Shown here in pieces: positions 1 through 64,000 of a stretch of DNA of 64,000 bases; position 1 is the first letter of the stretch, and each line of letters starts with the position of its first letter. The DNA is from a virus: the IMG/VR virus record IMGVR_UViG_3300021356_000002; one strand, written 5' to 3'. The position numbers and the translations under genes are program-made. The notes under the pieces were generated by a model. That model did no database searches. It was not told where the DNA came from and worked only from the letters and a program-made list of their open reading frames with translations.

Positions 1-456
1 AATCACAGACAATTGTAGAACATCGTTCACAACAGATAGAGACATCTCAGTGTGACCGAGAACAGATGCCGCTCGCTTCACACGAGTCAACGTCTCGCGA
101 TCCAGAGCAAACGATACTTCACACTCTGGCATCACAATGTCTTTGCTGGGAACAGTAAGCATATCTATATCAGAGTAAAAGTACTTGATACGAGTGCGCC
201 CGCTACCATCACTGATCAAAAAGTTGTTGTCTTCGAACGTCAGGCGAGGCGAGTCAACGAGAGACAACACGCTCAGAAATTCACTCAGATCATAGATGCC
301 GACCTGCTTGGGAAATTCTACATCAACCTCAGCAGAACTAAGAACATTCTTAGCCTCAGAGATCGTCTTGATCACGTTGCCGTTGTTGATGACAACGTTA
401 GGGTTGATCGTTGCATAGTTCTTCAGAACAGTCAACGTCTTTTCAGTTAGTTCCAT
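1..456 (-). CDS. gp45: DNA polymerase sliding clamp (N-terminal part; runs off window start)
   Basis: Not in the ORF track. Manual translation from ATG at 456 gives MELTEKTLTVLKNYATINPNVVINNGNVIKTISEAKNVLSSAEVDVEFPKQVGIYDLSEFLSVLSL..., the typical gp45 N-terminus. It lies downstream of gp46 as in T4-like phages. Confidence 0.93.
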   Translation of the reverse strand, partial: MELTEKTLTVLKNYATINPNVVINNGNVIKTISEAKNVLSSAEVDVEFPKQVGIYDLSEFLSVLSLVDSPRLTFEDNNFLISDGSGRTRIKYFYSDIDMLTVPSKDIVMPECEVSFALDRETLTRVKRAASVLGHTEMSLSVVNDVLQLSVI

Positions 457-493
457 AATATCCTCGCACTTTTATGCACGTTAATTTCAATAG

Positions 494-522
494 ATTATAC
501 ACTTTTCTGCGCTTGAGGTCAA
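494..522 (-). promoter_or_regulatory. sigma70-type promoter for gp45 (TTGACC-17-TATAAT)
   Basis: Plus strand shows attata at 494-499 and ggtcaa at 517-522, a 17-nt spacer, upstream of gp45. Confidence 0.75.
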
Positions 523-2225
523 GCGACTTTACTAAAGTTTTTCGATTTAACGAATTCGATCTTTTCATCAAACTTACCGTCTAGCATTTCTCCTTTGTGT
601 GAAATAACAAATACGCAGGTGTCTTCGTCTAGTGTCTCAAGAATCTTCGACAGATTATCCACACCGTCTGCGTCCAAACTACTATCAAACGTTTCGTCAA
701 GAATCAGTAGATTCGTGGCTACGCTGTTTTTCATCTTAGCGACCATGCGCCATGTAAACAGCAAAGCCAAATCGATTCGCTGTTTCTCACCCTCACTGAA
801 TGAGTCGTAAGAAAAGTCATCACGATAACGTGACCGAATCGATTCTTTGAATGTATCGTCCAGATGAAACGACACAAAGAAGTCCAACACTTGCAGATAC
901 TTGTTGACCAGATTGTTGATCACAGGCAAATACTGTTTGATGATCTTGGTCTTGATGCCAGTATCTTTCAGCAGTTCTGTAATGACGGTATTGTACGCGC
1001 CCTCTTCGGACAGTTGGCGTCTGTCTTTAGTTAGGGCTTGCTCTTCTTTGGTGTAAATCTCTAACTGCGAAAGTGAATCTTCTACAGAGTCAGTCTCGGT
1101 CTCAACTTTATCAACCTCTCGCTGTAACTGCTCGATTCGTTTTTGAGCCTGTGCGATCTGTGTGTTAATCTCAAACTCACGATTCAACTGCTCTTGAATC
1201 TTCGCAATGTTTTCTTCTACACTTCGATGTCGACCTGAGAGTGAGGAGATTTGGGCTGCGGCTTGGTGTCTGGCTTCTTCGAATTCGTCCCACTTTCTAG
1301 CCGCTGTTTCAGTCTTTGCTTGCTTAACCTCTGGCTCGATACCTTGGTCACAGGTGGGACAAGTGGAGTTATTTTCATAAAACTTAATCTCTTTGTTCAG
1401 TGCCTTTTGCTTCGTAGAGAATTGTGTGTCGAACTTCTCGACCTCACGAATCTTACTATTTAGCTCATCCATCTGACTCTTCAGATTCTTCATCTGATCT
1501 TCAGACACGGAGACACGTCCCAGACCAAGAGTTGTGATAGACTCTTGCAGTACAGCAATTTCTTTCAGACGCTCAGTCTTCTGTTCTCGGCTGAGTTTTT
1601 CTAGTTTAGCAACATAGTCACGTTGCGTCTTGATCTTTTCTTCAATCAGTTCTAACGCAACTTTATTAGCTCGCTCTTGCTCTCGCAGAATAGAGATGCG
1701 TTCTTTGAGAATGGTGTTCATCTTAGAGAACACGTTGATGTCAAGCAAGTCTTCGATCACCTCACGGCGATGCTGTGCAGGTAGTTGCATGAACGGAATG
1801 AAAGATGAACTGCCGAGCACCACAATCTGGTGAAATGATTTGTGATTTAGTTTCAGAATGTTCTGCTCAAGAATTTTCTGATACTCTTTGTTGTGGCTGT
1901 CTTGATTGATCAGCACATCGTCTTTCCAGATTTCGAACTTGTTGGGCTTGACGCCACGAACGATCTTATAATTCGACGGACCAATTTTAAACTCGACCTC
2001 GACGACCATTGCTTTGCCGTTGATCGAGTTGACCAGTTGACCCTTGTTGATGTTTCGATGTGCTTTGCCAAAAAGGGCAAACGACAACGCATCAAGCATT
2101 GTCGATTTGCCAGCGCCGTTTTGTCCAACGACTAGAGTAGACCTAGCACGATCTAAAGAAATGTCAGTAAAGTGATCGCCCGTAGACAAAAAGTTACGGT
2201 AACGCAAATTTGTAAATTTAATCAT
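519..2225 (-). CDS. gp46: recombination endonuclease ATPase subunit (Rad50/SbcC-like)
   Basis: Walker A GQNGAGKST, coiled coil with CPTC zinc hook, FSEGEKQRIDLA signature, LLILDETFDSSLD Walker B. Confidence 0.97.
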   Translation of the reverse strand: MIKFTNLRYRNFLSTGDHFTDISLDRARSTLVVGQNGAGKSTMLDALSFALFGKAHRNINKGQLVNSINGKAMVVEVEFKIGPSNYKIVRGVKPNKFEIWKDDVLINQDSHNKEYQKILEQNILKLNHKSFHQIVVLGSSSFIPFMQLPAQHRREVIEDLLDINVFSKMNTILKERISILREQERANKVALELIEEKIKTQRDYVAKLEKLSREQKTERLKEIAVLQESITTLGLGRVSVSEDQMKNLKSQMDELNSKIREVEKFDTQFSTKQKALNKEIKFYENNSTCPTCDQGIEPEVKQAKTETAARKWDEFEEARHQAAAQISSLSGRHRSVEENIAKIQEQLNREFEINTQIAQAQKRIEQLQREVDKVETETDSVEDSLSQLEIYTKEEQALTKDRRQLSEEGAYNTVITELLKDTGIKTKIIKQYLPVINNLVNKYLQVLDFFVSFHLDDTFKESIRSRYRDDFSYDSFSEGEKQRIDLALLFTWRMVAKMKNSVATNLLILDETFDSSLDADGVDNLSKILETLDEDTCVFVISHKGEMLDGKFDEKIEFVKSKNFSKVA

Positions 2226-2231
2226 ATGTGT

Positions 2232-2261
2232 ACTATATCATACCGAAAAGTAGTGTGTCAA
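2232..2261 (-). promoter_or_regulatory. sigma70-type promoter for gp46 (TTGACA-18-TATAGT), probably giving a leaderless mRNA
   Basis: tgtcaa at 2256-2261 and actata at 2232-2237. The -10 box ends 7 nt before the gp46 ATG. Confidence 0.6.
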
Positions 2262-2298
2262 GCATCACCAGACCTCTGGTAATACGGCAGGTGCGTTT

Positions 2299-3372
2299 CT
2301 ATACGATATCTGCTGTCTGTGCTTCTATCATTAACTCATGGACAAGTTTTTTGATGTGATTCTTGTCTAGAGGCGTTTCAACGGCATCGATGTAACTACT
2401 CAGTAGTTGCTCAGTCGATTCAACAGATACTCGATCATCTTCAACAGAAGAGCCAACGAACTCTTCGAAGTTCTCTGCGATCTTCAGTTCATGGATACGC
2501 TTCGATTGAATACGATCAAGCCAGTGTTCAAACAGTTTTGGATTAGACTTGTTAGCCACAACCACTTTGACAAACTTGTCGGTAATGTCAGGCAGTTTGC
2601 CCGTACGATACTTGTACTCAGCCTTCTCTACTGTATCATCGTAGTACAGCCGATGAAAGAGTGTGACGGTGTTTTGTACAGGTGTCAGTTCACGAGTCTT
2701 GGTGTCGAAGATGTGAAAGTACTTCGGATCGTGTGCGTCAGACCAAAAGAACTCCATCTGTGAGCCAAGATAGTGGATGTTGCCGTGATTCGATTTCGTA
2801 TGAAAGTGACCAGTGAGTACTGTGTCAAATCTTTTGAAATCATCTGCACTCATACCATGCGTACATGGAATGCCTGCTTGCATCTCAAAGCCTTCTAACT
2901 CTAAGTGAGCGCCGACGATAGACGCTTTGCACGTCTTCAGAAACTTTTCGGTCTCTGCCTCGTTCTCATCATTGATCCATGGCACGAGTGCAACGGGCGT
3001 ACCATCATACTCAACGACAGTTGGCTTTTCGATAATACGAACTTCAGCCATGTAATGACCGAGTAGTTCTTTCAGCGAACTCAGATCGTTCGTGTTCTTA
3101 TAGAATACGTCATGGTTACCAGGAATGATGTCCATGTGTATCTTATGTTCACGCAACTTCTCAAGGAAGATTTTACGATTGTGTTCAAGGGCTTTGAAGT
3201 TAATAAACTTTCGATTATCGTAGTAGTCACCAAGGTGTAGAATCTTGGTGATGTTGTTCTCTAGCAGATAAGGAAAGAATACTTCAGAATAGAATTTCTC
3301 TTGATACTTCATCATGATATCCGATGAATTGCGGATGCCACAATGCGTATCGTTCAGCAATGCTATTTTCAT
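2299..3372 (-). CDS. gp47: recombination endonuclease nuclease subunit (Mre11/SbcD-like)
   Basis: Metallophosphoesterase motifs DTHCG, LGDYYD, GNHD and GHFH; adjacent to gp46. Confidence 0.97.
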   Translation of the reverse strand: MKIALLNDTHCGIRNSSDIMMKYQEKFYSEVFFPYLLENNITKILHLGDYYDNRKFINFKALEHNRKIFLEKLREHKIHMDIIPGNHDVFYKNTNDLSSLKELLGHYMAEVRIIEKPTVVEYDGTPVALVPWINDENEAETEKFLKTCKASIVGAHLELEGFEMQAGIPCTHGMSADDFKRFDTVLTGHFHTKSNHGNIHYLGSQMEFFWSDAHDPKYFHIFDTKTRELTPVQNTVTLFHRLYYDDTVEKAEYKYRTGKLPDITDKFVKVVVANKSNPKLFEHWLDRIQSKRIHELKIAENFEEFVGSSVEDDRVSVESTEQLLSSYIDAVETPLDKNHIKKLVHELMIEAQTADIV

Positions 3373-3373
3373 A

Positions 3374-3493
3374 TTAGTCCGTAAACTTACCGTCCTCGAT
3401 CAGATGATGCAAACGGTGAGTAAAGATAGTCCATAACAAAGCAAGTAGGCTCGTCTCTGTGTACGTGCCCGACTTACACTCATACTTCCACAT
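3374..3493 (-). CDS. small hypothetical protein (39 aa)
   Basis: Below the ORF-track cutoff: MWKYECKSGTYTETSLLALLWTIFTHRLHHLIEDGKFTD. GGAG upstream; fills the gp55-gp47 gap exactly. Confidence 0.6.
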   Translation of the reverse strand: MWKYECKSGTYTETSLLALLWTIFTHRLHHLIEDGKFTD

Positions 3494-3496
3494 ACA

Positions 3497-3526
3497 AGTA
3501 TACTCCATTTATAACCACTGTGTCAA
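3497..3526 (-). promoter_or_regulatory. possible sigma70-type promoter (TTGACA-18-TATACT) for the gp47 unit
   Basis: tgtcaa at 3521-3526 and agtata at 3497-3502. Confidence 0.45.
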
Positions 3527-4087
3527 GTCTGAATCAGTTTTAGCCTTACGTCTTCGTTTTTCTTTTGAGGCATATTCTTTGAACATTCGGTCGCTTTCTT
3601 TCACTGCGTCAATTCGATAGCGCAATTCTTCAATGAAAGAGAATGTGGTATCATCACTGTGATCCATTTCACCGCTGTGATCTAGAAACTCTTGAATGTC
3701 TGCCTCAGCAATGAACTTGAGTTTAACGTCCTGTTGCTTTTTCTCTTTCTCGATGCGGCGCAGAAATGCGTACCATGCAATCTGCGTGAAGTATGCGAAT
3801 GCGTTGGGCTTGCCTGTTCGCGTAGCAGTTTCAAGATTGTAGTTCTCGATGGCTTTGAGACAGTTTTCTACGGCGTCCATGACCATCTCTTCACGATACG
3901 TGTATCGCACAAAGTTGGCCTTATGAGACAAGCCTTCTGCGATTTTCAGAAAACATTCTGCAACGTAGTGCGGCACGATGGGTTTGGGATTGCCTGCTGA
4001 AACTTCAGCGTTGGCGTGTCTTACGTACTCGACAACAGCCTCAGAAAACTGAGCATTGTTGACGTAGTGTGGTTTGTTTTCTTTCAT
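3509..4087 (-). CDS. gp55: late-transcription sigma factor
   Basis: HYVNNAQF...CFLKIAEGLSHKANF..YTYREEMVMDAVENCL...NAFAYFTQIAWYAFLRRIEKEKKQ. Confidence 0.97.
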   Translation of the reverse strand: MKENKPHYVNNAQFSEAVVEYVRHANAEVSAGNPKPIVPHYVAECFLKIAEGLSHKANFVRYTYREEMVMDAVENCLKAIENYNLETATRTGKPNAFAYFTQIAWYAFLRRIEKEKKQQDVKLKFIAEADIQEFLDHSGEMDHSDDTTFSFIEELRYRIDAVKESDRMFKEYASKEKRRRKAKTDSDLTQWL

Positions 4088-4150
4088 AAATCAGTACTCA
4101 CAGTTTGCATGTTGTTACCATTATAAACTAAAATTAATTATAAAAAAAGC

Positions 4151-4179
4151 TTGACAGATCAAAAAAATCGTGTTAAAAT
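4151..4179 (+). promoter_or_regulatory. near-consensus sigma70 promoter on the plus strand (TTGACA-17-TAAAAT, extended -10 TGn), antisense to neighbouring genes
   Basis: ttgaca at 4151-4156, tg at 4171-4172, taaaat at 4174-4179, with an A-tract (UP-like) upstream. Confidence 0.6.
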
Positions 4180-4209
4180 CTATTTCCCAGCGCAGGGCGA
4201 CAGAATATA

Positions 4210-4656
4210 CTAATGCAGTATGTCATTGCGCTTAGGAAATGGTAGCACGTTTGATAAGATTCCAGTAGAATCATTTTCAATCATTTTTACCATGGCGTTC
4301 TGCAATCTTTCAAAGGCTTCAAGTTCTTGCTGTTTTGCCGCTAAATCTCTTTGCTTTCTGTGCTTATGCATTTCACCCACAGCATACTTATACTCTTCTT
4401 GAAGATGTACACTTGGACGATTTGTACTCACAACATGAAGAGTATTTACTAAAATATATTCATCGTTCGCTTCTAAGTAATGCGCCCATGGTCGAAACAT
4501 GTAAACTCTATCGCCGTCTTGATCTTCACCCATAATGATCGACATCGCATTTCTAACAATGATATCTTCAGATTTATTCTGTGGCCACTCCATCACTTCA
4601 CACACAACTTCTTGTCCGTTACTAAACTTAAACTGCGCTAGGTTTTCGAATTGCAT
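4210..4656 (-). CDS. conserved hypothetical protein between uvsW and gp55 (small beta/Sm-like fold possible)
   Basis: QFKFSNGQEVVCEV...FRPW pattern. Position matches marine T4-like phages. Start taken at ATG 4656 after an AGGTG SD-like site. Confidence 0.7.
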   Translation of the reverse strand: MQFENLAQFKFSNGQEVVCEVMEWPQNKSEDIIVRNAMSIIMGEDQDGDRVYMFRPWAHYLEANDEYILVNTLHVVSTNRPSVHLQEEYKYAVGEMHKHRKQRDLAAKQQELEAFERLQNAMVKMIENDSTGILSNVLPFPKRNDILH

Positions 4657-4657
4657 G

Positions 4658-6139
4658 TTATACACCTATTTGTGTTATCTTGTAAGGAAATTTTTCGTTA
4701 TTGTAAATTTTAATTCTCTCAGCACTATGTAGCAGTGTGAAATTCTTTCGTGACTTCCAGTGTAAGTCATCGGCAATGTCAAACAAATGTGTGTCTGTGC
4801 CGTCATCAGATTTTCTTAATCCTCTTCCGATTGATTGTAAGACGCGGATCTGGCTTTTTGAAGGAGACGCAAATATAATGTTATGAATATTTTTGATGTT
4901 AATGCCAGTGGAGAAAGTACCCAGACTAGCGAGTATAATAGAATTCTTTTGCTTCTCCACAATATTCCTGATCTGTTCTCTGTCGCTGGTTTTGGTTTCG
5001 CCAGAAACGTAAAAGAGTCTTTGTCCATCTTTTAACTTTGTTTCGATCAAATCCCGCAACACCTTGCCATGACGATCCACCAAGTTAAATAAAACCAACG
5101 TATTTCCGTTCCGATCGACCGCAAGGTTTGAAATGAATTTGTTTCGTCGCTCGTTTGAGACGATGAAGTCAATTTCTTCTTGATAGGTCTTGCCCTCCAT
5201 TTCTTTACACTGTTCTTTAGAATACTGAAGCAATAGTATATCTATATCAAGTTTAGCCAGTGTGTCTTTCTGCTGAAGTTCATGCGTTGTAGTCACACGA
5301 TGAACAGGACCAAATAAACCCTCAAGCACCAATTTGTGCACTTGTGTGCCGTCAAGTGTGCCCGTTGTGCCGAATCGATACTCAGCGTTTACAGCCTTAT
5401 TCATAATCGATGAGAGCGATTTCGATTTGAATCCGTGCACTTCATCACCAAAGATACAGCCAAATTCATGGAACCACACAGGGTGCAGTTTATAGATGGA
5501 CTGCCACGTTGTTATGACTATATCTTTGTCTGTCTCTTTGTCTTTGCCACTGTAGATTCTATGGCAATTATTGTCAACATCAAACCCATAATCTTTGAAG
5601 TCTGAGTACATCTGCTCTACAAGAGATGTTGTAGGAACAATCAGCAGAATCTTTTTACCCGCCTGTCGATTCTCTAAGTACCATCGCATCAACATGTAAA
5701 TGATAAAAGACTTACCAGAGCCAGTAGGTGACAACAGAATCGCTCGACGATACTTGATTGCATGTGTGAGTGCTTCGTACTGATAGTCACGTGGCTTGTA
5801 AGGCATATCGAGCGAGTCAAGCCACTCAATTGTTTTGAGGTGATTTACTTTGTTGGTCGCGTATGGATAGCCGTATGGACCTTCTTCGACCTTAATACCA
5901 TAGCCGCGCTCCATCGCAAACTTTTTGATTGCCCAGTACAAGCCCGCATTGATTTGCCCAGTAGTTCGATCAAGCATACGAATCTTGCCGTCCCAAACTC
6001 TGCGCTTGACAGCAGGCATGAACTTAGCGCCGGGCACTTCGAATGTGAAATGCTCGGACAGTTCAGTGACTATGTGTGGCGAACACTCCGTCAATTGAAG
6101 CATCGCATAGTCTTTCATTCGTAACTTAATTACTTCCAC
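4658..6139 (-). CDS. uvsW: RNA-DNA/DNA-DNA helicase UvsW
   Basis: WDGKIR, PRDYQ, SPTGSGKS, DEVH, GTTGT, QSIGRGLR superfamily 2 helicase motifs. Confidence 0.97.
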   Translation of the reverse strand: MEVIKLRMKDYAMLQLTECSPHIVTELSEHFTFEVPGAKFMPAVKRRVWDGKIRMLDRTTGQINAGLYWAIKKFAMERGYGIKVEEGPYGYPYATNKVNHLKTIEWLDSLDMPYKPRDYQYEALTHAIKYRRAILLSPTGSGKSFIIYMLMRWYLENRQAGKKILLIVPTTSLVEQMYSDFKDYGFDVDNNCHRIYSGKDKETDKDIVITTWQSIYKLHPVWFHEFGCIFGDEVHGFKSKSLSSIMNKAVNAEYRFGTTGTLDGTQVHKLVLEGLFGPVHRVTTTHELQQKDTLAKLDIDILLLQYSKEQCKEMEGKTYQEEIDFIVSNERRNKFISNLAVDRNGNTLVLFNLVDRHGKVLRDLIETKLKDGQRLFYVSGETKTSDREQIRNIVEKQKNSIILASLGTFSTGINIKNIHNIIFASPSKSQIRVLQSIGRGLRKSDDGTDTHLFDIADDLHWKSRKNFTLLHSAERIKIYNNEKFPYKITQIGV

Positions 6140-6405
6140 AGGTGCGGATTTTTCTCTGCGTCACGGAATGTTATTGCAGTGATGAAGAACGCACCAAGTA
6201 GCACAAGATGCCCGGCAACACTGTAGATGCCGTAATAAATTGTCCAGCCTGCCCAGAATGTAAACGCCACTGTCCACATCACAGACAGATAGAACATGAG
6301 AATGAACTGAGTCAACTCGTTCGGTATGTGTCTCAGTGGATTTATTTTCAAATTAAAAAAGAACTCGTACAAGTCTCTTACCGCATAACCAATCTTACTG
6401 ATCAT
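6130..6405 (-). CDS. hypothetical membrane protein (2 TM)
   Basis: Two hydrophobic stretches; overlaps the uvsW start. Confidence 0.7.
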   Translation of the reverse strand: MISKIGYAVRDLYEFFFNLKINPLRHIPNELTQFILMFYLSVMWTVAFTFWAGWTIYYGIYSVAGHLVLLGAFFITAITFRDAEKNPHLWK

Positions 6406-6538
6406 TTTTCCATCCTTGCTTTCGCCATCGATCCAATGTTTCTTGGTGGATCTCGTTCTGTGAATAATACATTGTTATGCCACCGAATACCATCGGGCAC
6501 ATAAACACTGCAAGTAGTCCTAGTAGTCCTACGTCCAT
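6395..6538 (-). CDS. small hypothetical membrane protein (47 aa)
   Basis: Manual translation MDVGLLGLLAVFMCPMVFGGITMYYSQNEIHQETLDRWRKQGWKNDQ. TAATG overlap with the uvsY stop. Confidence 0.6.
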   Translation of the reverse strand: MDVGLLGLLAVFMCPMVFGGITMYYSQNEIHQETLDRWRKQGWKNDQ

Positions 6539-6981
6539 TAGAATCCTGCCTCAAACTTTTTCCAGTCAATCATATTTTTGATGGTTGAGTGGCGCCACTT
6601 GACATGATCTAATATTTCTTTGAGAGTATCCACTACCTCTTTTATATATGCTATCTTTCCCTCGCTGGCTATGATCTCTGGATCACTGTTGTAGTAGTAA
6701 TCCATCTCGCCTTTGAGAATTTTTAGACCGTCAAACGGATCAGGATTCCAGCCCTTTTCGATAACAGTCTCTACTGGCATTTTACCGTTGTAATAAAGCC
6801 ACTTGTCTTTCAGCAAAATCTTCTGTTTAAACTCAGCGTCTTTGAGTTTCAATTTTGCGTTAGAATATAACTCAAGATACTTCGCATGAAGTCTTGGCGT
6901 TTCTTGCGAAGAGACATCAAGTTTGTTATACTCTAGTTGTGAATCTTGCTTCCACTCTTGTAGAATCGATTCTAAATTCAT
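6538..6981 (-). CDS. uvsY: recombination mediator UvsY
   Basis: WKQDS..., LHAKYL, KWLYYNGK, IKNMIDWKKFEAG; position upstream of uvsW. Confidence 0.93.
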   Translation of the reverse strand: MNLESILQEWKQDSQLEYNKLDVSSQETPRLHAKYLELYSNAKLKLKDAEFKQKILLKDKWLYYNGKMPVETVIEKGWNPDPFDGLKILKGEMDYYYNSDPEIIASEGKIAYIKEVVDTLKEILDHVKWRHSTIKNMIDWKKFEAGF

Positions 6982-7018
6982 AATATACACCTACTGTATG
7001 ATAAGATACACGAAGTGT

Positions 7019-7047
7019 ATTATATCACACTAGCTCAAAATAATCAA
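7019..7047 (-). promoter_or_regulatory. sigma70-type promoter for uvsY-uvsW (TTGATT-17-TATAAT, extended -10)
   Basis: aatcaa at 7042-7047 and attata at 7019-7024; TGA immediately before the -10 box. Confidence 0.7.
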
Positions 7048-7534
7048 ATCGGAAAGATGCAGGAAATGTGATATATTGTCCGTCTTGGGTTGCGGCAAAC
7101 GTCACATCTCCTAGACTAGTCGGCAATGCGTTTGTGTACCGAATTGTTCTTGAAATATTGTTATGGCTTGTCAGCACTGAGATTCGAATGTCGCAGTACG
7201 AGGCTTGAGCGTCTGCGTCGGTCGTGCGCATTCTACCAGTATTTGCTTTGTGTTCTTCTTCAACCAGTCGCTTCATCCAGTCGTAGATTTCTTGATAAAC
7301 GTTCATGTTCTCGTCCATCAGAATGTCCATAGACACAGTGCCGAATGACAGCGTATCACCTGGCGTGACAATATTGCCCACTCTTCGATAAGGCACCTCA
7401 GTCGCATTCATGTCCATAGAAGGGTGTTGCACCTGCTGTGCAAAAAACTGAATGTTTGGATAGTTCTTTCGATCAAGCGCGACTTTAAAGCCTGTCGGCG
7501 CAAGATACGTAGGATCACATGTGAAGTCAGCCAT
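7025..7534 (-). CDS. gp3: tail tube terminator / tail completion protein
   Basis: YLAPTGFK, FFAQQVQHP, PGDTLSFG, DENMNVYQEIYDW, PTSLGDVTF; between gp23 and uvsY as in marine T4-like phages. Confidence 0.88.
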   Translation of the reverse strand: MADFTCDPTYLAPTGFKVALDRKNYPNIQFFAQQVQHPSMDMNATEVPYRRVGNIVTPGDTLSFGTVSMDILMDENMNVYQEIYDWMKRLVEEEHKANTGRMRTTDADAQASYCDIRISVLTSHNNISRTIRYTNALPTSLGDVTFAATQDGQYITFPASFRFDYFELV

Positions 7535-7564
7535 CGGTATTCCCAAGTAGTTTATAAGCCTTAC

Positions 7565-7578
7565 TATTTATATAAATA
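7565..7578. promoter_or_regulatory. back-to-back overlapping T4 late promoters (palindrome TATTTATATAAATA)
   Basis: TATAAATA on minus (7565-7572, towards gp3) and on plus (7571-7578, towards ORF 7651). Confidence 0.8.
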
Positions 7579-7650
7579 ATATCGACCGCACAAGGATAAA
7601 GCGTGAGTGATATGGCAGCTAGGAACGCCGGGGTCAAATGAGGAACTATT

Positions 7651-8034
7651 ATGTTCAAATACTTGTTCGCGTTAATCGCACTAACGCCGCTCACCGTGCT
7701 TAGTGCTACAGTTATTAACTACGATGATGGTTCAACATACACTCTTGAAGATAATCAAGAGATTTATATCAGCACGCCGAACAGTGCTTTGTTTAAGCGT
7801 TCTATTATGAAAAACAAAGACACTTTTTTTCGTGTTCAAGAGCCTTGGACAAAACGTGACTATGTACCAGATCCGGACGGAACTGATACTATGGTCGTAG
7901 GCTCTCATGAGTGGTGCAAAGCTTATGTACCGTGGCATGAAGGTCTAACTTTTGATATGATTGCATGGCAACGTTTCTGTGACACCGATAATGATGGTGA
8001 CTATGACGAAGACGATGATCGTTGGGATGAATAA
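7651..8034 (+). CDS. secreted hypothetical protein (signal peptide, Cys pair, DxDxDG acidic tail); paralogue of 8061-8405
   Basis: MFKYLFALIALTPLTVLSA signal peptide, GAGG SD, own late promoter and terminator. The only convincing plus-strand gene. Confidence 0.85.
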   Translation: MFKYLFALIALTPLTVLSATVINYDDGSTYTLEDNQEIYISTPNSALFKRSIMKNKDTFFRVQEPWTKRDYVPDPDGTDTMVVGSHEWCKAYVPWHEGLTFDMIAWQRFCDTDNDGDYDEDDDRWDE

Positions 8035-8036
8035 GT

Positions 8037-8059
8037 AAAGGGGCGAAAGCCCCTTTTTT
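8037..8059. terminator. intrinsic terminator between convergent genes
   Basis: AAAGGGGC-GAAA-GCCCCTTT followed by a T run; A run on the other side. Confidence 0.85.
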
Positions 8060-8060
8060 A

Positions 8061-8405
8061 TTATCCAGAGCAAGTCCCACCGAAGCCAAGTTCATCACAT
8101 GGCTGTGTTTCTTCTTCAGGTTCTTCTTTTGGAGGACAAGAAACATGACCAAAGCCTAAGCCCGTTTCGCACTGATCAATTTCAGTTTGAGTAGGTCCAG
8201 TGTAATCTCTTTTTGACCATGGTTTCAATCGTTTGATTGATAGCCAGTTGTTGAGACCACCTGTGGCTTTGAACACTCCTTTATTAGAAATGTAAACTTC
8301 TTGCCCGGTTTCTAGTGTGTAGGTTGATCCGTCATCATAATAGATCACAGTATCAGCCGCAACATTTATGGATGCAAACATAGCAAATGCTAAAACATAT
8401 TTCAT
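8061..8405 (-). CDS. secreted hypothetical protein; paralogue of 7651-8034
   Basis: Start at MKYVLAFAMFASINVAA (signal peptide, AGGAG SD). Shares TVI.YDDGSTYTLE..QE.YIS and PW.KRDY with ORF 7651. Confidence 0.85.
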   Translation of the reverse strand: MKYVLAFAMFASINVAADTVIYYDDGSTYTLETGQEVYISNKGVFKATGGLNNWLSIKRLKPWSKRDYTGPTQTEIDQCETGLGFGHVSCPPKEEPEEETQPCDELGFGGTCSG

Positions 8406-8465
8406 GCGTTCATCTCCTATTGAGTTAGCCTCTCCATGAGATGATGTCACCATCCGTGGCATTCG

Positions 8466-8473
8466 TATTTATG
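8466..8473 (-). promoter_or_regulatory. late promoter variant CATAAATA for ORF 8405
   Basis: tatttatg directly downstream of the gp23 terminator. Confidence 0.6.
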
Positions 8474-8476
8474 CAT

Positions 8477-8503
8477 AAAAAAAAGGGAGCCTTGCGGCTC
8501 CCC
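8477..8503 (-). terminator. intrinsic terminator after gp23
   Basis: Minus strand GGGAGCC-GCAA-GGCTCCC-TTTTTTTT. Confidence 0.9.
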
Positions 8504-8537
8504 AAAAATGATCTCTTGAGAGATTCTTTTTATTGTA

Positions 8538-9896
8538 TCAGGCGAGGATGTTGTCCACGCGGAAGATACGGTAGTACTGGTTAGTACGGTTAGACGCAAG
8601 ACCGTCTGCAGGCGAGCTACCCACGAATGGGTTAGAAGCCATGCCGTAACGAGTCTTAAAGCCGATCCGTGGCTGGAAGTCATTCTCGCCAACCGCACGT
8701 ACCATCTGGAGAGGTACGTATGGGCAGTAGAATACGCCAGCGTCATATGGGTTAGTACCCTTGTAGCCAACAGTTACGTAGTCAGCAACGGCATACGGAT
8801 CGATGTAGACGCGAGTACGTCCGTTCAGTACACCAGCGAAGGTGTTACCAGTGTCATCGACTTGCAGGTTAGTGCTGAGTGCAGGAGCGTAGTCGAGCAT
8901 ACCAGCCGCAACAAGTGCAGTAGCAACATCAGAAGAACAAACGATGATGTTGCCCTTACCGCGACGAGTTTCTTTCGCGATTACGTTCGCTTCGCGCTCA
9001 AGTTGAACCAACAGACCCTTGAACTTCTCAACAGACCAACGACCATCTGCGTCAGTGCTAAGATCGAAGATACCAGCAGTCTGGAGACCAGCTTGTCGGC
9101 AACCAATCTTGGCTTGAGCATTGATAGTACGGATGATCTCGCGGTTGATTTCGGCGAGGATCTCAGTAGACAGAATGTTAGCCAGCTCTGTCTCAGCGTC
9201 AAGACCGTGAATTGCCTTCAAGTCTTGAGCCAGTTCAAGGCTGTATTCTGCTTTCAGCGCACGAGACTTTGCAGTCACGGTTGCCTTCTCGATGGTGAAG
9301 CCCATCTCTGCAAATGCAGAACCGGTAGAACCGAGTGCTTCAGCATCAGCAGTTGGCATAGCACCGCCAACGCTTGGTACGTAAGACGAACCAGAGTCAA
9401 CGATAGAAGAGTCATCGTCCGTATCGCTTACGCCAGACAGACCAGAAGGACCGCCAGACTGAGATACAGAAGAGTCGCCTGAGAACGGAGTGATTGCTTC
9501 GTTGAACAATGCTTCGTCACCAGTCGTTGCACCACCACGAGTAGTCTTGTAGTTGCTCTTCATAGCGAAGATCAAACCAGTAGGACCAGTCATGGGCTGA
9601 ACGCCTGCGAGATCGTAAGCCATGAGGTTAGGCATAGCGCGACGAACCAGAGCGATCAGTACGGGGTTCCAGTTAGCACCAGTTACGCCAGCCGCGGCGC
9701 CAGTTGCGCTGAAGTTGGTGTTAGTGGGTGCTTCGTTAATGATTCCGGCTTCTTCACGGAATGCTTGCTCTTGGTTCTCAAGAACAGCCGCCGTTACAGC
9801 CTTACGGTGATGATCTTGGATCTCACCAGCAGACGTTTCCTCGAGAACTGGGCTCCACTTCTCGATGAGTTTGTCATAAGATACTTGAACAGTCAT
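8538..9896 (-). CDS. gp23: major capsid protein
   Basis: LVRRAMPNLMAYDLAGVQPMTGPTGLIFAM, KSRALKAEYSLELAQDLKAIHGLDAETELANILSTEILAEINRE, FQPRIGFKTRYG. Confidence 0.99.
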   Translation of the reverse strand: MTVQVSYDKLIEKWSPVLEETSAGEIQDHHRKAVTAAVLENQEQAFREEAGIINEAPTNTNFSATGAAAGVTGANWNPVLIALVRRAMPNLMAYDLAGVQPMTGPTGLIFAMKSNYKTTRGGATTGDEALFNEAITPFSGDSSVSQSGGPSGLSGVSDTDDDSSIVDSGSSYVPSVGGAMPTADAEALGSTGSAFAEMGFTIEKATVTAKSRALKAEYSLELAQDLKAIHGLDAETELANILSTEILAEINREIIRTINAQAKIGCRQAGLQTAGIFDLSTDADGRWSVEKFKGLLVQLEREANVIAKETRRGKGNIIVCSSDVATALVAAGMLDYAPALSTNLQVDDTGNTFAGVLNGRTRVYIDPYAVADYVTVGYKGTNPYDAGVFYCPYVPLQMVRAVGENDFQPRIGFKTRYGMASNPFVGSSPADGLASNRTNQYYRIFRVDNILA

Positions 9897-9907
9897 CTTA
9901 GTACTCC

Positions 9908-10945
9908 TTACTTATTAGATTTTTTGATGGCGGAAAGGTACATGTCCATCACAGAAGAAACTTCTTGTGTGCTTGTACCCCAGTCTTCAACAATCTCTTC
10001 TTCAGTCGCAGAAACTTCCTTCTTAAAGTAAGACTCCTTAACAGTCTTAACCTTCTGAGAGAAAGAATCTTCGTCTTCGAAATCAAGAGAATCTACCAAA
10101 GACTTTAGCTTTTCTACTTGAGTCTCAGCGAGATCACGAGAGGCTTCACGAATGATTGCCTCACGCTGATAAGTCTCAACGCGCTCAGACATTTCAAGCA
10201 TTGATGCAGTTTGAGTGTTAAGCTTTTCTTCAAGCTCTTCAACAGACTGCGCGAGTTCATCAACTAGGTCAACTTTAGACTCAGGAACTTCGATGTAAGA
10301 CTCAAGGAACAGATCCTTCAGTTTGCCCATGAAATCTTCAGCGATTTCAGTGCGCAAGCCAGTCTCAACAGCGAGTTTGTTTTCCTGCATCCAGTTCTCA
10401 ACAACGTAGTTGAGGTAGCTATCAACCTTCTCAACGAGGTCGGTGCGAGTAGCATCGAGTTCTTCGTCAAGTCGAGTTTGATATTCATCTTCTAAGCGTT
10501 CGATTTCCTCGGACAGCTTAGAACGAATAGCAGTTTCAAAGATCACAGCAGTTTTCGCTTTAAACTCATCAGACAAAGTTGCTTCGCTTTCTACAAGAGA
10601 GTCGAGTTCATCGGTGTACGAAAATTCGGGCAATTCAATTGCTTCGCCATCTTCGTCCACTTCAACACCTTCCATCTTGCTGTACACAGCATGAAGGTCT
10701 GCTTTTTTCATTGCAGACAGTTTGCCGTACATAGCGTTTAGCATTCCTGCTTTGGTCTTAGGCATCGGATCCTGCTTAGATTGATCCCCTTTACGAGCGG
10801 GAGCCTTCTTAACAGGAGCGTCAGTCTTATCTACAGACGCAATAGATTCGTCTTCTGTACCAACAGGCATCTTCTGAGCACTTGCTTCCTCGATTTGGTT
10901 GTCCTCATCGATAGGAAGCTCAACATTTTGGTCTAGATCAGACAT
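9908..10945 (-). CDS. gp22: prohead core scaffolding protein
   Basis: LSDEFKAKTAVIFETA, VDSYLNYVVENWMQENKLAVETGLRTEIAEDF; acidic coiled coil upstream of gp23. Confidence 0.95.
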   Translation of the reverse strand: MSDLDQNVELPIDEDNQIEEASAQKMPVGTEDESIASVDKTDAPVKKAPARKGDQSKQDPMPKTKAGMLNAMYGKLSAMKKADLHAVYSKMEGVEVDEDGEAIELPEFSYTDELDSLVESEATLSDEFKAKTAVIFETAIRSKLSEEIERLEDEYQTRLDEELDATRTDLVEKVDSYLNYVVENWMQENKLAVETGLRTEIAEDFMGKLKDLFLESYIEVPESKVDLVDELAQSVEELEEKLNTQTASMLEMSERVETYQREAIIREASRDLAETQVEKLKSLVDSLDFEDEDSFSQKVKTVKESYFKKEVSATEEEIVEDWGTSTQEVSSVMDMYLSAIKKSNK

Positions 10946-10950
10946 ATGTT

Positions 10951-11616
10951 TTACTCCTTAAAGTTTGATTTGAGCAACGAGAGGAAATTTTTGTACTCAC
11001 GAACTTGCGTCTCATAGAGATGCTTTGTCGGAGCCGATTTAATTTCAGTCTCCATTTTTTCAATTTCTTGTGCTTGAATAACACCGTTTTCCCAAACCCA
11101 CTCGACGCCTTCCATAATACCATTAACGAAGGCTGCCGGCGCAGACGGATCTTGTACGATATCGACAGTATTTAAAATAAAGTCTTCTCGTACGTACATA
11201 GTGCCATTCTTTTGCTCAAGACTACCCATGCCACGAGTTGACACGCCTAGTTGAACGCCACCATCAAGCAATCCCTTAACGATCTTGCCCATTGGAGTAT
11301 CCAATATTTGTGCCTTTCCTACCACATCATTGCCTTCGAATCGAAGATCAGTGATGAGGTGAGAAACTTTATCCAAGTTAACAGTAGGACCTTCGGGATG
11401 ATTCAGTTCACCCACAGCCCGCTTCTTGTTAACTTGTGTATCAACGTACGTTTTTACAGCTTTTTCCATAATGGGTCGAGGGTAAACACGTCCGTTTCTA
11501 TTTTTCTGTTCTGCTTGCGCGAAGATACCTTCAATCATATAAGACTTTTCTCCGCTCTCGTTCTTCTCAACAAGACACGTCAAATCGTTTTCATGATATT
11601 CGGTAATAAGTTTCAT
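10951..11616 (-). CDS. gp21: prohead protease
   Basis: IEGIFAQAEQKNRNGRVYP, GELNHP, GVSTRGMGSL, DIVQDPSAPAAFV. Confidence 0.97.
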   Translation of the reverse strand: MKLITEYHENDLTCLVEKNESGEKSYMIEGIFAQAEQKNRNGRVYPRPIMEKAVKTYVDTQVNKKRAVGELNHPEGPTVNLDKVSHLITDLRFEGNDVVGKAQILDTPMGKIVKGLLDGGVQLGVSTRGMGSLEQKNGTMYVREDFILNTVDIVQDPSAPAAFVNGIMEGVEWVWENGVIQAQEIEKMETEIKSAPTKHLYETQVREYKNFLSLLKSNFKE

Positions 11617-11823
11617 TTACATTTCCTTAGCGAAAGCTACACCCATCTTCTCAGCTTCTTTCTGAGAACGATAAGTGTCTAGTTTGTCACCGTCAATATA
11701 GACAGTGAATCCTTTTTTATCTTTGTGAATCATCACCGTGTGGCGATTCACTTTCTTATCGAAGACATGCTCACCTGCTGGCATTTTTTTCTTCGCTTCG
11801 CGGATGCTCTTAAACGTCTTCAT
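11617..11823 (-). CDS. small prohead core protein (gp68-like position)
   Basis: MKTFKSIREAKKK..., basic, immediately upstream of gp21. Start taken at the ATGA overlap at 11823. Confidence 0.6.
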   Translation of the reverse strand: MKTFKSIREAKKKMPAGEHVFDKKVNRHTVMIHKDKKGFTVYIDGDKLDTYRSQKEAEKMGVAFAKEM

Positions 11824-12464
11824 AAGTTTTCCAGTTTTATCAGAAACATATTCCATTCGCCTGAGATTTTGATTCTTCGTTCGGCTGTCTTGGTCAACCA
11901 AGCCCATTGCTCTTTTGACCAGTTGCCGTCTGACTCAACAATAATCGCACGTTTTGCGTATGGTTTAAATTTCTTCAACACCTCTTCTGTTCTGTGATGT
12001 GTATCCGCTTGATACACAGGAAAAAACCTATCTAAAATAACATGATCAAAATACGTTTTACAATTGCGTATTTCAAAATCATCACTTAAAATGTCATTAC
12101 ATCTGTAACTGATTTGAATGCCAAGCATGTCTCGTATCTTTTCACAGCACTCATATTGATAATCCCATTCGCATGAACTGATCGTCAACTGTTCGTGGTT
12201 CAATTTATTAGCATACTCTAAATGACCACATGCTGTTCCCATGTTCAAAAACGCTTCGGACTTTCCGACGTATTCTATGATACTTCTTACGATCATCTCT
12301 TTTAATTTGAGTTGATCTACATGTCCTCTTGCATTCATATATTGGACTGTGCTAAAATTGGCAGGCTTATCAATGTATCTGCCTTTGTTTCCCATCACTT
12401 CATAGAGATGGGCGTTAGCAACTTTTTCCAATAATTTAATTACTTTATCAGTTACCTTTGACAT
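11820..12464 (-). CDS. putative class I SAM-dependent methyltransferase
   Basis: Motif-I-like FLNMGTACGHLEY, acidic end of strand 2 (SSCEWD), FDHVIL; AT-rich relative to its neighbours. Confidence 0.55.
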   Translation of the reverse strand: MSKVTDKVIKLLEKVANAHLYEVMGNKGRYIDKPANFSTVQYMNARGHVDQLKLKEMIVRSIIEYVGKSEAFLNMGTACGHLEYANKLNHEQLTISSCEWDYQYECCEKIRDMLGIQISYRCNDILSDDFEIRNCKTYFDHVILDRFFPVYQADTHHRTEEVLKKFKPYAKRAIIVESDGNWSKEQWAWLTKTAERRIKISGEWNMFLIKLENL

Positions 12465-12480
12465 TTTGTCTCGTGTTATT

Positions 12481-12488
12481 TATTTATA
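12481..12488 (-). promoter_or_regulatory. T4 late promoter TATAAATA
   Basis: Exact match upstream of the methyltransferase-like ORF. Confidence 0.8.
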
Positions 12489-12500
12489 AAATAATGATTT

Positions 12501-12860
12501 TTAAACAGGCGCAACGAGGTCTTCCTCGTCATCGTCTTCCACTTCAAGTTCTTCCTCATCATCGATTTCTAAGTCTAAATCGTCGAGACTAACTTCTTCG
12601 TCATCAAGTTCTAATTCAGGCTCTTCTACTTCTTCAGCCTCCTCTGACTCCTCTGGCTCTTGACCAAGAGACGCCGCAATTCTTGCTTTGGCTTGATCCA
12701 AAGTATCTTGCAAACGATCACCGACCATATCATTAAACTGTCGCTCAGCCTGAGTGAAGTTTTGATCTTCAATCGCTTTCAAAAAATCTTCAACTGGCTT
12801 AGAGTCAGTTTCAATAGGTTCTGCTTGCAGTTCATCAACTACTACATCTTCGTCAGACAT
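12501..12860 (-). CDS. acidic prohead core protein (gp67-like)
   Basis: Highly acidic, directly downstream of the portal gene with a TAATG overlap. Confidence 0.7.
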   Translation of the reverse strand: MSDEDVVVDELQAEPIETDSKPVEDFLKAIEDQNFTQAERQFNDMVGDRLQDTLDQAKARIAASLGQEPEESEEAEEVEEPELELDDEEVSLDDLDLEIDDEEELEVEDDDEEDLVAPV

Positions 12861-14446
12861 TATTTTTCCTCATCTTTTGGTTCATCGGGAACAACTTGAA
12901 CAGGTACAGGCTTAGGCGCCTCGGGTTCTTGTTGTTCTTCGTCATCTTTATCTTCAATTTCGCCGTCTTTGGTTTCTTGATCGATCTCTTTTTTCATCGC
13001 TTCTAGATCATCGTCGGTCATACGTAAGACGTTACGCATAACCCATTCTTTCGAATAGTACTCACCAACAAACTGAGTAATTTCATTCATAATGCCGATG
13101 CGTTCGCGAAGAATCTCCATTTCTTTCAGTTCGGTAAAGTGGTTGTCTTTTACGAAGTCAACATAGATGTTGTCTTTCCACTCTTCCCAATCTTGCTCAG
13201 TGATAATACCTTTGAGCATGAGTTGTTTCTTGAGAATACCCAAGAATACCCAAGAGAATCGTCTGCGAAGCCGATCAATGAATTTTTGGAACTTAACCTC
13301 ATCTCTAGAAATTTCAGTCGATCTGCCGAGCGAGAACTGTGCTTCTTGCTCTAAACGATTCACTGGGACATTCAGAGAGCGATACAGTCGCTTCTGGAAA
13401 TAGATGATGTCATCTATCTGTCCCAGATTCTCGCCGCCTGGCAGTGTTGTGATCTCTGTTCCACGTCCGTTCTCTCGGCGTGGCAGCCAGAAGTCTTCAA
13501 GCATTGACATGTGCTTGCGATCATCTTTGATCTGACCAGTGTTTGCATCGTACACTAATTTGTTTCGATACTTCGACATGATGTCAGACATATACTGCTC
13601 GGCTTTACCACGAGGCAGAGAGCCTACATCAATGTAAAAGATTCGACGTTCGGGTGCACGTGCGAGACGATAGATGACCAACGAGTCTTCCATCATGCGC
13701 AACTGGTTAATAGGCTTCAGTGCCTTATGAAGATGCGAAACAACTTTCTTTTTTGTCTCATCCAACAGACCACTAGTGACATAACTGATCGAGTCATTAG
13801 ACAGTTTTACACCAGTTTGCGTGTTGCCTGGCTTGTCTTCGTAGATGTAGTATTCATCAACTTTGTCTACGACCTTAACGCCAGTTGCTGGATCTTTCTT
13901 GTACTTGACTTCACGCACTTTTCGAATGCGAGTTGAGTCGATGTTTCGAATCTCTTGAATGCCTGCTTTTGGCTGTGCGTCATTGACAAGAAGGTGATGA
14001 TAAATGCGACCGTCTACGTACCAAGACCTAAAGATTTCGTGACCGATCTCATTGAATCGGAGCATACCGATAATGTTTTCAAACTCTTCACGAATCTGCT
14101 CTTTGATCTTTTCACCAGCTTCAATGTCATCAAGTGAAATTTCTACAGAAGATGATAGTTCAGAAGCAGAAATGCCTTCGTTGACGATTTCGTCAATTGC
14201 CATATCTACTTCAGGATGCATGGCTACACCACGATAGCGCAAAACGAGATGATGGTTGTCTTTCGACTCATCTCCATCCATATTAATGTACTGACCAAAA
14301 TGACCCGCCGTCGCAGTTACATAACCCGCGCCGTCAGCGTCAGTTGGAGGGACAATAGACTGTAACTTCTCTTTGTCCTTTTCGTCTTTTTTGGCTCGCT
14401 TAATTTCGAAGCCAAAAATTTTCAATGTGTTTACGTTATCTGCCAT
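12860..14446 (-). CDS. gp20: portal protein
   Basis: WYVDGRIY, NQLRMMEDSLVIYRLARAPERRIFYIDVG, EDFWLPRRENGRGTEITTLPGG. Confidence 0.99.
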   Translation of the reverse strand: MADNVNTLKIFGFEIKRAKKDEKDKEKLQSIVPPTDADGAGYVTATAGHFGQYINMDGDESKDNHHLVLRYRGVAMHPEVDMAIDEIVNEGISASELSSSVEISLDDIEAGEKIKEQIREEFENIIGMLRFNEIGHEIFRSWYVDGRIYHHLLVNDAQPKAGIQEIRNIDSTRIRKVREVKYKKDPATGVKVVDKVDEYYIYEDKPGNTQTGVKLSNDSISYVTSGLLDETKKKVVSHLHKALKPINQLRMMEDSLVIYRLARAPERRIFYIDVGSLPRGKAEQYMSDIMSKYRNKLVYDANTGQIKDDRKHMSMLEDFWLPRRENGRGTEITTLPGGENLGQIDDIIYFQKRLYRSLNVPVNRLEQEAQFSLGRSTEISRDEVKFQKFIDRLRRRFSWVFLGILKKQLMLKGIITEQDWEEWKDNIYVDFVKDNHFTELKEMEILRERIGIMNEITQFVGEYYSKEWVMRNVLRMTDDDLEAMKKEIDQETKDGEIEDKDDEEQQEPEAPKPVPVQVVPDEPKDEEK

Positions 14447-14454
14447 ACGTATTC

Positions 14455-14494
14455 CTAAAAAATTATATAAGGGAGCCCGAAGACTCCCTTATAT
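14455..14494 (-). terminator. hairpin/terminator after gp19
   Basis: Minus strand ATATAAGGGAGTC-TTCG-GGCTCCCTTATAT followed by AATTTTTT; UUCG tetraloop. Confidence 0.75.
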
Positions 14495-14505
14495 TTAGTA
14501 CACCA

Positions 14506-15033
14506 TTAAGATGTCGTATTGCTTTCCCAATACTGATACGAGAACGTGATATCAAACGTTTCGATCTGATCTCTCTGATCGTAGTCAAGAGTGATTGGTC
14601 CAACAACCGTTGGAAATGCACCTCTAAACGTGTAACGCTTGATTACAGACTCATCACGATCCAACTGATCTACAAGCAGGTCTGCTTGATAGTCAACTGG
14701 ATTCGTCAAGCCAGTATTTGCACTGTGCGCGTTGATGCCGTTCATCCATCGCTCAAACGAATCACGAATGGTAAAGTCAGTATCGTTAATGATAGTAACA
14801 GTCCAATCTTCGAATGTGCGATCACCCGCAACCTTTAGTTCACGACCGCGAAACGGTACTGCAAACGAGTTGGTTGAAGACTGAGGCAACTGCGCAGTTT
14901 TGCAAAGAAACGATGTCAATTCGACATCGCCTCCTGCGTACGCTGGAAAGTTGAGTGTCGCCTTGAACAGATTTGGTCTAGCGCCACCACCTCTCAGCTT
15001 TGACTTGAAGTCATCTACTCCTAAAATAGCCAT
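14506..15033 (-). CDS. gp19: tail tube protein
   Basis: GGGARPNLF, VPFRGRELKVAGDRTFEDWTVTIINDTDF. Confidence 0.97.
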   Translation of the reverse strand: MAILGVDDFKSKLRGGGARPNLFKATLNFPAYAGGDVELTSFLCKTAQLPQSSTNSFAVPFRGRELKVAGDRTFEDWTVTIINDTDFTIRDSFERWMNGINAHSANTGLTNPVDYQADLLVDQLDRDESVIKRYTFRGAFPTVVGPITLDYDQRDQIETFDITFSYQYWESNTTS

Positions 15034-15051
15034 TAGTTATTCTCCTTGCGC

Positions 15052-16794
15052 TTAAACCAGTCCAACGACTTCATCAAAGTCTACACCAGTTCTAACTGCT
15101 ACGAAGTTCAGTGTTACGTAGTTGATAGAACGTGCAGGCTTAATAAAGACCGATGCGACAAATTGATTGTTATCAATGATGTTTGGAGTGTTGTTTGTTT
15201 CGTCACACACCACTCTAAAATCAGTGATACCCCGTCGACCCTTAATCTCTCTCAAGAAAGGCTCGATAATATTAACGAATTCCGCACGAGTGAATTCATC
15301 ATTGAATTCGAACATAACGTTCTGTGCGGCGCCTTTGATTGCTCGCTCGATCACCAAGAAGAGGCGACGAACGTTGATGCGATCAAATGCTGAAGGACGA
15401 CCTAACTTAGTCTTATCTCCGTACAACAAGATTCCTTGACCTGGCAAGTTAACAATTGGGTTAACACTGGCTTTATACAAAGTATCTCTTTGAGCCTTAG
15501 CGGGATTGTACGCTAGAGAAGTTACTCCGAAGTATTGTCCTCTCCTAGAGCCTGCTGGCGAGAACCACGGATCTGCATTCAGATCAGTAGATGCCATCAC
15601 ACCCGCTGTTGCGGCTGCGGCAGGAATGTTTACATACTCATCGTTATACTTATCGTATACTTTCAAGTAGTTGCCATCGACAATCAGGTAAGAAGAAGCA
15701 TTTAGCGTATTTGCCCAAGCCGCAGTTGCAGTAGCAATTACACTGGTATTTGAGCCTTGTCCTGTCACAATCGATGAAGGTGGTGAAGTCACAACAACAC
15801 AATCTTTACGTGTTACCGCTTGTGCAGTCAATGTGTTAGCCATTGTTCTACAGTCAGCACTGTCAACAACTTCTGGTGCAACTAAGAAATCCACTTGAAT
15901 TACGTCAGGATCGTTATACTCACCAAAACTGATCAGATAATTGTTTATATCTGGATTAGCCGCTCTACCGCGATCAAGAGAGTAAGTACCAACTTGACCT
16001 GACGCTGAGCCTGTGAACGATGCCGCACTCGTAATTCCTGGGAACGCATCTGACAAGTTAGGTGCCCAAACATACTCGGACTGATTGTTCAGAACGTTTT
16101 GAATAAAGTTAGTTGAACCATTGTCAGTTTTAGCGTCCGTTGCCAGAGAAAGATAAGAATACTTTTCTAGCACTGTTCCTGGCGTTCCTGTGATTTTACC
16201 ATCCTCATCGAGAATGATACAGTGAACTTCGTCGCCAACTTCAGAGTCAGCCGCAAAGCCGTAGCCTGCTACGTTAGCAGATGATCTTGGCGGACCATCA
16301 AACAGTGTAGAGATATCAGCGCCGTCAACAGTCCAGTTGTTAAACGCACTATCAGCTTCGCTATATGGGCACATTGAAATCTTAAGGCTGTTACCTAAAG
16401 TGCCAGGATATTTTGCGATAACATAGTTGTTTAGAGTGGTAATGCTACGCGCATCCCAATCATCACGATTTTTAATCAACACCTGATCAGCACCAGCCGC
16501 GATTGCGTTTTGTGCTGAATCGTCTACGGTACGTGTTACGTACGCGCTACTTGAATACTTCAAAAACATTGAAGCAGAGAGAAAATCCGATACTGCCGCC
16601 GCAGAATCGTTAGAAGGAGATCCAAATTGCGAAGCCAATTCTGCTTCAGTACTTACCAGAATAGGCTGATCGGCTGGACCCCAGTTAAAGTCTCCTACAA
16701 ACGCTCCCGTTGAAGAAGTAACTGCCGGCACTACACCAGACAGATCGAATTCCTTCACGGTAATGTTGGGAGACTCAGATGGTAGTAATGCCAT
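15052..16794 (-). CDS. gp18: tail sheath protein
   Basis: SPNITVKEFDLS, FNWGP, PWFSPAGSRRG, SAFDRINVRRLF, IKPARSINYVTLNFVA. Confidence 0.98.
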   Translation of the reverse strand: MALLPSESPNITVKEFDLSGVVPAVTSSTGAFVGDFNWGPADQPILVSTEAELASQFGSPSNDSAAAVSDFLSASMFLKYSSSAYVTRTVDDSAQNAIAAGADQVLIKNRDDWDARSITTLNNYVIAKYPGTLGNSLKISMCPYSEADSAFNNWTVDGADISTLFDGPPRSSANVAGYGFAADSEVGDEVHCIILDEDGKITGTPGTVLEKYSYLSLATDAKTDNGSTNFIQNVLNNQSEYVWAPNLSDAFPGITSAASFTGSASGQVGTYSLDRGRAANPDINNYLISFGEYNDPDVIQVDFLVAPEVVDSADCRTMANTLTAQAVTRKDCVVVTSPPSSIVTGQGSNTSVIATATAAWANTLNASSYLIVDGNYLKVYDKYNDEYVNIPAAAATAGVMASTDLNADPWFSPAGSRRGQYFGVTSLAYNPAKAQRDTLYKASVNPIVNLPGQGILLYGDKTKLGRPSAFDRINVRRLFLVIERAIKGAAQNVMFEFNDEFTRAEFVNIIEPFLREIKGRRGITDFRVVCDETNNTPNIIDNNQFVASVFIKPARSINYVTLNFVAVRTGVDFDEVVGLV

Positions 16795-16858
16795 GGTCGT
16801 GTCCTTTTTTTCGTTAATATATGATAAGAGAACATAATACGGATAATTTCAATGTATT

Positions 16859-16866
16859 TATTTATA
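16859..16866 (-). promoter_or_regulatory. T4 late promoter TATAAATA
   Basis: Exact match upstream of gp18. Confidence 0.8.
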
Positions 16867-16879
16867 AATTACCTGTTTT

Positions 16880-18484
16880 TCAGTACGGTTCGTCCCATGT
16901 TAACTGCCAGGGTTCGTACTTCATACGTTCTCTGTCTTCGATCTCTTGAATGGCACTAGACCCATCATCAACAAATCCAAACGGCACTACATCTTCTTCG
17001 ATACGTCTCATCTGCTGTTCAAACATCATCTGCTTAAGATTGATGTCTGTCATGTCTGAGAACATCTGTGTCGATATAAAGTAACCGAGCATCACTAAGT
17101 TCATCATCAAATCGTCATGATTGCCATCAGCGGCTTCGTAAGACTGTCCTTTTGAAACAAACGTAGAAATCTCTAAGATAGTATCATCGTCAACGATATC
17201 TAATTTGTTGTTTTCAAGAAGGTCTTTGATGCCAGAACAACCAAGACGTTTTGTCTTTCGTGTCATTTCAATGCCAACAGCATTTGCTTTGACTGTTGAC
17301 TCCACGTGAACATTTTCGTATTCTAGATCATAATACAAACCTCTACAAACTACGCTACCCTGGTCATTTGATTCAACGATCACATATGCGTTGTTGTAGA
17401 CTTTCGCAAACTTATAGATAATGTCTGGGAAGAGTATTGGAGAAATAGTATTGTTCCGATACACAGCGACCTGTTTGAAGGGTCGCACAGATATATCGAT
17501 TACGTTAAACGTCGAATAGTCCTGTCCTCTTCCTTTTGCTACGTCGACCATCATGAGATATTCGTGATTCTTTGATGTTTCTTCGTAGATTTTTACATCA
17601 CCGCCCTCAAGCATTTTGAGTGGTGGCATTGATCTTAGATTAAGCAGTGTTTCTGCATTGATCAGTGTATCGCCCGTTCCGAAAAACGTATTGCCAAATT
17701 CTTGATCGAACTGCATCTGTGACGTGTTCGAAATTGTCTGCTTCTTCCACTCTTCATCACGTCCTGGCACGTCCCACCAATTAACTGTAAAGGCTTGATA
17801 TTCGTTGATCTTTTGTACAGCGCCTTCCCAGATTTTGTGAAACGTATTACCGATACCGTTAGCGGTAGATGTTATGATAACTTTTGTATCTTTACCAGCA
17901 GAGATTACCGGATATGTCGAGGTATAAAACTCACTAGCTCTTTCAACAAAAGCAAACTCGTCAAGAAACAGTAGATTGACAGACATACCACGAATAGAAC
18001 TGCCTGAAGTAGCAGAAGCAATAATGCGAGAATTATTTGAAAACTCAATACTACCTTTGTTGAGAGCGCGGCAGCCAGGTTGTAAAAAGAAGGGTAAGTT
18101 TTCAAGAGCCAACGTGACCCGTGCAAGCATTTCTCTTGCAGTTGCGCCTTTGTTGGCAAGCACCGCAATCGTTTTCTCAGGATGGAATATAGCGTACCAA
18201 AGTAAGTAAACAACTGACGAAATACTTTTACCAGACTGACGACAAGCCAAGACGATAGAAAACCGATTATCGTTAAAATGGTTGAACATTTTTTCTTGAT
18301 ATGGGTATAGGTCAAAGTTGACAAGTCCTTTATCAAGTGATATAATCTTTACGTAAGTCTTTGCAAAATATGCAGGATCTTTCATGCACTTCGCGTACTC
18401 TAGCACTTCATGCTGAGTCCACTCTTGCTGTACTCCATCACGTTTTACATTGACATTACCTAGATAATGTTCATGGTCACTCAT
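16880..18484 (-). CDS. gp17: terminase large subunit
   Basis: RQSGKS Walker A, LFLDEFAF Walker B, ITSTANG, DVAKGRGQDYS, HDDLMM. Start taken at MSDHEHYLGN. Confidence 0.98.
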   Translation of the reverse strand: MSDHEHYLGNVNVKRDGVQQEWTQHEVLEYAKCMKDPAYFAKTYVKIISLDKGLVNFDLYPYQEKMFNHFNDNRFSIVLACRQSGKSISSVVYLLWYAIFHPEKTIAVLANKGATAREMLARVTLALENLPFFLQPGCRALNKGSIEFSNNSRIIASATSGSSIRGMSVNLLFLDEFAFVERASEFYTSTYPVISAGKDTKVIITSTANGIGNTFHKIWEGAVQKINEYQAFTVNWWDVPGRDEEWKKQTISNTSQMQFDQEFGNTFFGTGDTLINAETLLNLRSMPPLKMLEGGDVKIYEETSKNHEYLMMVDVAKGRGQDYSTFNVIDISVRPFKQVAVYRNNTISPILFPDIIYKFAKVYNNAYVIVESNDQGSVVCRGLYYDLEYENVHVESTVKANAVGIEMTRKTKRLGCSGIKDLLENNKLDIVDDDTILEISTFVSKGQSYEAADGNHDDLMMNLVMLGYFISTQMFSDMTDINLKQMMFEQQMRRIEEDVVPFGFVDDGSSAIQEIEDRERMKYEPWQLTWDEPY

Positions 18485-18827
18485 TCGATGGGCTAACATC
18501 AATCACCTTTTCATCTTCGCTTTGTTGCAACAAACGTTGCAGATCAGTAGTACTTCCTATAAAAACATTATTATTGGTAATTGCTTTAGGCTCTTCTTTT
18601 TCTTGCGTTATGTCTTTGGTCTTCTTATTTAGTTCCATCAATTTATCGTTGACATCTGAGATGTTTTTGATCATGTTCGACAGAACTTCAAAAGCTCTAG
18701 GATGTTCAGACTCACGAGCAACCTCAATCATCAGATCGAGTGATTCTCTTCCCTTATCAATCAACTCGTAATAAGTTGAGCGAGAATAATCGTAGTCCGA
18801 TTTAATATTAGGATCATCTTTTTTCAT
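18477..18827 (-). CDS. gp16: terminase small subunit
   Basis: DYDYSR, ARESEHPRAFEV, NNNVFIGSTTDLQRLL. Confidence 0.95.
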   Translation of the reverse strand: MKKDDPNIKSDYDYSRSTYYELIDKGRESLDLMIEVARESEHPRAFEVLSNMIKNISDVNDKLMELNKKTKDITQEKEEPKAITNNNVFIGSTTDLQRLLQQSEDEKVIDVSPSNE

Positions 18828-18840
18828 ACTACGGCCCTAT

Positions 18841-21800
18841 TCAAGCTGGATTCACGTCAATATCAGTTCCAACATACTCAAGTTCTGAGAAGTACGCAAT
18901 ACTTTGAGTGTCGGTGTTTGTCGGATCAGCATCATCAGTTATTGTAAACGATACAAGCATACTCGCTAAACGACTAGTCGGTTGACGTGCAGATGCAATG
19001 AGATCAAATTGTTGAGTACTAGACAGTGATAAGTTTGTTCCGTAACTTCCCACTGCTACACCACCATCGCTTGGAACTCCAGCGCCTTGAATTGTTGCTG
19101 TAATCGTAAAGTTACCAGTCGTTGTCGCCGCTTGATGCCACGTCCCAAGTTTAATGTATTGATCTGGAAGTGGTGTTCCTGGAATAACATTACCTTCACC
19201 GTAGATGCCACCATCAGAACGGAACTGCAATCCAGACACCGCGGTGTTAAGTATCTCATTAGTGTATGCTTTTATGGTCTGTACAGCCCACGTAGTGAAG
19301 GCAGGTTCAAGCTGGAAGTTTACAACAGATTCGTTGCCACCAACAGTGGTATCAGTGATTGTAAATCCTACACTTGCTACTGGAGATGCTGGGCGCGCTT
19401 GATCGTATACAGCCATCGTATACGTGTCATCAATCGTATCATCGTTCGTAGCTGTGACAGTAGTGAATCCACCAACGTTATTGGTCATGGTAAATGTTCT
19501 TTCAGAGCCTGCATCGAAATCTGCTACAGTTTCAGAACTGCCAAACACTAGTCTTGTGTTCTGAACATTTGCTGTTAAGTTTTCACTCATATTAATTTGA
19601 TAGTACAGTATAGAATCACCTAGTGTTACTGCAAATTTACCAGTAACAGTTCCTGGTACATTCGCGTCATTGACGCAAACACTGCCGTTCGGAATATTAA
19701 GGGCTTCTGGATCACTCGTTCTAATTGCAGACTGACCTGAACCAGAGCCACTGCCATCTGTCACAACTACATCGTAGTCTGTGAGATTTGCATAGTACGT
19801 TCCATTAGGAATATTTGTGCCACCAACAGTCCACGTAATTGTATCGCCTTCATCTACAGTTGTGCTAGGTGAAGCGGTAAGCGTCCACGTAGCGGGCGCA
19901 TCTAGTACAGAGAACGTCATTGTGTCAAGCACGTCACCACCGTTACTTGCAAAATCGTTTCGTGATAGATACGCTACACCAAATTGCTCGCCTTCGTATG
20001 TGCCATCAAATATTGGTCTGTTAAAGTCTGCACCACCTTGTGTCGTGAACAAAGTTTTTAACACTTGAGATGCTGGATCAGTTTCAGCAAACGGAACATA
20101 TATCTGTGCGTTGTTTATCCATTTGCTAGACCAAGGACTACCGAGAGCATCTGACTTTTGCAATTCAAAATACAAGTTTTCGTCAACTGCCGCATTCGTC
20201 GTAAAGTTTAATACAAGACTCTCAGTACCTTCTGTAACAGCACTATCACGCACTCCTTCTTGCTCAACAACATACAGGTTATAATCAGTTGCACTAGCAT
20301 CTAGAATTCTTACAGATGCGGACTGAGCGAGTGTTACACCTGAACTGTTCTTAACAATTGCCCAGAAATCTTGTTCGTCTGAATCTTCGTCTTGACCATC
20401 ATCACGAATTAGCAACGAGAACGTTCCTGTTCCACCAGAAACTACCATTCCATTTCCTGTTGATGCTTCATCTCCGTATGGCAATTGCGAAGCGGAATAC
20501 AGTCCTACATTTGTAGGCTCATCGACATCCCACTCGCCTGTGGTGGGATTTAGTTTACCAAAGTCATTTGGCGTTAAGCCTCGTAATCCATCAAAAGTTA
20601 AGAAAGTGTCGAACGTTTGTACTTGCCAATCGAATATTCCATCAGCGCCAGTCGTTGTAAATGTAAACGTTAAAGTCTCACCTTCTGGAACACGTGTTTT
20701 GTTCGGAGTAAGAGTGTAAGTAGCCGCGGCTCCACCACGAATCTGATTTAATGAAGAAACAAGCGGATCGAACACTACAGGATCTGAATGAAGATACGCA
20801 TAAAAAGATTCGTCAGCAGTTTCGGAACTGTCAGCAAAAGCAAGAGATGAACTTGTTCCACTATTGTTTGTTACCGTAATTGAAGCACGTGAGTTTAATC
20901 CTTGTCCAGGAGCTCCTCCATTGCCGGCATACGTTAAGAAATCTAAATTATTTGTGCCGACATTGCCAATCTGAAGATAATAAGTGCCGTCAGCAATGTT
21001 GCTTCCAGACACATCGAATGTAACAGTATCACCTTCATTCGCGGTTGTAGGATTCATCGTAAGATTGTAAATTGGATTTTGATCGAACACGTTGAAACCA
21101 GAAGATGTTGCTACGAGAGCAGGACTGTACTTACTATTTGTAACTTGAAGGAATCCTCCAGTTACACCTCGTCGAATAGTATCAGCCCGAACTTGAATGC
21201 TAAAAGTAGTTGAAGTGCCTGAGTTAAGTGTAAATGATCCAGAAGTTGCAAGCGGACGTGGATCACTAGCTAAAGCGCCAGTAAATTGCCATGTGACTGT
21301 ATCGCCACCATCTTGCGAACTATGATTGATTGTAAATGAAAGAGTATCACCTTCAGTATAGCTCGCCGCGCTCGGTGTAACAGTGAACGTAGCCGCCGTG
21401 TTGTTAATCGCAACAGTTACAGAGTCTTTCTTAATTCCTTCGAACGTCTGAAGTATCACAGCGAAATGTTCTGTGCTTTCTGATACCGTGTCGCCACGAA
21501 TCGGAATAATAATATCACCATCTGAGTAAGACAGGACGTTAGGAGGAGTTGAAGCACCAAGAGTAGGTCTAATATTTACAGGTTGTGGATTATTTGAGTC
21601 GGGCAACGGCGTGACAAAATCAGAGTCAGTTGTCGAAATATGTTTGCCGTACCAGTACAGTGTTGTGCTATTCCACGCTTTTGTGTTAGGGTTACCATTA
21701 TAAAGTGAACCTGAACCATGCGATGCAACAATCAAAAGATCATCACCTTCATCAATAGGATCAAATGGAATCAACTGATATTCTGTAATTACATCATTCA

Positions 21801-22920
21801 ACACTACGCGATCAGACGCAATGGTTCTTTCACCAACATCTTCAACGAATACAGTAAACGCTTCTTGTCCTTCGGTTTCAACACTATCAATGCCTGTTGG
21901 TATTGTAAAGTAACCAAACGCAGGTCCTAACGGACTGTCTTGCTGTAACTGCAAAAATGCTTTACTGCTTCTAAGAGGCACTTCGTACGGTGGCGTATAG
22001 TTGAACGCACCCGCTGAATCGAAATTGTAGAAATCATCTGTTGACGTATCGCTCGCAAGATCGCCACCAGCAGGATCAACGAAATAACGAACCGTTCCTG
22101 TGCCAGCTGGAATGTTCGTGCCGCTAATCTTGTATCTAAAGATTGTTCCTTCTGGAACACTGTCGATATTGCCTGTCAGCGTATTGTATACAGGATCACC
22201 GATGTAGCCTTCACGATAACGTCCCGCACTATCAAGAAAACGAGTTAACTCCCAAACAGGAGAAGGTCGTTGACTTACAGCAGAGTCTTGCATGACAGCG
22301 TTAATTGCTGGAGTAATCACATCGTCAATCGACACTTCAGCGCCGAGATACATGCCTGCTGGATGAGCAAACAGTTTGAAAATATCACGCCATTTCGAAA
22401 TGGGCACGCCGACTCGTATCAACAGAGCGAACGTCTGATACAATTTGTCGTTGGTCAGATATCTCAGTGAATCAGGACCGATTTGCGAAGAGGTGTTGTT
22501 TAATGTGAAAACGTTTTCTTTTGGATAAATTACGTCTGCGTCGAGACCATAGAATGATCTAAAGAACCACTCGATAGCAAACTTGGTACCCTTTGATCTG
22601 AACAGCGTATTCGAAAAGTTAGCCGCCGCTCTTTTCTCAAAGTCTTCTGTGCCGAAGCCTTCGAAGTATGCTTCACCCAAAAGAAACTCGTCCTCAATAA
22701 ACGAGAGAAGAGTGATGTCAGTTTCGTTAATATCACGGACAGCAAAGAGATGATTTAACAACTCATTCGGATCGTTCTGATCTTGCCACTCATAATAATT
22801 TTTTAATAGGTCGATGAACTTAGGATAGAACTGAGCAAAATGTTCAGGCAATACGTTCTCGACCTGCATTTCACGCAGATTAAGTAGTCTTCTTCTTTTA
22901 TCTAAAAATCCATTATGCAT
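18841..22920 (-). CDS. baseplate wedge initiator-like protein (gp7-type N-terminus) with tandem Calx-beta/Ig-like domains
   Basis: N-terminal LPEHF..YPKFIDLLKNYYEW...FRSKGTKFAIEWFFRSFYG...HPAG resembles marine gp7. Then repeated TxxEGDTxTFxV...D..EG.E.F domains. Confidence 0.7.
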   Translation of the reverse strand: MHNGFLDKRRRLLNLREMQVENVLPEHFAQFYPKFIDLLKNYYEWQDQNDPNELLNHLFAVRDINETDITLLSFIEDEFLLGEAYFEGFGTEDFEKRAAANFSNTLFRSKGTKFAIEWFFRSFYGLDADVIYPKENVFTLNNTSSQIGPDSLRYLTNDKLYQTFALLIRVGVPISKWRDIFKLFAHPAGMYLGAEVSIDDVITPAINAVMQDSAVSQRPSPVWELTRFLDSAGRYREGYIGDPVYNTLTGNIDSVPEGTIFRYKISGTNIPAGTGTVRYFVDPAGGDLASDTSTDDFYNFDSAGAFNYTPPYEVPLRSSKAFLQLQQDSPLGPAFGYFTIPTGIDSVETEGQEAFTVFVEDVGERTIASDRVVLNDVITEYQLIPFDPIDEGDDLLIVASHGSGSLYNGNPNTKAWNSTTLYWYGKHISTTDSDFVTPLPDSNNPQPVNIRPTLGASTPPNVLSYSDGDIIIPIRGDTVSESTEHFAVILQTFEGIKKDSVTVAINNTAATFTVTPSAASYTEGDTLSFTINHSSQDGGDTVTWQFTGALASDPRPLATSGSFTLNSGTSTTFSIQVRADTIRRGVTGGFLQVTNSKYSPALVATSSGFNVFDQNPIYNLTMNPTTANEGDTVTFDVSGSNIADGTYYLQIGNVGTNNLDFLTYAGNGGAPGQGLNSRASITVTNNSGTSSSLAFADSSETADESFYAYLHSDPVVFDPLVSSLNQIRGGAAATYTLTPNKTRVPEGETLTFTFTTTGADGIFDWQVQTFDTFLTFDGLRGLTPNDFGKLNPTTGEWDVDEPTNVGLYSASQLPYGDEASTGNGMVVSGGTGTFSLLIRDDGQDEDSDEQDFWAIVKNSSGVTLAQSASVRILDASATDYNLYVVEQEGVRDSAVTEGTESLVLNFTTNAAVDENLYFELQKSDALGSPWSSKWINNAQIYVPFAETDPASQVLKTLFTTQGGADFNRPIFDGTYEGEQFGVAYLSRNDFASNGGDVLDTMTFSVLDAPATWTLTASPSTTVDEGDTITWTVGGTNIPNGTYYANLTDYDVVVTDGSGSGSGQSAIRTSDPEALNIPNGSVCVNDANVPGTVTGKFAVTLGDSILYYQINMSENLTANVQNTRLVFGSSETVADFDAGSERTFTMTNNVGGFTTVTATNDDTIDDTYTMAVYDQARPASPVASVGFTITDTTVGGNESVVNFQLEPAFTTWAVQTIKAYTNEILNTAVSGLQFRSDGGIYGEGNVIPGTPLPDQYIKLGTWHQAATTTGNFTITATIQGAGVPSDGGVAVGSYGTNLSLSSTQQFDLIASARQPTSRLASMLVSFTITDDADPTNTDTQSIAYFSELEYVGTDIDVNPA

Positions 22921-25900
22921 TTAACTGTAAGCACCTGTGAAAGTCGATGTGAACGTGCCGATGTATCCTTCTAGACTAATACCGGCATAATCACCCACAT
23001 AGCTTGTAGCCCCGGCAGATACAATATTTATAGTGCCTACCATTCCGCTATGGAATTGACAGATATAGTACAACGTGCTTGGCGCTGAAGAGTCTACTGC
23101 AAACGTCAACGTACCTGTTTGTGCACCATTGTTAGTCACACCAGTATTGAACTGATCACCAGTTCCAGTATTTGGTGCTGTCTTAATCCAGAACGGATGA
23201 CCGCTTACGCTTAAGTTGAATGTGTATGTGGTGCCTCTTTCAAGTGTCAACGTTGGATTCGACGCACTATCAATAATGTAGTTAGAAGCACCATTGTTGG
23301 TTACGTTCATCGAAGTGTTCGATCCGCCAACATAAGTTGCACCTGCATAAGTTGCACCGGTATAGTTGCCTACGTAAGTCTGAACAAAGGTGCCTATGTA
23401 GTCTCCCGCATATATGTTAGGCGAACCTTCACCCACAAATTCATCAGTAAATGAAGTTGCATATTCTCCAATGTAACTGACTGTGTAAGTTTGATTATAG
23501 CTTCCCGCCCCACCGCTGAGATATGATGGTACATAAGATCCAAGATAAGTCGTTTGTATAATATCTCCGCCACCACTATCGATAGATTGATAATCGGCAA
23601 CGTAGGCAAGTGGCGCACCTCCTACGTAGGTCGCGGCACTGTCGCCCGTATAGGAAAGTACTTCATAATTAGTTAGATAAGAGCCATCGTAAGCGCCTAA
23701 ATAGATAGAGGCATATAATTCAGTTCCAGCTTTCACATAGGATGTCTCATATGTTACCTCGCCACTGTAATCTGCTTGCAGGCCTGGAAACTCAGGATCT
23801 GGCGGGTCCAATGGACCCTCGTAATTCAAAGTTGTGGTGTAACCTGCCAAATAATCTTGCGTATATGTACTCGACGCAGAATCAACATACACAGCCGCGA
23901 AAGCGCCGGTGTAAGAACCATCATAAGCAGTAGTGTATGATGTTTCACCGCTAATGTAGTTACTGAGATATGATGTTAGAGTACCGGAGTCAGCGGTCTC
24001 TGATATGTAAGCGCCTACATATGGCGCGGCCGTAAACGCTGTTCCTGCACTATCACCGCCAGTGTATCCAGATACGTAATCGCCAATATAATTTCCTGCA
24101 TATGCGGCTATGAAGTCACCTATATACCCACCGAGATATGCTGGCGAATAGTCTAGACCACTGCTGTCGTTGATATATGTTTCAACGGTTGTATAATCAG
24201 CGGCGCCAGTGTATGTCAGCAATGCTTCAGCAGGCGCTTCAATAGGCGGTGCTGAAGGATAAAGCACGTCTCCTATGCTTCTTCTTGTTTTAACAACTCT
24301 AGTTCTTGGCCAAATTAAACCTGAAGTTGGTCTTTCTTTGTCATTAACTTTTGGAACTGTAACACCCGATACGTATCGCTCTTCTTTGTAGCGAAGATAA
24401 TAGTTAGGCGTGTTTTTTAAATCCGTTGTCAGTGCTTGCAAAGCTGGATAACTATAAGTGGTAACATCACCCCAGTCCAGAGATGAATCAAACATTATGT
24501 CTTTAAAAGCATTACCTTGAAGATACGCTTTTGCTTCGGCTTGCGTTAAATCAGGATTGTTTTGCAAAGCACAAGCGAGTGCACCTGTGACTTGTGGTGA
24601 CGCCATGCTTGTACCGCTAATCTTGGCTAGCCAAGCACTTCCTATTGCTCGGTCGTCGCCGATAGTATCATCGTAAATGCCATCAAAACGAACCGAACTC
24701 ATAATTTCGTTGCCGGGTGCAAAAATGTCTGTCCGCGGACCAAAACTACTTGAAAAGTCTCTCTGATTGTTTGAGTAAATTGATGCATTACCCACACAGA
24801 TAGATGCGATACCAGGCGGTGAACCTCGATGATAAAAGACCGCAGAGTCTCCGCCCTGATAGTATGCGCGTACACCGCCTAAAGTCTTGTCTTTAAGATA
24901 GTATTTGTTATTATAATCTGGTCCATTTTCAGAGTCTAGATATTGACTATTGTTACCAGCAGAAGACACCACAATGATGCCATCTTCAATACAATCCAAA
25001 GTCTGCTGTTTCGGCGATTCGAACATCCAACTAACATTCGATGTACGTGCGTCAGGAATTCCTGCTCTGTCATTTAGCGATAGCCCAGCATCACGAAAAG
25101 CGCGTGTGAGTGCCCAGTAAGCGGGCAAGCCAAGGTTATATACTTGCGCGTCTGTAAAAGGTGCGCTATACTCTGTGCCGCGATATACAATTCTTTCAAT
25201 CTCATTCGAATAGTCTGAAATTGTACCGCCATAACTACCATAGTTATAGCCCCAACTGTTGTTGATGATTGTGGGATTTTTGCGACCAGTTTCTGGATTA
25301 ACTGCCTTGTTTCTGTGAAATGCACGTACGTAATCTAACACATAACTAGAACTGATACCAGTTGATGACCAGTTGTAATTAGTACTATAAGGACTGATCG
25401 AATAAAGATTGGCTTTTCTTGCCCAGCCTTGTCTATTACCGGCAACAGTACCCATCACGTGTGTACCGTGATTGTTATTCGACGAATCACCTAAGACATT
25501 TGTAGTGTAGTCGTAAGTACCGTTAGAATAAGTGCCGCCAGTAACTGAGTCAGTATGCTGAAACCAGTTATATTGAATAATTCGCGATCCACCAGAACCA
25601 TCAGTATTGACAGCAAATTCTGGATGATCGAGGCTGGGAATACCATCAACGACAACGACATCAACGTTAACGCCTTCTGCATTAAGTGTTACTGTGCCTG
25701 AGTCAGCATACGTGGCTGTACTAGTAAAATTAGATAGAGGAACACCAGAACTTGACGTTACTGACTGACTTTGCGTAGATTGCCATAAGCCCCAGTTTCT
25801 TTGAGTAAAAGAAGCGGCGCTTCGATCTTTTCGCCAGTATGAACTGGTTTGTTCCCAATGAGGCTCGGCAACAATGTTATGTTGCTCAAGTGCAGGCTCA

Positions 25901-26109
25901 ACAACTCTAACGCGAGGGTCTTGTCTTACTTCTTCTGCTTCTTCGTCTGTTAACCGATATGCGGTAACTTTACTGAAAGGAAGCCTTGCTTCGTAATCAA
26001 CCGCGCGATCTGGTATGTGAAGATAGCCACCGGGCGTCTCCATGTCCGCATAGAATGCATCCAGATCCTCTGTACGATGCAATATGACGTGATAGACTTT
26101 CAATGTCAT
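22921..26109 (-). CDS. subtilisin-family (S8) protease fused to YxG repeats and a cupredoxin-like domain
   Basis: Triad DVVVVDG / HGTHVMGTVAG / GTSMASPQVTG, oxyanion SAGN. C-terminal GHPFWI...YYICQFHSGM. Confidence 0.88.
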   Translation of the reverse strand: MTLKVYHVILHRTEDLDAFYADMETPGGYLHIPDRAVDYEARLPFSKVTAYRLTDEEAEEVRQDPRVRVVEPALEQHNIVAEPHWEQTSSYWRKDRSAASFTQRNWGLWQSTQSQSVTSSSGVPLSNFTSTATYADSGTVTLNAEGVNVDVVVVDGIPSLDHPEFAVNTDGSGGSRIIQYNWFQHTDSVTGGTYSNGTYDYTTNVLGDSSNNNHGTHVMGTVAGNRQGWARKANLYSISPYSTNYNWSSTGISSSYVLDYVRAFHRNKAVNPETGRKNPTIINNSWGYNYGSYGGTISDYSNEIERIVYRGTEYSAPFTDAQVYNLGLPAYWALTRAFRDAGLSLNDRAGIPDARTSNVSWMFESPKQQTLDCIEDGIIVVSSAGNNSQYLDSENGPDYNNKYYLKDKTLGGVRAYYQGGDSAVFYHRGSPPGIASICVGNASIYSNNQRDFSSSFGPRTDIFAPGNEIMSSVRFDGIYDDTIGDDRAIGSAWLAKISGTSMASPQVTGALACALQNNPDLTQAEAKAYLQGNAFKDIMFDSSLDWGDVTTYSYPALQALTTDLKNTPNYYLRYKEERYVSGVTVPKVNDKERPTSGLIWPRTRVVKTRRSIGDVLYPSAPPIEAPAEALLTYTGAADYTTVETYINDSSGLDYSPAYLGGYIGDFIAAYAGNYIGDYVSGYTGGDSAGTAFTAAPYVGAYISETADSGTLTSYLSNYISGETSYTTAYDGSYTGAFAAVYVDSASSTYTQDYLAGYTTTLNYEGPLDPPDPEFPGLQADYSGEVTYETSYVKAGTELYASIYLGAYDGSYLTNYEVLSYTGDSAATYVGGAPLAYVADYQSIDSGGGDIIQTTYLGSYVPSYLSGGAGSYNQTYTVSYIGEYATSFTDEFVGEGSPNIYAGDYIGTFVQTYVGNYTGATYAGATYVGGSNTSMNVTNNGASNYIIDSASNPTLTLERGTTYTFNLSVSGHPFWIKTAPNTGTGDQFNTGVTNNGAQTGTLTFAVDSSAPSTLYYICQFHSGMVGTINIVSAGATSYVGDYAGISLEGYIGTFTSTFTGAYS

Positions 26110-26116
26110 ACTTCAT

Positions 26117-27640
26117 TTAGCCTTCAAGTTGTAGTGCCGTAAGTGTAACGTCGACCGCAGTTGTTCCTCCACTTAGATTTACGACCTTGATGGGAATAGT
26201 GTCTGTGACAGGAGATGAATTATTGAAACCCGTAGGAGCAGGAGCCAAGTTGATTGTTTCCGCACCCGATGTAATTACTTCAGTCACAACACCAGAACCT
26301 GGCGTTGGATCTTCTGATTGAAGACGACCAAGATCAGCAGTGCGTGAAGCCGAGTCAGTATAAACTCTAACCCATGCCGCAACGTCTGTTTCTATCTTGA
26401 ACAGAGAATAGCCTTTAAATGCGCCAGTGATGTTTACATCTACTGAGTCGCCATCACTTAACGAAGTAGTAACAGTATTGAACGTGTCGCGTGATTGAAG
26501 ACCAGTAGGTTTAGGAACTGTTACCCAGCCCGCACCGTTGTAAGTTATGATATCATTGAATGCGGCAAGACTTGTGTTAACATCAGTCAGATCATTTAAC
26601 GCAACAGATCCACCAGCACCAACAGAGTCAGCCGCATTTACCCAGTTAGCCCCATTATACTTTAGAACTTGATTTACAGAAGGCGCTGAAATTGTTACGT
26701 CTGTCAAATCGTTGAGTGCACCCGAAGCACCGCCAACAGAGTCAGCGGCATTTACCCACTGTGAACCGTTATATTTAATAACTTGATTCGTTGTTGGCGC
26801 AGTGATTGCTACACCAGAAAGCGTGTTTAAATTTACAGATGAACTGACAAGTTGCAACGTCAACGCACTGTCAAGCCCACCGCCGCCACCGCCGCCACCT
26901 GATCCACCAGAATCATTAGCATTAGCCCACTTAGTTCCGTTCCACTTAAGAACTTGTCCAACCGTAAGAGGATTTGCAGAAAGTGCAGAGTCGATAAAGA
27001 TGTCATCCAACTCATAAAGATTAGTTGGACCGGCTGAGTCAGTTGCGTTTACCCAATAAGCACCGTTGTACTTAAGAATTTGTCCGTCAGACAAACTAGA
27101 AATCAAAACATCATCGAGTTCTACAAGATTTTCTTTACCCGCAGAATCTACGCCGTTAATCCAGTTTGAGCCATCATACTTAAGTACTTCACCGTTAAGT
27201 GGCGTGACGATACTAACATCTGTCAACGCATTAAGCGTAACTGGTAGCGTAGCAGAGTCGTAAAGGTCTTGCAAGAAATAATCAAGATAATCGATAACAG
27301 CCGCCGCAGTAGGCAACGCGCCGTTACTATCGTGATTCTCAATACCTGTGCCAATAAATCGAAGTGCAGTGATGCCACCAGTAACGTCAGTCAATGAACC
27401 AAACGAGACATCGCCCGTTGCATCGATGTCACCACCAACGATTAGATCGTTGTTAACTTTTAAGTCTTGCTTTGCAACTGCGTTGTTGGCTGAGTCAAAA
27501 ACGTTTCGTGTAATGCCTACAAGAAAACGATCACGTGTAATCTTTTTAGTGGTAGCCGCAGTAATATCATTGATCACAAGAACGTCACTGTCTTGAACGT
27601 TGATCAATTCCTGTAATTCTGAGATTCTAATATCTGCCAT
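26117..27640 (-). CDS. tail/neck fibre-like protein with ~6 LNDLTDV...QVLKYNGxxWVN repeats
   Basis: Internal repeats visible; N-terminal ISEL...D.LVI.D...TKKI module shared with three neighbours. Confidence 0.7.
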   Translation of the reverse strand: MADIRISELQELINVQDSDVLVINDITAATTKKITRDRFLVGITRNVFDSANNAVAKQDLKVNNDLIVGGDIDATGDVSFGSLTDVTGGITALRFIGTGIENHDSNGALPTAAAVIDYLDYFLQDLYDSATLPVTLNALTDVSIVTPLNGEVLKYDGSNWINGVDSAGKENLVELDDVLISSLSDGQILKYNGAYWVNATDSAGPTNLYELDDIFIDSALSANPLTVGQVLKWNGTKWANANDSGGSGGGGGGGGLDSALTLQLVSSSVNLNTLSGVAITAPTTNQVIKYNGSQWVNAADSVGGASGALNDLTDVTISAPSVNQVLKYNGANWVNAADSVGAGGSVALNDLTDVNTSLAAFNDIITYNGAGWVTVPKPTGLQSRDTFNTVTTSLSDGDSVDVNITGAFKGYSLFKIETDVAAWVRVYTDSASRTADLGRLQSEDPTPGSGVVTEVITSGAETINLAPAPTGFNNSSPVTDTIPIKVVNLSGGTTAVDVTLTALQLEG

Positions 27641-27670
27641 TTTATTTCCTCAATACTTTGCGGCTGTCAC

Positions 27671-27678
27671 TATTTATA
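27671..27678 (-). promoter_or_regulatory. T4 late promoter TATAAATA
   Basis: Exact match overlapping the upstream stop codon. Confidence 0.75.
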
Positions 27679-29164
27679 TCGTCGCACTTTGAGTCAGTGA
27701 GCCTGTAATGGCTAGATCACCATTCTCAGAAAGACTCATCTGCTTAGTGCCATTATGAGCGAACGTTAAATTACCAGCACTCTCATAAACTTCCCACTCA
27801 CCTGTATCGAAGATTGTAGCAGAAAGTCTGCCTCTCAATGGGTTATAGGTAAGATTCGTGTTTACGTTTACGTTATCGTTACCAGAAGTTGTACTACCAA
27901 TGTGTACGTAATATTGCGCACTATCACCAACAGTTGTTATGGCAACGTTTTCTGCGTTCGTTGCATCAATCGCAGTGACGTTAGTTAAGTTCGAACCATC
28001 ACCCGAGAATGAGTTTGCGCTGAGTGTAAATGTTGAGGGATCATATGTAAGAAGTGCAGTAGTACTTACACTATCGTAACCTAGCTCTGTTGTACGCAAC
28101 ATGACATAGTGTTTGCCCGCAGAGTCAATAGCCTTCGCGTCTGTTTGTTCTGTCGAAGTTGCAACTGCTGTACTTGTAATGTTCGTTAAGCCAGAACCAT
28201 TTCCGTAGAAAATACCACCAACACTTCGAATGTCGCCCTGTACAATCAGGTCACTATCTACTTTTAAATCACCTAGTGCCCTTGATCCACGAGTTGGATA
28301 AACTGTTCCGCCAGAATCGATAAAGTTGCCTAAACGTCTCGCTTCTTCTGCTATTTCAGCCAAGACTGCATTTGATGCATTGATTGCACTGTCAGCAGTG
28401 ATTGCGTTTTCTGCTGTTAGTGCAGTATTTGCAAACGTAGCATTGACAGCACTATCCGCAGTTTCAGCATTACCAGCAGTTGTTGCAAAATTAGCGTTAG
28501 TTGCAAAGTCTGCACTATCTGCATCGATAGCACGAAGTGCTGTCAAAGCGGTATTTGCTAAAGTCGCGTTAACTGCACTGTCTGCTTCGGTTGCTCGGTC
28601 GGCAGTAATTGCTGAAGTTGCTCTATTCGCACTGTCAGCACCAAATGCAAAGTTTGCAGTTGTTGCAAACACAGCATTGGTCGCGTTTGTTGCACTGTCT
28701 GCTCGCTCGGCTGAAATTGCTTGGGTTGCAAAGTCGGCACTGTCAGCAGTTGTAGCCGCATTCGCAAATAATGCTCGCTCGGCTTCAATAGCAGTGGTCG
28801 CTCTTGCGGCACTGTCAGCGAGTACGCCTGTTAATCCAGCGCCATTACCAACAAAGAATCCAGCGGTAAGTGTATTCGTAAGAGCGTTGTAGAATAAATC
28901 GGTGTCTACTTTTGCTGAGTCTGCCGCCGGCGTGCCAGGTGCGTTAGGAAACAAGGCTGGATAAAACGTGACATCCGCGTCTGTCGCTTCGATTAAAAGT
29001 TTGTCAGCAGTGCCAGCAGAAGCCGCCGCACTTGCTGGCTCAAGCAAATTTTCAACAGTGATAAACTTAGTAGAATTTGTATCAAGATCGACAATGACGA
29101 GAACGTCATCATCGGCAGGCGCCTGTGCTAATTCTTCTAACTCTGTAATCTTTACGCCTGGCAT
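27674..29164 (-). CDS. fibre-like virion protein with ADSA/ATNA repeats
   Basis: Ala-rich tripeptide repeats, GNGSGLT/GDGSNLT fibre motifs, shared N-terminal module. Confidence 0.7.
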   Translation of the reverse strand: MPGVKITELEELAQAPADDDVLVIVDLDTNSTKFITVENLLEPASAAASAGTADKLLIEATDADVTFYPALFPNAPGTPAADSAKVDTDLFYNALTNTLTAGFFVGNGAGLTGVLADSAARATTAIEAERALFANAATTADSADFATQAISAERADSATNATNAVFATTANFAFGADSANRATSAITADRATEADSAVNATLANTALTALRAIDADSADFATNANFATTAGNAETADSAVNATFANTALTAENAITADSAINASNAVLAEIAEEARRLGNFIDSGGTVYPTRGSRALGDLKVDSDLIVQGDIRSVGGIFYGNGSGLTNITSTAVATSTEQTDAKAIDSAGKHYVMLRTTELGYDSVSTTALLTYDPSTFTLSANSFSGDGSNLTNVTAIDATNAENVAITTVGDSAQYYVHIGSTTSGNDNVNVNTNLTYNPLRGRLSATIFDTGEWEVYESAGNLTFAHNGTKQMSLSENGDLAITGSLTQSATI

Positions 29165-29167
29165 TGT

Positions 29168-29881
29168 TTAGCTCCTAAGTTCTTCAATCTGTTTTGACAA
29201 CTCTTGAATAGCAGTAATCAAAATAGGTACCAATTTATGATAGTTAATTTTTTGATAGTTAGGCTTGCCATCATTGTGTACAGCATCTTTTTCGCCAAGC
29301 ACAACATAAGGAACAACCTCTTGTACTTCGTGTGCGATTAACGAATCGAAAATGCCTTCTTCTAAAGCCCCTATCTCTTTGACATATTCTGTTTGGTAGA
29401 CTTTTAATTGATTGACAAGACTCAGGGCATCTTCTGTTTCACCATGCACAATTTTTGCACGATGATCAGATACAGCGCCATCTACGTAATCTTTAACAGC
29501 CGCAGATGTAGGAATAGATGTGTCATCATCATTTGAAGCAATACCATCAGCTTCGTCTACAAGTTTCGTAATAATAATATTTTCAACAGCATCTTTTAGC
29601 GTGTCAAAAGTGATCGTGCCATTAACGGTAAGGTCCGCACCCATAGTAGTTGAGCCGTTGATAGCCGCGTCTACGTTTACATCGAGGGAGTTGCACGTGA
29701 GCGTTTGAATGAACGCGCCATTCTCTCCAGAATCTCTTACGTTCGTAGAGTTCCGAAGAAAATTTTCCCTACTAATCTTTTTAGTAGTGGTCGTGCTAAA
29801 GTCATTGATGACGATGTAATCGTTATCTTCAGCAGTAATTAACTCGCGAAGACTCGATATTTTTACGCCTGCAATTGCCAT
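29168..29881 (-). CDS. fibre protein with C-terminal intramolecular chaperone (peptidase S74-like)
   Basis: SDHRAK cleavage-site-like motif, LIAHEVQEVVP..V.GEKD, INYHKLVPILITAIQEL coiled coil. Confidence 0.8.
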   Translation of the reverse strand: MAIAGVKISSLRELITAEDNDYIVINDFSTTTTKKISRENFLRNSTNVRDSGENGAFIQTLTCNSLDVNVDAAINGSTTMGADLTVNGTITFDTLKDAVENIIITKLVDEADGIASNDDDTSIPTSAAVKDYVDGAVSDHRAKIVHGETEDALSLVNQLKVYQTEYVKEIGALEEGIFDSLIAHEVQEVVPYVVLGEKDAVHNDGKPNYQKINYHKLVPILITAIQELSKQIEELRS

Positions 29882-29910
29882 TTTAAATCCTCAATTAAAA
29901 ATCTTTCTCT

Positions 29911-29918
29911 TATTTATA
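29911..29918 (-). promoter_or_regulatory. T4 late promoter TATAAATA
   Basis: Exact match in the intergenic gap. Confidence 0.8.
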
Positions 29919-29922
29919 TGGG

Positions 29923-30663
29923 TTATGCGCCAGTACCGCCATTCAATGTTCTAACAACAAGTGCCAATCTATCTAAGGCACTATCTACCGTTGTTGGCGG
30001 TGAAACACTCCAGAGGGCAGCACTGTCAGTAGAATAAGCGTTCAAATTTATTTTCAAATGATCAATTGCACTGTCAACGAATACAGGTACGTTATCCCAG
30101 ATAGTATCTAAAGCTCTTTGATCATAATATGCCTGCTGTGCCTTGGCAGCAAAATCTGTAACTATCGCTGAGGCGGCTCGGGCTGAACTGTCAGAGCGTA
30201 AGGCAAAAGTTGCGTTACCAACACTATCTAACGTTAAGTAATCCGCTCTGAGTGCAAAAGCGGCTGTTGTGGCGCTGTCGGCAGTTTCAGCCCGTTGAGC
30301 ATAATTAGCGAAAGTTGCGTTTGTCGCACTGTCAGCACTGTTTGCCCTTAGAGCAAGGATTGCATTCGTTGCATTTGTTGCACTGTCAGCGGCGTCAGCA
30401 GTTAATGCATTAGCGGCAACTGCAACACTATCAGCCACAAACGCTCTATTTGCTACAACTGCAAATCTAGCGTCAAGTGCGCTATCAGCAAAGGTAGCTT
30501 GAATGGCAAGTGTCGCATTTGCAACGCTATCGACTGCTGATAACAGGTCACTGATCAGAATTTTTTTCGTTTCTGAAAGGCTGGCATCAACGATTGCAAT
30601 AAAATCATCGCTATCAGGAGGACCGACTAATTGTGCCAGTTGCGATATTTTTACGGTTGCCAT
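29923..30663 (-). CDS. fibre-like virion protein with ADSA repeats
   Basis: Shared N-terminal module; ADSATNAT repeats. Confidence 0.7.
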   Translation of the reverse strand: MATVKISQLAQLVGPPDSDDFIAIVDASLSETKKILISDLLSAVDSVANATLAIQATFADSALDARFAVVANRAFVADSVAVAANALTADAADSATNATNAILALRANSADSATNATFANYAQRAETADSATTAAFALRADYLTLDSVGNATFALRSDSSARAASAIVTDFAAKAQQAYYDQRALDTIWDNVPVFVDSAIDHLKINLNAYSTDSAALWSVSPPTTVDSALDRLALVVRTLNGGTGA

Positions 30664-30675
30664 TTCTATTCCTCG

Positions 30676-32058
30676 TTATTGTTCTAGTTCTATGATGTCA
30701 TCAGACGCTTGTTCGATTGTTAAGAGTTCGCCCGTCTCGGCTGCCATAATGTTGGCTGTTGAAATTACTGTAATAGAGACGATGCCTACTTCCGACTTAC
30801 CGCCAGCGGGCGTTGCTCTATAAACAAAACTGTCTACGCCATCAAAGCCTGCATCTGGTATATATTTAAATTCTCCAGTATTTGCGTTAGTTACTGATAA
30901 AGAACCATGATTTGGATATCCGCCAGCGGCAATAGAATATGTCACACCGCCAGTCGTTTCGAATTGATCAGTTGTTCCCACAAAGATATCAAGAAACTGT
31001 TCGCCCAGACCAACGTTAAGCAATTCAGATTGGTCGAATGTGTCGCGTTCAGTCGGACTCACAACAACGGTAACTGTACGCTCTACGCTACCACCACCAG
31101 TGATGTTAGCACGAATTGTAAATGTATCAGTGCCGTGCCAATCAGCGTTCGGTGTATAAGACCACGAACCGTTCGCAGTAATGCGCCCAGTTGTAGTCGT
31201 TGTATTTGATGTCAACGATGCTGTTGCTGTACCATTTTGTGGATCTGAAGATACTTCTATTGAAGTGATTTCTCTTGGTGCAAATCGAATCTTAAAGTTA
31301 TTGTTAGTTATCGTGCCACCGTCTTCTGCAATTTTTCCGTTCAAACCTTCTGTCGTAAACGAATCGAGAACAACAGAAGATAGAATATCGGTCGTACCAA
31401 GTTCGTAAAAATCCACCTGCGCTTGCGTAATGACAGAGCTGGAAGAAGAAACGTTTTTAAAAAGGCTCAACTTCATTTCAAAGTCAAGTGTGTAGATGAT
31501 TGTTCTACGCGCCTCTAGAGGTCCATCGTAATCGTCTTGGAATGTGATTCCAGTCAGCGTGATTGGCGTATCTTCTTTTGTGTCGAAGTCGGAAAGAGGC
31601 TTTACTGTAACAGTATACTGCGGTGTAAAGTAAGGCAATATTTGTTCTACAATTTGCAACGCATCATCTTGTGACTTAGCATATACATTCAACTGAAAGC
31701 CAATTGAGTACGGTACTGGTGTGTAAATTTCTTGTGCACTTCCCGAAAAATTATCAGGAAACGTTACGCACTTATTCATCTTAGGCAACTGTCGAGTCGG
31801 ATCATAATTCATCGACAGAATCTCAAAAGACATTCTAGGCAGTTTGATTGCGATCTGACGCTCGGCTTCTTCGCCATTGTTCATTGCGTCGATTCTGGCT
31901 ATAAAGTCTCTCTTAGGTGCATAAGACAAAGGCACCTTGACTTGACTGATAATGTCACCAGCGGCATTTGTTCTGAGAACATTTAAGTTATTAAAGAGTG
32001 AGCCAAACACAGCCACGGCTTTGCGAATTCTTTGATGATAGAAGTACGTGCCGAACAT
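30676..32058 (-). CDS. gp15: tail sheath stabiliser/completion protein with C-terminal Ig/cadherin-like extension
   Basis: MFGTYFYHQRIRK..FGSLFN, VPLSYAPK, LPRMSFE, QIVEQILPYFTP; then two YTPNADWHGTDTF-type domains. Confidence 0.92.
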   Translation of the reverse strand: MFGTYFYHQRIRKAVAVFGSLFNNLNVLRTNAAGDIISQVKVPLSYAPKRDFIARIDAMNNGEEAERQIAIKLPRMSFEILSMNYDPTRQLPKMNKCVTFPDNFSGSAQEIYTPVPYSIGFQLNVYAKSQDDALQIVEQILPYFTPQYTVTVKPLSDFDTKEDTPITLTGITFQDDYDGPLEARRTIIYTLDFEMKLSLFKNVSSSSSVITQAQVDFYELGTTDILSSVVLDSFTTEGLNGKIAEDGGTITNNNFKIRFAPREITSIEVSSDPQNGTATASLTSNTTTTTGRITANGSWSYTPNADWHGTDTFTIRANITGGGSVERTVTVVVSPTERDTFDQSELLNVGLGEQFLDIFVGTTDQFETTGGVTYSIAAGGYPNHGSLSVTNANTGEFKYIPDAGFDGVDSFVYRATPAGGKSEVGIVSITVISTANIMAAETGELLTIEQASDDIIELEQ

Positions 32059-32945
32059 TATACAGGATCTCCAAACGGATTGGATTCAGAGAAATCGAGT
32101 AATCCCGTTGCTTCAGTGTCGAAGTCTACATTCTGCGCACCTTCTTCTAGCACTTCTTGATTGACTACAGTTGGTTTTCCACCAATACCATCTTCGTTTT
32201 CAATGCGATAGTCTGCACTGAATGTGTGATATACACCATCATCTGCGCCTGCGTGAGCAATATAGACTTTATACGACGAAGGAATCGAGGCATCGATCTT
32301 TACAACATCACCTGTAATAGTAAAGCCATTTGGATTTGTCTGTGTCAGCGTGTCGCCCACTTCAAATTTACCTGTCATGGTTGCAAGATCAAATGTGACC
32401 AGTCTCTGGAATGCTTGCTGTTCGATGTCATCGAGATCAAGACCCGTATCGAAATCTTCATCATTGTATTCGAAGAGTTCTGCACGAATTCTAAAGACAG
32501 GCAAATCTTTTAACTGATAGAATGGATTCTCAGTCTCTACCTTTGTGATCTCAAAGAAAGAATCTGACAGTGTGAGATAGATCAGATCGCCCTCTCGTGG
32601 ACGATACATGGGCTTGTCATCAGTATTTTCGTAAAATTGTACTTGACTTTTCCACCGACGCCGTGCTACAATAAACGTTGCGGCATCACGAATCTCTACA
32701 CCAAACTTCGTAAACAAGTCGCCCTCACCGTCGAACCCTTCGACGTTTTCAATGTACATTTCTAATCGATAGGCATTATCAAAGCGCGAGGTCGAATCGT
32801 CGCCAAAGACTGTATCTCTTTTGACTATCTCGCGAGGCAGGTAGTAAACATCTTGACCATAAATTTTAAGAGACTCGATGATTAAATCTTCATAGAGAAT
32901 CTGTTCCGATGTCGCACCTTGTCTGAAATACCTATTCGTCGCCAT
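32058..32945 (-). CDS. gp14: neck protein
   Basis: ESLKIYGQDVYYLPR, FTKFGVEIRD, RPREGDLIY, DFSESNPFG. Confidence 0.95.
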   Translation of the reverse strand: MATNRYFRQGATSEQILYEDLIIESLKIYGQDVYYLPREIVKRDTVFGDDSTSRFDNAYRLEMYIENVEGFDGEGDLFTKFGVEIRDAATFIVARRRWKSQVQFYENTDDKPMYRPREGDLIYLTLSDSFFEITKVETENPFYQLKDLPVFRIRAELFEYNDEDFDTGLDLDDIEQQAFQRLVTFDLATMTGKFEVGDTLTQTNPNGFTITGDVVKIDASIPSSYKVYIAHAGADDGVYHTFSADYRIENEDGIGGKPTVVNQEVLEEGAQNVDFDTEATGLLDFSESNPFGDPV

Positions 32946-32946
32946 C

Positions 32947-33702
32947 TTACCCTACAAAGAAATCGACCGGAAGTTCTTGTTCGTTTCTCAGTTTCTCTTC
33001 AAGTCGTTCAATGTCGGCAGTCGCGTCTTCGTAGATTTGACGACCGTTCATCGTAACTCCACCAGGCAATTGCATGCCTTCGAATTTACTGAGATTGGCA
33101 CCCCATTGTTGTTTGATCAAAGCGGTCGTATAGTCTTTGATAAACATGTCATTGTAGATGCTCGTGTGCGTTTCAGGATCAATCGTCTGAAAAATTTCAG
33201 CAATCAGAAAATCACCTTCTTGCAAATCTTCGTCTTCAAAATCGCCGAAGATGTACAGACGATTCTGTCTCCGCGAGAACGTTACTTGAGGATGACCATG
33301 CAACTGCATATCGATCATACTTAAGTACTGTTCCATTTGATACAGATAGGCTAAGTCACCAGCAAAGTTGATGAAGTCGCCCATATTGTTTAAAAACATT
33401 TGGTAGCGAATATCGAAAAGATTGCCTGAGGTGCTGAATGTAGTTGAGATCGGAAATACTTTCGAAACAAAAATAATGTCAGACGAAATAGGAATGTACT
33501 TGTTCGTCACATCGTCCGCAGTAATCTCGTGTTTCAGATAAGTTCGAATCGTGGCATCACTGTGAAACTCTTGATATTTTTGAATTGCATCATCTACCTT
33601 ATCTTCGATCTGGTCAACGTCCACATTGATTTCAAGCACAGGCTCTCCGAGTCTGCGCAAGCAAAAATCAATCAGGTCGTTGCGTGTTGTAGGTGATGCC
33701 AT
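32947..33702 (-). CDS. gp13: neck protein
   Basis: CLRRLGEPVLEINV, IKQQWGANLSKFEGMQLPGGVTMNG. Confidence 0.96.
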   Translation of the reverse strand: MASPTTRNDLIDFCLRRLGEPVLEINVDVDQIEDKVDDAIQKYQEFHSDATIRTYLKHEITADDVTNKYIPISSDIIFVSKVFPISTTFSTSGNLFDIRYQMFLNNMGDFINFAGDLAYLYQMEQYLSMIDMQLHGHPQVTFSRRQNRLYIFGDFEDEDLQEGDFLIAEIFQTIDPETHTSIYNDMFIKDYTTALIKQQWGANLSKFEGMQLPGGVTMNGRQIYEDATADIERLEEKLRNEQELPVDFFVG

Positions 33703-33714
33703 TGATTTCTCCTA

Positions 33715-34941
33715 TTAGCCCCAAAGCACAAGTCCAGCAGAATCATAGATTACTAGTCTGAAGCCTTGTTCGTCTCGGAGTGCACCTTGGAATTGCAAGT
33801 CACCTCCAATAGATGCACTGTCAACTGTCGTGAGTTTCTGAACGGTAATTGGCTGATCAGTAGAGTCACCACGTCTTGTTACAGTTTGCAGTGTATCTGT
33901 TTCTGAGTCAAGAAGAGAAAGACCGCCTAAGTTTCTAAAACGTACCTGATCAGAATCGTTCAGAACCAAGAATCGAGTAACGCCTTCTTGCGAATCAAGT
34001 TGGTTCAGTTCAAGACGACCAACACTAATTCTGTCTAGACCAGGATTGTATGTGAATTGAATATCGGTATTGATACTGTCGATGCCGATATAATCACGTA
34101 CGAATAATGGATGATATTCGTTACTGTCATTGACATTGACAACTTGCACTTGCTTCGACGCTAATGCACCTTCTGCACTATCACCCGAAGGATCGCCTGC
34201 AACTACTTCGCCTGTAATTTCGTCAAGATAAAGAACTAAAGTTGTCTGTCTGTTTTCAACGTTCTTAAGAATCAACGTGTTGTTGATCTCAACGGTAGAG
34301 TCAAAGATGGTTGCTTTGTTTAGATTCCACGTATCGCTGGCGGCTTTGTAGTAAATTTGTGCGTTTGCACCAGCAACTGTAATACCTGCACTGTCTGCGG
34401 CTGCCGCACTTAGGGCACTGTCAGCCAGTACAATGTTCTTGTCGTTAATAGACAGTTCTGTTGAGTTAATCGTGGTAGTTGTGCCGTTGACCTGAAGATC
34501 ACCACCGACAATTAATCGACCAGAAATGAAAGCACTGTCAGCAATGACTCTGCCAACATCGATTGCGTTTGTTGTAGTATTACCACGAGCCGTAACTGTA
34601 TCGAGTGTGTCTTCTTCAAAAAAGGCTTCAGACAATTTTTTAACAGCAACACTATCAAGTGTGCCGTCGAAAGGATCGCCTTTGACGAATAGAGCATATA
34701 GCGAAGCAGAATCAGCAGAATCAAGCGAGCCGGGTTTGAAAGCAAGACCGCCCAGCGCAAGTTCGTCGGTCAGTACTCTAGTACCGTCGACCAAAGAAGT
34801 GACTACGGCGCCATCGGAGTCAGGGCGCCCAAAATTTGCTTCCGCTTGATCTAGCGTGATATAAAGAAAGCGATCAGAATCTAACTGACTCGGGTCTCTT
34901 ACCTTTACACGTCCGCTAACGTGTTCTATTCGTTTAGCCAT
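33715..34941 (-). CDS. virion structural/fibre protein, DS-rich
   Basis: DTLDTVTARGNTT and GDLQVNGTTTTINST..I.DKNI.LA fibre motifs. Confidence 0.7.
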   Translation of the reverse strand: MAKRIEHVSGRVKVRDPSQLDSDRFLYITLDQAEANFGRPDSDGAVVTSLVDGTRVLTDELALGGLAFKPGSLDSADSASLYALFVKGDPFDGTLDSVAVKKLSEAFFEEDTLDTVTARGNTTTNAIDVGRVIADSAFISGRLIVGGDLQVNGTTTTINSTELSINDKNIVLADSALSAAAADSAGITVAGANAQIYYKAASDTWNLNKATIFDSTVEINNTLILKNVENRQTTLVLYLDEITGEVVAGDPSGDSAEGALASKQVQVVNVNDSNEYHPLFVRDYIGIDSINTDIQFTYNPGLDRISVGRLELNQLDSQEGVTRFLVLNDSDQVRFRNLGGLSLLDSETDTLQTVTRRGDSTDQPITVQKLTTVDSASIGGDLQFQGALRDEQGFRLVIYDSAGLVLWG

Positions 34942-35302
34942 TTAGAGATTCCAGATAACTTAATACTAGTTTGAGTTTGCCGCTTGAGCCAGTAGAGCCC
35001 GAGCATCTAACTCTATTTGTTTCTTCTACGATCAATTTACCAGTAATTACACCAACAGCGTCTTTTGGCAGAACAGGAAGATCCTTCACAAGTTCTGTGT
35101 TCAAAACTTCGTCACGATCATAGTGAGTGAACGTTACGGTGTGTTCAGCAGAATCGAGATTCGCGATCTGCGCCATAAGCACAATCGCTGTAATCCCCTG
35201 CGGAACAACGTAGATGACATCGCTATCCCCGGTAAATCCACCAGGAGGTTCCTCTGGAACTACCGCAGTTGTCGTTTTAAATGTATTTAGTGGGATAGCC
35301 AT
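34934..35302 (-). CDS. small virion structural protein
   Basis: LNTFKT...Y.VP...AIVLMAQIAN...LSYLES pattern; overlaps the downstream gene. Confidence 0.65.
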   Translation of the reverse strand: MAIPLNTFKTTTAVVPEEPPGGFTGDSDVIYVVPQGITAIVLMAQIANLDSAEHTVTFTHYDRDEVLNTELVKDLPVLPKDAVGVITGKLIVEETNRVRCSGSTGSSGKLKLVLSYLESLNG

Positions 35303-35305
35303 TTA

Positions 35306-38300
35306 TCAACCCTCTAGTGCTAGAATGTATGGTGTTAAGATTGCGTACAACGATCTTTCGAACGTCTCGCCCTCGATTCGACCAGCCTGTCTACGAATCG
35401 TCAATTCGGAGCCGATTCTAAAGTCACCAAGTTGATCGGTACTTGTGAATACAACCAAGCCTTCGTTCGTTTCTGAATCGAAGATAACTTCTTTTGTTGC
35501 ATCAGGAATACCACCATTCTGAGGAATGGCAGTAAATGTGTTTGTGCCTGAACCCACATATTCGAACGTGTGGGACGATGACGTAATCACAGAACGTTGT
35601 CTAAACGCGACTCTCTGATTGCGTATCATGTCTTGGTTCAATGGTGGTTCAAACGTAAGATTGTATACACCAGGAGCAACTGAATCGACACCAAGAACCG
35701 TATAAAAATAGTTCTCAGAATCGAACTTCATTGCATCGCCATAGTTTGGCTTTCTATATGATCCGTATACGTTGAGCCAGTCTGAAGAGTCGAGGTTGGT
35801 AACCTCATTAACTTGAATTACATCATCAAACTTCAGATGATCAGAATCGAGTATGCCGTCATAAAGAATCGGACTACTACCAGATGCAACTAGACCTCTA
35901 TCACCGAAACTTGAGTTAGAGTTTGTGATCGAACATTGACCACCAGTTTCGGCTAAGATAGATGTTCCTGTCGAAATCGTAAAGATCGATACTAGCTGTG
36001 CGTAACCACGATTCAGTAGATACGTTCCAATACCAGCCGCGTTGTACTGAGTAAATGCGTCAGATACCATCGAACGCAGACCCCACGCTTTTGAACCATC
36101 GATCTTCATACCAACACCGTCTGTGGTGATAGAAGTACAGTTCTGCACGTAAGGTGACTGAATGATGAACGGACCTGCTCTTGCAGAATCAACATTTGGG
36201 TTAAACGCAACGCAAGCCGCACCACTTTGATGATCTTTAAACGTAATGTCTTTTAAGAAACAACCGCTCTTGACATAGAACAGATCGGAGTCTACGCTTC
36301 TAGGTCGAATCGTGGTCGTTCTTAAGTTATCACCAACGATAGCGACTTTCTCAGGCAACTGAATTGGATTGTTGATTACGTAATCGCCCGACTTCAGATA
36401 TACTACGATATCATTAGTAGCATTACCTCTTTGAACCGATTGCTCAATGATAAGAGGACGTTCGTCATTGATTGCTTTAATTGCCGTTCTAAGTTCAGCA
36501 CTTACGCCTCTAGCCGCTAAACTAGGCTCTTGAACTGAATCAAGCGCATCTAAGTCGCCGTCTTGAATAATAGTGATTAGATTGTCTAATAGATCGTTGG
36601 TAACCTGTGCTTCTGTTGCAGTCGAGTATTGACCACCATTACCAGTAGTGTCAGGACCAGGGAATGCACCAGGATAAGTTCCACCTGAGTACAGATTTGT
36701 AGACAGGCTGTTAGAAAGCAACTCGTCTACGATCTGCTTCAAGTGCTGATAGGTCGTAGCAGTAGCCACAACCTCTGGATCACCTGCACTGTCACCCAAC
36801 TGATTCGTACCAAACGAGTAGTATGCACGTTTGACGATATCAGTAGCAAAGTTACCACCGTATAGTACGTCAAACGTCAGACCATCGACGATAAAGCCAA
36901 CGTCTCTCTTACATCTTACTCGGTCATAAGTTGCAGGACCATTTTGATCAGACCATGCAATCGTGCCCGCTTTCAAATCGGCAGAATCAGCCAAGATCAA
37001 ATTGTAAGATGCAGTCGTTGTTCCGCTAATGCCTGTGAAATCTGGATAGACCAAATCTCTTAATACATTATCGTTATTCGCTTCTAATACTTCATTAATG
37101 ATTTCAATGAGGTCGTCAACACGTGCTTGCTCAGTTGAAGTTGTTACATACGTGTTTACGATATTTTTGAGTTCGTCGTATGCCGCAATCGTAGGCAATC
37201 TCTCTGAGTCACTACCCAACTGATTTACTGCGTTTGAGTAATAAGCATCTGCACTTCTACGCGACTGGTAGTTACCACCGTACAGTACATCGTGCGTTAG
37301 ACCATCTAGAATATAGTCAACGTCTCGCTCACACTTAGTAGTATCATACGTAAGATCGGGATATACACTGTCAAGGAACGCAATCGTAGAGGCGATAATC
37401 GCAGTTTTGTTTGATTGAATTGCTGTGGCAGCCGCTTGCTGATTTGCCGAAGATGCTGGTGCCGCAGGGAATGTAAGTGTGTCTCTGTTCTCAAGACCAT
37501 TTGCAAGAATATCATTGATCTCTGCAATACTAGCATTAATACTTACACGTGAATTCGAATCGATAGCCAGTTCACCGATCAATCGACCTAGTTCGTTGAT
37601 TGCGCCAACGGTACCATCTAACTGCTGTCCGATTACTTTCTGTGTTGATACTGTTGCTCTGTAATAAGAAGAACCCGCAACAACACTGTTAACGTTTGTG
37701 CCGAGCATCAAATCAAGAGTCACAGCATCAATGATAAAACCTGTGTCACGTGAACACAACGTACGATCATACGTTAATGCTGGGAAGTTTTCTGCAATGT
37801 ATTGTACAAGTTCAGCCTTCAAATATTCTCTGTTGTTCTGAAGAATGACTGCGGCATCATCTGCGTCTGTTGTAGGCAAGACAACTGGCACTGGATACTC
37901 AACCGAGTCAGCAAAATTTTCTGTACTCTGAGTGCCGTTGACGAAAATGTCAACAACTTCCGACCAGTGTCTATTATTTCTTTCTACTGCACCGTCATAA
38001 CCAGTGCTGAGTTTTACTTCAGGAATAGAGAAGATGGCGCCTTTCGCTTCGTTGAAGGCACCTCTCGTTGCAGAAATCTGTTCATCAAGAACTTTGTTGG
38101 CTCCCGCTCTTTGATACGAAAGACCAGATGTCACTGCGTTATAGTTTGTTCCGAAAGCAATATCGAACTGCAAGCCATCTAAGATCAGATTTAAGTCGCG
38201 TTCACAAGTTGCTTCGTCAAATTCGAATTCTTGGATATCAGTAATAACACTGACGGCTGAATCGATAGTTTGAAATGCATCGCCAAGGGAAGTACCCAAG

Positions 38301-38512
38301 TTGCCAGGCTTTCCTCCCTTAGACACATAAAAGACTCTTGGCGTAGGATCGTCACCAACTTGAACGATGTCAACAACGCCATCTCGATCTTGCTTGATGA
38401 ACATCTTACCATCATGCGTGTTGATGGCAATTTCACCAAGATCAATATCGGCAATGCCCGGGCGCCTTAGCGGGACATCCGTCTTTTTATGGATAATTTT
38501 TGTTATTGCCAT
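35306..38512 (-). CDS. tailspike-like protein: N-terminal anchor, four CxRD helical repeats, pectin-lyase-like beta-helix
   Basis: GEIAINTHDGKMF anchor; VFYVSKGG...AFQTIDSA cap; YLKSGDY..NPI....IVGDNLR, SPYVQNCTS beta-helix. Confidence 0.75.
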   Translation of the reverse strand: MAITKIIHKKTDVPLRRPGIADIDLGEIAINTHDGKMFIKQDRDGVVDIVQVGDDPTPRVFYVSKGGKPGNLGTSLGDAFQTIDSAVSVITDIQEFEFDEATCERDLNLILDGLQFDIAFGTNYNAVTSGLSYQRAGANKVLDEQISATRGAFNEAKGAIFSIPEVKLSTGYDGAVERNNRHWSEVVDIFVNGTQSTENFADSVEYPVPVVLPTTDADDAAVILQNNREYLKAELVQYIAENFPALTYDRTLCSRDTGFIIDAVTLDLMLGTNVNSVVAGSSYYRATVSTQKVIGQQLDGTVGAINELGRLIGELAIDSNSRVSINASIAEINDILANGLENRDTLTFPAAPASSANQQAAATAIQSNKTAIIASTIAFLDSVYPDLTYDTTKCERDVDYILDGLTHDVLYGGNYQSRRSADAYYSNAVNQLGSDSERLPTIAAYDELKNIVNTYVTTSTEQARVDDLIEIINEVLEANNDNVLRDLVYPDFTGISGTTTASYNLILADSADLKAGTIAWSDQNGPATYDRVRCKRDVGFIVDGLTFDVLYGGNFATDIVKRAYYSFGTNQLGDSAGDPEVVATATTYQHLKQIVDELLSNSLSTNLYSGGTYPGAFPGPDTTGNGGQYSTATEAQVTNDLLDNLITIIQDGDLDALDSVQEPSLAARGVSAELRTAIKAINDERPLIIEQSVQRGNATNDIVVYLKSGDYVINNPIQLPEKVAIVGDNLRTTTIRPRSVDSDLFYVKSGCFLKDITFKDHQSGAACVAFNPNVDSARAGPFIIQSPYVQNCTSITTDGVGMKIDGSKAWGLRSMVSDAFTQYNAAGIGTYLLNRGYAQLVSIFTISTGTSILAETGGQCSITNSNSSFGDRGLVASGSSPILYDGILDSDHLKFDDVIQVNEVTNLDSSDWLNVYGSYRKPNYGDAMKFDSENYFYTVLGVDSVAPGVYNLTFEPPLNQDMIRNQRVAFRQRSVITSSSHTFEYVGSGTNTFTAIPQNGGIPDATKEVIFDSETNEGLVVFTSTDQLGDFRIGSELTIRRQAGRIEGETFERSLYAILTPYILALEG

Positions 38513-38541
38513 GTTAAGTCTCTATCCTATCCATATTGCTG

Positions 38542-38549
38542 TATTTATT
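38542..38549 (-). promoter_or_regulatory. late promoter variant AATAAATA
   Basis: tatttatt upstream of ORF 38512. Confidence 0.5.
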
Positions 38550-39699
38550 AAAAGTCGCCGCCTTCGAATTCCAACAGTGAAACCTGCCCGTTAGAATCGA
38601 TAGTGAACTGTGCAGAATCGAAAAACGCTACGCCAGGCGTAGTTGAAGTAGCCGTTGGAACTGAAATGGTTAATTTGTCGCTATCGTCTGCGTATGTTAA
38701 AATGATAGCCTGACCTGCACGTAACAATTGGAACACATCGCTGTCAATAAACTCGCTTAGTGTTCTTTCACCAATATTGACTTCACCATTGAACGTTGCA
38801 GTAGAATCGAATGTAGTTGTACCTTGAATCGTTAATGCGCCAGGAATATCAAGGCTTGAATCGATTCTAAGATTATTGACGATAGCAGAGTCGAGTGTAG
38901 TAAGTCCTGATACATCGAGCGTATCATCAAATACACCAGCACCACTTACAGTGATTTTACCAGCAAAGGTAGCACTGTCGTTGAATGCGGCTAAACCTAA
39001 AACACTTAAATTACTATCGACTGTGAGATTATCAACGTTGATACGATCAGCAATAATCTCTACGATGGTTTGTGTGCCAAGCACTTGCAGATCGTTAAAG
39101 ATTGCAGAATCAGATACCGTCAGTCTACCCAGCGTAGCACTGTCTAAATCGATTGAACCGGCTTTTAATTCGTTGACTTTACCTTCGGAGTCTGTTATAA
39201 TAGCACTAGAAGCAGTTAGTACACCATGTGGATGATTCAGTAGATCAGTAAAATACTTACCACCGATTACATCAATGCGTTCTGCTTGTAGTACGCCCGC
39301 AACTGACGAATCGCCGCCAGCACCAATGAACAGACGATCACCGCCTAAGCCGAAGCCATCTGCGGAACTACCAGAGTCTGAAAGATATGAGTATGCTAAT
39401 TCACCTGTTCTTAAAACAAGTGGATCGCCCTGAGTGCCCGAGCGACGAATAAGAATCTGTGCACGATCTGAGTCAGATGGATAAACACGCCCATCGACGA
39501 TCTGCTTTCGAAGTGTTAGTGTGGCTTTCCAGTTACCTGACGCCGAGTCGTATTCGAAGAGTGAACCGTCTACTGCACCCGATGTGACAAGACCTGTGAT
39601 TGCATCAATGTCGGCACTAGCAGAAATAACAGCAGTACGATATGGAGTACCGTACGTTATCTTGCTTACTAATGTCCTGTTTCCTACTTGTACTGACAT
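38548..39699 (-). CDS. virion structural/fibre protein, DS-rich
   Basis: ILIRRSG...LRTGELAYSY...GGDRLFIG...IGGKYFTDLL motif typical of marine phage fibres. Confidence 0.7.
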   Translation of the reverse strand: MSVQVGNRTLVSKITYGTPYRTAVISASADIDAITGLVTSGAVDGSLFEYDSASGNWKATLTLRKQIVDGRVYPSDSDRAQILIRRSGTQGDPLVLRTGELAYSYLSDSGSSADGFGLGGDRLFIGAGGDSSVAGVLQAERIDVIGGKYFTDLLNHPHGVLTASSAIITDSEGKVNELKAGSIDLDSATLGRLTVSDSAIFNDLQVLGTQTIVEIIADRINVDNLTVDSNLSVLGLAAFNDSATFAGKITVSGAGVFDDTLDVSGLTTLDSAIVNNLRIDSSLDIPGALTIQGTTTFDSTATFNGEVNIGERTLSEFIDSDVFQLLRAGQAIILTYADDSDKLTISVPTATSTTPGVAFFDSAQFTIDSNGQVSLLEFEGGDF

Positions 39700-39706
39700 A
39701 CTGACC

Positions 39707-40060
39707 TCATGTTACCGAAGGCGTTACTGTTATAAGTCCTTCAAGAACTCTTTCTACGATAGTGTTGGCATCGCTATCTTGATATGAGATTTCCATATCA
39801 TAGACATATTTTCTCTTACTATTTAGCGTATCTGTGACGGTGTTTGTCAAAGATAAGTTAACGATACCTGCGGTCGGAGGAACAGTGACATAAGCGTCGA
39901 ATGAAATTTTGTCAGAACTGTCAACATCATATCGCGTACTCATTTTAGCCGCGGCTGAATAGCCTGACAAATCTTTTGCCGAACCATCGATGTTCGTAAG
40001 ATACACGTCCAGGGAAACGTCTGTTCCCTGATCGATAGTTAATTCTTCATACCTTGCCAT
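39707..40060 (-). CDS. small virion structural protein (Ig-like adaptor)
   Basis: IDQGTD...DLSGY...LSLT...YVYDMEI...RVLEG..TVTPSVT pattern. Confidence 0.7.
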   Translation of the reverse strand: MARYEELTIDQGTDVSLDVYLTNIDGSAKDLSGYSAAAKMSTRYDVDSSDKISFDAYVTVPPTAGIVNLSLTNTVTDTLNSKRKYVYDMEISYQDSDANTIVERVLEGLITVTPSVT

Positions 40061-40093
40061 AAGTCTCTAACCTAAAAATGAATCTTATGGCTC

Positions 40094-40101
40094 TATTTAT
40101 A
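40094..40101 (-). promoter_or_regulatory. T4 late promoter TATAAATA
   Basis: Exact match upstream of ORF 40060. Confidence 0.8.
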
Positions 40102-40106
40102 ATAAT

Positions 40107-40787
40107 TTAGGCGTGAATGTCTTCAATAATCCAATCTTGCATTCCTACAGCCATCTCTGATCTGTCGAGTACAAATGCAACTGTCATACGTAAACCTGTG
40201 TCCCCGTTCCGTGCTGTATGATATACCAGCTTCTCTTCAGGATCTTCGTATGCACCAAAGTAACCAACTTTACATTGCCAGCCTTTTTTATCAGGTATTG
40301 TTACCATTTCTTTCTTTTCATTGTCCCAGTGCTTCCACCAGCCGTCGCCAGTTTCGCTCCAAGTAAACACACAATTGAATGCTGAAGCATTCGCATTGTT
40401 GTGCCAAGAAATATATCCACCTGGCGGATAAACCGCAAATAGAGCATTACGTTTCAAATTGAACGTAGTTTGTATTTTTTGTAAAAACGCTTCCTGTTTT
40501 AGAGAGACTTCAGGAATTTTTGCTTGCGAAACTTTCTCTTTAGAGAAATGCATTTGTCCGATACCAAAGCCATGCGACACAACAACTTCTGGAAATCCAC
40601 CGTGACCCATACCTTGTGACTTAATAAGTTTAAAATATGCATCACCTGTATAATAGTCGGCGTCTTCTTTATTATGTTTGTCGGCTTTTGTCTTTACGAC
40701 AGCCTCGTAATTTTTATCTCTGGTAAACCAAAGTGCATCGTTCAAAATGTCGATAGCAAAATCGTTTAACGGTATGTCTCTCATCAA
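40107..40787 (-). CDS. putative 2OG-Fe(II) oxygenase / cupin-fold hydroxylase
   Basis: YPPGGYISWHNN...VYH...RMTVAF matches the H...H...RxS/T layout, with Asn in place of the usual Asp/Glu. Confidence 0.6.
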   Translation of the reverse strand: MMRDIPLNDFAIDILNDALWFTRDKNYEAVVKTKADKHNKEDADYYTGDAYFKLIKSQGMGHGGFPEVVVSHGFGIGQMHFSKEKVSQAKIPEVSLKQEAFLQKIQTTFNLKRNALFAVYPPGGYISWHNNANASAFNCVFTWSETGDGWWKHWDNEKKEMVTIPDKKGWQCKVGYFGAYEDPEEKLVYHTARNGDTGLRMTVAFVLDRSEMAVGMQDWIIEDIHA

Positions 40788-41521
40788 AACTCCATGTGCT
40801 TCGCTTCCGAAGCAGAATAATGTCTAATAACAACAGGCTTCTTGTTGTGAGCATATTTATAGCGCGAGAAATAGTTCCATCTGGCATCATCTTCAAAAAT
40901 GCCCACTTTCAAGTCTTGATACTTTGGCTCTTTGTTTACAAGCCACCAAAGAGAAAACTGATCCCATCGTGACAATGATTTAGGATGAGTTTCATAATCT
41001 GCTTCGCCTTTTTCATTTATTGGCCACCATGTACCAGCATACTGTCGTACAGTGAGATCATACCAATCGTCCATAAACTCACGTACCAATGGATTGCGCA
41101 TGTCATACAGACAGACTGCTCCGCATAGTTCGAACTGACCACCAGGCCATTTTAGTTCTGCATAACAGTAAGAGCGTTCTTCGGGCAGACCAGTGTACAT
41201 CACATCATAGCCATTCAGTTCGTCAAAGACATGTTCAATGTCTTCATGCTCGACCTCAGTGTCGGCGTCAATGTAAAATGTAATATCCCACGGTGATTTT
41301 GCCATACCCCAAAGCTTGGCTCGCTTGTGATCGTTGCAGAAAATTATTTCGTCTGCGAGTCTTCGTCCTCGATCATCAAGAAATCTTTCTTCGCAGACCA
41401 AACAAATATTTGCGTCAGGATAGAAATCCCGAATTGAGTCCATTAAATTACATGCAGAAGCATAAAAGAAACTTCGCCGTGACGCAACGATTACGTAACC
41501 TTTAGTTGGCTCCTGCGTCAT
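40784..41521 (-). CDS. putative GT-A fold glycosyltransferase
   Basis: KGYVIVAS, SPWDITFYIDADT (DxD), WDQFSLW, RWN, VIRHYS; GGAG SD before MTQEP. Confidence 0.78.
   Translation of the reverse strand: MTQEPTKGYVIVASRRSFFYASACNLMDSIRDFYPDANICLVCEERFLDDRGRRLADEIIFCNDHKRAKLWGMAKSPWDITFYIDADTEVEHEDIEHVFDELNGYDVMYTGLPEERSYCYAELKWPGGQFELCGAVCLYDMRNPLVREFMDDWYDLTVRQYAGTWWPINEKGEADYETHPKSLSRWDQFSLWWLVNKEPKYQDLKVGIFEDDARWNYFSRYKYAHNKKPVVIRHYSASEAKHMEF
40854..40861 (-). promoter_or_regulatory. possible internal late promoter TATAAATA upstream of the oxygenase
   Basis: Exact match inside the 3' end of the glycosyltransferase gene. Confidence 0.4.
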
Positions 41522-41978
41522 CTTTGTCTCCATAATAGCCCAATTCTTTCGCAATCAAAACTGCACATAGCGCATTCATTTCCACTGCACTTTGCGCTCG
41601 ACGGATTTTGCCACGTAATATACGATCTTCAGAATTTTTAATTTGCTCAATTTCAAAAGCCTGAAGTTTGAGATTAAAAAGTTGCTCTAGTTCAGCAGTC
41701 TTTTTCTTTTGCTCGTGATGTGCGCGTTTTTCTCTGTTCTCGCGCTCTTTTCGCTCTTTGCGTTCAGCGGTATTTTCGTCGATCTTTACGACACCAACTT
41801 TGTCAACCACTTCTTTATAATGAGGGCATTCAGAACCGTCCGGACGAATCTTGCGAAACTCCATTACGTCTTTTTTCTTACCCTTTTGACCTTCAAGCGT
41901 AGTTAGCCTAATACATTTTAGAACTGAGCGATCCTCCGTTTCCCAAAATGCATTATCTAAGTACTCATACTTTGCCAT
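41502..41978 (-). CDS. hypothetical protein (charged, helical; possible fibre assembly factor)
   Basis: GGAG SD; directly downstream of the giant repeat gene; overlaps the glycosyltransferase. Confidence 0.7.
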   Translation of the reverse strand: MAKYEYLDNAFWETEDRSVLKCIRLTTLEGQKGKKKDVMEFRKIRPDGSECPHYKEVVDKVGVVKIDENTAERKERKERENREKRAHHEQKKKTAELEQLFNLKLQAFEIEQIKNSEDRILRGKIRRAQSAVEMNALCAVLIAKELGYYGDKDDAGAN

Positions 41979-41993
41979 AATTTACTCCATATT

Positions 41994-44900
41994 TTAAGCA
42001 ACACGTACGTATAATGTATATGTCTCAATTGTTACCGGTGTTGATGTTAATTTAGCGTCATCCAAATATGCTTCTGCAATGTTAACTACCAAGTTGTAAT
42101 CAGATTCGTAACTAGAACCTTCGTATGGTGAACCGCCATAAACTTCTAAGTCGCCTGTGCCTTCAAACGCACCTATGTATTCTTCAGCATCATCGCCAGT
42201 AATATAAGTGCTGTAGTCTTGAGTCGATTCGAAATCGGAAGAGTAAGTCTCTACATATGCATCACCAGTATAACTGACTTCAATGTTTCTTGTATAGTCT
42301 AATGATATGTAGTCAACCGAAAACTCTTGGGAATACGATTGTTCAGTGTAGTTTGAAAGATACTCGCCAACATAATCTCCTGGTGCACCTTCATAGTCGG
42401 GCGTATAGTCACCAGTATAAACTGTTTCGTATGTCGGAGTATAGTTACCGATATATGCAGTAACATAAACGTCTTGTGCTATGTAGTCTTCAAGGTAATC
42501 AGACTCATAATCTTGTACATATGTTTCAACAAAATCACCAGTGTAGTCAACTTCATAATTGCCTGTGTACGTTACGATAAAGTCGCCTGTATACTGTCCT
42601 TCAAAATTAGAAAGGTAATCGCCTGAGTAATTCGCTTGATAGTTACCAGTGTAATCAGACAAGTAATCGCCAGTATACTGACCTTCAAATATTGATACAA
42701 AATCGCCTGTATACACAGATTGATAGTTACCGATATATGCTTTTACGTAATCGCCAACATATTGACCTTGGAAAATCTGTAAGAAGTCCCCAGTGTAAAT
42801 TGCGACATAATCGCCAGTATAGTCAGACTGATAATTGCCAGTATACTGACCTTCAAAGTCTTGTACGAAGTCTGCTTCATAAGTTTCTAAGAAGTTGCCA
42901 GTGTAGTTTACGTTAAAGTCGCCGACATACTGTCCTTCAAACGTAGCAAGAAAGTCGCCTGTATAGCCTGATGTATAATCGCCTGTGTACGTAGTTTCAT
43001 AGTTTCCTTCGTATTGGCCCGCAAACCCTTGCAAGAAATCGCCAGAGTAAACCGCAGTAAAATCACCAGTGTAGTCTTGCAAGAAGTTTCCAACATACTG
43101 ACCTTCAAACGTGGCAGTGAAGTTACCTTGATAATTTGATACGTAGTTACCAGAGTATTGTGCCTGAGCATATGTCGAAATATAATCACCAGTATAGATG
43201 TTGGTAAAGTCACCCGTGTAAACTTGAGTAAAGTCACCGCCATATACTTGATCAGCATAATTTCCTATGTAGTCACCAGTATATCGAGAAATATAATCGC
43301 CTTGATAATTACCAGTATATTGAACAGCAAAATTGCCAGTATAGTTCGATATGTAATCACCAGTATACTGTTGCGAAACAAAGTTGGCTGTAAAGTCGCC
43401 AGTGTAATCAGAGATATAATCGCCAGTATATGTTGTGACGAAGTTACCAGTGTAGTTTGCTTGAACGTATACTGTAGTATATGTGCCAGTATATGTTGCT
43501 AAAAAATCACCAACATATTGACCCTGGAAAGTCTGAGTAAAGTTTGACTGATACTGAGTGTTAAAATCAGCATTGTATGTCTGTAAGAAATCACCGACGT
43601 ACTGCCCTTGGAATGTGGCTGTGAAACTAGAAACATAGTTGCTGAGATAATTACCAGTATACTGTGCCGCAAAGTTACCAACATATTGTCCCTGGAACGT
43701 AGCAAGAAAATCACCAACATAGTTTCCAGTATAAGCCGCCGTAAAATCGCCAGCATATTGTGAGATATAGTTACCAGTGTATGGTGCAGTAAAGTTGCCG
43801 ACATATTGACCCTGGAAAGTCTGAGTAAAGTCGCCAGTATATTGTTGAGTAAACGTTGCGACATAACCTGATACGTAGTTACCTTGATACTGACCTTGGA
43901 AAGTCTGTAAGAAGTCGCCAACATACTGACCTTGGAACGTACCCAAGAAGTCTCCCACGTAATTCGATACGTAGTTACCCACATAGTTCGCATCAACAAA
44001 GGTCGCTAAGAAATTGCCTTGATAGGTTCCAGTGTAGTTACCCGTATATGTTCTTAAAAAGTTACCTGAGTAGTTTGCATCAACGAACGTCTGAGTGAAG
44101 TTGCCCGTGTATCGTGACACATAGTCTCCCGAGTAACTTGCAGTAAAGTTACCCGTATAGTTTGCATCAACGAACGTCTGGGTAAACGAACTGGTATACG
44201 ATTGATTAATTGTTCTTGTATACTGACCAGTATAGTTACCAGTATAGTTCGCATCAACGAATGTTATGTTGACAGCAGAAACGTAACTACCAACGTACGA
44301 CTGTTGAATCGAGCCAACATAGGTTTGCTGAATCGAGCCAACATATGTTCCTGTATAAGTGCCGCCGCCACCAGTATATCCGCCAGTGTATGTTAATCCA
44401 GTTAAAAGGAATCTTCTTCGAACTTCATAATATCGATAGGTCCCGCTGAAGCTGCCAGTGCCGAATCGGAAATTACCTCTATCATATTCATAGCCTCCTC
44501 GAACAACCGGAGTTGTCAATCCAGGTTCGGTCAGTGCGTAAATGGTGCTAGCCCAACGAAGCTGGTTATTACTTTCTATTCCGCTATTTCGAGGCTGAAA
44601 AGTCCGCCAGTAATATTGAGGAGAACTAAAAGTGAAGAAATACGCTGAATAGGCACCTGGACCAACGTAGCCGCCTTGATAAGAGGTTGCGGCACTTGCA
44701 TAACCACCAAGATAGTTTCCGACATATGTGCCAGTGTAGTTACCGACATATGTGCCTGTGTAAGTCCCTTGATAATTTGCAGAAAACGAACCCGTATACT
44801 GCCCTTGGAACGTAGCGGCAAATGAACCTGTATAACTTTGGTTGATTGTTCTTGTATACTGACCAGTATAGTTACCAACATACTGTCCCTGGAATGTGGC

Positions 44901-47900
44901 TAAGAAGTCGCCCAAATAAGCCTGAATAAAGTTGCCATCATAGTTGGCTAAGAAATCACCAACGTACTGACCCTGGAATGTTCCTAAGAAGTCACCAGTA
45001 TATCGAGCAACAAAGCTACCAGCGTATCCAGATACGTAATCGCCTTGATACTGACCTTGGAACGTAGCAGTAAAGTCGCCTGAGTAAGTTGCTAAAAAGT
45101 TACCAGTATAGTTCGCGTCAACGAACGTCTGTAAGAAGTTGCCTGTATAGTTCGCTTGTGCGTAATTCGAAATGTAATCACCAGCATATGTTACGTTACG
45201 ACCTCCAGTATATTGAGCCGTAAAGTTGCCCACATAGTTCGCATCAACGAACGTTGTAACAAAGTCACCGGTATAACGGGCAAGAAAATCGCCAGAATAT
45301 TGTGCGAGGAAGTTACCAGTGTAAGCCGCACGAATATAATCCGAAGCATAATTACCAGTGTAGTTTGCATCAACGAATGTAGTTAGAAAATCGCCTTGAT
45401 AGTTTGCGGTAAAGTCGCCAGTGTAAGTAGCGGCAAAGTTACCAGTATAGTTGGCTTGCACATAAAGCGAAACGTAGTTACCAGTATATGCCTGCAAGAA
45501 ATTACTCTCGTATTGCGAGATGTAATCGCCTGTATAGTTAGCAGAAATAAATGTGTTTACAAAGTTACCAGTGTACGGCTCTTCGTAAACAGTAACGTAC
45601 TGCCCTTGGAATGTCTGAACAAAATCACCGACATAATTCGAAGTGTAGTTACCAGCGTACGTCGAAAGATAGTTACCAGTGTACTGACCTTCAAACGCTT
45701 GAGTGAAGTTGCCTGAATAAGTAACTAAGAAGTCACCAGTATAGGTAGCTGTGACGTAATTTGATACGTAGTTACCGTCATAGTTGACTTGATAATTGCC
45801 CTGATACTGACCCTCGAAGCCTTGAATGAAATTACCAGTATAATTCTGCGTAAAGTTACCAGTGTATTGAGACTGATAGTTACCTTGATACTGTCCTTCG
45901 AACGTTGCAATAAAGTCGCCAGAATAACTTACAATGAAGTCACCGGTGTATTGTGCTTGAGCGTAGTTTTGTGTAAAGTCGCCAGAGTATTGAGACTGAT
46001 AATTTCCTGTATAGTCAGAAATATAGTTACCGGTGTAAGTCTGTTGCTCATAGGTACCAATATAATCGCCAGAATAGTCTGACTGATAGTTACCCTGATA
46101 TTGAGACTGATAGTTACCAGTGTACTGCGCTTGAGCATAAGTCTCAGTGAAATTGCCAGTATAGATGTCAGTAAAGTCACCGGTATACTGTTCTATGAAA
46201 TTACCACCGTAGACTAGCTGAATATAAGTTTCTAAGAAGTCGCCTGTATAGGGCACTTGATATTCAGAAGCGTATTGTGACTGGTAATTACCAGTATAAT
46301 TTTCTTGTGCGTAAGTGACTGTGTAAGACGTTGAATATGCCTGAAGAAAATCACCCGTATAGGGCTGAGTAAAGTTACCAGCATACTCTGTCTGAATATA
46401 GTTGACAGTAAAATTGCCTTCGTAATTTTCTGTGTAGTCACCAGTGTACACATCGATGTAATTGCCAGTATAGACATCATCGATATAATTCTCTGTAAAG
46501 TTACCGCTGTAGTCGATAACATAATCACCGACATATAGCTCAGTGAAGTTACCTGTATATTCTTCTTCAACATAAGCGGCAACGTAGTTACCAGTGTAGA
46601 TAACTGGCGCATCACCATACAATTCAGCATAGTCTGCGGCATACACTTCAAGCGTATCATCCGCTTCGTAGATAGTTGTATACTGCTCTTCGACTGTAAG
46701 ACCAGAATAGTTAGGAATATATTCTCCTTCGTAACCGCTCTCATAGGATTGTGCGTACGTAAGAAGATAATCACCTATGTAACTTTGTGCGTAGTCGCCG
46801 CTAAACGTACCAATGTACGTAGCCTCATAATCACCAGTATAGGAAGATGAATACGTAGCACCGTATTCGCCAACATAGTTCGATTCATATGTGTCTACGT
46901 AATTTCCGATATAGTCAGGAACATAAGACCCTTGATACTGTGAAGTGTAATTGACATCATACGAATCAACTGAGACATAAGCAGTCTCAGATTCGTATGT
47001 CAAGTTGGTATCAATCGCAGAACCACGTGCTTCCCAAGTTCCCGGAGCAGTCGGTGGACCATCAGCAGAAGATCGAAGTTGATATTTACCAATGCCAGTG
47101 TCTTGAATGACTTGCTTCATTCGCTCGCCGAAGGTCATCTCAACTTCAGCATCACCAAGATGCTTGATTCCTTCAAACTTGTTAGTCACTGCTTGACGTA
47201 AAGGCGAAATGGGCTTAACTACTGCTGGAACAGTTGAGTCTGTCTTAACCCAGATAGAATATGTTACAAGAGATCCATCGCCTCGAGTGTCTTCGAATAC
47301 GTCTGCGATAAACTCTGACCACTGTGCGCCTGGAGATACTGTAGCAAGTCGATACTGACCAGGATAATCGTTCGAAAATATTTTTAAAAGAAGTCGTTGT
47401 ACTACAACGTCGAGTTCTGCATCGCTCATTTCTTTCAAGCCAGCAGGCGTTGCAGTTCTATCCCAGTAAAGTGGATTCTTTTTCAGATCACTGTCGTTGT
47501 CAATTATTGCTACAGCCGTATCGTTCTGATATAACTCATACAGAGTGGCAGAAGTAGTTGGCTTCAACTGTGGCTCTACACGCACAGAGGTTAGTACCTC
47601 AGCATCGCTCGCACCAGCAACACTATTTTGCAGATCAGTAGTAGAACCGTTGATAGTAAAGTTGATTACGCCATCGTCAGTGATGGGAACAGTCCACGTG
47701 ACTTCATAAGAGCCAGTGAGATTGCCATCAGGATAATTTTCCCACGAAACAGAACGACCGTTTGAAGTTGTGTGAGTCGCAGTAGGCGTTGTCGATGTTG
47801 TAATCGTGCCTATTGCCGCAGAACCCGAAATACCCAACTGATATTCGATTTCTTCAAATCCAACACCAGTATTTGTTGCGGTGCCTTGGAGCGTTAGTTC

Positions 47901-48230
47901 AATGGTGTCGCCAACATAGACAACACTAGGCAATGGCGTATAAGAACCAATGGTAACTGTATGCGTTGATCCTGCTGGATCAGATGCGTGAGTAATCGTA
48001 AATGTTCGACTAGTCGTAGTGCCAGGAATAGGACCTATACCAGATGTATAAAAAGTGTCTTCAAACGTGCCAACAAGTTCGGCTGCCGCGTTCGTAGAGA
48101 GCGCAGACAAATCACTTGTTGTCATTTTACTTAAATGAACACCCGCTCGATAAGCCAGATAATCTTCTTCAGAAGTCAGTAGCTCTTTGAACGCACCTTC
48201 ATTTAAGTGTTTGAGAGGACGATAAGACAT
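41994..48230 (-). CDS. giant (2078 aa) mirror-registered YxG-repeat fibre protein
   Basis: ~420-aa N-terminal base, two ~770-aa tetrapeptide arms, central ~85-aa non-repetitive domain; own late promoter. Confidence 0.85.
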   Translation of the reverse strand: MSYRPLKHLNEGAFKELLTSEEDYLAYRAGVHLSKMTTSDLSALSTNAAAELVGTFEDTFYTSGIGPIPGTTTSRTFTITHASDPAGSTHTVTIGSYTPLPSVVYVGDTIELTLQGTATNTGVGFEEIEYQLGISGSAAIGTITTSTTPTATHTTSNGRSVSWENYPDGNLTGSYEVTWTVPITDDGVINFTINGSTTDLQNSVAGASDAEVLTSVRVEPQLKPTTSATLYELYQNDTAVAIIDNDSDLKKNPLYWDRTATPAGLKEMSDAELDVVVQRLLLKIFSNDYPGQYRLATVSPGAQWSEFIADVFEDTRGDGSLVTYSIWVKTDSTVPAVVKPISPLRQAVTNKFEGIKHLGDAEVEMTFGERMKQVIQDTGIGKYQLRSSADGPPTAPGTWEARGSAIDTNLTYESETAYVSVDSYDVNYTSQYQGSYVPDYIGNYVDTYESNYVGEYGATYSSSYTGDYEATYIGTFSGDYAQSYIGDYLLTYAQSYESGYEGEYIPNYSGLTVEEQYTTIYEADDTLEVYAADYAELYGDAPVIYTGNYVAAYVEEEYTGNFTELYVGDYVIDYSGNFTENYIDDVYTGNYIDVYTGDYTENYEGNFTVNYIQTEYAGNFTQPYTGDFLQAYSTSYTVTYAQENYTGNYQSQYASEYQVPYTGDFLETYIQLVYGGNFIEQYTGDFTDIYTGNFTETYAQAQYTGNYQSQYQGNYQSDYSGDYIGTYEQQTYTGNYISDYTGNYQSQYSGDFTQNYAQAQYTGDFIVSYSGDFIATFEGQYQGNYQSQYTGNFTQNYTGNFIQGFEGQYQGNYQVNYDGNYVSNYVTATYTGDFLVTYSGNFTQAFEGQYTGNYLSTYAGNYTSNYVGDFVQTFQGQYVTVYEEPYTGNFVNTFISANYTGDYISQYESNFLQAYTGNYVSLYVQANYTGNFAATYTGDFTANYQGDFLTTFVDANYTGNYASDYIRAAYTGNFLAQYSGDFLARYTGDFVTTFVDANYVGNFTAQYTGGRNVTYAGDYISNYAQANYTGNFLQTFVDANYTGNFLATYSGDFTATFQGQYQGDYVSGYAGSFVARYTGDFLGTFQGQYVGDFLANYDGNFIQAYLGDFLATFQGQYVGNYTGQYTRTINQSYTGSFAATFQGQYTGSFSANYQGTYTGTYVGNYTGTYVGNYLGGYASAATSYQGGYVGPGAYSAYFFTFSSPQYYWRTFQPRNSGIESNNQLRWASTIYALTEPGLTTPVVRGGYEYDRGNFRFGTGSFSGTYRYYEVRRRFLLTGLTYTGGYTGGGGTYTGTYVGSIQQTYVGSIQQSYVGSYVSAVNITFVDANYTGNYTGQYTRTINQSYTSSFTQTFVDANYTGNFTASYSGDYVSRYTGNFTQTFVDANYSGNFLRTYTGNYTGTYQGNFLATFVDANYVGNYVSNYVGDFLGTFQGQYVGDFLQTFQGQYQGNYVSGYVATFTQQYTGDFTQTFQGQYVGNFTAPYTGNYISQYAGDFTAAYTGNYVGDFLATFQGQYVGNFAAQYTGNYLSNYVSSFTATFQGQYVGDFLQTYNADFNTQYQSNFTQTFQGQYVGDFLATYTGTYTTVYVQANYTGNFVTTYTGDYISDYTGDFTANFVSQQYTGDYISNYTGNFAVQYTGNYQGDYISRYTGDYIGNYADQVYGGDFTQVYTGDFTNIYTGDYISTYAQAQYSGNYVSNYQGNFTATFEGQYVGNFLQDYTGDFTAVYSGDFLQGFAGQYEGNYETTYTGDYTSGYTGDFLATFEGQYVGDFNVNYTGNFLETYEADFVQDFEGQYTGNYQSDYTGDYVAIYTGDFLQIFQGQYVGDYVKAYIGNYQSVYTGDFVSIFEGQYTGDYLSDYTGNYQANYSGDYLSNFEGQYTGDFIVTYTGNYEVDYTGDFVETYVQDYESDYLEDYIAQDVYVTAYIGNYTPTYETVYTGDYTPDYEGAPGDYVGEYLSNYTEQSYSQEFSVDYISLDYTRNIEVSYTGDAYVETYSSDFESTQDYSTYITGDDAEEYIGAFEGTGDLEVYGGSPYEGSSYESDYNLVVNIAEAYLDDAKLTSTPVTIETYTLYVRVA
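42060..46980 (-). repeat. coding tetrapeptide repeat region (Y/F-x-G-N/D alternating with Y/F-x-x-x), interrupted at ~44400-44660
   Basis: Degenerate 12-nt periodicity (for example gttaccagtgta, gtcgccagtata) throughout. Confidence 0.95.
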
Positions 48231-48262
48231 TAATTTTCCGACAGCACAAAAACAATTATTCT

Positions 48263-48496
48263 TTATTTATAAGATTTGTGGATCAAGTGATTCAGCATAC
48301 TTTTTATTTCATCCAGATCCTTTTCGATAGTCTCTACCTTTTGTTCAAGTGATTGTTTTTGGGCTTTTTCAAGTTTACGGAGGCGTTTGCGCTCTCTGGC
48401 TTGTTCGATCTCCTCAGCATTGGTGTTAATCAATGCGTTGGTTTTCATGTCACGAACTAAGCCAGAGTGCCCCTTGACAGGTACATATCTGCTCAT
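48263..48496 (-). CDS. small conserved coiled-coil protein
   Basis: VKGHSGLVRD..TNALIN motif, typically found after the VrlC-like gene in marine T4-like phages. Confidence 0.75.
   Translation of the reverse strand: MSRYVPVKGHSGLVRDMKTNALINTNAEEIEQARERKRLRKLEKAQKQSLEQKVETIEKDLDEIKSMLNHLIHKSYK
48264..48271 (-). promoter_or_regulatory. T4 late promoter TATAAATA for the giant-fibre unit
   Basis: Exact match 33 nt upstream of the 48230 ATG. Confidence 0.8.
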
Positions 48497-51400
48497 TATA
48501 CTGCCAGATATCTGTATCTCAGATTCTTAATTGATGGTGCTCTGTCTCCACCAATAAACACGAACTTAAACTGTGCTTGCTGAAAAGGCTTCAGATCACC
48601 ACCGAGACCACCTGGTAGCCACTGAGCATCACGATAAACTTGAGAATTGTCAAACGGAATATTGTCAACAGGTTCTTGATATATCCAGTACTTATCGTTG
48701 ATGTTTTCATCACCGCCAGCAGTTCTGAAATACATTTGGATATCAGCGTCATTAGGAATGTTTACTAATCCTCTGACTTCTATACCCACAGCGTCCAAAT
48801 CGAGGAATACAGGAGTTGTAATATGTTTCGAACCCGTTGTTCCTGAAGTAGGACTTGTTTCGTCTACAGGCAGAATTGCAGGCGTGACAGATGGATCGTC
48901 AAGCTTGAATCCAGCGAGCGTAATAGAAGCCCTCTGCATGTCAACAATTGGAGAAACATAGTCATTGGCAGTCTTCATGTCAAGCTTTACGTAAACTGAA
49001 GCAACACCAGCACCCAGATTTGCTTCTTCTGCCGCTAAGTTGTAGATCGCTTTTGGTGTATCAAAATCAATGTTTTGCATCAAAGTGATTCTAGAATAAT
49101 CAGCGTCTTGAGTCCATCTCTGAGCCTTAGTGATGCGTGTACTCGACAACATCTTGCCTTCTGTCCACTTAGCACCAGCATCGATTGATGTAAAGTTTGG
49201 TACTACAGTTTCAACCGTAGGCATTGCTGTGTTGAAAATTGCATTTCGTCTTGATAGTGTCCAGTGACTAGAACCAAGTCCAGAAGACGTTTCTACTGGA
49301 TGGGCAGCGTCATATGTGAACGAATAACCGTTAACGTCAGCAGAGTCAACCGTGTGTGCGCCTTCAATATAACTTATAATATCAGAACTGCTAGTAAAGA
49401 CACCAGAACCATCAATTCTATCTGCAAATCCACCAGGACCGATTCCAGAAGTTGCAACACTATCGAGACGACAGAGATCGCCAGGCTCTAGACCATGATT
49501 AGCATGATGAATGTAAATCTTTCTAGAACCAGCAAACGTCTGAATGTTGGGTTTATTCGCTTCTTTTGTAGGATCAACTTCGCCAATCAACTTCGGAGGT
49601 AACGGCACATTCTTAAGAATTAGACTACCGCCACCAAGATCGAACTTCGCACGATTTAGTTTGTACATCAAATCTTGATCTTTTGCTTCGATCCAAGACA
49701 AGCCGTTTTGAGGCAAGTAAAGAGAGCCTGGAGCATTTTGCGTAGATGTAATACGTGACGTAGATCCAAACACAGGCAGTAACGTCTTCGAACTAAACAG
49801 TTCATATTCGGTTGACTGAGAAGTAACTACAATCGCATATGATGTCCAAGGCTTCAGATATACTGGCTCATCAAATGTAAACGTTGTTGGTCGTGCTTGA
49901 ATAACCGAAAGCACTGGATCTGTACCAACTACTTGTACATCACTTGCTTTCAAAACAACTTGCGAATCAGGAACAATCTCATTGTGCGCAGGCTTGCCAT
50001 TGATTACAGGACGTAAGTGGATTTGTACTGGTAGATTACCAGCGTCTTTTGCTCTGAAGTAGAGTTGCAAACTTGTCAGTGTAACACCGAACTGATTGTC
50101 AACAAAGAAGGTCTGAGCCATAGGATTCTGTGGCGCAGTCAACACATTCGTTTCTGTTCCTGCAAACTGATTCTGATCTACATCGATGTAATCAGAAAGA
50201 ATCTGCGACATCTGACCATTCGCGTCAAGTCCTGTTAGAGCGGCACCAGATAGCGCGGCAGTGGCAGGTCCATACAAGCCAGAGAATCTAGGATCCACGA
50301 GATTTACAGCAGAAGACCGTATCTGATCCAGTGTATCTCTAAGTTCTTTTGGACTGTAAATCTGTGCCCAGTGAACCCAATACGACAACGGCCACCAGTA
50401 ACCCCAAGGTCTTGAAGTGATCATATTGTGCCAGTGATGCCAAATCGCACCAACTGCGGCATAATATGCAAAGCACTTACTATCAGCGTTGCCCCAATCA
50501 TTACGTGACGTGTCAAGCAATTTAAATTCGCGAATACCTGTTTTAAAGCAAATGTTCGGAGAGTTTGCTTGTGTTTCTCGATCGGTCGCTCTAGTATTCC
50601 AACGCCTCGCAGTGTTCGGAATCCAAAGAGAACCAATGATTTCTCCGTTAGCGTCAGAAATTAGATCAGTAGAGCCATCGGGATGTTCAGTCTGCCAGTA
50701 CGGGTCTTGTGGATCTGTTTGATCAGTTCGATCAGACCATCGTAAAAATGCTGGCTCTTCACGCACAAAACTAGCCATGTTGTCGCCGTCAAAGAAAGCG
50801 TAGTGTTTGGTGTTTGGCTTAAGACCCTTTGCGTGAAAGAAAATCTTTCTGGAACGCAACCAAGGAATCAACGCAACGTCGATGATACGATTACCAACAG
50901 CTTGTCGTAGTGTTTCAGATGGAACAACGCGAGAAACGAATCGACCTCCAAATCGCGTAAACGAACTTCTGCCAGAGAAGTAACGTTCTCTTAACTCGAC
51001 CAATCTACGGCGACGAATTCCAATAATTGACGTTTCTCTTTCGTAGTATGGATTCCATTGTTCAAGGTCTTCAGCACTTCTGCCTGCCCAGTTCCATACC
51101 CAGTTGTTCCACAGATATGCTTGTCTACGGTCGAGACGACCTTGACCAGGCACTGCTCGATCAGCACGAGCTGGATCTTTCCATTCATCACTCGTGGGTG
51201 AAAGCTTTAGTGTTCCCACGTTATCGACCAAGCCAAATGGATTGATTTTAACTGAAGTAGACGCAAGGTCTTGAACCGCCCATGCTTCTGAGTCATGAGT
51301 CAGATAAACATTGTCACCTTTCTTTACAATGCCACTAGACTGTGTGTTATCAACAACCAAACGAATGTTGTTTTCGTCGAACATAGGACGAATCAGTTTG

Positions 51401-53964
51401 CTTTCAGGATCCAAAGATGCTGAGTAGTCTGGATTGTTGGTATCTGCTCCCGTTTGATCGTTATTATCATCGCAAAGATTACCACATTCCGTTCTTGCAT
51501 TGCCAGCACTGTCGAGCGCGGCAAACAGTTTTTGTTCAAGCTCGAGGAGACTGAGTTCTGTGTATTCTTGCAGATCATCTATCTTCGCTTCGAGTTTGGC
51601 AATATCTGCCATCGTATAACGTCGATGCTCGATTGGTGTGATTCGACAATCATCAAAGCCATGCATGTTGCCGTTGACCAAAACCTTTGCAAGTTCTAAC
51701 GTATTGTCTGGCGTTGGCTTGTACTGCGGATTGCCTGCAGGCTGACCCATCAGTACTTGAACTTCACCCTCTTGCGTCAGAAGAATTTTGTCTGCTCGTG
51801 GCAGCCAGTAACTGACTGTGGCTGTTACACTTGATCCGTTTCGTGGCAAATCAAACGTACTAAAGGGTGATCCTTCGTCAGGTCTAAAATCAAGATAGTT
51901 CTTAGGATTAATTACGGTACCGTCTTGTTGAATCTGATCTAAAGTACCACCAAAATTATTGCCTAAGACAAGAGATTCTGGATACGAAGTTGCATCAAAG
52001 AAGTCGCCGCCAGCACCACGCGCATAATAGTCATAATAAACATTTAATGTTGTGGGAACACTATCATAATCGCTATTTAAGATTAATCTACTTTTAGCAT
52101 AATAGTTGTCACGTACGCCACAATCTAATCTAACGTCACCAGTCATATCACGACCGTTAATGTTATTGACGTTTACTTCGCGAACTTCGTTGACATCAAC
52201 GTAAGGAAACTCGTAGTAATACTGCCTAGCCGCTGAATCGTATGCTACAGTCAGCTTGCCGTTGTTAACTGTGGTTAACGTTTTGGATTTTCTCGTAGCA
52301 GTTTTCTGAACATAGCAGAGAACTTCGTAAGTGCTGGATGGAGTTAGACCCGAAATTGTAACGTCACGTCCACTGTTAGTGGGCGTTCCGACTGTATGTG
52401 CTTCAGCAGAGGCTGAACTTGTTGATACGACCCAAAGAGTAGTGTCTGTATATGATGAGCCAGTCGGAAGTGTAGCAAGAGTAATTTCTCCGCTACCGTT
52501 TGCTACGAGTCCGCTTTGATGTTGCTGTATCGTAATTGTAATATCAGAGAACGACTCGGGTCGAGGACGTGACAGAGGGAACAACAGATTATTATTATCA
52601 ACTGTTCCGTTAAGAGTCGCACCTTGAGTGCCTTGCGTTATATTGAAAACATCAGACGAGCCAGAGCCGATACTTTTAATGCTTCTTAGTGAGCTGGCTG
52701 AATCGACGCGAACATCATACACATAGACACGATAATTTGCACCATCTTCTTCGACAGCACGAATTCTTGCAGTGCCTAACGAAGATCCACCAGCCTGAAA
52801 ATCGTCATATAGATTGACTTGTGCATGATCCAGATCAGGTAGACCACGATTACTGTCTGCTAAGAAGTAATTACCATAACTGATCGGAATGACATCATTA
52901 TCGACAGTCTCAGTTACTAGTGGCTTAGGAACACTCAAACGAGTAGCAGTTGCTCTTTCGACACGATAACCATTGACATATGCCATACCTGGTGATACAA
53001 TCACATCGAAATTAGAATCCCTTGCACTGAAAGTTCTTTCGTCTACACTTACTCTGAATGGATCGACGATGTAGTTACCAGACTCTTCGAACGTTCTTTG
53101 TGCAATTAGATCGTTGATCGTGTTGTATGCATCAATCTCTTTGACTTGCTCAACGATCTTTGAATTTTCGATATTAGCCACAAACACGAATGTGTCATTA
53201 GCAGTTACTTTACTCAATTCGGTAAGTTGCAGATTGATTCTAAGACGATCAGCACCAGGTGAAGCCGTGTTAACAATACCATTTGCGTTGTCGAACAAAG
53301 AAGTGTCATCATTGACAGTGACAACTTCTTGAACAACCTTAAATCCTACAGTCGTAGTCGCAGAGGCTGTATATGGAGACAGAATAATAGACTGTTCAGT
53401 TGTGTGAACAAAGTGACCTAAAACAAAGAAGTCTCCTTCGCCCAAAGTAAATCTAACGCCCTTACCAGTCGCATTAGGAGTTTCAGTAGTAATCTGATAA
53501 CCACCACCAGACTGATCAAACAAAACTACTCCATCATCAAACTTCTCATTTGCACCCGCGCCAGAATTTACATACTGGACATAAAGAGTATCAAGAACAA
53601 AACCTTCATCAACGTTTCTAGGCTTTAAGTCGATTACTTTCGCTTCAACACCTGTGTTGGTGTCTTTGAATATGGTACCAATAGGAATATCAGTAAACGC
53701 ACCGCCAGCATTTACAGCCGAGACTTTGATATAGTCAATACTTGCATCAACAGCCATGCCTCCAGTATTGACCGCGGCACCTTCTTTGAAAACGTTTTTA
53801 CCAAATCTAGCAAGTTCTTGAAAGATGATTGTCTGTAGTTGCGTCAACTCTCGCGCTTGTAGAGCGCGTCCGTTGTTAAAGAGGACTTGATGAAAATTGT
53901 TATCCTCATTAAAATCATCTGAATAAATGCCAGATAGCGTATTGGATGTGAATTCTGTTGCCAT
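48496..53964 (-). CDS. large baseplate-associated structural protein (VrlC/DUF4815-like)
   Basis: YSDDF...VLFNNGRALQARELTQLQT, PGADRL, RTFEESGNY, RRYTMADIAKLE, NPMAQTF. Confidence 0.85.
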   Translation of the reverse strand: MATEFTSNTLSGIYSDDFNEDNNFHQVLFNNGRALQARELTQLQTIIFQELARFGKNVFKEGAAVNTGGMAVDASIDYIKVSAVNAGGAFTDIPIGTIFKDTNTGVEAKVIDLKPRNVDEGFVLDTLYVQYVNSGAGANEKFDDGVVLFDQSGGGYQITTETPNATGKGVRFTLGEGDFFVLGHFVHTTEQSIILSPYTASATTTVGFKVVQEVVTVNDDTSLFDNANGIVNTASPGADRLRINLQLTELSKVTANDTFVFVANIENSKIVEQVKEIDAYNTINDLIAQRTFEESGNYIVDPFRVSVDERTFSARDSNFDVIVSPGMAYVNGYRVERATATRLSVPKPLVTETVDNDVIPISYGNYFLADSNRGLPDLDHAQVNLYDDFQAGGSSLGTARIRAVEEDGANYRVYVYDVRVDSASSLRSIKSIGSGSSDVFNITQGTQGATLNGTVDNNNLLFPLSRPRPESFSDITITIQQHQSGLVANGSGEITLATLPTGSSYTDTTLWVVSTSSASAEAHTVGTPTNSGRDVTISGLTPSSTYEVLCYVQKTATRKSKTLTTVNNGKLTVAYDSAARQYYYEFPYVDVNEVREVNVNNINGRDMTGDVRLDCGVRDNYYAKSRLILNSDYDSVPTTLNVYYDYYARGAGGDFFDATSYPESLVLGNNFGGTLDQIQQDGTVINPKNYLDFRPDEGSPFSTFDLPRNGSSVTATVSYWLPRADKILLTQEGEVQVLMGQPAGNPQYKPTPDNTLELAKVLVNGNMHGFDDCRITPIEHRRYTMADIAKLEAKIDDLQEYTELSLLELEQKLFAALDSAGNARTECGNLCDDNNDQTGADTNNPDYSASLDPESKLIRPMFDENNIRLVVDNTQSSGIVKKGDNVYLTHDSEAWAVQDLASTSVKINPFGLVDNVGTLKLSPTSDEWKDPARADRAVPGQGRLDRRQAYLWNNWVWNWAGRSAEDLEQWNPYYERETSIIGIRRRRLVELRERYFSGRSSFTRFGGRFVSRVVPSETLRQAVGNRIIDVALIPWLRSRKIFFHAKGLKPNTKHYAFFDGDNMASFVREEPAFLRWSDRTDQTDPQDPYWQTEHPDGSTDLISDANGEIIGSLWIPNTARRWNTRATDRETQANSPNICFKTGIREFKLLDTSRNDWGNADSKCFAYYAAVGAIWHHWHNMITSRPWGYWWPLSYWVHWAQIYSPKELRDTLDQIRSSAVNLVDPRFSGLYGPATAALSGAALTGLDANGQMSQILSDYIDVDQNQFAGTETNVLTAPQNPMAQTFFVDNQFGVTLTSLQLYFRAKDAGNLPVQIHLRPVINGKPAHNEIVPDSQVVLKASDVQVVGTDPVLSVIQARPTTFTFDEPVYLKPWTSYAIVVTSQSTEYELFSSKTLLPVFGSTSRITSTQNAPGSLYLPQNGLSWIEAKDQDLMYKLNRAKFDLGGGSLILKNVPLPPKLIGEVDPTKEANKPNIQTFAGSRKIYIHHANHGLEPGDLCRLDSVATSGIGPGGFADRIDGSGVFTSSSDIISYIEGAHTVDSADVNGYSFTYDAAHPVETSSGLGSSHWTLSRRNAIFNTAMPTVETVVPNFTSIDAGAKWTEGKMLSSTRITKAQRWTQDADYSRITLMQNIDFDTPKAIYNLAAEEANLGAGVASVYVKLDMKTANDYVSPIVDMQRASITLAGFKLDDPSVTPAILPVDETSPTSGTTGSKHITTPVFLDLDAVGIEVRGLVNIPNDADIQMYFRTAGGDENINDKYWIYQEPVDNIPFDNSQVYRDAQWLPGGLGGDLKPFQQAQFKFVFIGGDRAPSIKNLRYRYLAV

Positions 53965-53967
53965 TTT

Positions 53968-55344
53968 TTATCCTAATTGAATAACTATTCTAATGTCTTC
54001 GGTTTGATCTGCTTCACGAGTAATTGCTTCATCGAGTGTATTTATGTATAAAATCTCACCTGAATATGCATCAATGTCGGGATCAACAACACCTGTAATC
54101 GTTGCTGTACCGCCCTGTTCGTTAACTAATGCCATTCCAGCAACAAAGGTGCCGTTTTCGGATTGCGGGCTTTCAAATCCTGTTTCAACGTCTTGATAAT
54201 AGTAAAGAGTGTTTGTATCAAGATAAAGAATCTTGCCTGTGATTGTTGCTTGTGCATTAGTGAAAGTGTCGCCTTCTATCCATACACCTGTAACACCATC
54301 TACCGTCAGTACTTTAGAGGCTTGTCCTGTATTTCCATTGTAAGCAGAATCAGTGCCGTATCGTGTCAATCCCTTAATAATTCCCACTTGATGAAATTCA
54401 GTGTCGTTGGCTACGATAGTGCCCTCTTCGCGACCTATGAAATCTGTTTGTAGCATGAGTTCTCGACACTTAAGATCGCTGATTGGATCAGCACCGAGTC
54501 CTATTCGTGGTGCGATTACTGGTCTGAGAGATGCACCAGAACCACCGCCTGGATCTGTAACTGTAATAGACGCATAATCATAATCTGCGCCGTGCAAGAA
54601 TCCACCAAGTCCGTTTGAATCACATCTTACATTTACGATTCTATTATCGAAAATGTCTGCTATAAATCGAGCACCTGCTCCATTACCTGTGAACGTAAGT
54701 GTAGGGTTCGTATAATTGTCGCCACCACTGTCAATGATAACGCCTAGAATCTGTCCACCAATAGCACTATCTTGCAAATTCAGTTGTTGAATCTCTTCGG
54801 GAATTGTAGTCGTTCTGTCAACTATCTGTTTGATTGGAGCGTATTGTCTAGTTTGAAAACTACCAGCCGCAAAGTTACTGATTGTGTACATGAAGCGCCA
54901 AAGATAGCCATCGTTCGTTCTAAAAGACTTTGCTTGATTTTTTGCTTGAAAAGAATTAGGCTCAGTAAATGCAGGCTGAATACTGCCATCATCCAAACGA
55001 CCCTGCTCAAGGCACAAAAAGACTTCACGGGCACTGTTAATTACGTAGAAATTTGTTTGAAAAGGATCGTTGTTGTCGTAAGGCTCGTATATCTGACCGC
55101 TTTCCCAATTGACAACCGAAATCACATACGATGCATTACTCATAATTTTAACTGATTGCAAAGTATGTCTAAACTTATCTTGATTAAATTTTGAGCCTAC
55201 GATAGCCTCAGTAATCCCATCAGCGTCGGTAATGGGATCTGATCTGGCAATTCCTATATGATAAGGCGGAGAAGAACTATCAACATCTGCTTTAAACAGA
55301 GTCAATAGATGCTCTCTCATACTGTTAGTTGCGGATGCTGGCAT
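53968..55344 (-). CDS. gp8: baseplate wedge subunit
   Basis: NFYVINS..VFLCL, DGYLWRFMYTI, SGEILYIN...ITREADQTEDIRIVIQL. Confidence 0.88.
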   Translation of the reverse strand: MPASATNSMREHLLTLFKADVDSSSPPYHIGIARSDPITDADGITEAIVGSKFNQDKFRHTLQSVKIMSNASYVISVVNWESGQIYEPYDNNDPFQTNFYVINSAREVFLCLEQGRLDDGSIQPAFTEPNSFQAKNQAKSFRTNDGYLWRFMYTISNFAAGSFQTRQYAPIKQIVDRTTTIPEEIQQLNLQDSAIGGQILGVIIDSGGDNYTNPTLTFTGNGAGARFIADIFDNRIVNVRCDSNGLGGFLHGADYDYASITVTDPGGGSGASLRPVIAPRIGLGADPISDLKCRELMLQTDFIGREEGTIVANDTEFHQVGIIKGLTRYGTDSAYNGNTGQASKVLTVDGVTGVWIEGDTFTNAQATITGKILYLDTNTLYYYQDVETGFESPQSENGTFVAGMALVNEQGGTATITGVVDPDIDAYSGEILYINTLDEAITREADQTEDIRIVIQLG

Positions 55345-55368
55345 AAGTAATTCTCTTTAACGATGTTC

Positions 55369-55376
55369 TATTTATA
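55369..55376 (-). promoter_or_regulatory. T4 late promoter TATAAATA
   Basis: Exact match at the gp6/gp8 junction. Confidence 0.75.
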
Positions 55377-57156
55377 ACGTATCTGTAATAACTGCACGTG
55401 CACGTGATGCTTGATTGTCATAACGAACGATATTGTTTCGTAGAGGACTAATTACTGACGGATTAGCTGGCGTTGCGACAACCCTAATGTATGCACCATT
55501 CAAAATCGTGCCAGTAAAATTAAGTAATGTAATAGTTCCATTCACAGCATCATATGTGCCGGCATTATCGATCAAAGGATTGCCAGATGCAATCTCAATG
55601 ATTTCTATAATGTTTGTGTCTAGCCTATTTTTTAAGACACACGGTTTACTTTGAAAGTTGAAAGGATCCGATTCTACAATGAAATTGTCATCGTCTGGAG
55701 CAGAAATGGCAGCCGCAAAGAAAATAGTTTGTGACGGCGAGCCATCGGGCACAAATCTCTTCTGCATTTTAATGTCCGCTCTACTAGACAATATCGCATC
55801 ATCTGTTGCGTCAATTTCAGTCAACATATTTGAACGACGGAAAGCCTGATTGAATCCACCTGTGCTTGTGTCGAAATAACTCTGCATAGCCGCCAAAACT
55901 GAATTTTCTACTGTTGTTGTATCAAGTGATGTCAACTGTGGATTAAACTGAAATGTCGTAGTAACTTCAAGAAACGTTTCGACAGGATCTGTAAATTGAA
56001 CATCAAACGATGCAATCGACAAATCGTCAGCAAGCGCAGTGATGTCACTTTTCGTGTTCTCAATTACTACGGCATCATCTGTGCTAAAGACGATTGACAG
56101 ATATACAGAGCCATAGTCAGCAGGTATATTATCTTCACCACCCCACGCTTTAATGTCACTCACCACATTAGAAAAGTTTCGTTTAACAAGTGCGGCGTAG
56201 TCTTGTGCTGTTACCATTCGATTCTGGGCTGCCCACTGAAATGGCGCGTTCTTTCGAATAGACTCGATCTCTTCTTTAAATGAACCACTTGAAGAAACAG
56301 AGACAGTAGTAACACTCAACGTCTTGCCGTCGATAGTTGTTGTGGGAACAAATGTTTTACCACCATTGGCTTCTGGTCCAGCAACAGCAGAGTAGATGAC
56401 TTCAATCTTGTCACCCGCTTGAGGGAATCGACCAAGTCGAACGCCATTACCAAATGTCAGTTCGTAATAGCCGTTAGGCGATTCTTTCATAACATAAATT
56501 CGTGACGTTTCGTCAATTGTGGTTGTGTCAAAAATATTAATGTATTGATCATATCGATTAGATGTGATACTATCGTATACACGCACAACTACAGTATCGA
56601 GATCGAGATTTTTCACGGGAAGAACGTATGTGTCATTTTCGCTCGATGGACCTGCAATGAAAGTTTTGCGCTTAGTCACTCCTTCATAAATCGGAACGTT
56701 TCGATTGCCATTCAGAGTAAACTGATAAACGCCTGTGCCGTCTGCTAAAGCAGTTAATGCATCTCGCGTCTGAAACGTGTAACTTTTACTGTTGATAGTA
56801 GTAGTGAATTTTGTGCCAGACGGAATAGTCATTGAGGATGGATTGTCGTTGTTTGTGACTTGCAAATTGACCACAGCAAACGAAGCCTTTCTTGATCCTA
56901 CGCTATAGCCTAGACCGCCAGCAAGACCTACGAGAGACGATCTAAGTTGCGCAGAACTTAAAAACGATTCGTTCAAAGCAAAGTTAGCCATTAACGCATT
57001 GTAGTGCGTATTGTAAGCGAGAACATCAAGCAGATTTGAAAGACCAGACGCTTCGAAGTTATAGTCGGCAAACTCCGGTTTCTGTGCCAAAAACAATTTC
57101 AAATTGTTCTTGATCGTGTTAAAATCTAGTTCTGTTGACTTAATGGTAGTCGCCAT
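55372..57156 (-). CDS. gp6: baseplate wedge subunit
   Basis: LDFNTIKNNLK, DYNFEASGLSNLLDVLAYNTHYN, NESFLSSAQLRSS, AQNRMVTAQDY. Confidence 0.95.
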   Translation of the reverse strand: MATTIKSTELDFNTIKNNLKLFLAQKPEFADYNFEASGLSNLLDVLAYNTHYNALMANFALNESFLSSAQLRSSLVGLAGGLGYSVGSRKASFAVVNLQVTNNDNPSSMTIPSGTKFTTTINSKSYTFQTRDALTALADGTGVYQFTLNGNRNVPIYEGVTKRKTFIAGPSSENDTYVLPVKNLDLDTVVVRVYDSITSNRYDQYINIFDTTTIDETSRIYVMKESPNGYYELTFGNGVRLGRFPQAGDKIEVIYSAVAGPEANGGKTFVPTTTIDGKTLSVTTVSVSSSGSFKEEIESIRKNAPFQWAAQNRMVTAQDYAALVKRNFSNVVSDIKAWGGEDNIPADYGSVYLSIVFSTDDAVVIENTKSDITALADDLSIASFDVQFTDPVETFLEVTTTFQFNPQLTSLDTTTVENSVLAAMQSYFDTSTGGFNQAFRRSNMLTEIDATDDAILSSRADIKMQKRFVPDGSPSQTIFFAAAISAPDDDNFIVESDPFNFQSKPCVLKNRLDTNIIEIIEIASGNPLIDNAGTYDAVNGTITLLNFTGTILNGAYIRVVATPANPSVISPLRNNIVRYDNQASRARAVITDTL

Positions 57157-57168
57157 TTTTTACTCCGA

Positions 57169-57930
57169 TTAATCGATAACTTGTTCTGGTAGCAAGAAGT
57201 CTTCGCCGTTCTGTAGTGATATCTGATCACCATCTGGCACTGTAAGAATACCCTCAAGAAGATCAGAATCAATAAGCAGTACGCCTTCAATAAAGCCATT
57301 GAACAATGCGAAGATCATATCTGAATCTGGATCTGTCAGCAGTGCATCAACAGGCGGTATTACCAGATCACGTTTGACCAAATCACCACGATATGTGGCA
57401 AGACGATCATCATTCTCTGCACGAATAATATCATTGTAGATAATAAACGGCTCGGTTGTAATCGGCAGTGAAGGAATTTCAGTTGGCGCAGATGGATTAA
57501 GAGAAACTTTTAGTGTTTCAACTAATCCAGTAGCGACTACTCTAAACTCAACCACCACCGATACATTATTGTAATCTGGTGTTGCTACAACTTTAACATT
57601 TAATACTTTAGCCCTAGGCTCGTAACGCTGAATTGCTTTCTTTATTTTGCCGATGATCTCTTCACCGGTGTCTTCATCCATCAACTCAAATAGAAGACCA
57701 CCAAGATCAGCGCCATAATTTGGACGATACGGCTTTTCGAATCTGTTCGTCATCAACAGATTCTTAACAGCCTGTTTTACAGAAGCCGCATCAGTCTTTT
57801 TAAAAACATCTCCGTCAGAAGTTGGCGTTCTGGCATTTAAAGACAAGTCAATATCCGAGTAGTCACGCTCTTTTACAACGCGAATGCTCGTTTCTAGATT
57901 GCCGTCTTCTGTAGAGAATTTTTTAGCCAT
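57169..57930 (-). CDS. gp25: baseplate wedge subunit with C-terminal extension
   Basis: YSDIDLS, SVKQAVKNLLMTN.FEKPYRPNYG, IQRYEPRA. Confidence 0.9.
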   Translation of the reverse strand: MAKKFSTEDGNLETSIRVVKERDYSDIDLSLNARTPTSDGDVFKKTDAASVKQAVKNLLMTNRFEKPYRPNYGADLGGLLFELMDEDTGEEIIGKIKKAIQRYEPRAKVLNVKVVATPDYNNVSVVVEFRVVATGLVETLKVSLNPSAPTEIPSLPITTEPFIIYNDIIRAENDDRLATYRGDLVKRDLVIPPVDALLTDPDSDMIFALFNGFIEGVLLIDSDLLEGILTVPDGDQISLQNGEDFLLPEQVID

Positions 57931-57955
57931 TGTAAACCTAAAAAGCTTTTTCGTT

Positions 57956-57963
57956 TATTTATA
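57956..57963 (-). promoter_or_regulatory. T4 late promoter TATAAATA
   Basis: Exact match upstream of gp25. Confidence 0.8.
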
Positions 57964-58701
57964 TCAATCGTCAGGAAGAATTTCTAGCAGTTCGTTTTTA
58001 GTCTGAAGTTCGCCGTTATATGTTGTCTCTACGTTGTACGAGTACGAAACGTCATAACTCGATGGCACCTCAGGCATTTCTAAAACTATTTGGCACGTTA
58101 AGTCACCATTTGGATCGTATGTGTCGTAATCCAGGGTTAATTTGTCGTAATCGATGTAATCTTTCCAAAACACCGCTAGATCAAATGTCTTGCGTGGATC
58201 AGTCTTGCCATTCTTATCAATTAACTGATACACAATTGCTCGACCCTCTCTGCGCAAATCGTTTACGCTACCACCGCTGGGTCGTTCACCAACATACAAA
58301 GGAATACGTGCAATCCATCCTTCGGGTCCTTTACCAAAAGAACCGCCATCGTTTTCACGTGCAAGTTTCTTTGCCTGATCTTTTGATCCAGCTGGTATTT
58401 CTTGAATCTCAAATTTTGGATTTGGCTCGTAGATACCTTCAGACACAATTAGTCGATGCTGTCCGAACGTCATATTGCCAATCACCGTCTTCATTGCATT
58501 TGCGTGTAACACAAGATTACGTGCAATCTGTTTTAGATCGGGCGCTCCAAAAAAGCCTTTTGCATACAGCTTTTCAAACTGTGTACGTGAGCCACGCGCA
58601 CCCAGAAACTTTGCGCACGTGATGCCTGGACCTAGTTTAGTCGATGACGTAATCTGACTTTCAAACTCAGGATTATATTGTGGATCAACTAATATCTTCA
58701 T
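57964..58701 (-). CDS. hypothetical protein, possibly a degenerate peptidase M15-like domain
   Basis: KLGPGIT, ARNL, IVSEGIY, GRAIVY, YDKLTLDY echo the M15A layout but the Zn ligands are not evident. Confidence 0.45.
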   Translation of the reverse strand: MKILVDPQYNPEFESQITSSTKLGPGITCAKFLGARGSRTQFEKLYAKGFFGAPDLKQIARNLVLHANAMKTVIGNMTFGQHRLIVSEGIYEPNPKFEIQEIPAGSKDQAKKLARENDGGSFGKGPEGWIARIPLYVGERPSGGSVNDLRREGRAIVYQLIDKNGKTDPRKTFDLAVFWKDYIDYDKLTLDYDTYDPNGDLTCQIVLEMPEVPSSYDVSYSYNVETTYNGELQTKNELLEILPDD

Positions 58702-60164
58702 TACTTATTCACTCGGAATCGTTTGCTTCTGTTTTCAGCAGGATTGTTGCCTATCAAGTTAGTACCAAATCGAATCGTGCCCTGCTTCGAAGCAGATCGA
58801 CCAATGTTCTTTGGTATGTTCTTCTTAAAGTCTTTATTGAGTTTACCCTGTGACACAAGATAACTCGTAAACTTACCGTTATTGAAATGTTGCGGATCAC
58901 GCAACTTAGAACGTACTTCAGAGATCGTTGGATCAAAGTTAAATAGTTCTTCATAATCGTCTGACTTGAGAATCTTGTCTTTTAATTTGGGATCTACTAC
59001 TACGTTACGAACACCATAATTGCTCGATGCCAACTGCATTTCTACTACCGCTGGATTAGGAATAGGTGCAGTAGCGGGCAAAGGAATGTACGGCATAATC
59101 CCCGGCTTGGGCGGCACAGGAATTGGAGGCTTTCCAGCGCCAAGTTTAATCGCTTTCAATGCTGTAGCGGCAGCACCTGCACTCTTTGAAAAACCAGCTT
59201 GTGATGCAAACATTGCATAGTCAGCGTGAAATGCTTCAGTCGCACGACCGACAAGTGAGCCATAAAACGTAGCCAACTGTGTGATGCCTGCAGGAAAACC
59301 ACCGTACGTCTTGCCGTAGTGATCAAGCAGAGGTCCACCAATCGTGCCTTTGTGACCAATCATACTTACGTGACGTGCAGTAATGTTTGCTGTAGAAGAT
59401 GCGGCTACCCACTCATTTACAGCAGTTGTGATAAGATTTTCTCCTGCTAGTATTTCAGTTGTGCCCTGAGTAAACTGATTGAGATCGCCTCCTGTAATAA
59501 GATTCTGATCACCAAGCACTGTAGACGTAGCCATCTCTACAACCTGTTCGCTTCGTGAACCACGTATTGTGTAGTTCTGATCGCGATTGACTACTTTTGT
59601 GTGTCTTCCTTTGATGTCTTCTTTCTTGTCTCCGGCAACATTGAGATTGTAATTACCAGCAACATCCACATTGAAATCACCGTCGATACGTAGATTAACA
59701 TTACCTTTGTAAACAAGTGTTCCTTCTCCCTCGACGATAGTGGTTGCGTCTCCCTGAGATACTTCTACTCGCTGAGACTTAGATGATATGACAACAGAAC
59801 CGTCAGCCCGCATTTCGATGCCAGCACCGGTACGATGCTTGAACAATACGCGCTCACCACCAGGAGTGTCATCGATTTCGATAACGTGACCAGATGGCGT
59901 TTCTTGCACTTGATTGTATGGGTATTGTGACGGCTTCTGGTCAGGCACGTCAAGTGCGACTCCAAAGTCTCCACCACCCAAATCGAGATTGTTGATTCTT
60001 TCGCCCGTTGCGGCTTTGTTTACACTAGTACCGAAAAAGTAATCGCGATTAGGATACTCACCAGACGCATCAGCGAAGCCTTCGTTAGGAACGCCAACAG
60101 TTTCTTCTTGACCTTCGCCAAGTTCATTGATTCTGCCTTGAAGATCGTCTAACTTATTCGTCAT
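58701..60164 (-). CDS. gp5: baseplate hub gp5, central and beta-helix part
   Basis: GFADASGEYP, YPYNQVQETPSGHVIEIDDTPGGER...HRTG, followed by VxGxxxxx octapeptide repeats. Confidence 0.85.
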   Translation of the reverse strand: MTNKLDDLQGRINELGEGQEETVGVPNEGFADASGEYPNRDYFFGTSVNKAATGERINNLDLGGGDFGVALDVPDQKPSQYPYNQVQETPSGHVIEIDDTPGGERVLFKHRTGAGIEMRADGSVVISSKSQRVEVSQGDATTIVEGEGTLVYKGNVNLRIDGDFNVDVAGNYNLNVAGDKKEDIKGRHTKVVNRDQNYTIRGSRSEQVVEMATSTVLGDQNLITGGDLNQFTQGTTEILAGENLITTAVNEWVAASSTANITARHVSMIGHKGTIGGPLLDHYGKTYGGFPAGITQLATFYGSLVGRATEAFHADYAMFASQAGFSKSAGAAATALKAIKLGAGKPPIPVPPKPGIMPYIPLPATAPIPNPAVVEMQLASSNYGVRNVVVDPKLKDKILKSDDYEELFNFDPTISEVRSKLRDPQHFNNGKFTSYLVSQGKLNKDFKKNIPKNIGRSASKQGTIRFGTNLIGNNPAENRSKRFRVNK

Positions 60165-62112
60165 CGCTTAAAATCTCGTCAACTGTTAGTGGTGCTTGAT
60201 TCAGTATGTCAGTAAACTTCGATGTCTTTCCAAAAACGTTTTCAACGTAGTTGATGACTTCAAAGCCAGGATCAACTTCTTCTTCGTCAATCTCGCTGTG
60301 ACCAACGATTTGACCACCAGGAAATACTGCATAAAATGCTCGACAAAAATGATCGAATGTGTTAAGCTGGCTACGGGTCAATGACTGCGAAGACAAAAAG
60401 TTTTCTGGGTTTGGTGTACCAGACGGCACATTGATTCCACCCACAAACACAACGCCTATACTTCTTTCGTCATGATTATTCGTTGGCGCATGTTGACCCT
60501 TAGTGTTGATCGGTCTCGCTCTTTGCAGTGATCCGTCTCGACGAATGACATAGTGGTAGCCAATTCCATCGAGTCCCAACTCCAAGTGGTATTTATTTAT
60601 TTCTTCTGAACCAATATTCTTGTCAGTGTGCGTTTCTGTCCAGTGAACAACTGCCTCAGTAATGTCGCGTTTAGCATAGCGAAGTTCTGCCTGCAATTCT
60701 TCAATCGAAGAAATGTATGGGAATCTAGGATCATCTTGCCCTTTGTTCCATTCTTTTTCGTAATTACCAATTACATAAGGTTCATTAAACACAGCGTCCT
60801 CAGGAGACACTCTGGTCGAATTTTCTATGGTAGTGTCAATTGTCTTTAAGAATTGGCGGATCGTGTCAACTGGTTTACCTGTCTTATCAAACAAGAGGCG
60901 AACAGCCTTTGAAATTTCGTCAGAACTGCCCTGCGACCAGTTGATAATGTTATTGACTTCTTCTGAACTTAATTTGCCATTTCCAAAATCACGAACCTGC
61001 TTCTTGACATCTGTAAGTGTTTCTGTACTAATACCTTGAATAACACCTGTCTCAGAACCTTTCGCAACACGTGTCTTCACAAGTGAGCGATATGCATCAC
61101 CCTTTGAAGTATAGTTTGCACGTGAACCCGAAGCTCCTTGTACGGAGTTTAAAACAGCTTCACCATCTTTACCGCCAGTAAGATTTTCGAAGTCAGACTT
61201 AGCGCCTTCTAGATTCTGCTTGATGTTCTTCGCATCAGTAAATGAGTTTGACAGGTCTGCAATAGGATTGGTCTTGTTCTTGAGAATGCCTGTATTAAAC
61301 TCAGAACTGTCTGTGTTGCCTGCCGTAATTCTAGACGATACTTCATTGACGGTGTTGTATATCAATTCGCCAGCACCATCAGAATCAATACTAGTAATCT
61401 TTTGTACCGTAGTGTTTAGATTAGAAATATTTGAAAGAGTATCACCGACAGCCGTTTCTAATTCATCGGTTACACTCGTGATAGCATTACTTGCAAAATC
61501 TTTAATACCTTGTGCAGAAAATGCGCCCATCTTTCCATCTAATAAATCTTTACCTGCATCAAGAATGCCTTGAGGACTACCTTCTACAATCGCTTTCTGT
61601 AGATTACCTGCGTCAACGCCCAAGCCCGTGATCAACTGTAGCACTGCGGCTACTGTGCCTGAAATGCCGCCCTCTGCATCGAGCGATGCTTCGATAGGAA
61701 ATACAATGCCGTTTGAATCTGGTTCGCTGAATGTGACTTCGACCTTAGATGCAAACTTAGAAGCAAGATTAGAAATGGCTTCTTCAACCATTTCAGTTCC
61801 CATGTTCTCAAGGCTTTCAATTCCGTCGTCGAGCAAGCCTTCTACAGTGCCAGCAGGATCGTTCAGTTTATCCTGAAACTTATCAAATTTTGACGAAAGG
61901 CTTTGAATGCCGCCTTCTACTTGTCCAGCAATACTGCCCGCAGTAGTTTCTAAAGAATTTGTGAGATCATTTGCCGCTTGAGTCGCAGTCGATTCCAACT
62001 GTGATGTGTCAATCGATGACGCAGTGTTTGCTACTTCATCCGCTAACTGTTCTTTCGCCGTCTTTGCGGCTTGTTTGACAAGCGTTTGACCCGCTTCTAT
62101 TTTAGATACCAT
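60154..62112 (-). CDS. N-acetylmuramoyl-L-alanine amidase (Amidase_2/T7-lysozyme type) with long helical N-terminus
   Basis: VVHWTET, IGYHYVIRRDGS, GQHA, SIGVVFVGG, IVGHSE, DPGF. Confidence 0.85.
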   Translation of the reverse strand: MVSKIEAGQTLVKQAAKTAKEQLADEVANTASSIDTSQLESTATQAANDLTNSLETTAGSIAGQVEGGIQSLSSKFDKFQDKLNDPAGTVEGLLDDGIESLENMGTEMVEEAISNLASKFASKVEVTFSEPDSNGIVFPIEASLDAEGGISGTVAAVLQLITGLGVDAGNLQKAIVEGSPQGILDAGKDLLDGKMGAFSAQGIKDFASNAITSVTDELETAVGDTLSNISNLNTTVQKITSIDSDGAGELIYNTVNEVSSRITAGNTDSSEFNTGILKNKTNPIADLSNSFTDAKNIKQNLEGAKSDFENLTGGKDGEAVLNSVQGASGSRANYTSKGDAYRSLVKTRVAKGSETGVIQGISTETLTDVKKQVRDFGNGKLSSEEVNNIINWSQGSSDEISKAVRLLFDKTGKPVDTIRQFLKTIDTTIENSTRVSPEDAVFNEPYVIGNYEKEWNKGQDDPRFPYISSIEELQAELRYAKRDITEAVVHWTETHTDKNIGSEEINKYHLELGLDGIGYHYVIRRDGSLQRARPINTKGQHAPTNNHDERSIGVVFVGGINVPSGTPNPENFLSSQSLTRSQLNTFDHFCRAFYAVFPGGQIVGHSEIDEEEVDPGFEVINYVENVFGKTSKFTDILNQAPLTVDEILSDDE

Positions 62113-62981
62113 TATGAAAAGACCTCATCGTACGCTCTCTGTGCGAGCCTATCAGTTTGATTAGTTCCTTTGATATAGTCGCGATTAATAATAGCACTCG
62201 CATCTTTAATATTTGTGGTCACAATTAATTTGCTGTTTGCGAGATTGAATCTTGTTCTCAGTTCATACAGAACGAATTGTAACTGTAAAGAAAATAGTCT
62301 CCAGTCTGAGCTAGGAGAAAACTTAACAGCAAAGTTCAATAGATCAGCAAATCGACTACCGACTTCTGTAGTGTTCTTCCATTTTACAATTCCAACGGTG
62401 GCAGATGTAGTATCGTCATCGTACGTTACAAAAGATGACTTACCCTCAATTGCGCCCGTAATAGCCGCGGCATGTATAATCTCGTAGCCGTTGTCAATAA
62501 AAAACTTCATACACTGTTGACGGCGAAGACCGACACCAACGTCATCTTCACGATCATCTTTTAAAGGTGTTGTGACAACATTCTGAAGTCTTTCTTGGTT
62601 ATATTCGAACTTGTCTTCGAACGAAATACTACGACCGCTTTGTATAGCAGTAGGAAATTCAACACGAGGCACAGAACCCAACACTAAAGGAATCTGCGAA
62701 GAGCAACCGTCAAGAAAAACACCAAACACAAATGCGCCAGACGTTAGTTGAGGAATACGACCAATGCCAGATGAGCCGCCTTCGGTTGTCGGTAACAAGA
62801 CTTGTGCCCATGGCAGATCGCGCTCTGGTATTTCGTCTGTGACGGGATTGTGCACTCCGTAGATACGCACTTTCACGCGCCCTTCAAGACCTGCTGGCGG
62901 ATGAGAGTTTACTACCGTACCGAAGAACCAGCGATAGTCATCACCGTAATACTCTTTTTGTATGGGTCTTAGTACATTCAT
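62112..62981 (-). CDS. gp5 N-terminal OB-fold domain fused to a phage-tail-lysozyme-like domain
   Basis: WFFGTVVN...GRVKVRIYGVH...LPWAQV...VFGVFLDG..SQIPLVLG; then AAAITGAI...GIVKW...R...QLQFVLYEL. Confidence 0.85.
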   Translation of the reverse strand: MNVLRPIQKEYYGDDYRWFFGTVVNSHPPAGLEGRVKVRIYGVHNPVTDEIPERDLPWAQVLLPTTEGGSSGIGRIPQLTSGAFVFGVFLDGCSSQIPLVLGSVPRVEFPTAIQSGRSISFEDKFEYNQERLQNVVTTPLKDDREDDVGVGLRRQQCMKFFIDNGYEIIHAAAITGAIEGKSSFVTYDDDTTSATVGIVKWKNTTEVGSRFADLLNFAVKFSPSSDWRLFSLQLQFVLYELRTRFNLANSKLIVTTNIKDASAIINRDYIKGTNQTDRLAQRAYDEVFS

Positions 62982-64000
62982 AGTTTAAAGTTCCGAGGCA
63001 GATCGCCCAACTTAGTCAGTCGTAATACTGAAGTGTGCTTTTCGCTCACCAACTTATGATTTATAGCCAGTATTAAATAGTCACCAGATTTTCTCTTGTC
63101 GATTTGCTTCAGCGTGTCTTTGTCATCTCCCTCAACGTTTGAGTTGAGGAACAGTATTCGTATCTTTTTGCCGACTGGCACAGTTCCCTGGAAGAAAAGA
63201 GAGCCATTCATTCCAATATCAATGATATTCTTTTTCAGAATCATTCGAATGATCTTGTTCTTCACCTTCAGGCGCGACTCTATGATGGTGTTGTTGTCAT
63301 CAAGAATCGAAGTTTCGTCATGATAACTCTTAAACTGATTGTATGTGCCGCTAGAGAATATTTGGTGTATGTGTAACGAGTTGTATTCGTCAGATAACTT
63401 ACCGTTAATTTCTAAAGACGGATCAAAGATGCTCTGTATCGTATCTGGCGAAATGGTCTCTGTAGAATAAAATTCGTCAACGATGTCTCTGATTGTTACA
63501 TGGCTGCCTACCACAACGCCTGTGCCTGCGTCGATGTTTGCATAGTACGATCCTATTGCACCATTCTCGTACATGGCTTGCGCGTTCTCAGAACCAGCTT
63601 CACGGAATGACATGATTTCATAATAAGGTCGTAGATTATCATCTGTGTCTGGTGCTGAGTTAATTGCCGCACTGTATCGCAAAGGCAGTTTGTCGTTAAT
63701 TACATCCTCTTTTAGCAGACTGTCTAGATCAGACAGAATGAGACGATCAGCATACAAAGATGCGTACAGAAAGATCGGCGAGCCTGTGCGAGTCGTAGCA
63801 CGGTCACGAATCCATTGAATCGCTTCTAGTGGACTCATGTAGGGCACTAGTATTTTTCGAATGCCTTGAATTGATCCTTCGAAGAATTGCGGCGTAACTT
63901 CTTTGCCTAACTCATTGTCAGCAATTGTTCCAATAATGTTTTCAAGAGTGTCTGTGTACGATCGGCTAAACTGTTTGATCGAGTCAACGTAGAGATGTTC
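62978..64000 (-). CDS. baseplate hub-like protein (gp27/late control D type), C-terminal part; start lies beyond the window
   Basis: Frame is open to the window end (EHLYVDSIKQFSRSY...). C-terminal SGDYLILAINH motif; directly upstream of gp5. Confidence 0.65.
   Translation of the reverse strand, partial: EHLYVDSIKQFSRSYTDTLENIIGTIADNELGKEVTPQFFEGSIQGIRKILVPYMSPLEAIQWIRDRATTRTGSPIFLYASLYADRLILSDLDSLLKEDVINDKLPLRYSAAINSAPDTDDNLRPYYEIMSFREAGSENAQAMYENGAIGSYYANIDAGTGVVVGSHVTIRDIVDEFYSTETISPDTIQSIFDPSLEINGKLSDEYNSLHIHQIFSSGTYNQFKSYHDETSILDDNNTIIESRLKVKNKIIRMILKKNIIDIGMNGSLFFQGTVPVGKKIRILFLNSNVEGDDKDTLKQIDKRKSGDYLILAINHKLVSEKHTSVLRLTKLGDLPRNFKL

Follow-up and report, generated by a model that had tools for sequence, protein, structure and literature searches.

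Some viruses carry enzymes that modify their own surface proteins. In Mimivirus, L230 and a collagen glucosyltransferase act in this way (PMC5802723, PMC9546862), and the virion proteins of actinobacteriophages are glycosylated (PMC12801897, citing Freeman et al. 2023). The targets there are collagen lysine, or capsid and tail-tube proteins, and the enzyme families and hosts differ from those considered here. In the literature searched, no T4-like phage system with this kind of hydroxylase and glycosyltransferase was found. The host recognition cluster of pelagimyophages and cyanomyophages lies in the same place as the present locus, after VrlC and before gp13/gp14, and holds fibre genes together with GT8-type glycosyltransferases (PMC7029224). 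It is a variable island for which modification of the host O-chain was proposed, whereas the locus described here is a conserved four-gene cassette. The word 'oxygenase' occurs 0 times in that paper, and a conserved four-gene cassette is not mentioned in it.

The window analyzed here is a stretch of 64,000 nucleotides from IMG/VR record IMGVR_UViG_3300021356_000002, which belongs to an uncultured, marine, T4-like phage. The earlier note described a late promoter followed by the genes of a giant fibre, a 158-aa protein (p158), a glycosyltransferase (GT) and an oxygenase-like protein (Oxy), the last three overlapping each other, with the next late promoter after Oxy. This arrangement and its coordinates were confirmed (Table 1). 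The window contains 12 copies of the motif TATAAATA where 2.4 ± 1.6 would be expected, and none of 100 shuffles reached 12. The coding (minus) strand carries 11 of the 12 copies, and 9 of these 11 are located 20–70 nt 5' of a gene start. The giant gene and p158 are separated by 15 nt that include GGAG, p158 and GT overlap by 20 nt, and GT and Oxy overlap by 1 nt (TGATG). With their reading frames overlapping or abutting, p158, GT and Oxy are probably produced together. No terminator closing the unit was found, so the "transcription unit" is set by its promoters only. The base composition of the p158, GT and Oxy block resembles that of the neighbouring genes. Glycosyltransferase genes also adjoin structural genes in mycobacteriophages. 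Judged by position alone, the 1822-aa protein would be the counterpart of VrlC, with which the published host recognition cluster begins (PMC7029224).

Table 1. Genes and late promoter motifs of the fibre locus, with positions in the window.
Feature	Position	Strand	Remarks
1822-aa baseplate-region protein	48496..53964	-	phrog_358/877
77-aa virion structural protein	48263..48496	-	just 5' of giant gene; phrog_473, E 1.3e-19
T4-type late promoter motif TATAAATA	48264..48271	-	33 nt 5' of giant gene ATG (48230); overlaps stop of 77-aa gene
Giant 2078-aa repeat protein, presumed virion fibre	41994..48230	-	
p158, 158-aa protein	41502..41978	-	
GT, 245-aa GT-A fold glycosyltransferase (predicted)	40784..41521	-	ATG at 41521 agrees with homologue N-termini
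Internal TATAAATA in GT gene	40854..40861	-	codons Tyr-Lys-Tyr; 70 nt before Oxy start
Oxy, 225-aa oxygenase-like double-stranded beta-helix protein (predicted)	40107..40784	-	
Next late promoter motif TATAAATA	40094..40101	-	starts 5 nt past Oxy stop; 33 nt 5' of 117-aa gene; downstream edge of block
117-aa protein (p117)	39707..40060	-	resembles L-shaped tail fibre assembly protein family: phrog_1084, E 5.9e-19; phrog_3304, E 4e-12

The giant protein is rich in Tyr (13.8%), Thr (12.8%) and Gly (11.4%), and was unmatched in Pfam and PHROG, both whole and as its non-repeat parts. It is composed of an N-terminal domain (about residues 1–430), two octad-repeat arms, a central non-repeat domain (about 1170–1310) and a C-terminal domain. 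The arm repeat is the octad Y-x-G-[DN]-[FY]-x-x-x, and 145 [YF]xG[DNSQ][YF] motifs are present, mostly at a spacing of 8 residues. The richness in N-x-T/S triplets to which the earlier note pointed is real (46 sites against 25 ± 4.4 in shuffles), but the repeat consensus G-N-[FY]-T itself accounts for 18 of the 46. The excess is thus a by-product of the repeat and a weak argument for glycosylation. The known bacterial N-glycosyltransferases are GT-C or GT41 enzymes, which makes the argument ill-suited to a GT-A class enzyme such as GT. Of the roughly 1,400 arm residues, 7 are Pro and 1 is Lys. Therefore, the collagen-type or Skp1-type hydroxylate-then-glycosylate chemistry invoked at first cannot be their main modification, and the prolyl-hydroxylase fold matches of Oxy given below indicate no obvious target.

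The expected four-gene synteny was borne out among relatives. The order p158-GT-Oxy-p117 is kept in 81 loci, namely each of the 80 IMG/VR loci long enough to cover it plus one further contig, with a GT identity of 53–91%; p117 comes after the block in nearly all loci. Of 64 distinct related loci, 60 have the late promoter TATAAATA 1–61 nt past Oxy, and none of the 64 has a copy between the end of the giant gene and GT. The copy inside the GT gene is shared by just 9–10 of the 64, all close relatives, and may be a secondary promoter or simply a by-product of the coding sequence. The start of Oxy overlaps the end of GT or lies at most 8 nt away in 42 of 48 loci. In about 70 of 76 related loci, the open reading frame directly 5' of the block codes for a large repeat protein rich in Tyr. 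In L051 and L043, octad motifs are few or absent in the upstream protein, and 2–3 genes intervene before the block in L057 and L076. In L063, GT and Oxy are separated by a further gene, whose product has an N-terminus like that of the giant protein. Among 50,697 GenBank phage records, GT, Oxy and the giant N-terminal domain were all found in C48C1 alone, in the same order; cultured pelagiphages, Melnitz and cyanophages were without these cassette genes. Fairly stable synteny is what one would expect of a T4-like structural module in any case, and the surrounding region has been published as hypervariable (PMC7029224). A fibre-linked late cassette is therefore well supported, whereas its target is an inference.

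Our preferred reading, held tentatively and at a little under even probability, is that p158, GT and Oxy constitute a late cassette for decorating the giant fibre, or the surrounding fibre set, in the cytoplasm. Transcription could start at the TATAAATA motif 5' of the giant gene, and the next late promoter conserved across relatives is reached only past Oxy. Ahead of assembly, GT would use a nucleotide sugar as donor and glycosylate hydroxyl side chains (Tyr, Thr or Ser) in the Tyr/Thr-rich repeat arms. Oxy would be catalytically active, using Fe(II) and 2-oxoglutarate at a two-His center like that of AspH. It would modify neither Pro nor Lys but another side chain, one candidate being the Asp/Asn of the repeat; alternatively, it may tailor the attached sugar. 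The canonical 2OG-Fe(II) oxygenase inserted into the block in lineage L099 (see below) also counts for this reading. The decoration pathway of the earlier note retains a conserved, promoter-bounded late block in its favour, while GT-less Oxy paralogues in replication modules and the rival O-chain reading (PMC7029224) weigh against it.

The fold comparison proposed for GT and Oxy gave a glycogenin-like GT-A fold for the former and a prolyl-hydroxylase-like double-stranded beta-helix for the latter. GT was unmatched in Pfam and PHROGs, Pfam GT8 (PF01501) and GT24 included, and weak GT2 matches were seen in 17 of 35 members of its family. Its DxD glycosyltransferase label gains no support from Pfam, but agrees with the predicted GT-A fold (pLDDT 95.3). 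The closest structure to the model is glycogenin (Z 17.5, rmsd 3.5, 193 residues aligned), and further matches are Skp1 Gat1 (Z 15.4) and UGGT, LgtC and GlyE (Z 14.5–15; LgtC 14.7). GT thus shares its fold over almost the whole protein (Z 17.5–14.5; 185–213 residues aligned) with these retaining GT8/GT24 GT-A enzymes, the UGGT match being to the catalytic domain. As in GT8/GT24, the DxD (invariant D85-x-D87, after strand 80–84) follows the fourth strand, and the conserved C-terminal His (H234, invariant) fits the Asp-x-Asp...His manganese site. Unlike these enzymes, GT has no Pfam match to either family, shares only 12–17% sequence identity with the matched structures and shows the weak GT2 matches instead. 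On the predicted model, GT looks like a GT-A, DxD enzyme nearest to glycogenin. Among its best fold matches, glycogenin, Skp1 Gat1, UGGT and GlyE use proteins or protein-linked glycans as substrates. Glycogenin glucosylates a tyrosine, the residue that makes up 13.8% of the fibre beside GT.

GT8-type enzymes commonly build lipopolysaccharide, which is also a substrate of some 2-oxoglutarate oxygenases (LpxO and KdoO). It is rather unlikely, but conceivable, that GT and Oxy modify host lipopolysaccharide, O-chain or capsule late in infection. This could block superinfection or keep progeny from sticking to cell debris, and adjacency to the fibre gene would then reflect co-evolution with receptor recognition rather than action on the fibre. 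LgtC, a lipo-oligosaccharide GT8, fits the GT model at the Z-score given above. GT8 is also the commonest glycosyltransferase family of pelagimyophages, often inside the host recognition cluster, for which O-chain modification was favoured in the only published study of the region (Zaragoza-Solas et al. 2020, PMC7029224). Such envelope remodelling is at odds with the strict conservation of the block, whereas surface-modification islands vary, and with its late promoters and its translational coupling to p158 behind the fibre gene. In addition, no membrane segments were found in the cassette proteins, and the top fold matches are protein-directed enzymes, although by small margins.

Oxy was likewise unmatched in Pfam and PHROGs, and no Pfam 2OG model matched even at E ≤ 1. 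Its model is a double-stranded beta-helix of the prolyl-4-hydroxylase class (pLDDT 92.9), best matched by DdPhyA (Z 10.4), P. putida P4H (Z 10.2) and chlorella-virus PBCV-1 vCPH (Z 9.8). The P4H/PHD enzymes as a group, PHD2 included, score 10.4–9.5 with 146–158 residues aligned, and share with Oxy both the beta-helix core and an N-terminal helical part. Weaker matches are ALKBH7 (Z 9.2), NgTET1 (9.0), PolD (8.9), the Ofd1 C-terminal domain (8.3) and AspH (8.2). The 2OG-oxygenase-like label therefore stands on the predicted fold but not on Pfam, and the metal motif reads His-x-Asn...His...Arg where the 2OG family has His-x-Asp. H128-x-N130, H189 and R199-x-T (Arg-x-Thr/Ser) are invariant in 130 diverse cluster representatives, and D165 and Trp169 are invariant too. 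H128-x-N130 ends strand 124–129, H189 is in strand 188–192 and R199 starts strand 199–206; we take the places of H128, N130, H189 and R199 to be the usual iron and 2-oxoglutarate ligand positions of this fold. The spacing His(128)...61...His(189)...10...Arg-x-Thr is close to that of PHD2 (H313...61...H374...9...R383). Oxy differs from P4H/PHD enzymes in the invariant Asn in place of the metal-binding Asp, in the extra invariant Asp165 and Trp169, in the missing Pfam 2OG match and in a likely substrate whose repeats are nearly Pro-free.

With Asp replaced by Asn, iron binding could have been lost. Oxy may then be a pseudo-enzyme or binding module, for example a GT substrate adaptor or a fibre assembly factor, with GT alone catalytic; we regard this as unlikely, yet as deserving real weight. 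Non-catalytic domains of this fold do exist, as in Ofd1, and the His-x-Asn is invariant in 130 of 130 representatives and in paralogues. The lack of a Pfam 2OG match points the same way. In the divergent lineage L099, a canonical PF13640 2OG-Fe(II) oxygenase (48.8 bits, cut-off 27) is located between GT and Oxy, its start overlapping the GT stop, as if the activity were otherwise missing. However, both His and the putative 2-oxoglutarate Arg-x-Thr/Ser are invariant although some members share less than 30% identity, which is hard to account for without cofactor binding. AspH, a natural protein hydroxylase of the same superfamily, has Gly and not Asn at the position of the missing ligand. Two His ligands suffice for its activity, without a carboxylate (PMC13168262), so the missing carboxylate of Oxy need not mean inactivity. 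The Asp/Asn residues that AspH hydroxylates stand before an aromatic residue within repeated domains; the octads of the fibre each have G-[DN]-[FY]. Unlike Oxy, AspH has a TPR domain and recognizes disulphide-defined EGF folds, and its fold match is below those of the prolyl hydroxylases.

Oxidation by Oxy of a sugar (the donor or the transferred residue) instead of an amino acid, so that the pair builds a modified sugar on the GT target, appears improbable. Protein hydroxylases are the best fold matches of Oxy, and Oxy paralogues occur without an adjoining GT. The sugar- or nucleoside-acting enzymes PolD, AviO1 (Z 8.2), PasI (7.8) and EvdO2 (7.5) nevertheless fit nearly as well. The metagenomic GT homologue P0092 is fused to a SAM methyltransferase domain (PF13489, E 7.3e-9), a methyltransferase being a typical glycan-tailoring partner, and C48C1 also encodes a nucleotide-sugar epimerase and a UDP-glucose dehydrogenase.

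The Oxy family comprises 462 clusters without a Pfam model, and Oxy is its GT-adjacent member. In C48C1, paralogues with no GT beside them follow a DnaB-like helicase and lie between UvsY and a gene annotated as "tail tube", and GT-less paralogues are also present in 2 of 5 near-complete relatives. The Oxy family is thus not fibre-specific. The one C48C1 paralogue located in the replication module, together with the fold that Oxy shares with TET/AlkB-type oxygenases (NgTET1 and ALKBH7), would suit hydroxylation of bases followed by glycosylation of phage DNA. This is highly improbable for a late cassette within the structural module. Its GT has a predicted glycogenin-like GT-A fold, unlike the GT-B glucosyltransferases that act on T4 DNA. 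A nucleotide-metabolism gene adjoins the cassette in 0 of 81 loci.

p158 gave only sub-threshold leads (XkdW/DUF4376). The GT start overlaps its end by 4–26 nt in all 48 distinct loci scored, and p158 could be a GT partner or an assembly factor; the earlier note put it forward as a candidate chaperone. Its N-terminal part is small and its C-terminal part short, and between them lies a long stretch of high charge. The charged stretch looks helical by eye.

The giant, a 2078-aa Tyr/Thr/Gly-rich octad-repeat protein presumed to be a virion fibre, is followed in the window by a block of three genes, which encode a 158-aa protein (p158), a glycosyltransferase (GT) and an oxygenase-like protein (Oxy). 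The best-supported reading of this block, held tentatively, takes it as a late cassette that would act in the cytoplasm to decorate the giant fibre or its neighbours. The T4-type late promoter motif TATAAATA lies just 5' of the first gene, occurs above chance and is conserved in relatives, which points to a T4-type late unit. In the window, 12 copies were seen against 2.4 expected; 11 are on the coding strand, and nine of these stand 20–70 nt 5' of a gene start. No terminator closing the block was found, so transcription probably reads on. The copy inside the GT gene was rejected as a conserved promoter because only the closest relatives retain it. On re-reading of the sequence, the coordinates, promoter, gene order and overlaps described in the earlier note proved correct.

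Features of the fibre-linked block in the window and of the additional oxygenase in a related locus
Feature	Position	Strand	Remark
TATAAATA late promoter motif	48264-48271	-	overlaps the stop codon of the gene for a 77-aa virion protein; 33 nt before the giant ATG
Giant, 2078-aa ORF	41994-48230	-	
p158	41502-41978	-	
GT, 245 aa	40784-41521	-	20-nt overlap with p158
TATAAATA inside GT gene	40854-40861	-	kept in closest relatives only
Oxy, 225 aa	40107-40784	-	one-base overlap with GT (TGATG)
TATAAATA	40094-40101	-	starts 5 nt past the Oxy stop
Canonical PF13640 2OG-Fe(II) oxygenase, 172 aa	L099:5458-5973 (contig CBFHZN010000007.1)	+	between GT and Oxy

The window covers the structural module of a T4-like phage, marine and uncultured, and almost every gene is encoded on the minus strand. 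Genes matching gp5, gp25, gp6 and a further baseplate wedge subunit lie 5' of the region, together with a 1822-aa baseplate-region protein at the VrlC position. Tail-fibre proteins and genes matching gp13, gp14 and gp15 lie 3' of it, followed further on by sheath, tube and portal; the gp names, sheath, tube and portal were assigned by position in the T4 gene order, and the major capsid protein was confirmed by match. By this protein, phage C48C1 (OQ984149; 67% identity) is the closest GenBank entry, and the Methylophilales phages Melnitz, pelagimyophages and cyanomyophages come next with 57–62% identity. The major capsid gene (8538-9896) has a GC content of 0.52 and a GC3 of 0.49, clearly above the window average GC of 0.43. 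GC and GC3 of the cassette are like those of the neighbouring genes, and recent horizontal acquisition of the cassette was rejected on this ground. Terminator-like hairpins are over-represented at 39500-48700 (16 against 4.8 ± 2.4 in shuffles); about half of them lie inside the repeat-rich giant gene and are perhaps a side effect of the repeats. Two overlapping TATAAATA copies on opposite strands at 7565-7578 may form a divergent late promoter pair. The sole plus-strand copy of the window faces a 127-aa ORF (7651-8034, plus strand), the only sizeable plus-strand ORF in the window without an overlapping minus-strand gene.

Co-occurrence and synteny were checked by scanning IMG/VR with the GT alignment, which gave 301 loci, and the best 80 of the 301 (GT identity 53–91%) were fetched. 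Every locus among these 80 that reaches far enough keeps the order p158–GT–Oxy–p117, where p117 is a 117-aa protein after Oxy. There are two insertion exceptions: in locus L063, GT and Oxy are separated by an 872-aa protein whose N-terminus is giant-like, and in locus L051 a 641-aa gene precedes p117. In all 48 distinct loci scored, the end of p158 and the start of GT share 4–26 nt, and in 42 of 48 distinct loci Oxy begins either in overlap with the GT end or at most 8 nt from it. TATAAATA recurs 1–61 nt past Oxy in 60 of 64 distinct loci, and in none of the 64 does a copy stand between GT and the 3' end of the fibre gene that precedes the block. The ORF directly 5' of p158 is a large Tyr-rich protein (~500 to >3,180 aa) in about 70 of 76 loci, and these ORFs carry tens to hundreds of octad motifs each. 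The motif is scarce in the upstream protein of L051 and L043. Two or three genes separate the repeat protein from p158 in L057 and L076, and one of the intervening genes carries an endosialidase-chaperone domain typical of fibres. The protein encoded at L057:6279-7775, between repeat protein and p158, has 498 aa and a Peptidase_S74 (endosialidase chaperone) domain, which is typical of self-cleaving tail fibres or spikes. The same block also stands behind two shorter giant-like proteins on a 70-kb contig binned with a Microbacteriaceae MAG. Among 50,697 GenBank phage records, GT, Oxy and the giant N-terminal domain were found in C48C1 only, in the same gene order. Searching the literature for 'C48C1' turned up no paper on a phage; as the one sequenced GenBank phage with the whole cassette, it would allow experiments if cultured.

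Tyr makes up 13.8% of the giant, Thr 12.8% and Gly 11.4%; Lys, Arg, His, Met and Pro are very scarce. Its 145 [YF]xG[DNSQ][YF] motifs, spaced mostly by 8 residues, build two arms that flank a non-repeat centre. Searches of Pfam and PHROGs with the whole protein, or with the N-terminal, central and C-terminal parts alone, gave no match. In the relatives L003-L082, giant length ranges from ~500 to >3,180 aa, sometimes in two ORFs, which could reflect repeat expansion or assembly collapse in metagenomes. The earlier note took the N-x-T/S richness of the arms as a pointer to glycosylation, and this had to be given up. The giant has 46 N-x-S/T sites against 25 ± 4.4 expected; 18 of the 46 are the repeat consensus G-N-[FY]-T, and the excess is a by-product of the repeat. 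N-linked glycosylation at these sites was therefore rejected as a basis for the model, also because the GT enzyme class does not suit this linkage. The same note proposed that the fibre or virion is decorated by hydroxylation followed by glycosylation. The conserved late fibre-linked block favours the decoration, but the classical Pro/Lys chemistry fails in the arms, which are not the Pro/Lys-rich substrate of such pathways. Collagen LH/GT, Skp1 PhyA/Gnt1 and Mimivirus L230 act where there is a hydroxylatable Pro or Lys at the sites, whereas the giant arms are almost without both. Since ~1,400 arm residues include only 7 Pro and 1 Lys, the bulk of both being in the N-terminal domain, the arms cannot be modified chiefly by a hydroxyproline or hydroxylysine route. 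As the side chains of Tyr, Thr and Ser already bear hydroxyl groups, a GT needs no prior hydroxylation.

GT was modelled from an alignment of 35 homologues (pLDDT 95.3) as a single Rossmann-like GT-A domain. Foldseek with this model gave at least 500 matches at E ≤ 1e-3, and among the matches listed all are GT-A enzymes. Glycogenin is the top structural match (VIA Z 17.5, 193 residues aligned, rmsd 3.5, across GT residues 4-245), followed by the Skp1 galactosyltransferase Gat1 (Z 15.4) and by UGGT, LgtC and GlyE (Z 14.5–15.0). The DxD motif D85-A-D87, directly after strand 80-84, and H234 in the last strand (232-234) are invariant in the 35 homologues. H234 is a candidate for the C-terminal His of a GT8-type Asp-x-Asp...His metal site. 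The predicted fold and the invariant D85-x-D87 agree with the DxD glycosyltransferase named in the earlier note. Assignment of the modelled protein to the GT-A fold class is firm; CAZy family, stereochemistry, donor and acceptor are not. Pfam and PHROGs gave no match for the window protein, the alignment profile found nothing relevant among PDB sequences, and the more than 300 metagenomic homologue clusters are all unannotated. Weak matches to GT2 (PF00535, best E 6.5e-4) were obtained for 17 of the 35 family members. The Pfam model for CAZy GT8 (retaining; glycogenin/LgtC type), Glyco_transf_8 (PF01501), matched neither the window protein at E ≤ 0.1 nor any of the 35 members at E ≤ 5. GT8 genes occur in the pelagimyophage 'host recognition cluster', and those of the region were read as host O-chain modifiers in the one paper that treats it (Zaragoza-Solas et al. 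2020, PMC7029224). Following that reading, the cassette would remodel host envelope glycans, which is judged quite unlikely for the conserved fibre-linked block. A metagenomic GT homologue with 58% identity (P0092, JGI metagenome, 427 aa) has a fused N-terminal SAM methyltransferase domain (PF13489, E 7.3e-9), a fusion that hints at glycan tailoring.

The Oxy model (pLDDT 92.9, alignment of 36 homologues) has eight core strands and is predicted to adopt the double-stranded beta-helix typical of 2-oxoglutarate oxygenases. The best fold matches are protein prolyl hydroxylases, with DdPhyA at Z 10.4, P. putida P4H at 10.2, PBCV-1 vCPH at 9.8 and PHD2 at 9.5, above a background of Z 7–8 in this comparison. 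FTO, AlkB homologues, TET, AspH and sugar/nucleoside oxygenases follow at Z 9.2–7.5. H128 ends strand 124-129, H189 lies in 188-192 and R199-x-T opens 199-206, which are presumably the usual cofactor-ligand sites of the fold. The Arg/Lys-x-Ser/Thr opening the eighth strand forms a putative 2-oxoglutarate site. The His-x-Asp/Glu...His facial triad is absent, and Oxy has His128-x-Asn130...His189 instead. Among 130 full-length representatives, Y119, W127, H128, N130, D165 and W169 are invariant, Asn130 also in every paralogue; H189 is His in 126 of 126 ungapped sequences, R199 is Arg in 126 of 127 and T/S201 is kept in 123 of 127. The 2OG-Fe(II) oxygenase-like label of the earlier note is thus borne out by the predicted fold and Arg-x-Thr, but not by the triad, with its Asn in place of Asp, or by Pfam.

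No Pfam 2OG family (PF13640, PF03171, PF05118 and others) matched the window protein, 24 distant members had no Pfam match at E ≤ 1, PHROGs gave no match, and the alignment profile found nothing relevant among PDB sequences. The protein atlas returned Oxy's own viral clusters only, with 2OG-FeII_Oxy_3 (0.88) and Asp_Arg_Hydrox (0.87) as sub-threshold leads. A first search gave more than 300 metagenomic homologue clusters, all unannotated, and a HMMER search of 1.84 billion representatives gave 462 clusters, defined at 50% identity, at E ≤ 1e-3. No longer, fused forms were found, which is weak evidence, and of two related-locus searches, each with one distant member, one yielded no locus and the other 3 poor ones. 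Because of the 462 clusters, the invariant residues and distant members still without a Pfam model, Oxy is, as judged from its sequences, a sizeable family of its own, marked by the signature His-x-Asn...His...Arg. In human AspH, two His ligands alone suffice for protein hydroxylase activity (PMC13168262). By analogy, the missing carboxylate would not of itself imply inactivity. A non-catalytic Oxy, a case that overlaps with the decoration reading, is rather unlikely. If active, the family would widen the known metal centres of 2-oxoglutarate oxygenases; if inactive, it would be a widespread phage pseudo-enzyme.

C48C1 has three Oxy copies, one of which adjoins GT. The second (OQ984149.1 40130-40804) comes after a DnaB-like helicase and beside a NifU-like Fe-S assembly gene, and the third (18267-18920) is flanked by UvsY and by a gene annotated 'tail tube'. 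Copy numbers in five near-complete relatives are 1, 2, 1, 1 and 3. The six genomes searched in full all have the GT-adjacent copy, as does every GT locus reaching far enough; the other copies are optional. These extra copies away from GT mean that the family is not intrinsically fibre-bound, and some members probably work outside a fibre context. The canonical oxygenase of locus L099 scores 48.8 bits against a cut-off of 27, carries H-x-D...H...R-x-S, and begins in overlap with the stop codon of GT. Neither the window nor any of the other 80 loci has it, and a related-locus search with it returned none. With this predicted enzyme, the L099 cassette has recruited true oxygenase chemistry and is compatible with it; the His-x-Asn Oxy itself may or may not turn over 2-oxoglutarate.

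In the proposed decoration of the giant fibre or its neighbours, the glycogenin-like GT-A transferase would put sugar on side-chain hydroxyls, and the two-His(+Asn) Oxy would either tailor the sugar or hydroxylate a residue other than Pro and Lys. Sugar tailoring taken as a separate explanation is improbable. A more specific proposal, somewhat doubtful as a whole, is the first virion protein-glycosylation system of a T4-like phage, in which the glycogenin-like GT would act on the fibre Tyr/Thr ladder and a new two-His-plus-Asn 2-oxoglutarate oxygenase would hydroxylate a non-Pro/non-Lys residue of the repeat, e.g., Asp/Asn. If true, sugar-coated fibres would be widespread among the uncultured myophages of the sea. 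Glycosylated particle proteins have so far been documented mainly in actinobacteriophages, and the usual role given to GTs of marine T4-like phages is modification of the host surface or of DNA. DNA modification by this cassette is highly improbable. GTs among fibre genes are already known from publications, as is virion glycosylation in other phages; this conserved cassette with its His-x-Asn family was not found in the literature searches made. A late, strictly conserved, fibre-linked GT and Oxy cassette offers a concrete, testable example of how abundant ocean phages might decorate their own host-recognition apparatus, and fibre decoration could affect adsorption, stickiness, stability and grazing.

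Complex prediction for GT with Oxy gave run scores of 0.00, 0.43 and 0.00 against a mark of 0.32, which counts neither for nor against an interaction. In C48C1 (OQ984149.1 35326-37226, locus L086), genes for a nucleotide-sugar epimerase and a UDP-glucose dehydrogenase adjoin the primase and are possible donor-sugar suppliers. p158 matched nothing in Pfam and PHROGs, and the protein atlas returned its own viral clusters only, with XkdW and DUF4376 as sub-threshold leads; it could serve as a partner of GT just as well as a chaperone of the fibre.

What the first reader, a model, noticed from the sequence alone, without database searches (positions are those of the whole stretch)
41994..48230. 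A protein palindrome: a 2078-aa fibre whose two arms encode the register of a giant antiparallel hairpin
Seen in sequence: both arms are strings of 4-residue units starting with Y/F. They are punctuated by either an F-x-G-Q unit or a 5-residue unit (FVDAN, YAQAN, YVQAN, YAQAQ, YEQQT, YIQLV etc.). Reading outward from the central domain (~44400-44660), a 7-mer faces a 7-mer (YASAATS vs YTGGGGT). The number of units between punctuation marks is then identical on both arms: 8,6,6,6,4,2,6,9,6,6,4,6,9,6,4,6,6,6,6,6,6 (manual count). In all 21 pairs an FxGQ on one arm faces a 5-mer on the other, and the polarity swaps in blocks (four FQGQ vs four FVDAN, then the reverse). The two 9-unit intervals each contain an extra 5-mer facing YTGN. 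The arms are about equal in length (~770-780 aa), acidic near the base and more neutral/Arg-containing near the tip. Inference: the chain runs out and folds back as one very long beta-hairpin with a beta-bulge code that fixes its register, displaying the central domain at the tip. It may be oligomeric, like a hugely extended version of the T4 gp37 needle. Fully extended this would be roughly 250 nm. I know of no described fibre with this complementary code.
Basis: partly seen in the sequence, partly recalled or inferred. Interest (0 to 1): 0.95.

Follow-up and report, generated by a model that had tools for sequence, protein, structure and literature searches.

The report
Giant fold-back tyrosine-repeat phage fibre
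A marine T4-like phage encodes a 2078-residue fibre protein whose two 770-residue tyrosine-repeat arms match unit for unit when one is read backwards, so the chain very probably runs out to a small tip domain and back along itself, a design absent from described fibre families; its exact 3-D form and length are still open.

Summary
Both arms of the 2078-aa ORF (41994-48230, minus strand) are strings of 4-residue Y/F units. When the N arm is reversed, all 21 punctuation marks coincide with those of the C arm, and each time FxGQ faces a 5-mer. None of 20,000 interval shuffles exceeded 18 of 21, and the direct orientation gives at most 11.

The same principle holds in relatives that use other codes. 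In phage C48C1 an unbroken 1038-aa outgoing arm equals six return segments totalling 1024 aa, and Arg-rich blocks face Gly-rich blocks (mirror r = -0.85, direct +0.17). Across 77 family members, repeat classes agree best at zero shift from the two conserved base motifs.

I conclude that the arms pair antiparallel and the chain folds back, with the tip domain distal (about 0.75).

Low-confidence AlphaFold2 models give short strands broken at every G-N/D, solenoid-like, and one relative has Pro in each octad. The length may be tens of nm.

The family has no Pfam or PHROG model, no solved relative by sequence search, and I found no paper on it. This scan has already noted the family in other genomes.

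The parts
41994..48230 (-). Whole fibre gene, 2078 aa
   Evidence: ORF list and translation. Homologues in phage C48C1 and in hundreds of metagenomic proteins.
46998..48230 (-). N-terminal globular domain, res 1-411; conserved family domain and presumed attachment end
   Evidence: Aligns across P0002-P0019 at 35-46% identity. No Pfam, PHROG or NCBIfam hit.
44682..46997 (-). Outgoing (N) arm, res 412-1183, 4-residue Y/F units with FxGQ or 5-mer marks
   Evidence: Tokenisation and mirror alignment.
44379..44681 (-). Tip domain at the turn, res 1184-1284; 10 Arg and 23 aromatic residues in 101
   Evidence: It is the only non-periodic stretch between the arms. Weak similarity to the tip domains of C48C1 and P0004/P0006 (pairwise E 0.002-0.006). 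AF2 pLDDT is below 50 here.
42141..44378 (-). Return (C) arm, res 1285-2030, same unit grammar with complementary marks
41994..42140 (-). C-terminal tail, res 2031-2078, ending in the family-wide ETYTLYVR-type motif; presumed to dock at the base beside the N domain
   Evidence: The motif is present at the end of most family members. Docking is an inference.
41502..41978 (-). 158-aa highly charged protein, first gene of a conserved trio after the fibre gene (candidate assembly factor)
   Evidence: 36-39% identical to the gene in the same position in C48C1, L004 and L003. No family hit.
40784..41554 (-). 256-aa protein, second gene of the conserved trio
   Evidence: 61%, 40% and 54% identical to its syntenic counterparts. 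No Pfam, NCBIfam or PDB-sequence hit.
40107..40787 (-). 226-aa protein, third gene of the conserved trio
   Evidence: 40% identical to its syntenic counterparts in C48C1 and L004. No family hit.

Best explanation
This is a baseplate-region fibre of a T4-like marine phage, built as a fold-back. A conserved N-terminal domain sits at the base. A 772-residue arm of 4-residue aromatic units runs outward. A roughly 100-residue Arg- and aromatic-rich domain forms the distal tip. A 746-residue arm then returns antiparallel to the first, and a short conserved C-terminal motif ends next to the N domain. The two arms are held in one register by size complementarity on the aromatic face: a Gly-type unit lies opposite a non-Gly unit. 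They are also held by paired marks every 7 units, where a 4-residue FxGQ on one arm faces a 5-residue unit on the other, a one-residue mismatch. Each period reads the same in the forward direction on both arms, which is a local dyad. What is shown: the mirror code itself, its statistics, and its recurrence with other codes in relatives. What is inferred: physical pairing, a distal tip that binds the receptor, and oligomerisation. Geometry is undecided. I lean roughly 55:45 towards short strands with a turn at each G-N/D, giving a compact beta-helix-like rod in which outgoing and return layers alternate and whose length is tens of nm. The alternative is straight strands along the axis.
For: 21 of 21 marks coincide and are complementary in mirror register. 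Shuffles give at most 18 in 20,000 trials and the direct orientation at most 11. Gly and non-Gly units are complementary in 111 of 142 pairs. The acidity gradient is mirrored in both arms. Phage C48C1 homologue: outgoing arm 1038 aa against 1024 aa of return segments; Arg density per 40 aa is anticorrelated in mirror alignment (r = -0.85, p = 7e-8) and r = +0.17 in direct orientation. P0140: unit lengths 8,4,8,8,8,8,8 | tip | 8,8,8,8,8,4,8, with the 8-mer runs 85-124 and 88-127 residues from the two base motifs. P0018: 12-mer blocks lie 217-328 and 220-343 residues from the two bases. P0076: motif order is reversed on the two arms. 77 family members: class agreement 0.366 at zero shift, 0.26-0.32 at shifts, 0.267 with the arm of another protein, 0.292 in direct orientation; Wilcoxon p = 7e-8. 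Arm lengths correlate, r = 0.60, n = 82. There is no DNA inverted repeat and the DNA repeats are diverged, so the pattern is kept at protein level. For the lean towards turns: both AF2 models break strands at every G-N/D, the fold matches are solenoid-like, and P0140 has Pro in each octad.
Against: No structure or confident model shows the arms in contact. The AF2 single-sequence model of res 1041-1440 appears to fold each arm on its own (mean pLDDT 57). Generic local-alignment tests of mirror against direct order found no family-wide preference. Outward-facing positions show no covariation between the arms. Family members are related to each other, so the p-values overstate independence. The segment borders in C48C1 were set by eye from the sequence. 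Irregular intervals (4, 2, 9 units) fit poorly with a solenoid of fixed coil length, which weakens my geometric lean.
Confidence: 0.75

Rival explanations
1. The fibre is one very long two-stranded beta-hairpin, or a trimer of hairpins forming a six-stranded needle like a stretched T4 gp37 needle. The strands run along the axis, the 5-mer/FxGQ pairs act as classic beta-bulges, and the length is about 250 nm.
For: The mirror register holds at the level of single 4-residue units, including the irregular intervals. That is trivially satisfied by straight paired strands. Every second residue on one face alternates aromatic and small, as needed for a narrow core. Gly packed on an aromatic side chain of another strand is documented in the gp37 needle (G921/F970, PMC6957217). 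Irregular 4-, 2- and 9-unit intervals do not disturb this geometry.
Against: G-N/D occurs every 8 residues, and relative P0140 has G-N-P-D every 8 residues. These are turn formers. Both AF2 models break the strands there and the fold matches are solenoid-like. A rise of 3.3 A per residue would give 250 nm here and about 340 nm in C48C1, several times what trimeric phage fibres usually give per residue (own knowledge: T4 long fibre about 145 nm for about 2900 residues per chain set).
Confidence: 0.3
2. The arms pair antiparallel but between chains. Either extended chains lie head to tail, with the central domains in the middle and attachment ends at both ends, or the arms are swapped between subunits of an oligomer.
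For: The sequence evidence requires only that the N arm at distance x from the centre meets a C arm at distance x. It does not say that both belong to one chain.
Against: The central element is only about 25-30 residues in P0140 and P0076, which looks like a turn. An intramolecular partner is always nearest. A rod with two attachment ends is unusual for a baseplate fibre. Nothing here tests this directly.
Confidence: 0.12
3. Each arm is an independent parallel beta-solenoid with local contacts only. In that case the mirror pattern has no structural meaning, or reflects only side-by-side packing at coil level.
For: The AF2 model of res 1041-1440 gives three strands per 28/29-residue period. Its arms align separately to beta-helices: polygalacturonase 1k5c_A with Z 6.6, rmsd 4.8 A over 202 residues, and bactofilin 6ria_A with Z 6.1, rmsd 3.2 A over 70 residues. 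The regular period of 6 units plus a mark fits one triangular coil.
Against: This does not explain 21 of 21 coincident and complementary marks with mirrored irregular intervals. It does not explain equal arm lengths with complementary blocks in C48C1, or the zero-shift peak across the family. Coils of 3, 5, 8 and 10 units cannot stack in a fixed solenoid. The model is low confidence (mean pLDDT 57, pTM 0.40) and Z near 6 is within the usual background of that search (note).
Confidence: 0.08

Closest known systems
Needle and collar of the T4 long-tail-fibre tip, gp37 (D10 = res 811-881 plus 1010-1026, D11 needle between them; PMC6957217)
   Same: It is a phage fibre whose chain goes out to a receptor-binding tip and returns, so that the N- and C-terminal segments share one proximal domain. 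Gly packs against an aromatic residue of another strand (G921/F970).
   Different: There is no sequence relation. The gp37 needle is about 130 residues, against 1500 here. It is held by seven His-bound iron ions, while these arms contain no His at all. It has no tetrapeptide repeat and no paired-mark code. Trimeric state is unknown here.
T4 gp5 C-terminal triple-stranded beta-helix (repeat VxGxxxxx; PMC4576200)
   Same: It has an octapeptide with a hydrophobic residue at position 1 and Gly at position 3, with Asn/Asp next to the Gly. It is a phage tail protein and a long regular rod.
   Different: In gp5 three parallel chains intertwine and the chain does not return. Here two arms of one chain are related in mirror order. 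A second aromatic residue sits at position 5. An extra 4- or 5-residue unit every 24 residues does not fit a threefold prism with 8-residue sides.
Streptococcal antigen I/II adhesins (A-region alpha-helix paired with P-region polyproline-II helix as a stalk carrying the V domain; as described in PMC6586375)
   Same: It is a fold-back stalk. Two different but complementary repeat arms of one chain pair and display a variable binding domain at the far end.
   Different: That stalk is alpha-helix plus PPII, not beta. It is a bacterial cell-wall adhesin with no sequence relation. Here the arms share one grammar and differ only in marks and in Gly placement.
Antiparallel coiled-coil arms of SMC/Rad50-type proteins (own knowledge)
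   Same: Two long arms of one chain fold back at a hinge, and arm lengths are kept matched in evolution.
   Different: Those arms are alpha-helical heptads in ATPases that organise DNA. This is a virion fibre with beta-type repeats.

Membership tests
Uncharacterised marine-myovirus fold-back fibre family (C48C1 WJE88074-like; no Pfam or PHROG model) | Conserved N-terminal domain ending in a G-x-W-x-A-x-G-x-A type motif | tested here: met
   35-46% identity to P0002-P0019 over the N domain. The motif was found by pattern at res 405.
Uncharacterised marine-myovirus fold-back fibre family (C48C1 WJE88074-like; no Pfam or PHROG model) | Two arms of Y/F-spaced 4/8/12-residue units around a central non-periodic element, with the ETYTLYVR-type motif at the C terminus | tested here: met
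   The motif starts at res 2071.
Uncharacterised marine-myovirus fold-back fibre family (C48C1 WJE88074-like; no Pfam or PHROG model) | Followed by the conserved trio of small genes (about 150, 250 and 230 aa) | tested here: met
T4 gp37-type needle | Sequence homology to gp37 or to solved needle/collar domains | tested here: not met
   No PDB sequence hit below E = 0.6 and no Pfam hit.
T4 gp37-type needle | HxH motifs that bind iron along the needle | tested here: not met
   Zero His in 1518 arm residues.
T4 gp37-type needle | Out-and-back chain topology with both ends in one proximal domain | tested here: inconclusive
   Inferred from the mirror code and from conserved motifs at both termini. 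There is no structure.
Triple-stranded beta-helix (gp5C type) | Octapeptide repeat: hydrophobic-x-G-x5 | tested here: met
   The [YF]-x-G-[ND] unit alternates with a non-Gly unit. N or D follows the Gly in 117 of 166 G-units. The gp5 motif is taken from PMC4576200.
Triple-stranded beta-helix (gp5C type) | Three parallel intertwined chains | not testable with these tools
The mirror relation of the arms argues against a simple parallel arrangement.
Single-chain parallel beta-helix / beta-solenoid | Fold similarity to solved beta-helices | tested here: inconclusive
   Foldseek found nothing at E <= 0.001. VIA-align best Z is 6.6, with rmsd 4.8 A over 202 residues, on a model of pLDDT 57.
Single-chain parallel beta-helix / beta-solenoid | Constant coil length along the rod | tested here: not met
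   Periods of 3, 5, 7, 9 and 10 units occur (8 if the adjacent 5- and 3-unit periods form one coil). Relatives show aperiodic mixes of 4-, 8- and 12-mers.

The most novel reading that the evidence does not exclude
The arms form a truly extended, register-coded beta-needle of 200 nm or more, as one hairpin or as a trimer of hairpins. A peptide pairing code (large opposite small, 4-mer opposite 5-mer) sets a unique register over about 770 residue pairs. Phages would then tune fibre length by matched insertions in both arms. That would be a new structural principle for beta-proteins and a natural template for length-programmable protein rods.
Probability: 0.3. Interest if true: 0.95.

Novelty: new variant of a known kind. 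Interest (0 to 1): 0.8.

Why it matters
Fold-back fibres are known only at small scale (the gp37 needle) or in other secondary structures (the antigen I/II stalk, coiled-coil arms). Here a large and completely unannotated family of marine T4-like phage fibres writes the pairing register of two arms of 770 to more than 1000 residues into the sequence, and different lineages use different complementary codes. The search found 317 clusters at 50% identity. If confirmed, three things follow. It explains how these phages build and resize very long host-recognition fibres. It gives a rule for annotating hundreds of 'hypothetical' giant phage proteins. It offers a design principle for self-registering beta rods. 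The position of the tip domain also shows where host specificity most likely lies in phages of abundant ocean bacteria.

Tried and rejected
- AF2 of res 1041-1440: mean pLDDT 57, tip unresolved.
- AF2 of relative P0140: mean pLDDT 36, unusable. No coordinates or contacts were available to me, so arm-to-arm contact in the models could not be read.
- Foldseek against the PDB: no match at E <= 0.001.
- No Pfam, PHROG or NCBIfam family for the fibre.
- The PDB sequence search gave only chance-level hits.
- The ESM Atlas gave nothing usable.
- Three generic Smith-Waterman tests of mirror against direct token order showed no family-wide preference. I judge them unsuitable. The arms share one forward grammar, so direct local similarity is expected, and here the 5-mers face 4-residue marks.
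- Within-protein tests: partner periods are no more identical than non-partners (diagonal 0.46, off-diagonal 0.45, p = 0.29). Outward-facing positions do not covary.
- The close group P0003-P0007 gave no clean compensated-indel case, because the tip module and its flanks were exchanged as a block.
- The guess by other first readers that the downstream genes are a GT8-type glycosyltransferase and an oxygenase was not recovered by Pfam, NCBIfam or PDB sequence searches.
- Chance, a DNA palindrome and a non-gene were rejected.
- Literature searches found no description of this family.
Full report
**What is there.** The window is a block of minus-strand structural genes of a T4-like myovirus. A gp6-like wedge protein lies at 55372-57156 and another wedge subunit at 53968-55344. 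A 1822-aa DUF4815 protein lies at 48496-53964, and tail-fibre-like proteins at 35306-38512 and 38548-39699. The closest deposited genome by the gp6-like protein is Phage C48C1 (Kyanoviridae; 40% identity), followed by Methylophilales, Pelagibacter and Synechococcus myophages. The ORF 41994-48230 (-) encodes 2078 aa.

**The observation.** Of the spacings between successive Y/F residues, 317 are exactly 4 and 34 are 5. Cutting at Y/F gives 182 units in the N-arm stretch (res 412-1183) and 182 in the stretch from res 1280 to the C terminus. I reversed the N arm and anchored both arms on the 7-mers at res 1177 and 1285.
- All 21 marks of the regular part coincide in unit register, and in every case an FxGQ unit faces a 5-residue unit.
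- Two extra N-arm 5-mers split the two 9-unit intervals, and each faces a plain unit.
- Other mirror offsets give at most 16 coincidences and the direct orientation at most 11. In 20,000 shuffles of interval order the best score was 18.

I saw three further regularities.
- A unit with Gly at position 3 faces a unit without it in 111 of 142 plain pairs.
- All three polarity swaps fall on a 4-unit interval.
- Each period, read forward, has the same grammar on both arms, which is what a local dyad between antiparallel partners produces.

Acidity rises from tip to base in parallel on both arms. The arms contain no His, Cys, Met or Trp and only one Lys. At DNA level there are no inverted repeats, and the direct repeats are only 60-80% identical. 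The pattern is therefore old and is kept at protein level.

**Relatives.** The protein has no Pfam, PHROG or NCBIfam family and no solved relative by sequence. A search of 1.8 billion cluster representatives with res 1041-1440 found 317 proteins at E <= 1e-3. A word-indexed search found 20 long homologues that share the N domain and the C-terminal motif. Among 50,697 deposited phage genomes only C48C1 has a true homologue, of 3347 aa.

The C48C1 protein is the best independent test.
- Its outgoing arm (res 267-1304, 1038 aa) is unbroken.
- The rest of the chain consists of six repeat segments totalling 1024 aa, separated by five globular insertions.
- In mirror alignment the Arg count per 40 aa on one arm is anticorrelated with that on the other (r = -0.85, p = 7e-8). 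In direct orientation r = +0.17.
- Arg-type 8-mers on one arm face Gly-rich 4-mers on the other, and the polarity swaps in blocks. This is the same principle as in the window, written in a different code.
- The segment borders were set by eye from the sequence, which is a caveat.

Other relatives behave the same way.
- In the 540-aa relative P0140 the unit lengths read 8,4,8,8,8,8,8, then a tip of about 25 aa, then 8,8,8,8,8,4,8. The 8-mer runs lie 85-124 and 88-127 residues from the two conserved base motifs.
- In P0018 (2503 aa) the 12-mer blocks lie 217-328 and 220-343 residues from the two bases.
- In P0076 the order of several distinct motifs is reversed on the two arms.

Two family-wide measures agree.
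- Across 77 members with both base motifs, spacing classes at equal distance from the two bases agree best at zero shift (0.366). The figure is 0.26-0.32 at shifts of 12-96 residues, 0.267 with the arm of another protein (maximum 0.297 in 200 trials) and 0.292 in direct orientation (Wilcoxon p = 7e-8).
- Arm lengths correlate (r = 0.60, n = 82).
- Family members are related, so these p-values are optimistic.

Three generic local-alignment tests showed no preference for mirror order. I regard them as unsuitable, because the shared forward grammar makes direct local similarity expected.

**Structure.** AF2 without an alignment on res 1041-1440 gave mean pLDDT 57 (arms 65-80, tip below 50). The strands were 5-10 residues long and broken at every G-N/D. 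Foldseek found nothing significant. VIA-align matched the C-arm part to parallel beta-helices (best 1k5c_A, Z 6.6, rmsd 4.8 A, 202 residues) and the N-arm part to bactofilin (Z 6.1, rmsd 3.2 A, 70 residues). These scores are within that search's usual background. No prediction therefore shows the arms in contact, and what there is looks solenoid-like rather than like a straight hairpin.

Three points favour a turn every 8 residues.
- G-N/D recurs every 8 residues.
- P0140 has G-N-P-D in every octad.
- The octad resembles the VxGxxxxx repeat of the T4 gp5 beta-helix (PMC4576200).

Against a fixed solenoid stand the periods of 3, 5, 7, 9 and 10 units (8 if the adjacent 5- and 3-unit periods form one coil). 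Straight paired strands tolerate these, and stacked coils do not. I leave the geometry open and treat 250 nm as an upper limit. A wound or prism-like form would give roughly 25-90 nm.

**Context.** The three genes after the fibre (158, 256 and 226 aa) recur in the same order after the homologous fibre in C48C1, in a 150-kb metagenomic contig and, for the first two genes, in a Tara Oceans contig, at 36-61% identity. None has a Pfam, NCBIfam or PDB-sequence match. They are candidate assembly or maturation factors. This is an inference from linkage only.

**Comparison with what is known.** The closest in how it works is the T4 gp37 tip, whose D10 domain is made of res 811-881 plus 1010-1026 with the needle between them, and where G921 packs on F970 of another chain (PMC6957217). 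That needle is a tenth of the size and iron-bound, and it has no sequence relation to this protein. The antigen I/II stalk is a fold-back of two complementary repeat arms carrying a variable domain, but it is alpha-helix plus PPII (PMC6586375). I found no paper describing this family.

Earlier notes of this scan describe the same family in at least five other genomes, with the same fold-back reading. One of them adds a beta-helix reading. They are unchecked AI notes and I did not count them as evidence.

**Verdict.**
- Antiparallel, register-coded arm pairing: about 0.85.
- Intramolecular fold-back with a distal tip: about 0.75.
- A straight 250-nm hairpin: about 0.3.
- It is a new variant of a known kind (the fold-back fibre), in an undescribed and widespread family.

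Noticed in passing
window 40107-41978 (-): Three small genes (158, 256, 226 aa) directly after the fibre gene are conserved in the same order after the homologous fibre in phage C48C1, in a 150-kb metagenomic contig (L004) and partly in a Tara contig (L003). None has any Pfam, NCBIfam, PHROG or PDB-sequence match. The 117-aa gene at 39707-40060 also has a counterpart in L004 (45% identity).
   Followed up: partly
window 44172-44246 and 44808-44882: A 75-nt direct repeat (81% identical, 636 nt apart) brackets the tip domain. It encodes the same peptide in both arms at mirror positions (first period, 83% protein identity). This looks like recent gene conversion between the arms, or a recombination handle for tip exchange.
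   Followed up: partly
L001 (phage C48C1), protein res about 2008-2159: The C48C1 fibre contains a tandem duplication of about 76 aa that spans the end of a globular insertion and the first 30 aa of the next repeat segment. It could be real or an assembly artefact. It changes the return-arm total from 1024 to about 1054 aa.
   Followed up: no
L002 (Synechococcus phage S-RIM2), CDS 1423-7161: An unrelated 1912-aa 'structural protein' carries two runs of a [VL]-T-G-[ND] tetrapeptide repeat separated by a short linker. This is the same unit as here with an aliphatic residue in place of Tyr, and is possibly a small hairpin of the same type.
   Followed up: no
window 22921-26109 (-): A 1062-aa protein in the structural block carries a subtilase (Peptidase_S8) domain (E = 9e-27).
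   Followed up: no
window 44379-44681 (-): The tip domain has 10 Arg and 23 aromatic residues in 101, while the arms are nearly free of basic residues. It is weakly similar to the tip domains of C48C1 and P0004/P0006, and these are exchanged as modules among close relatives.
   Followed up: partly
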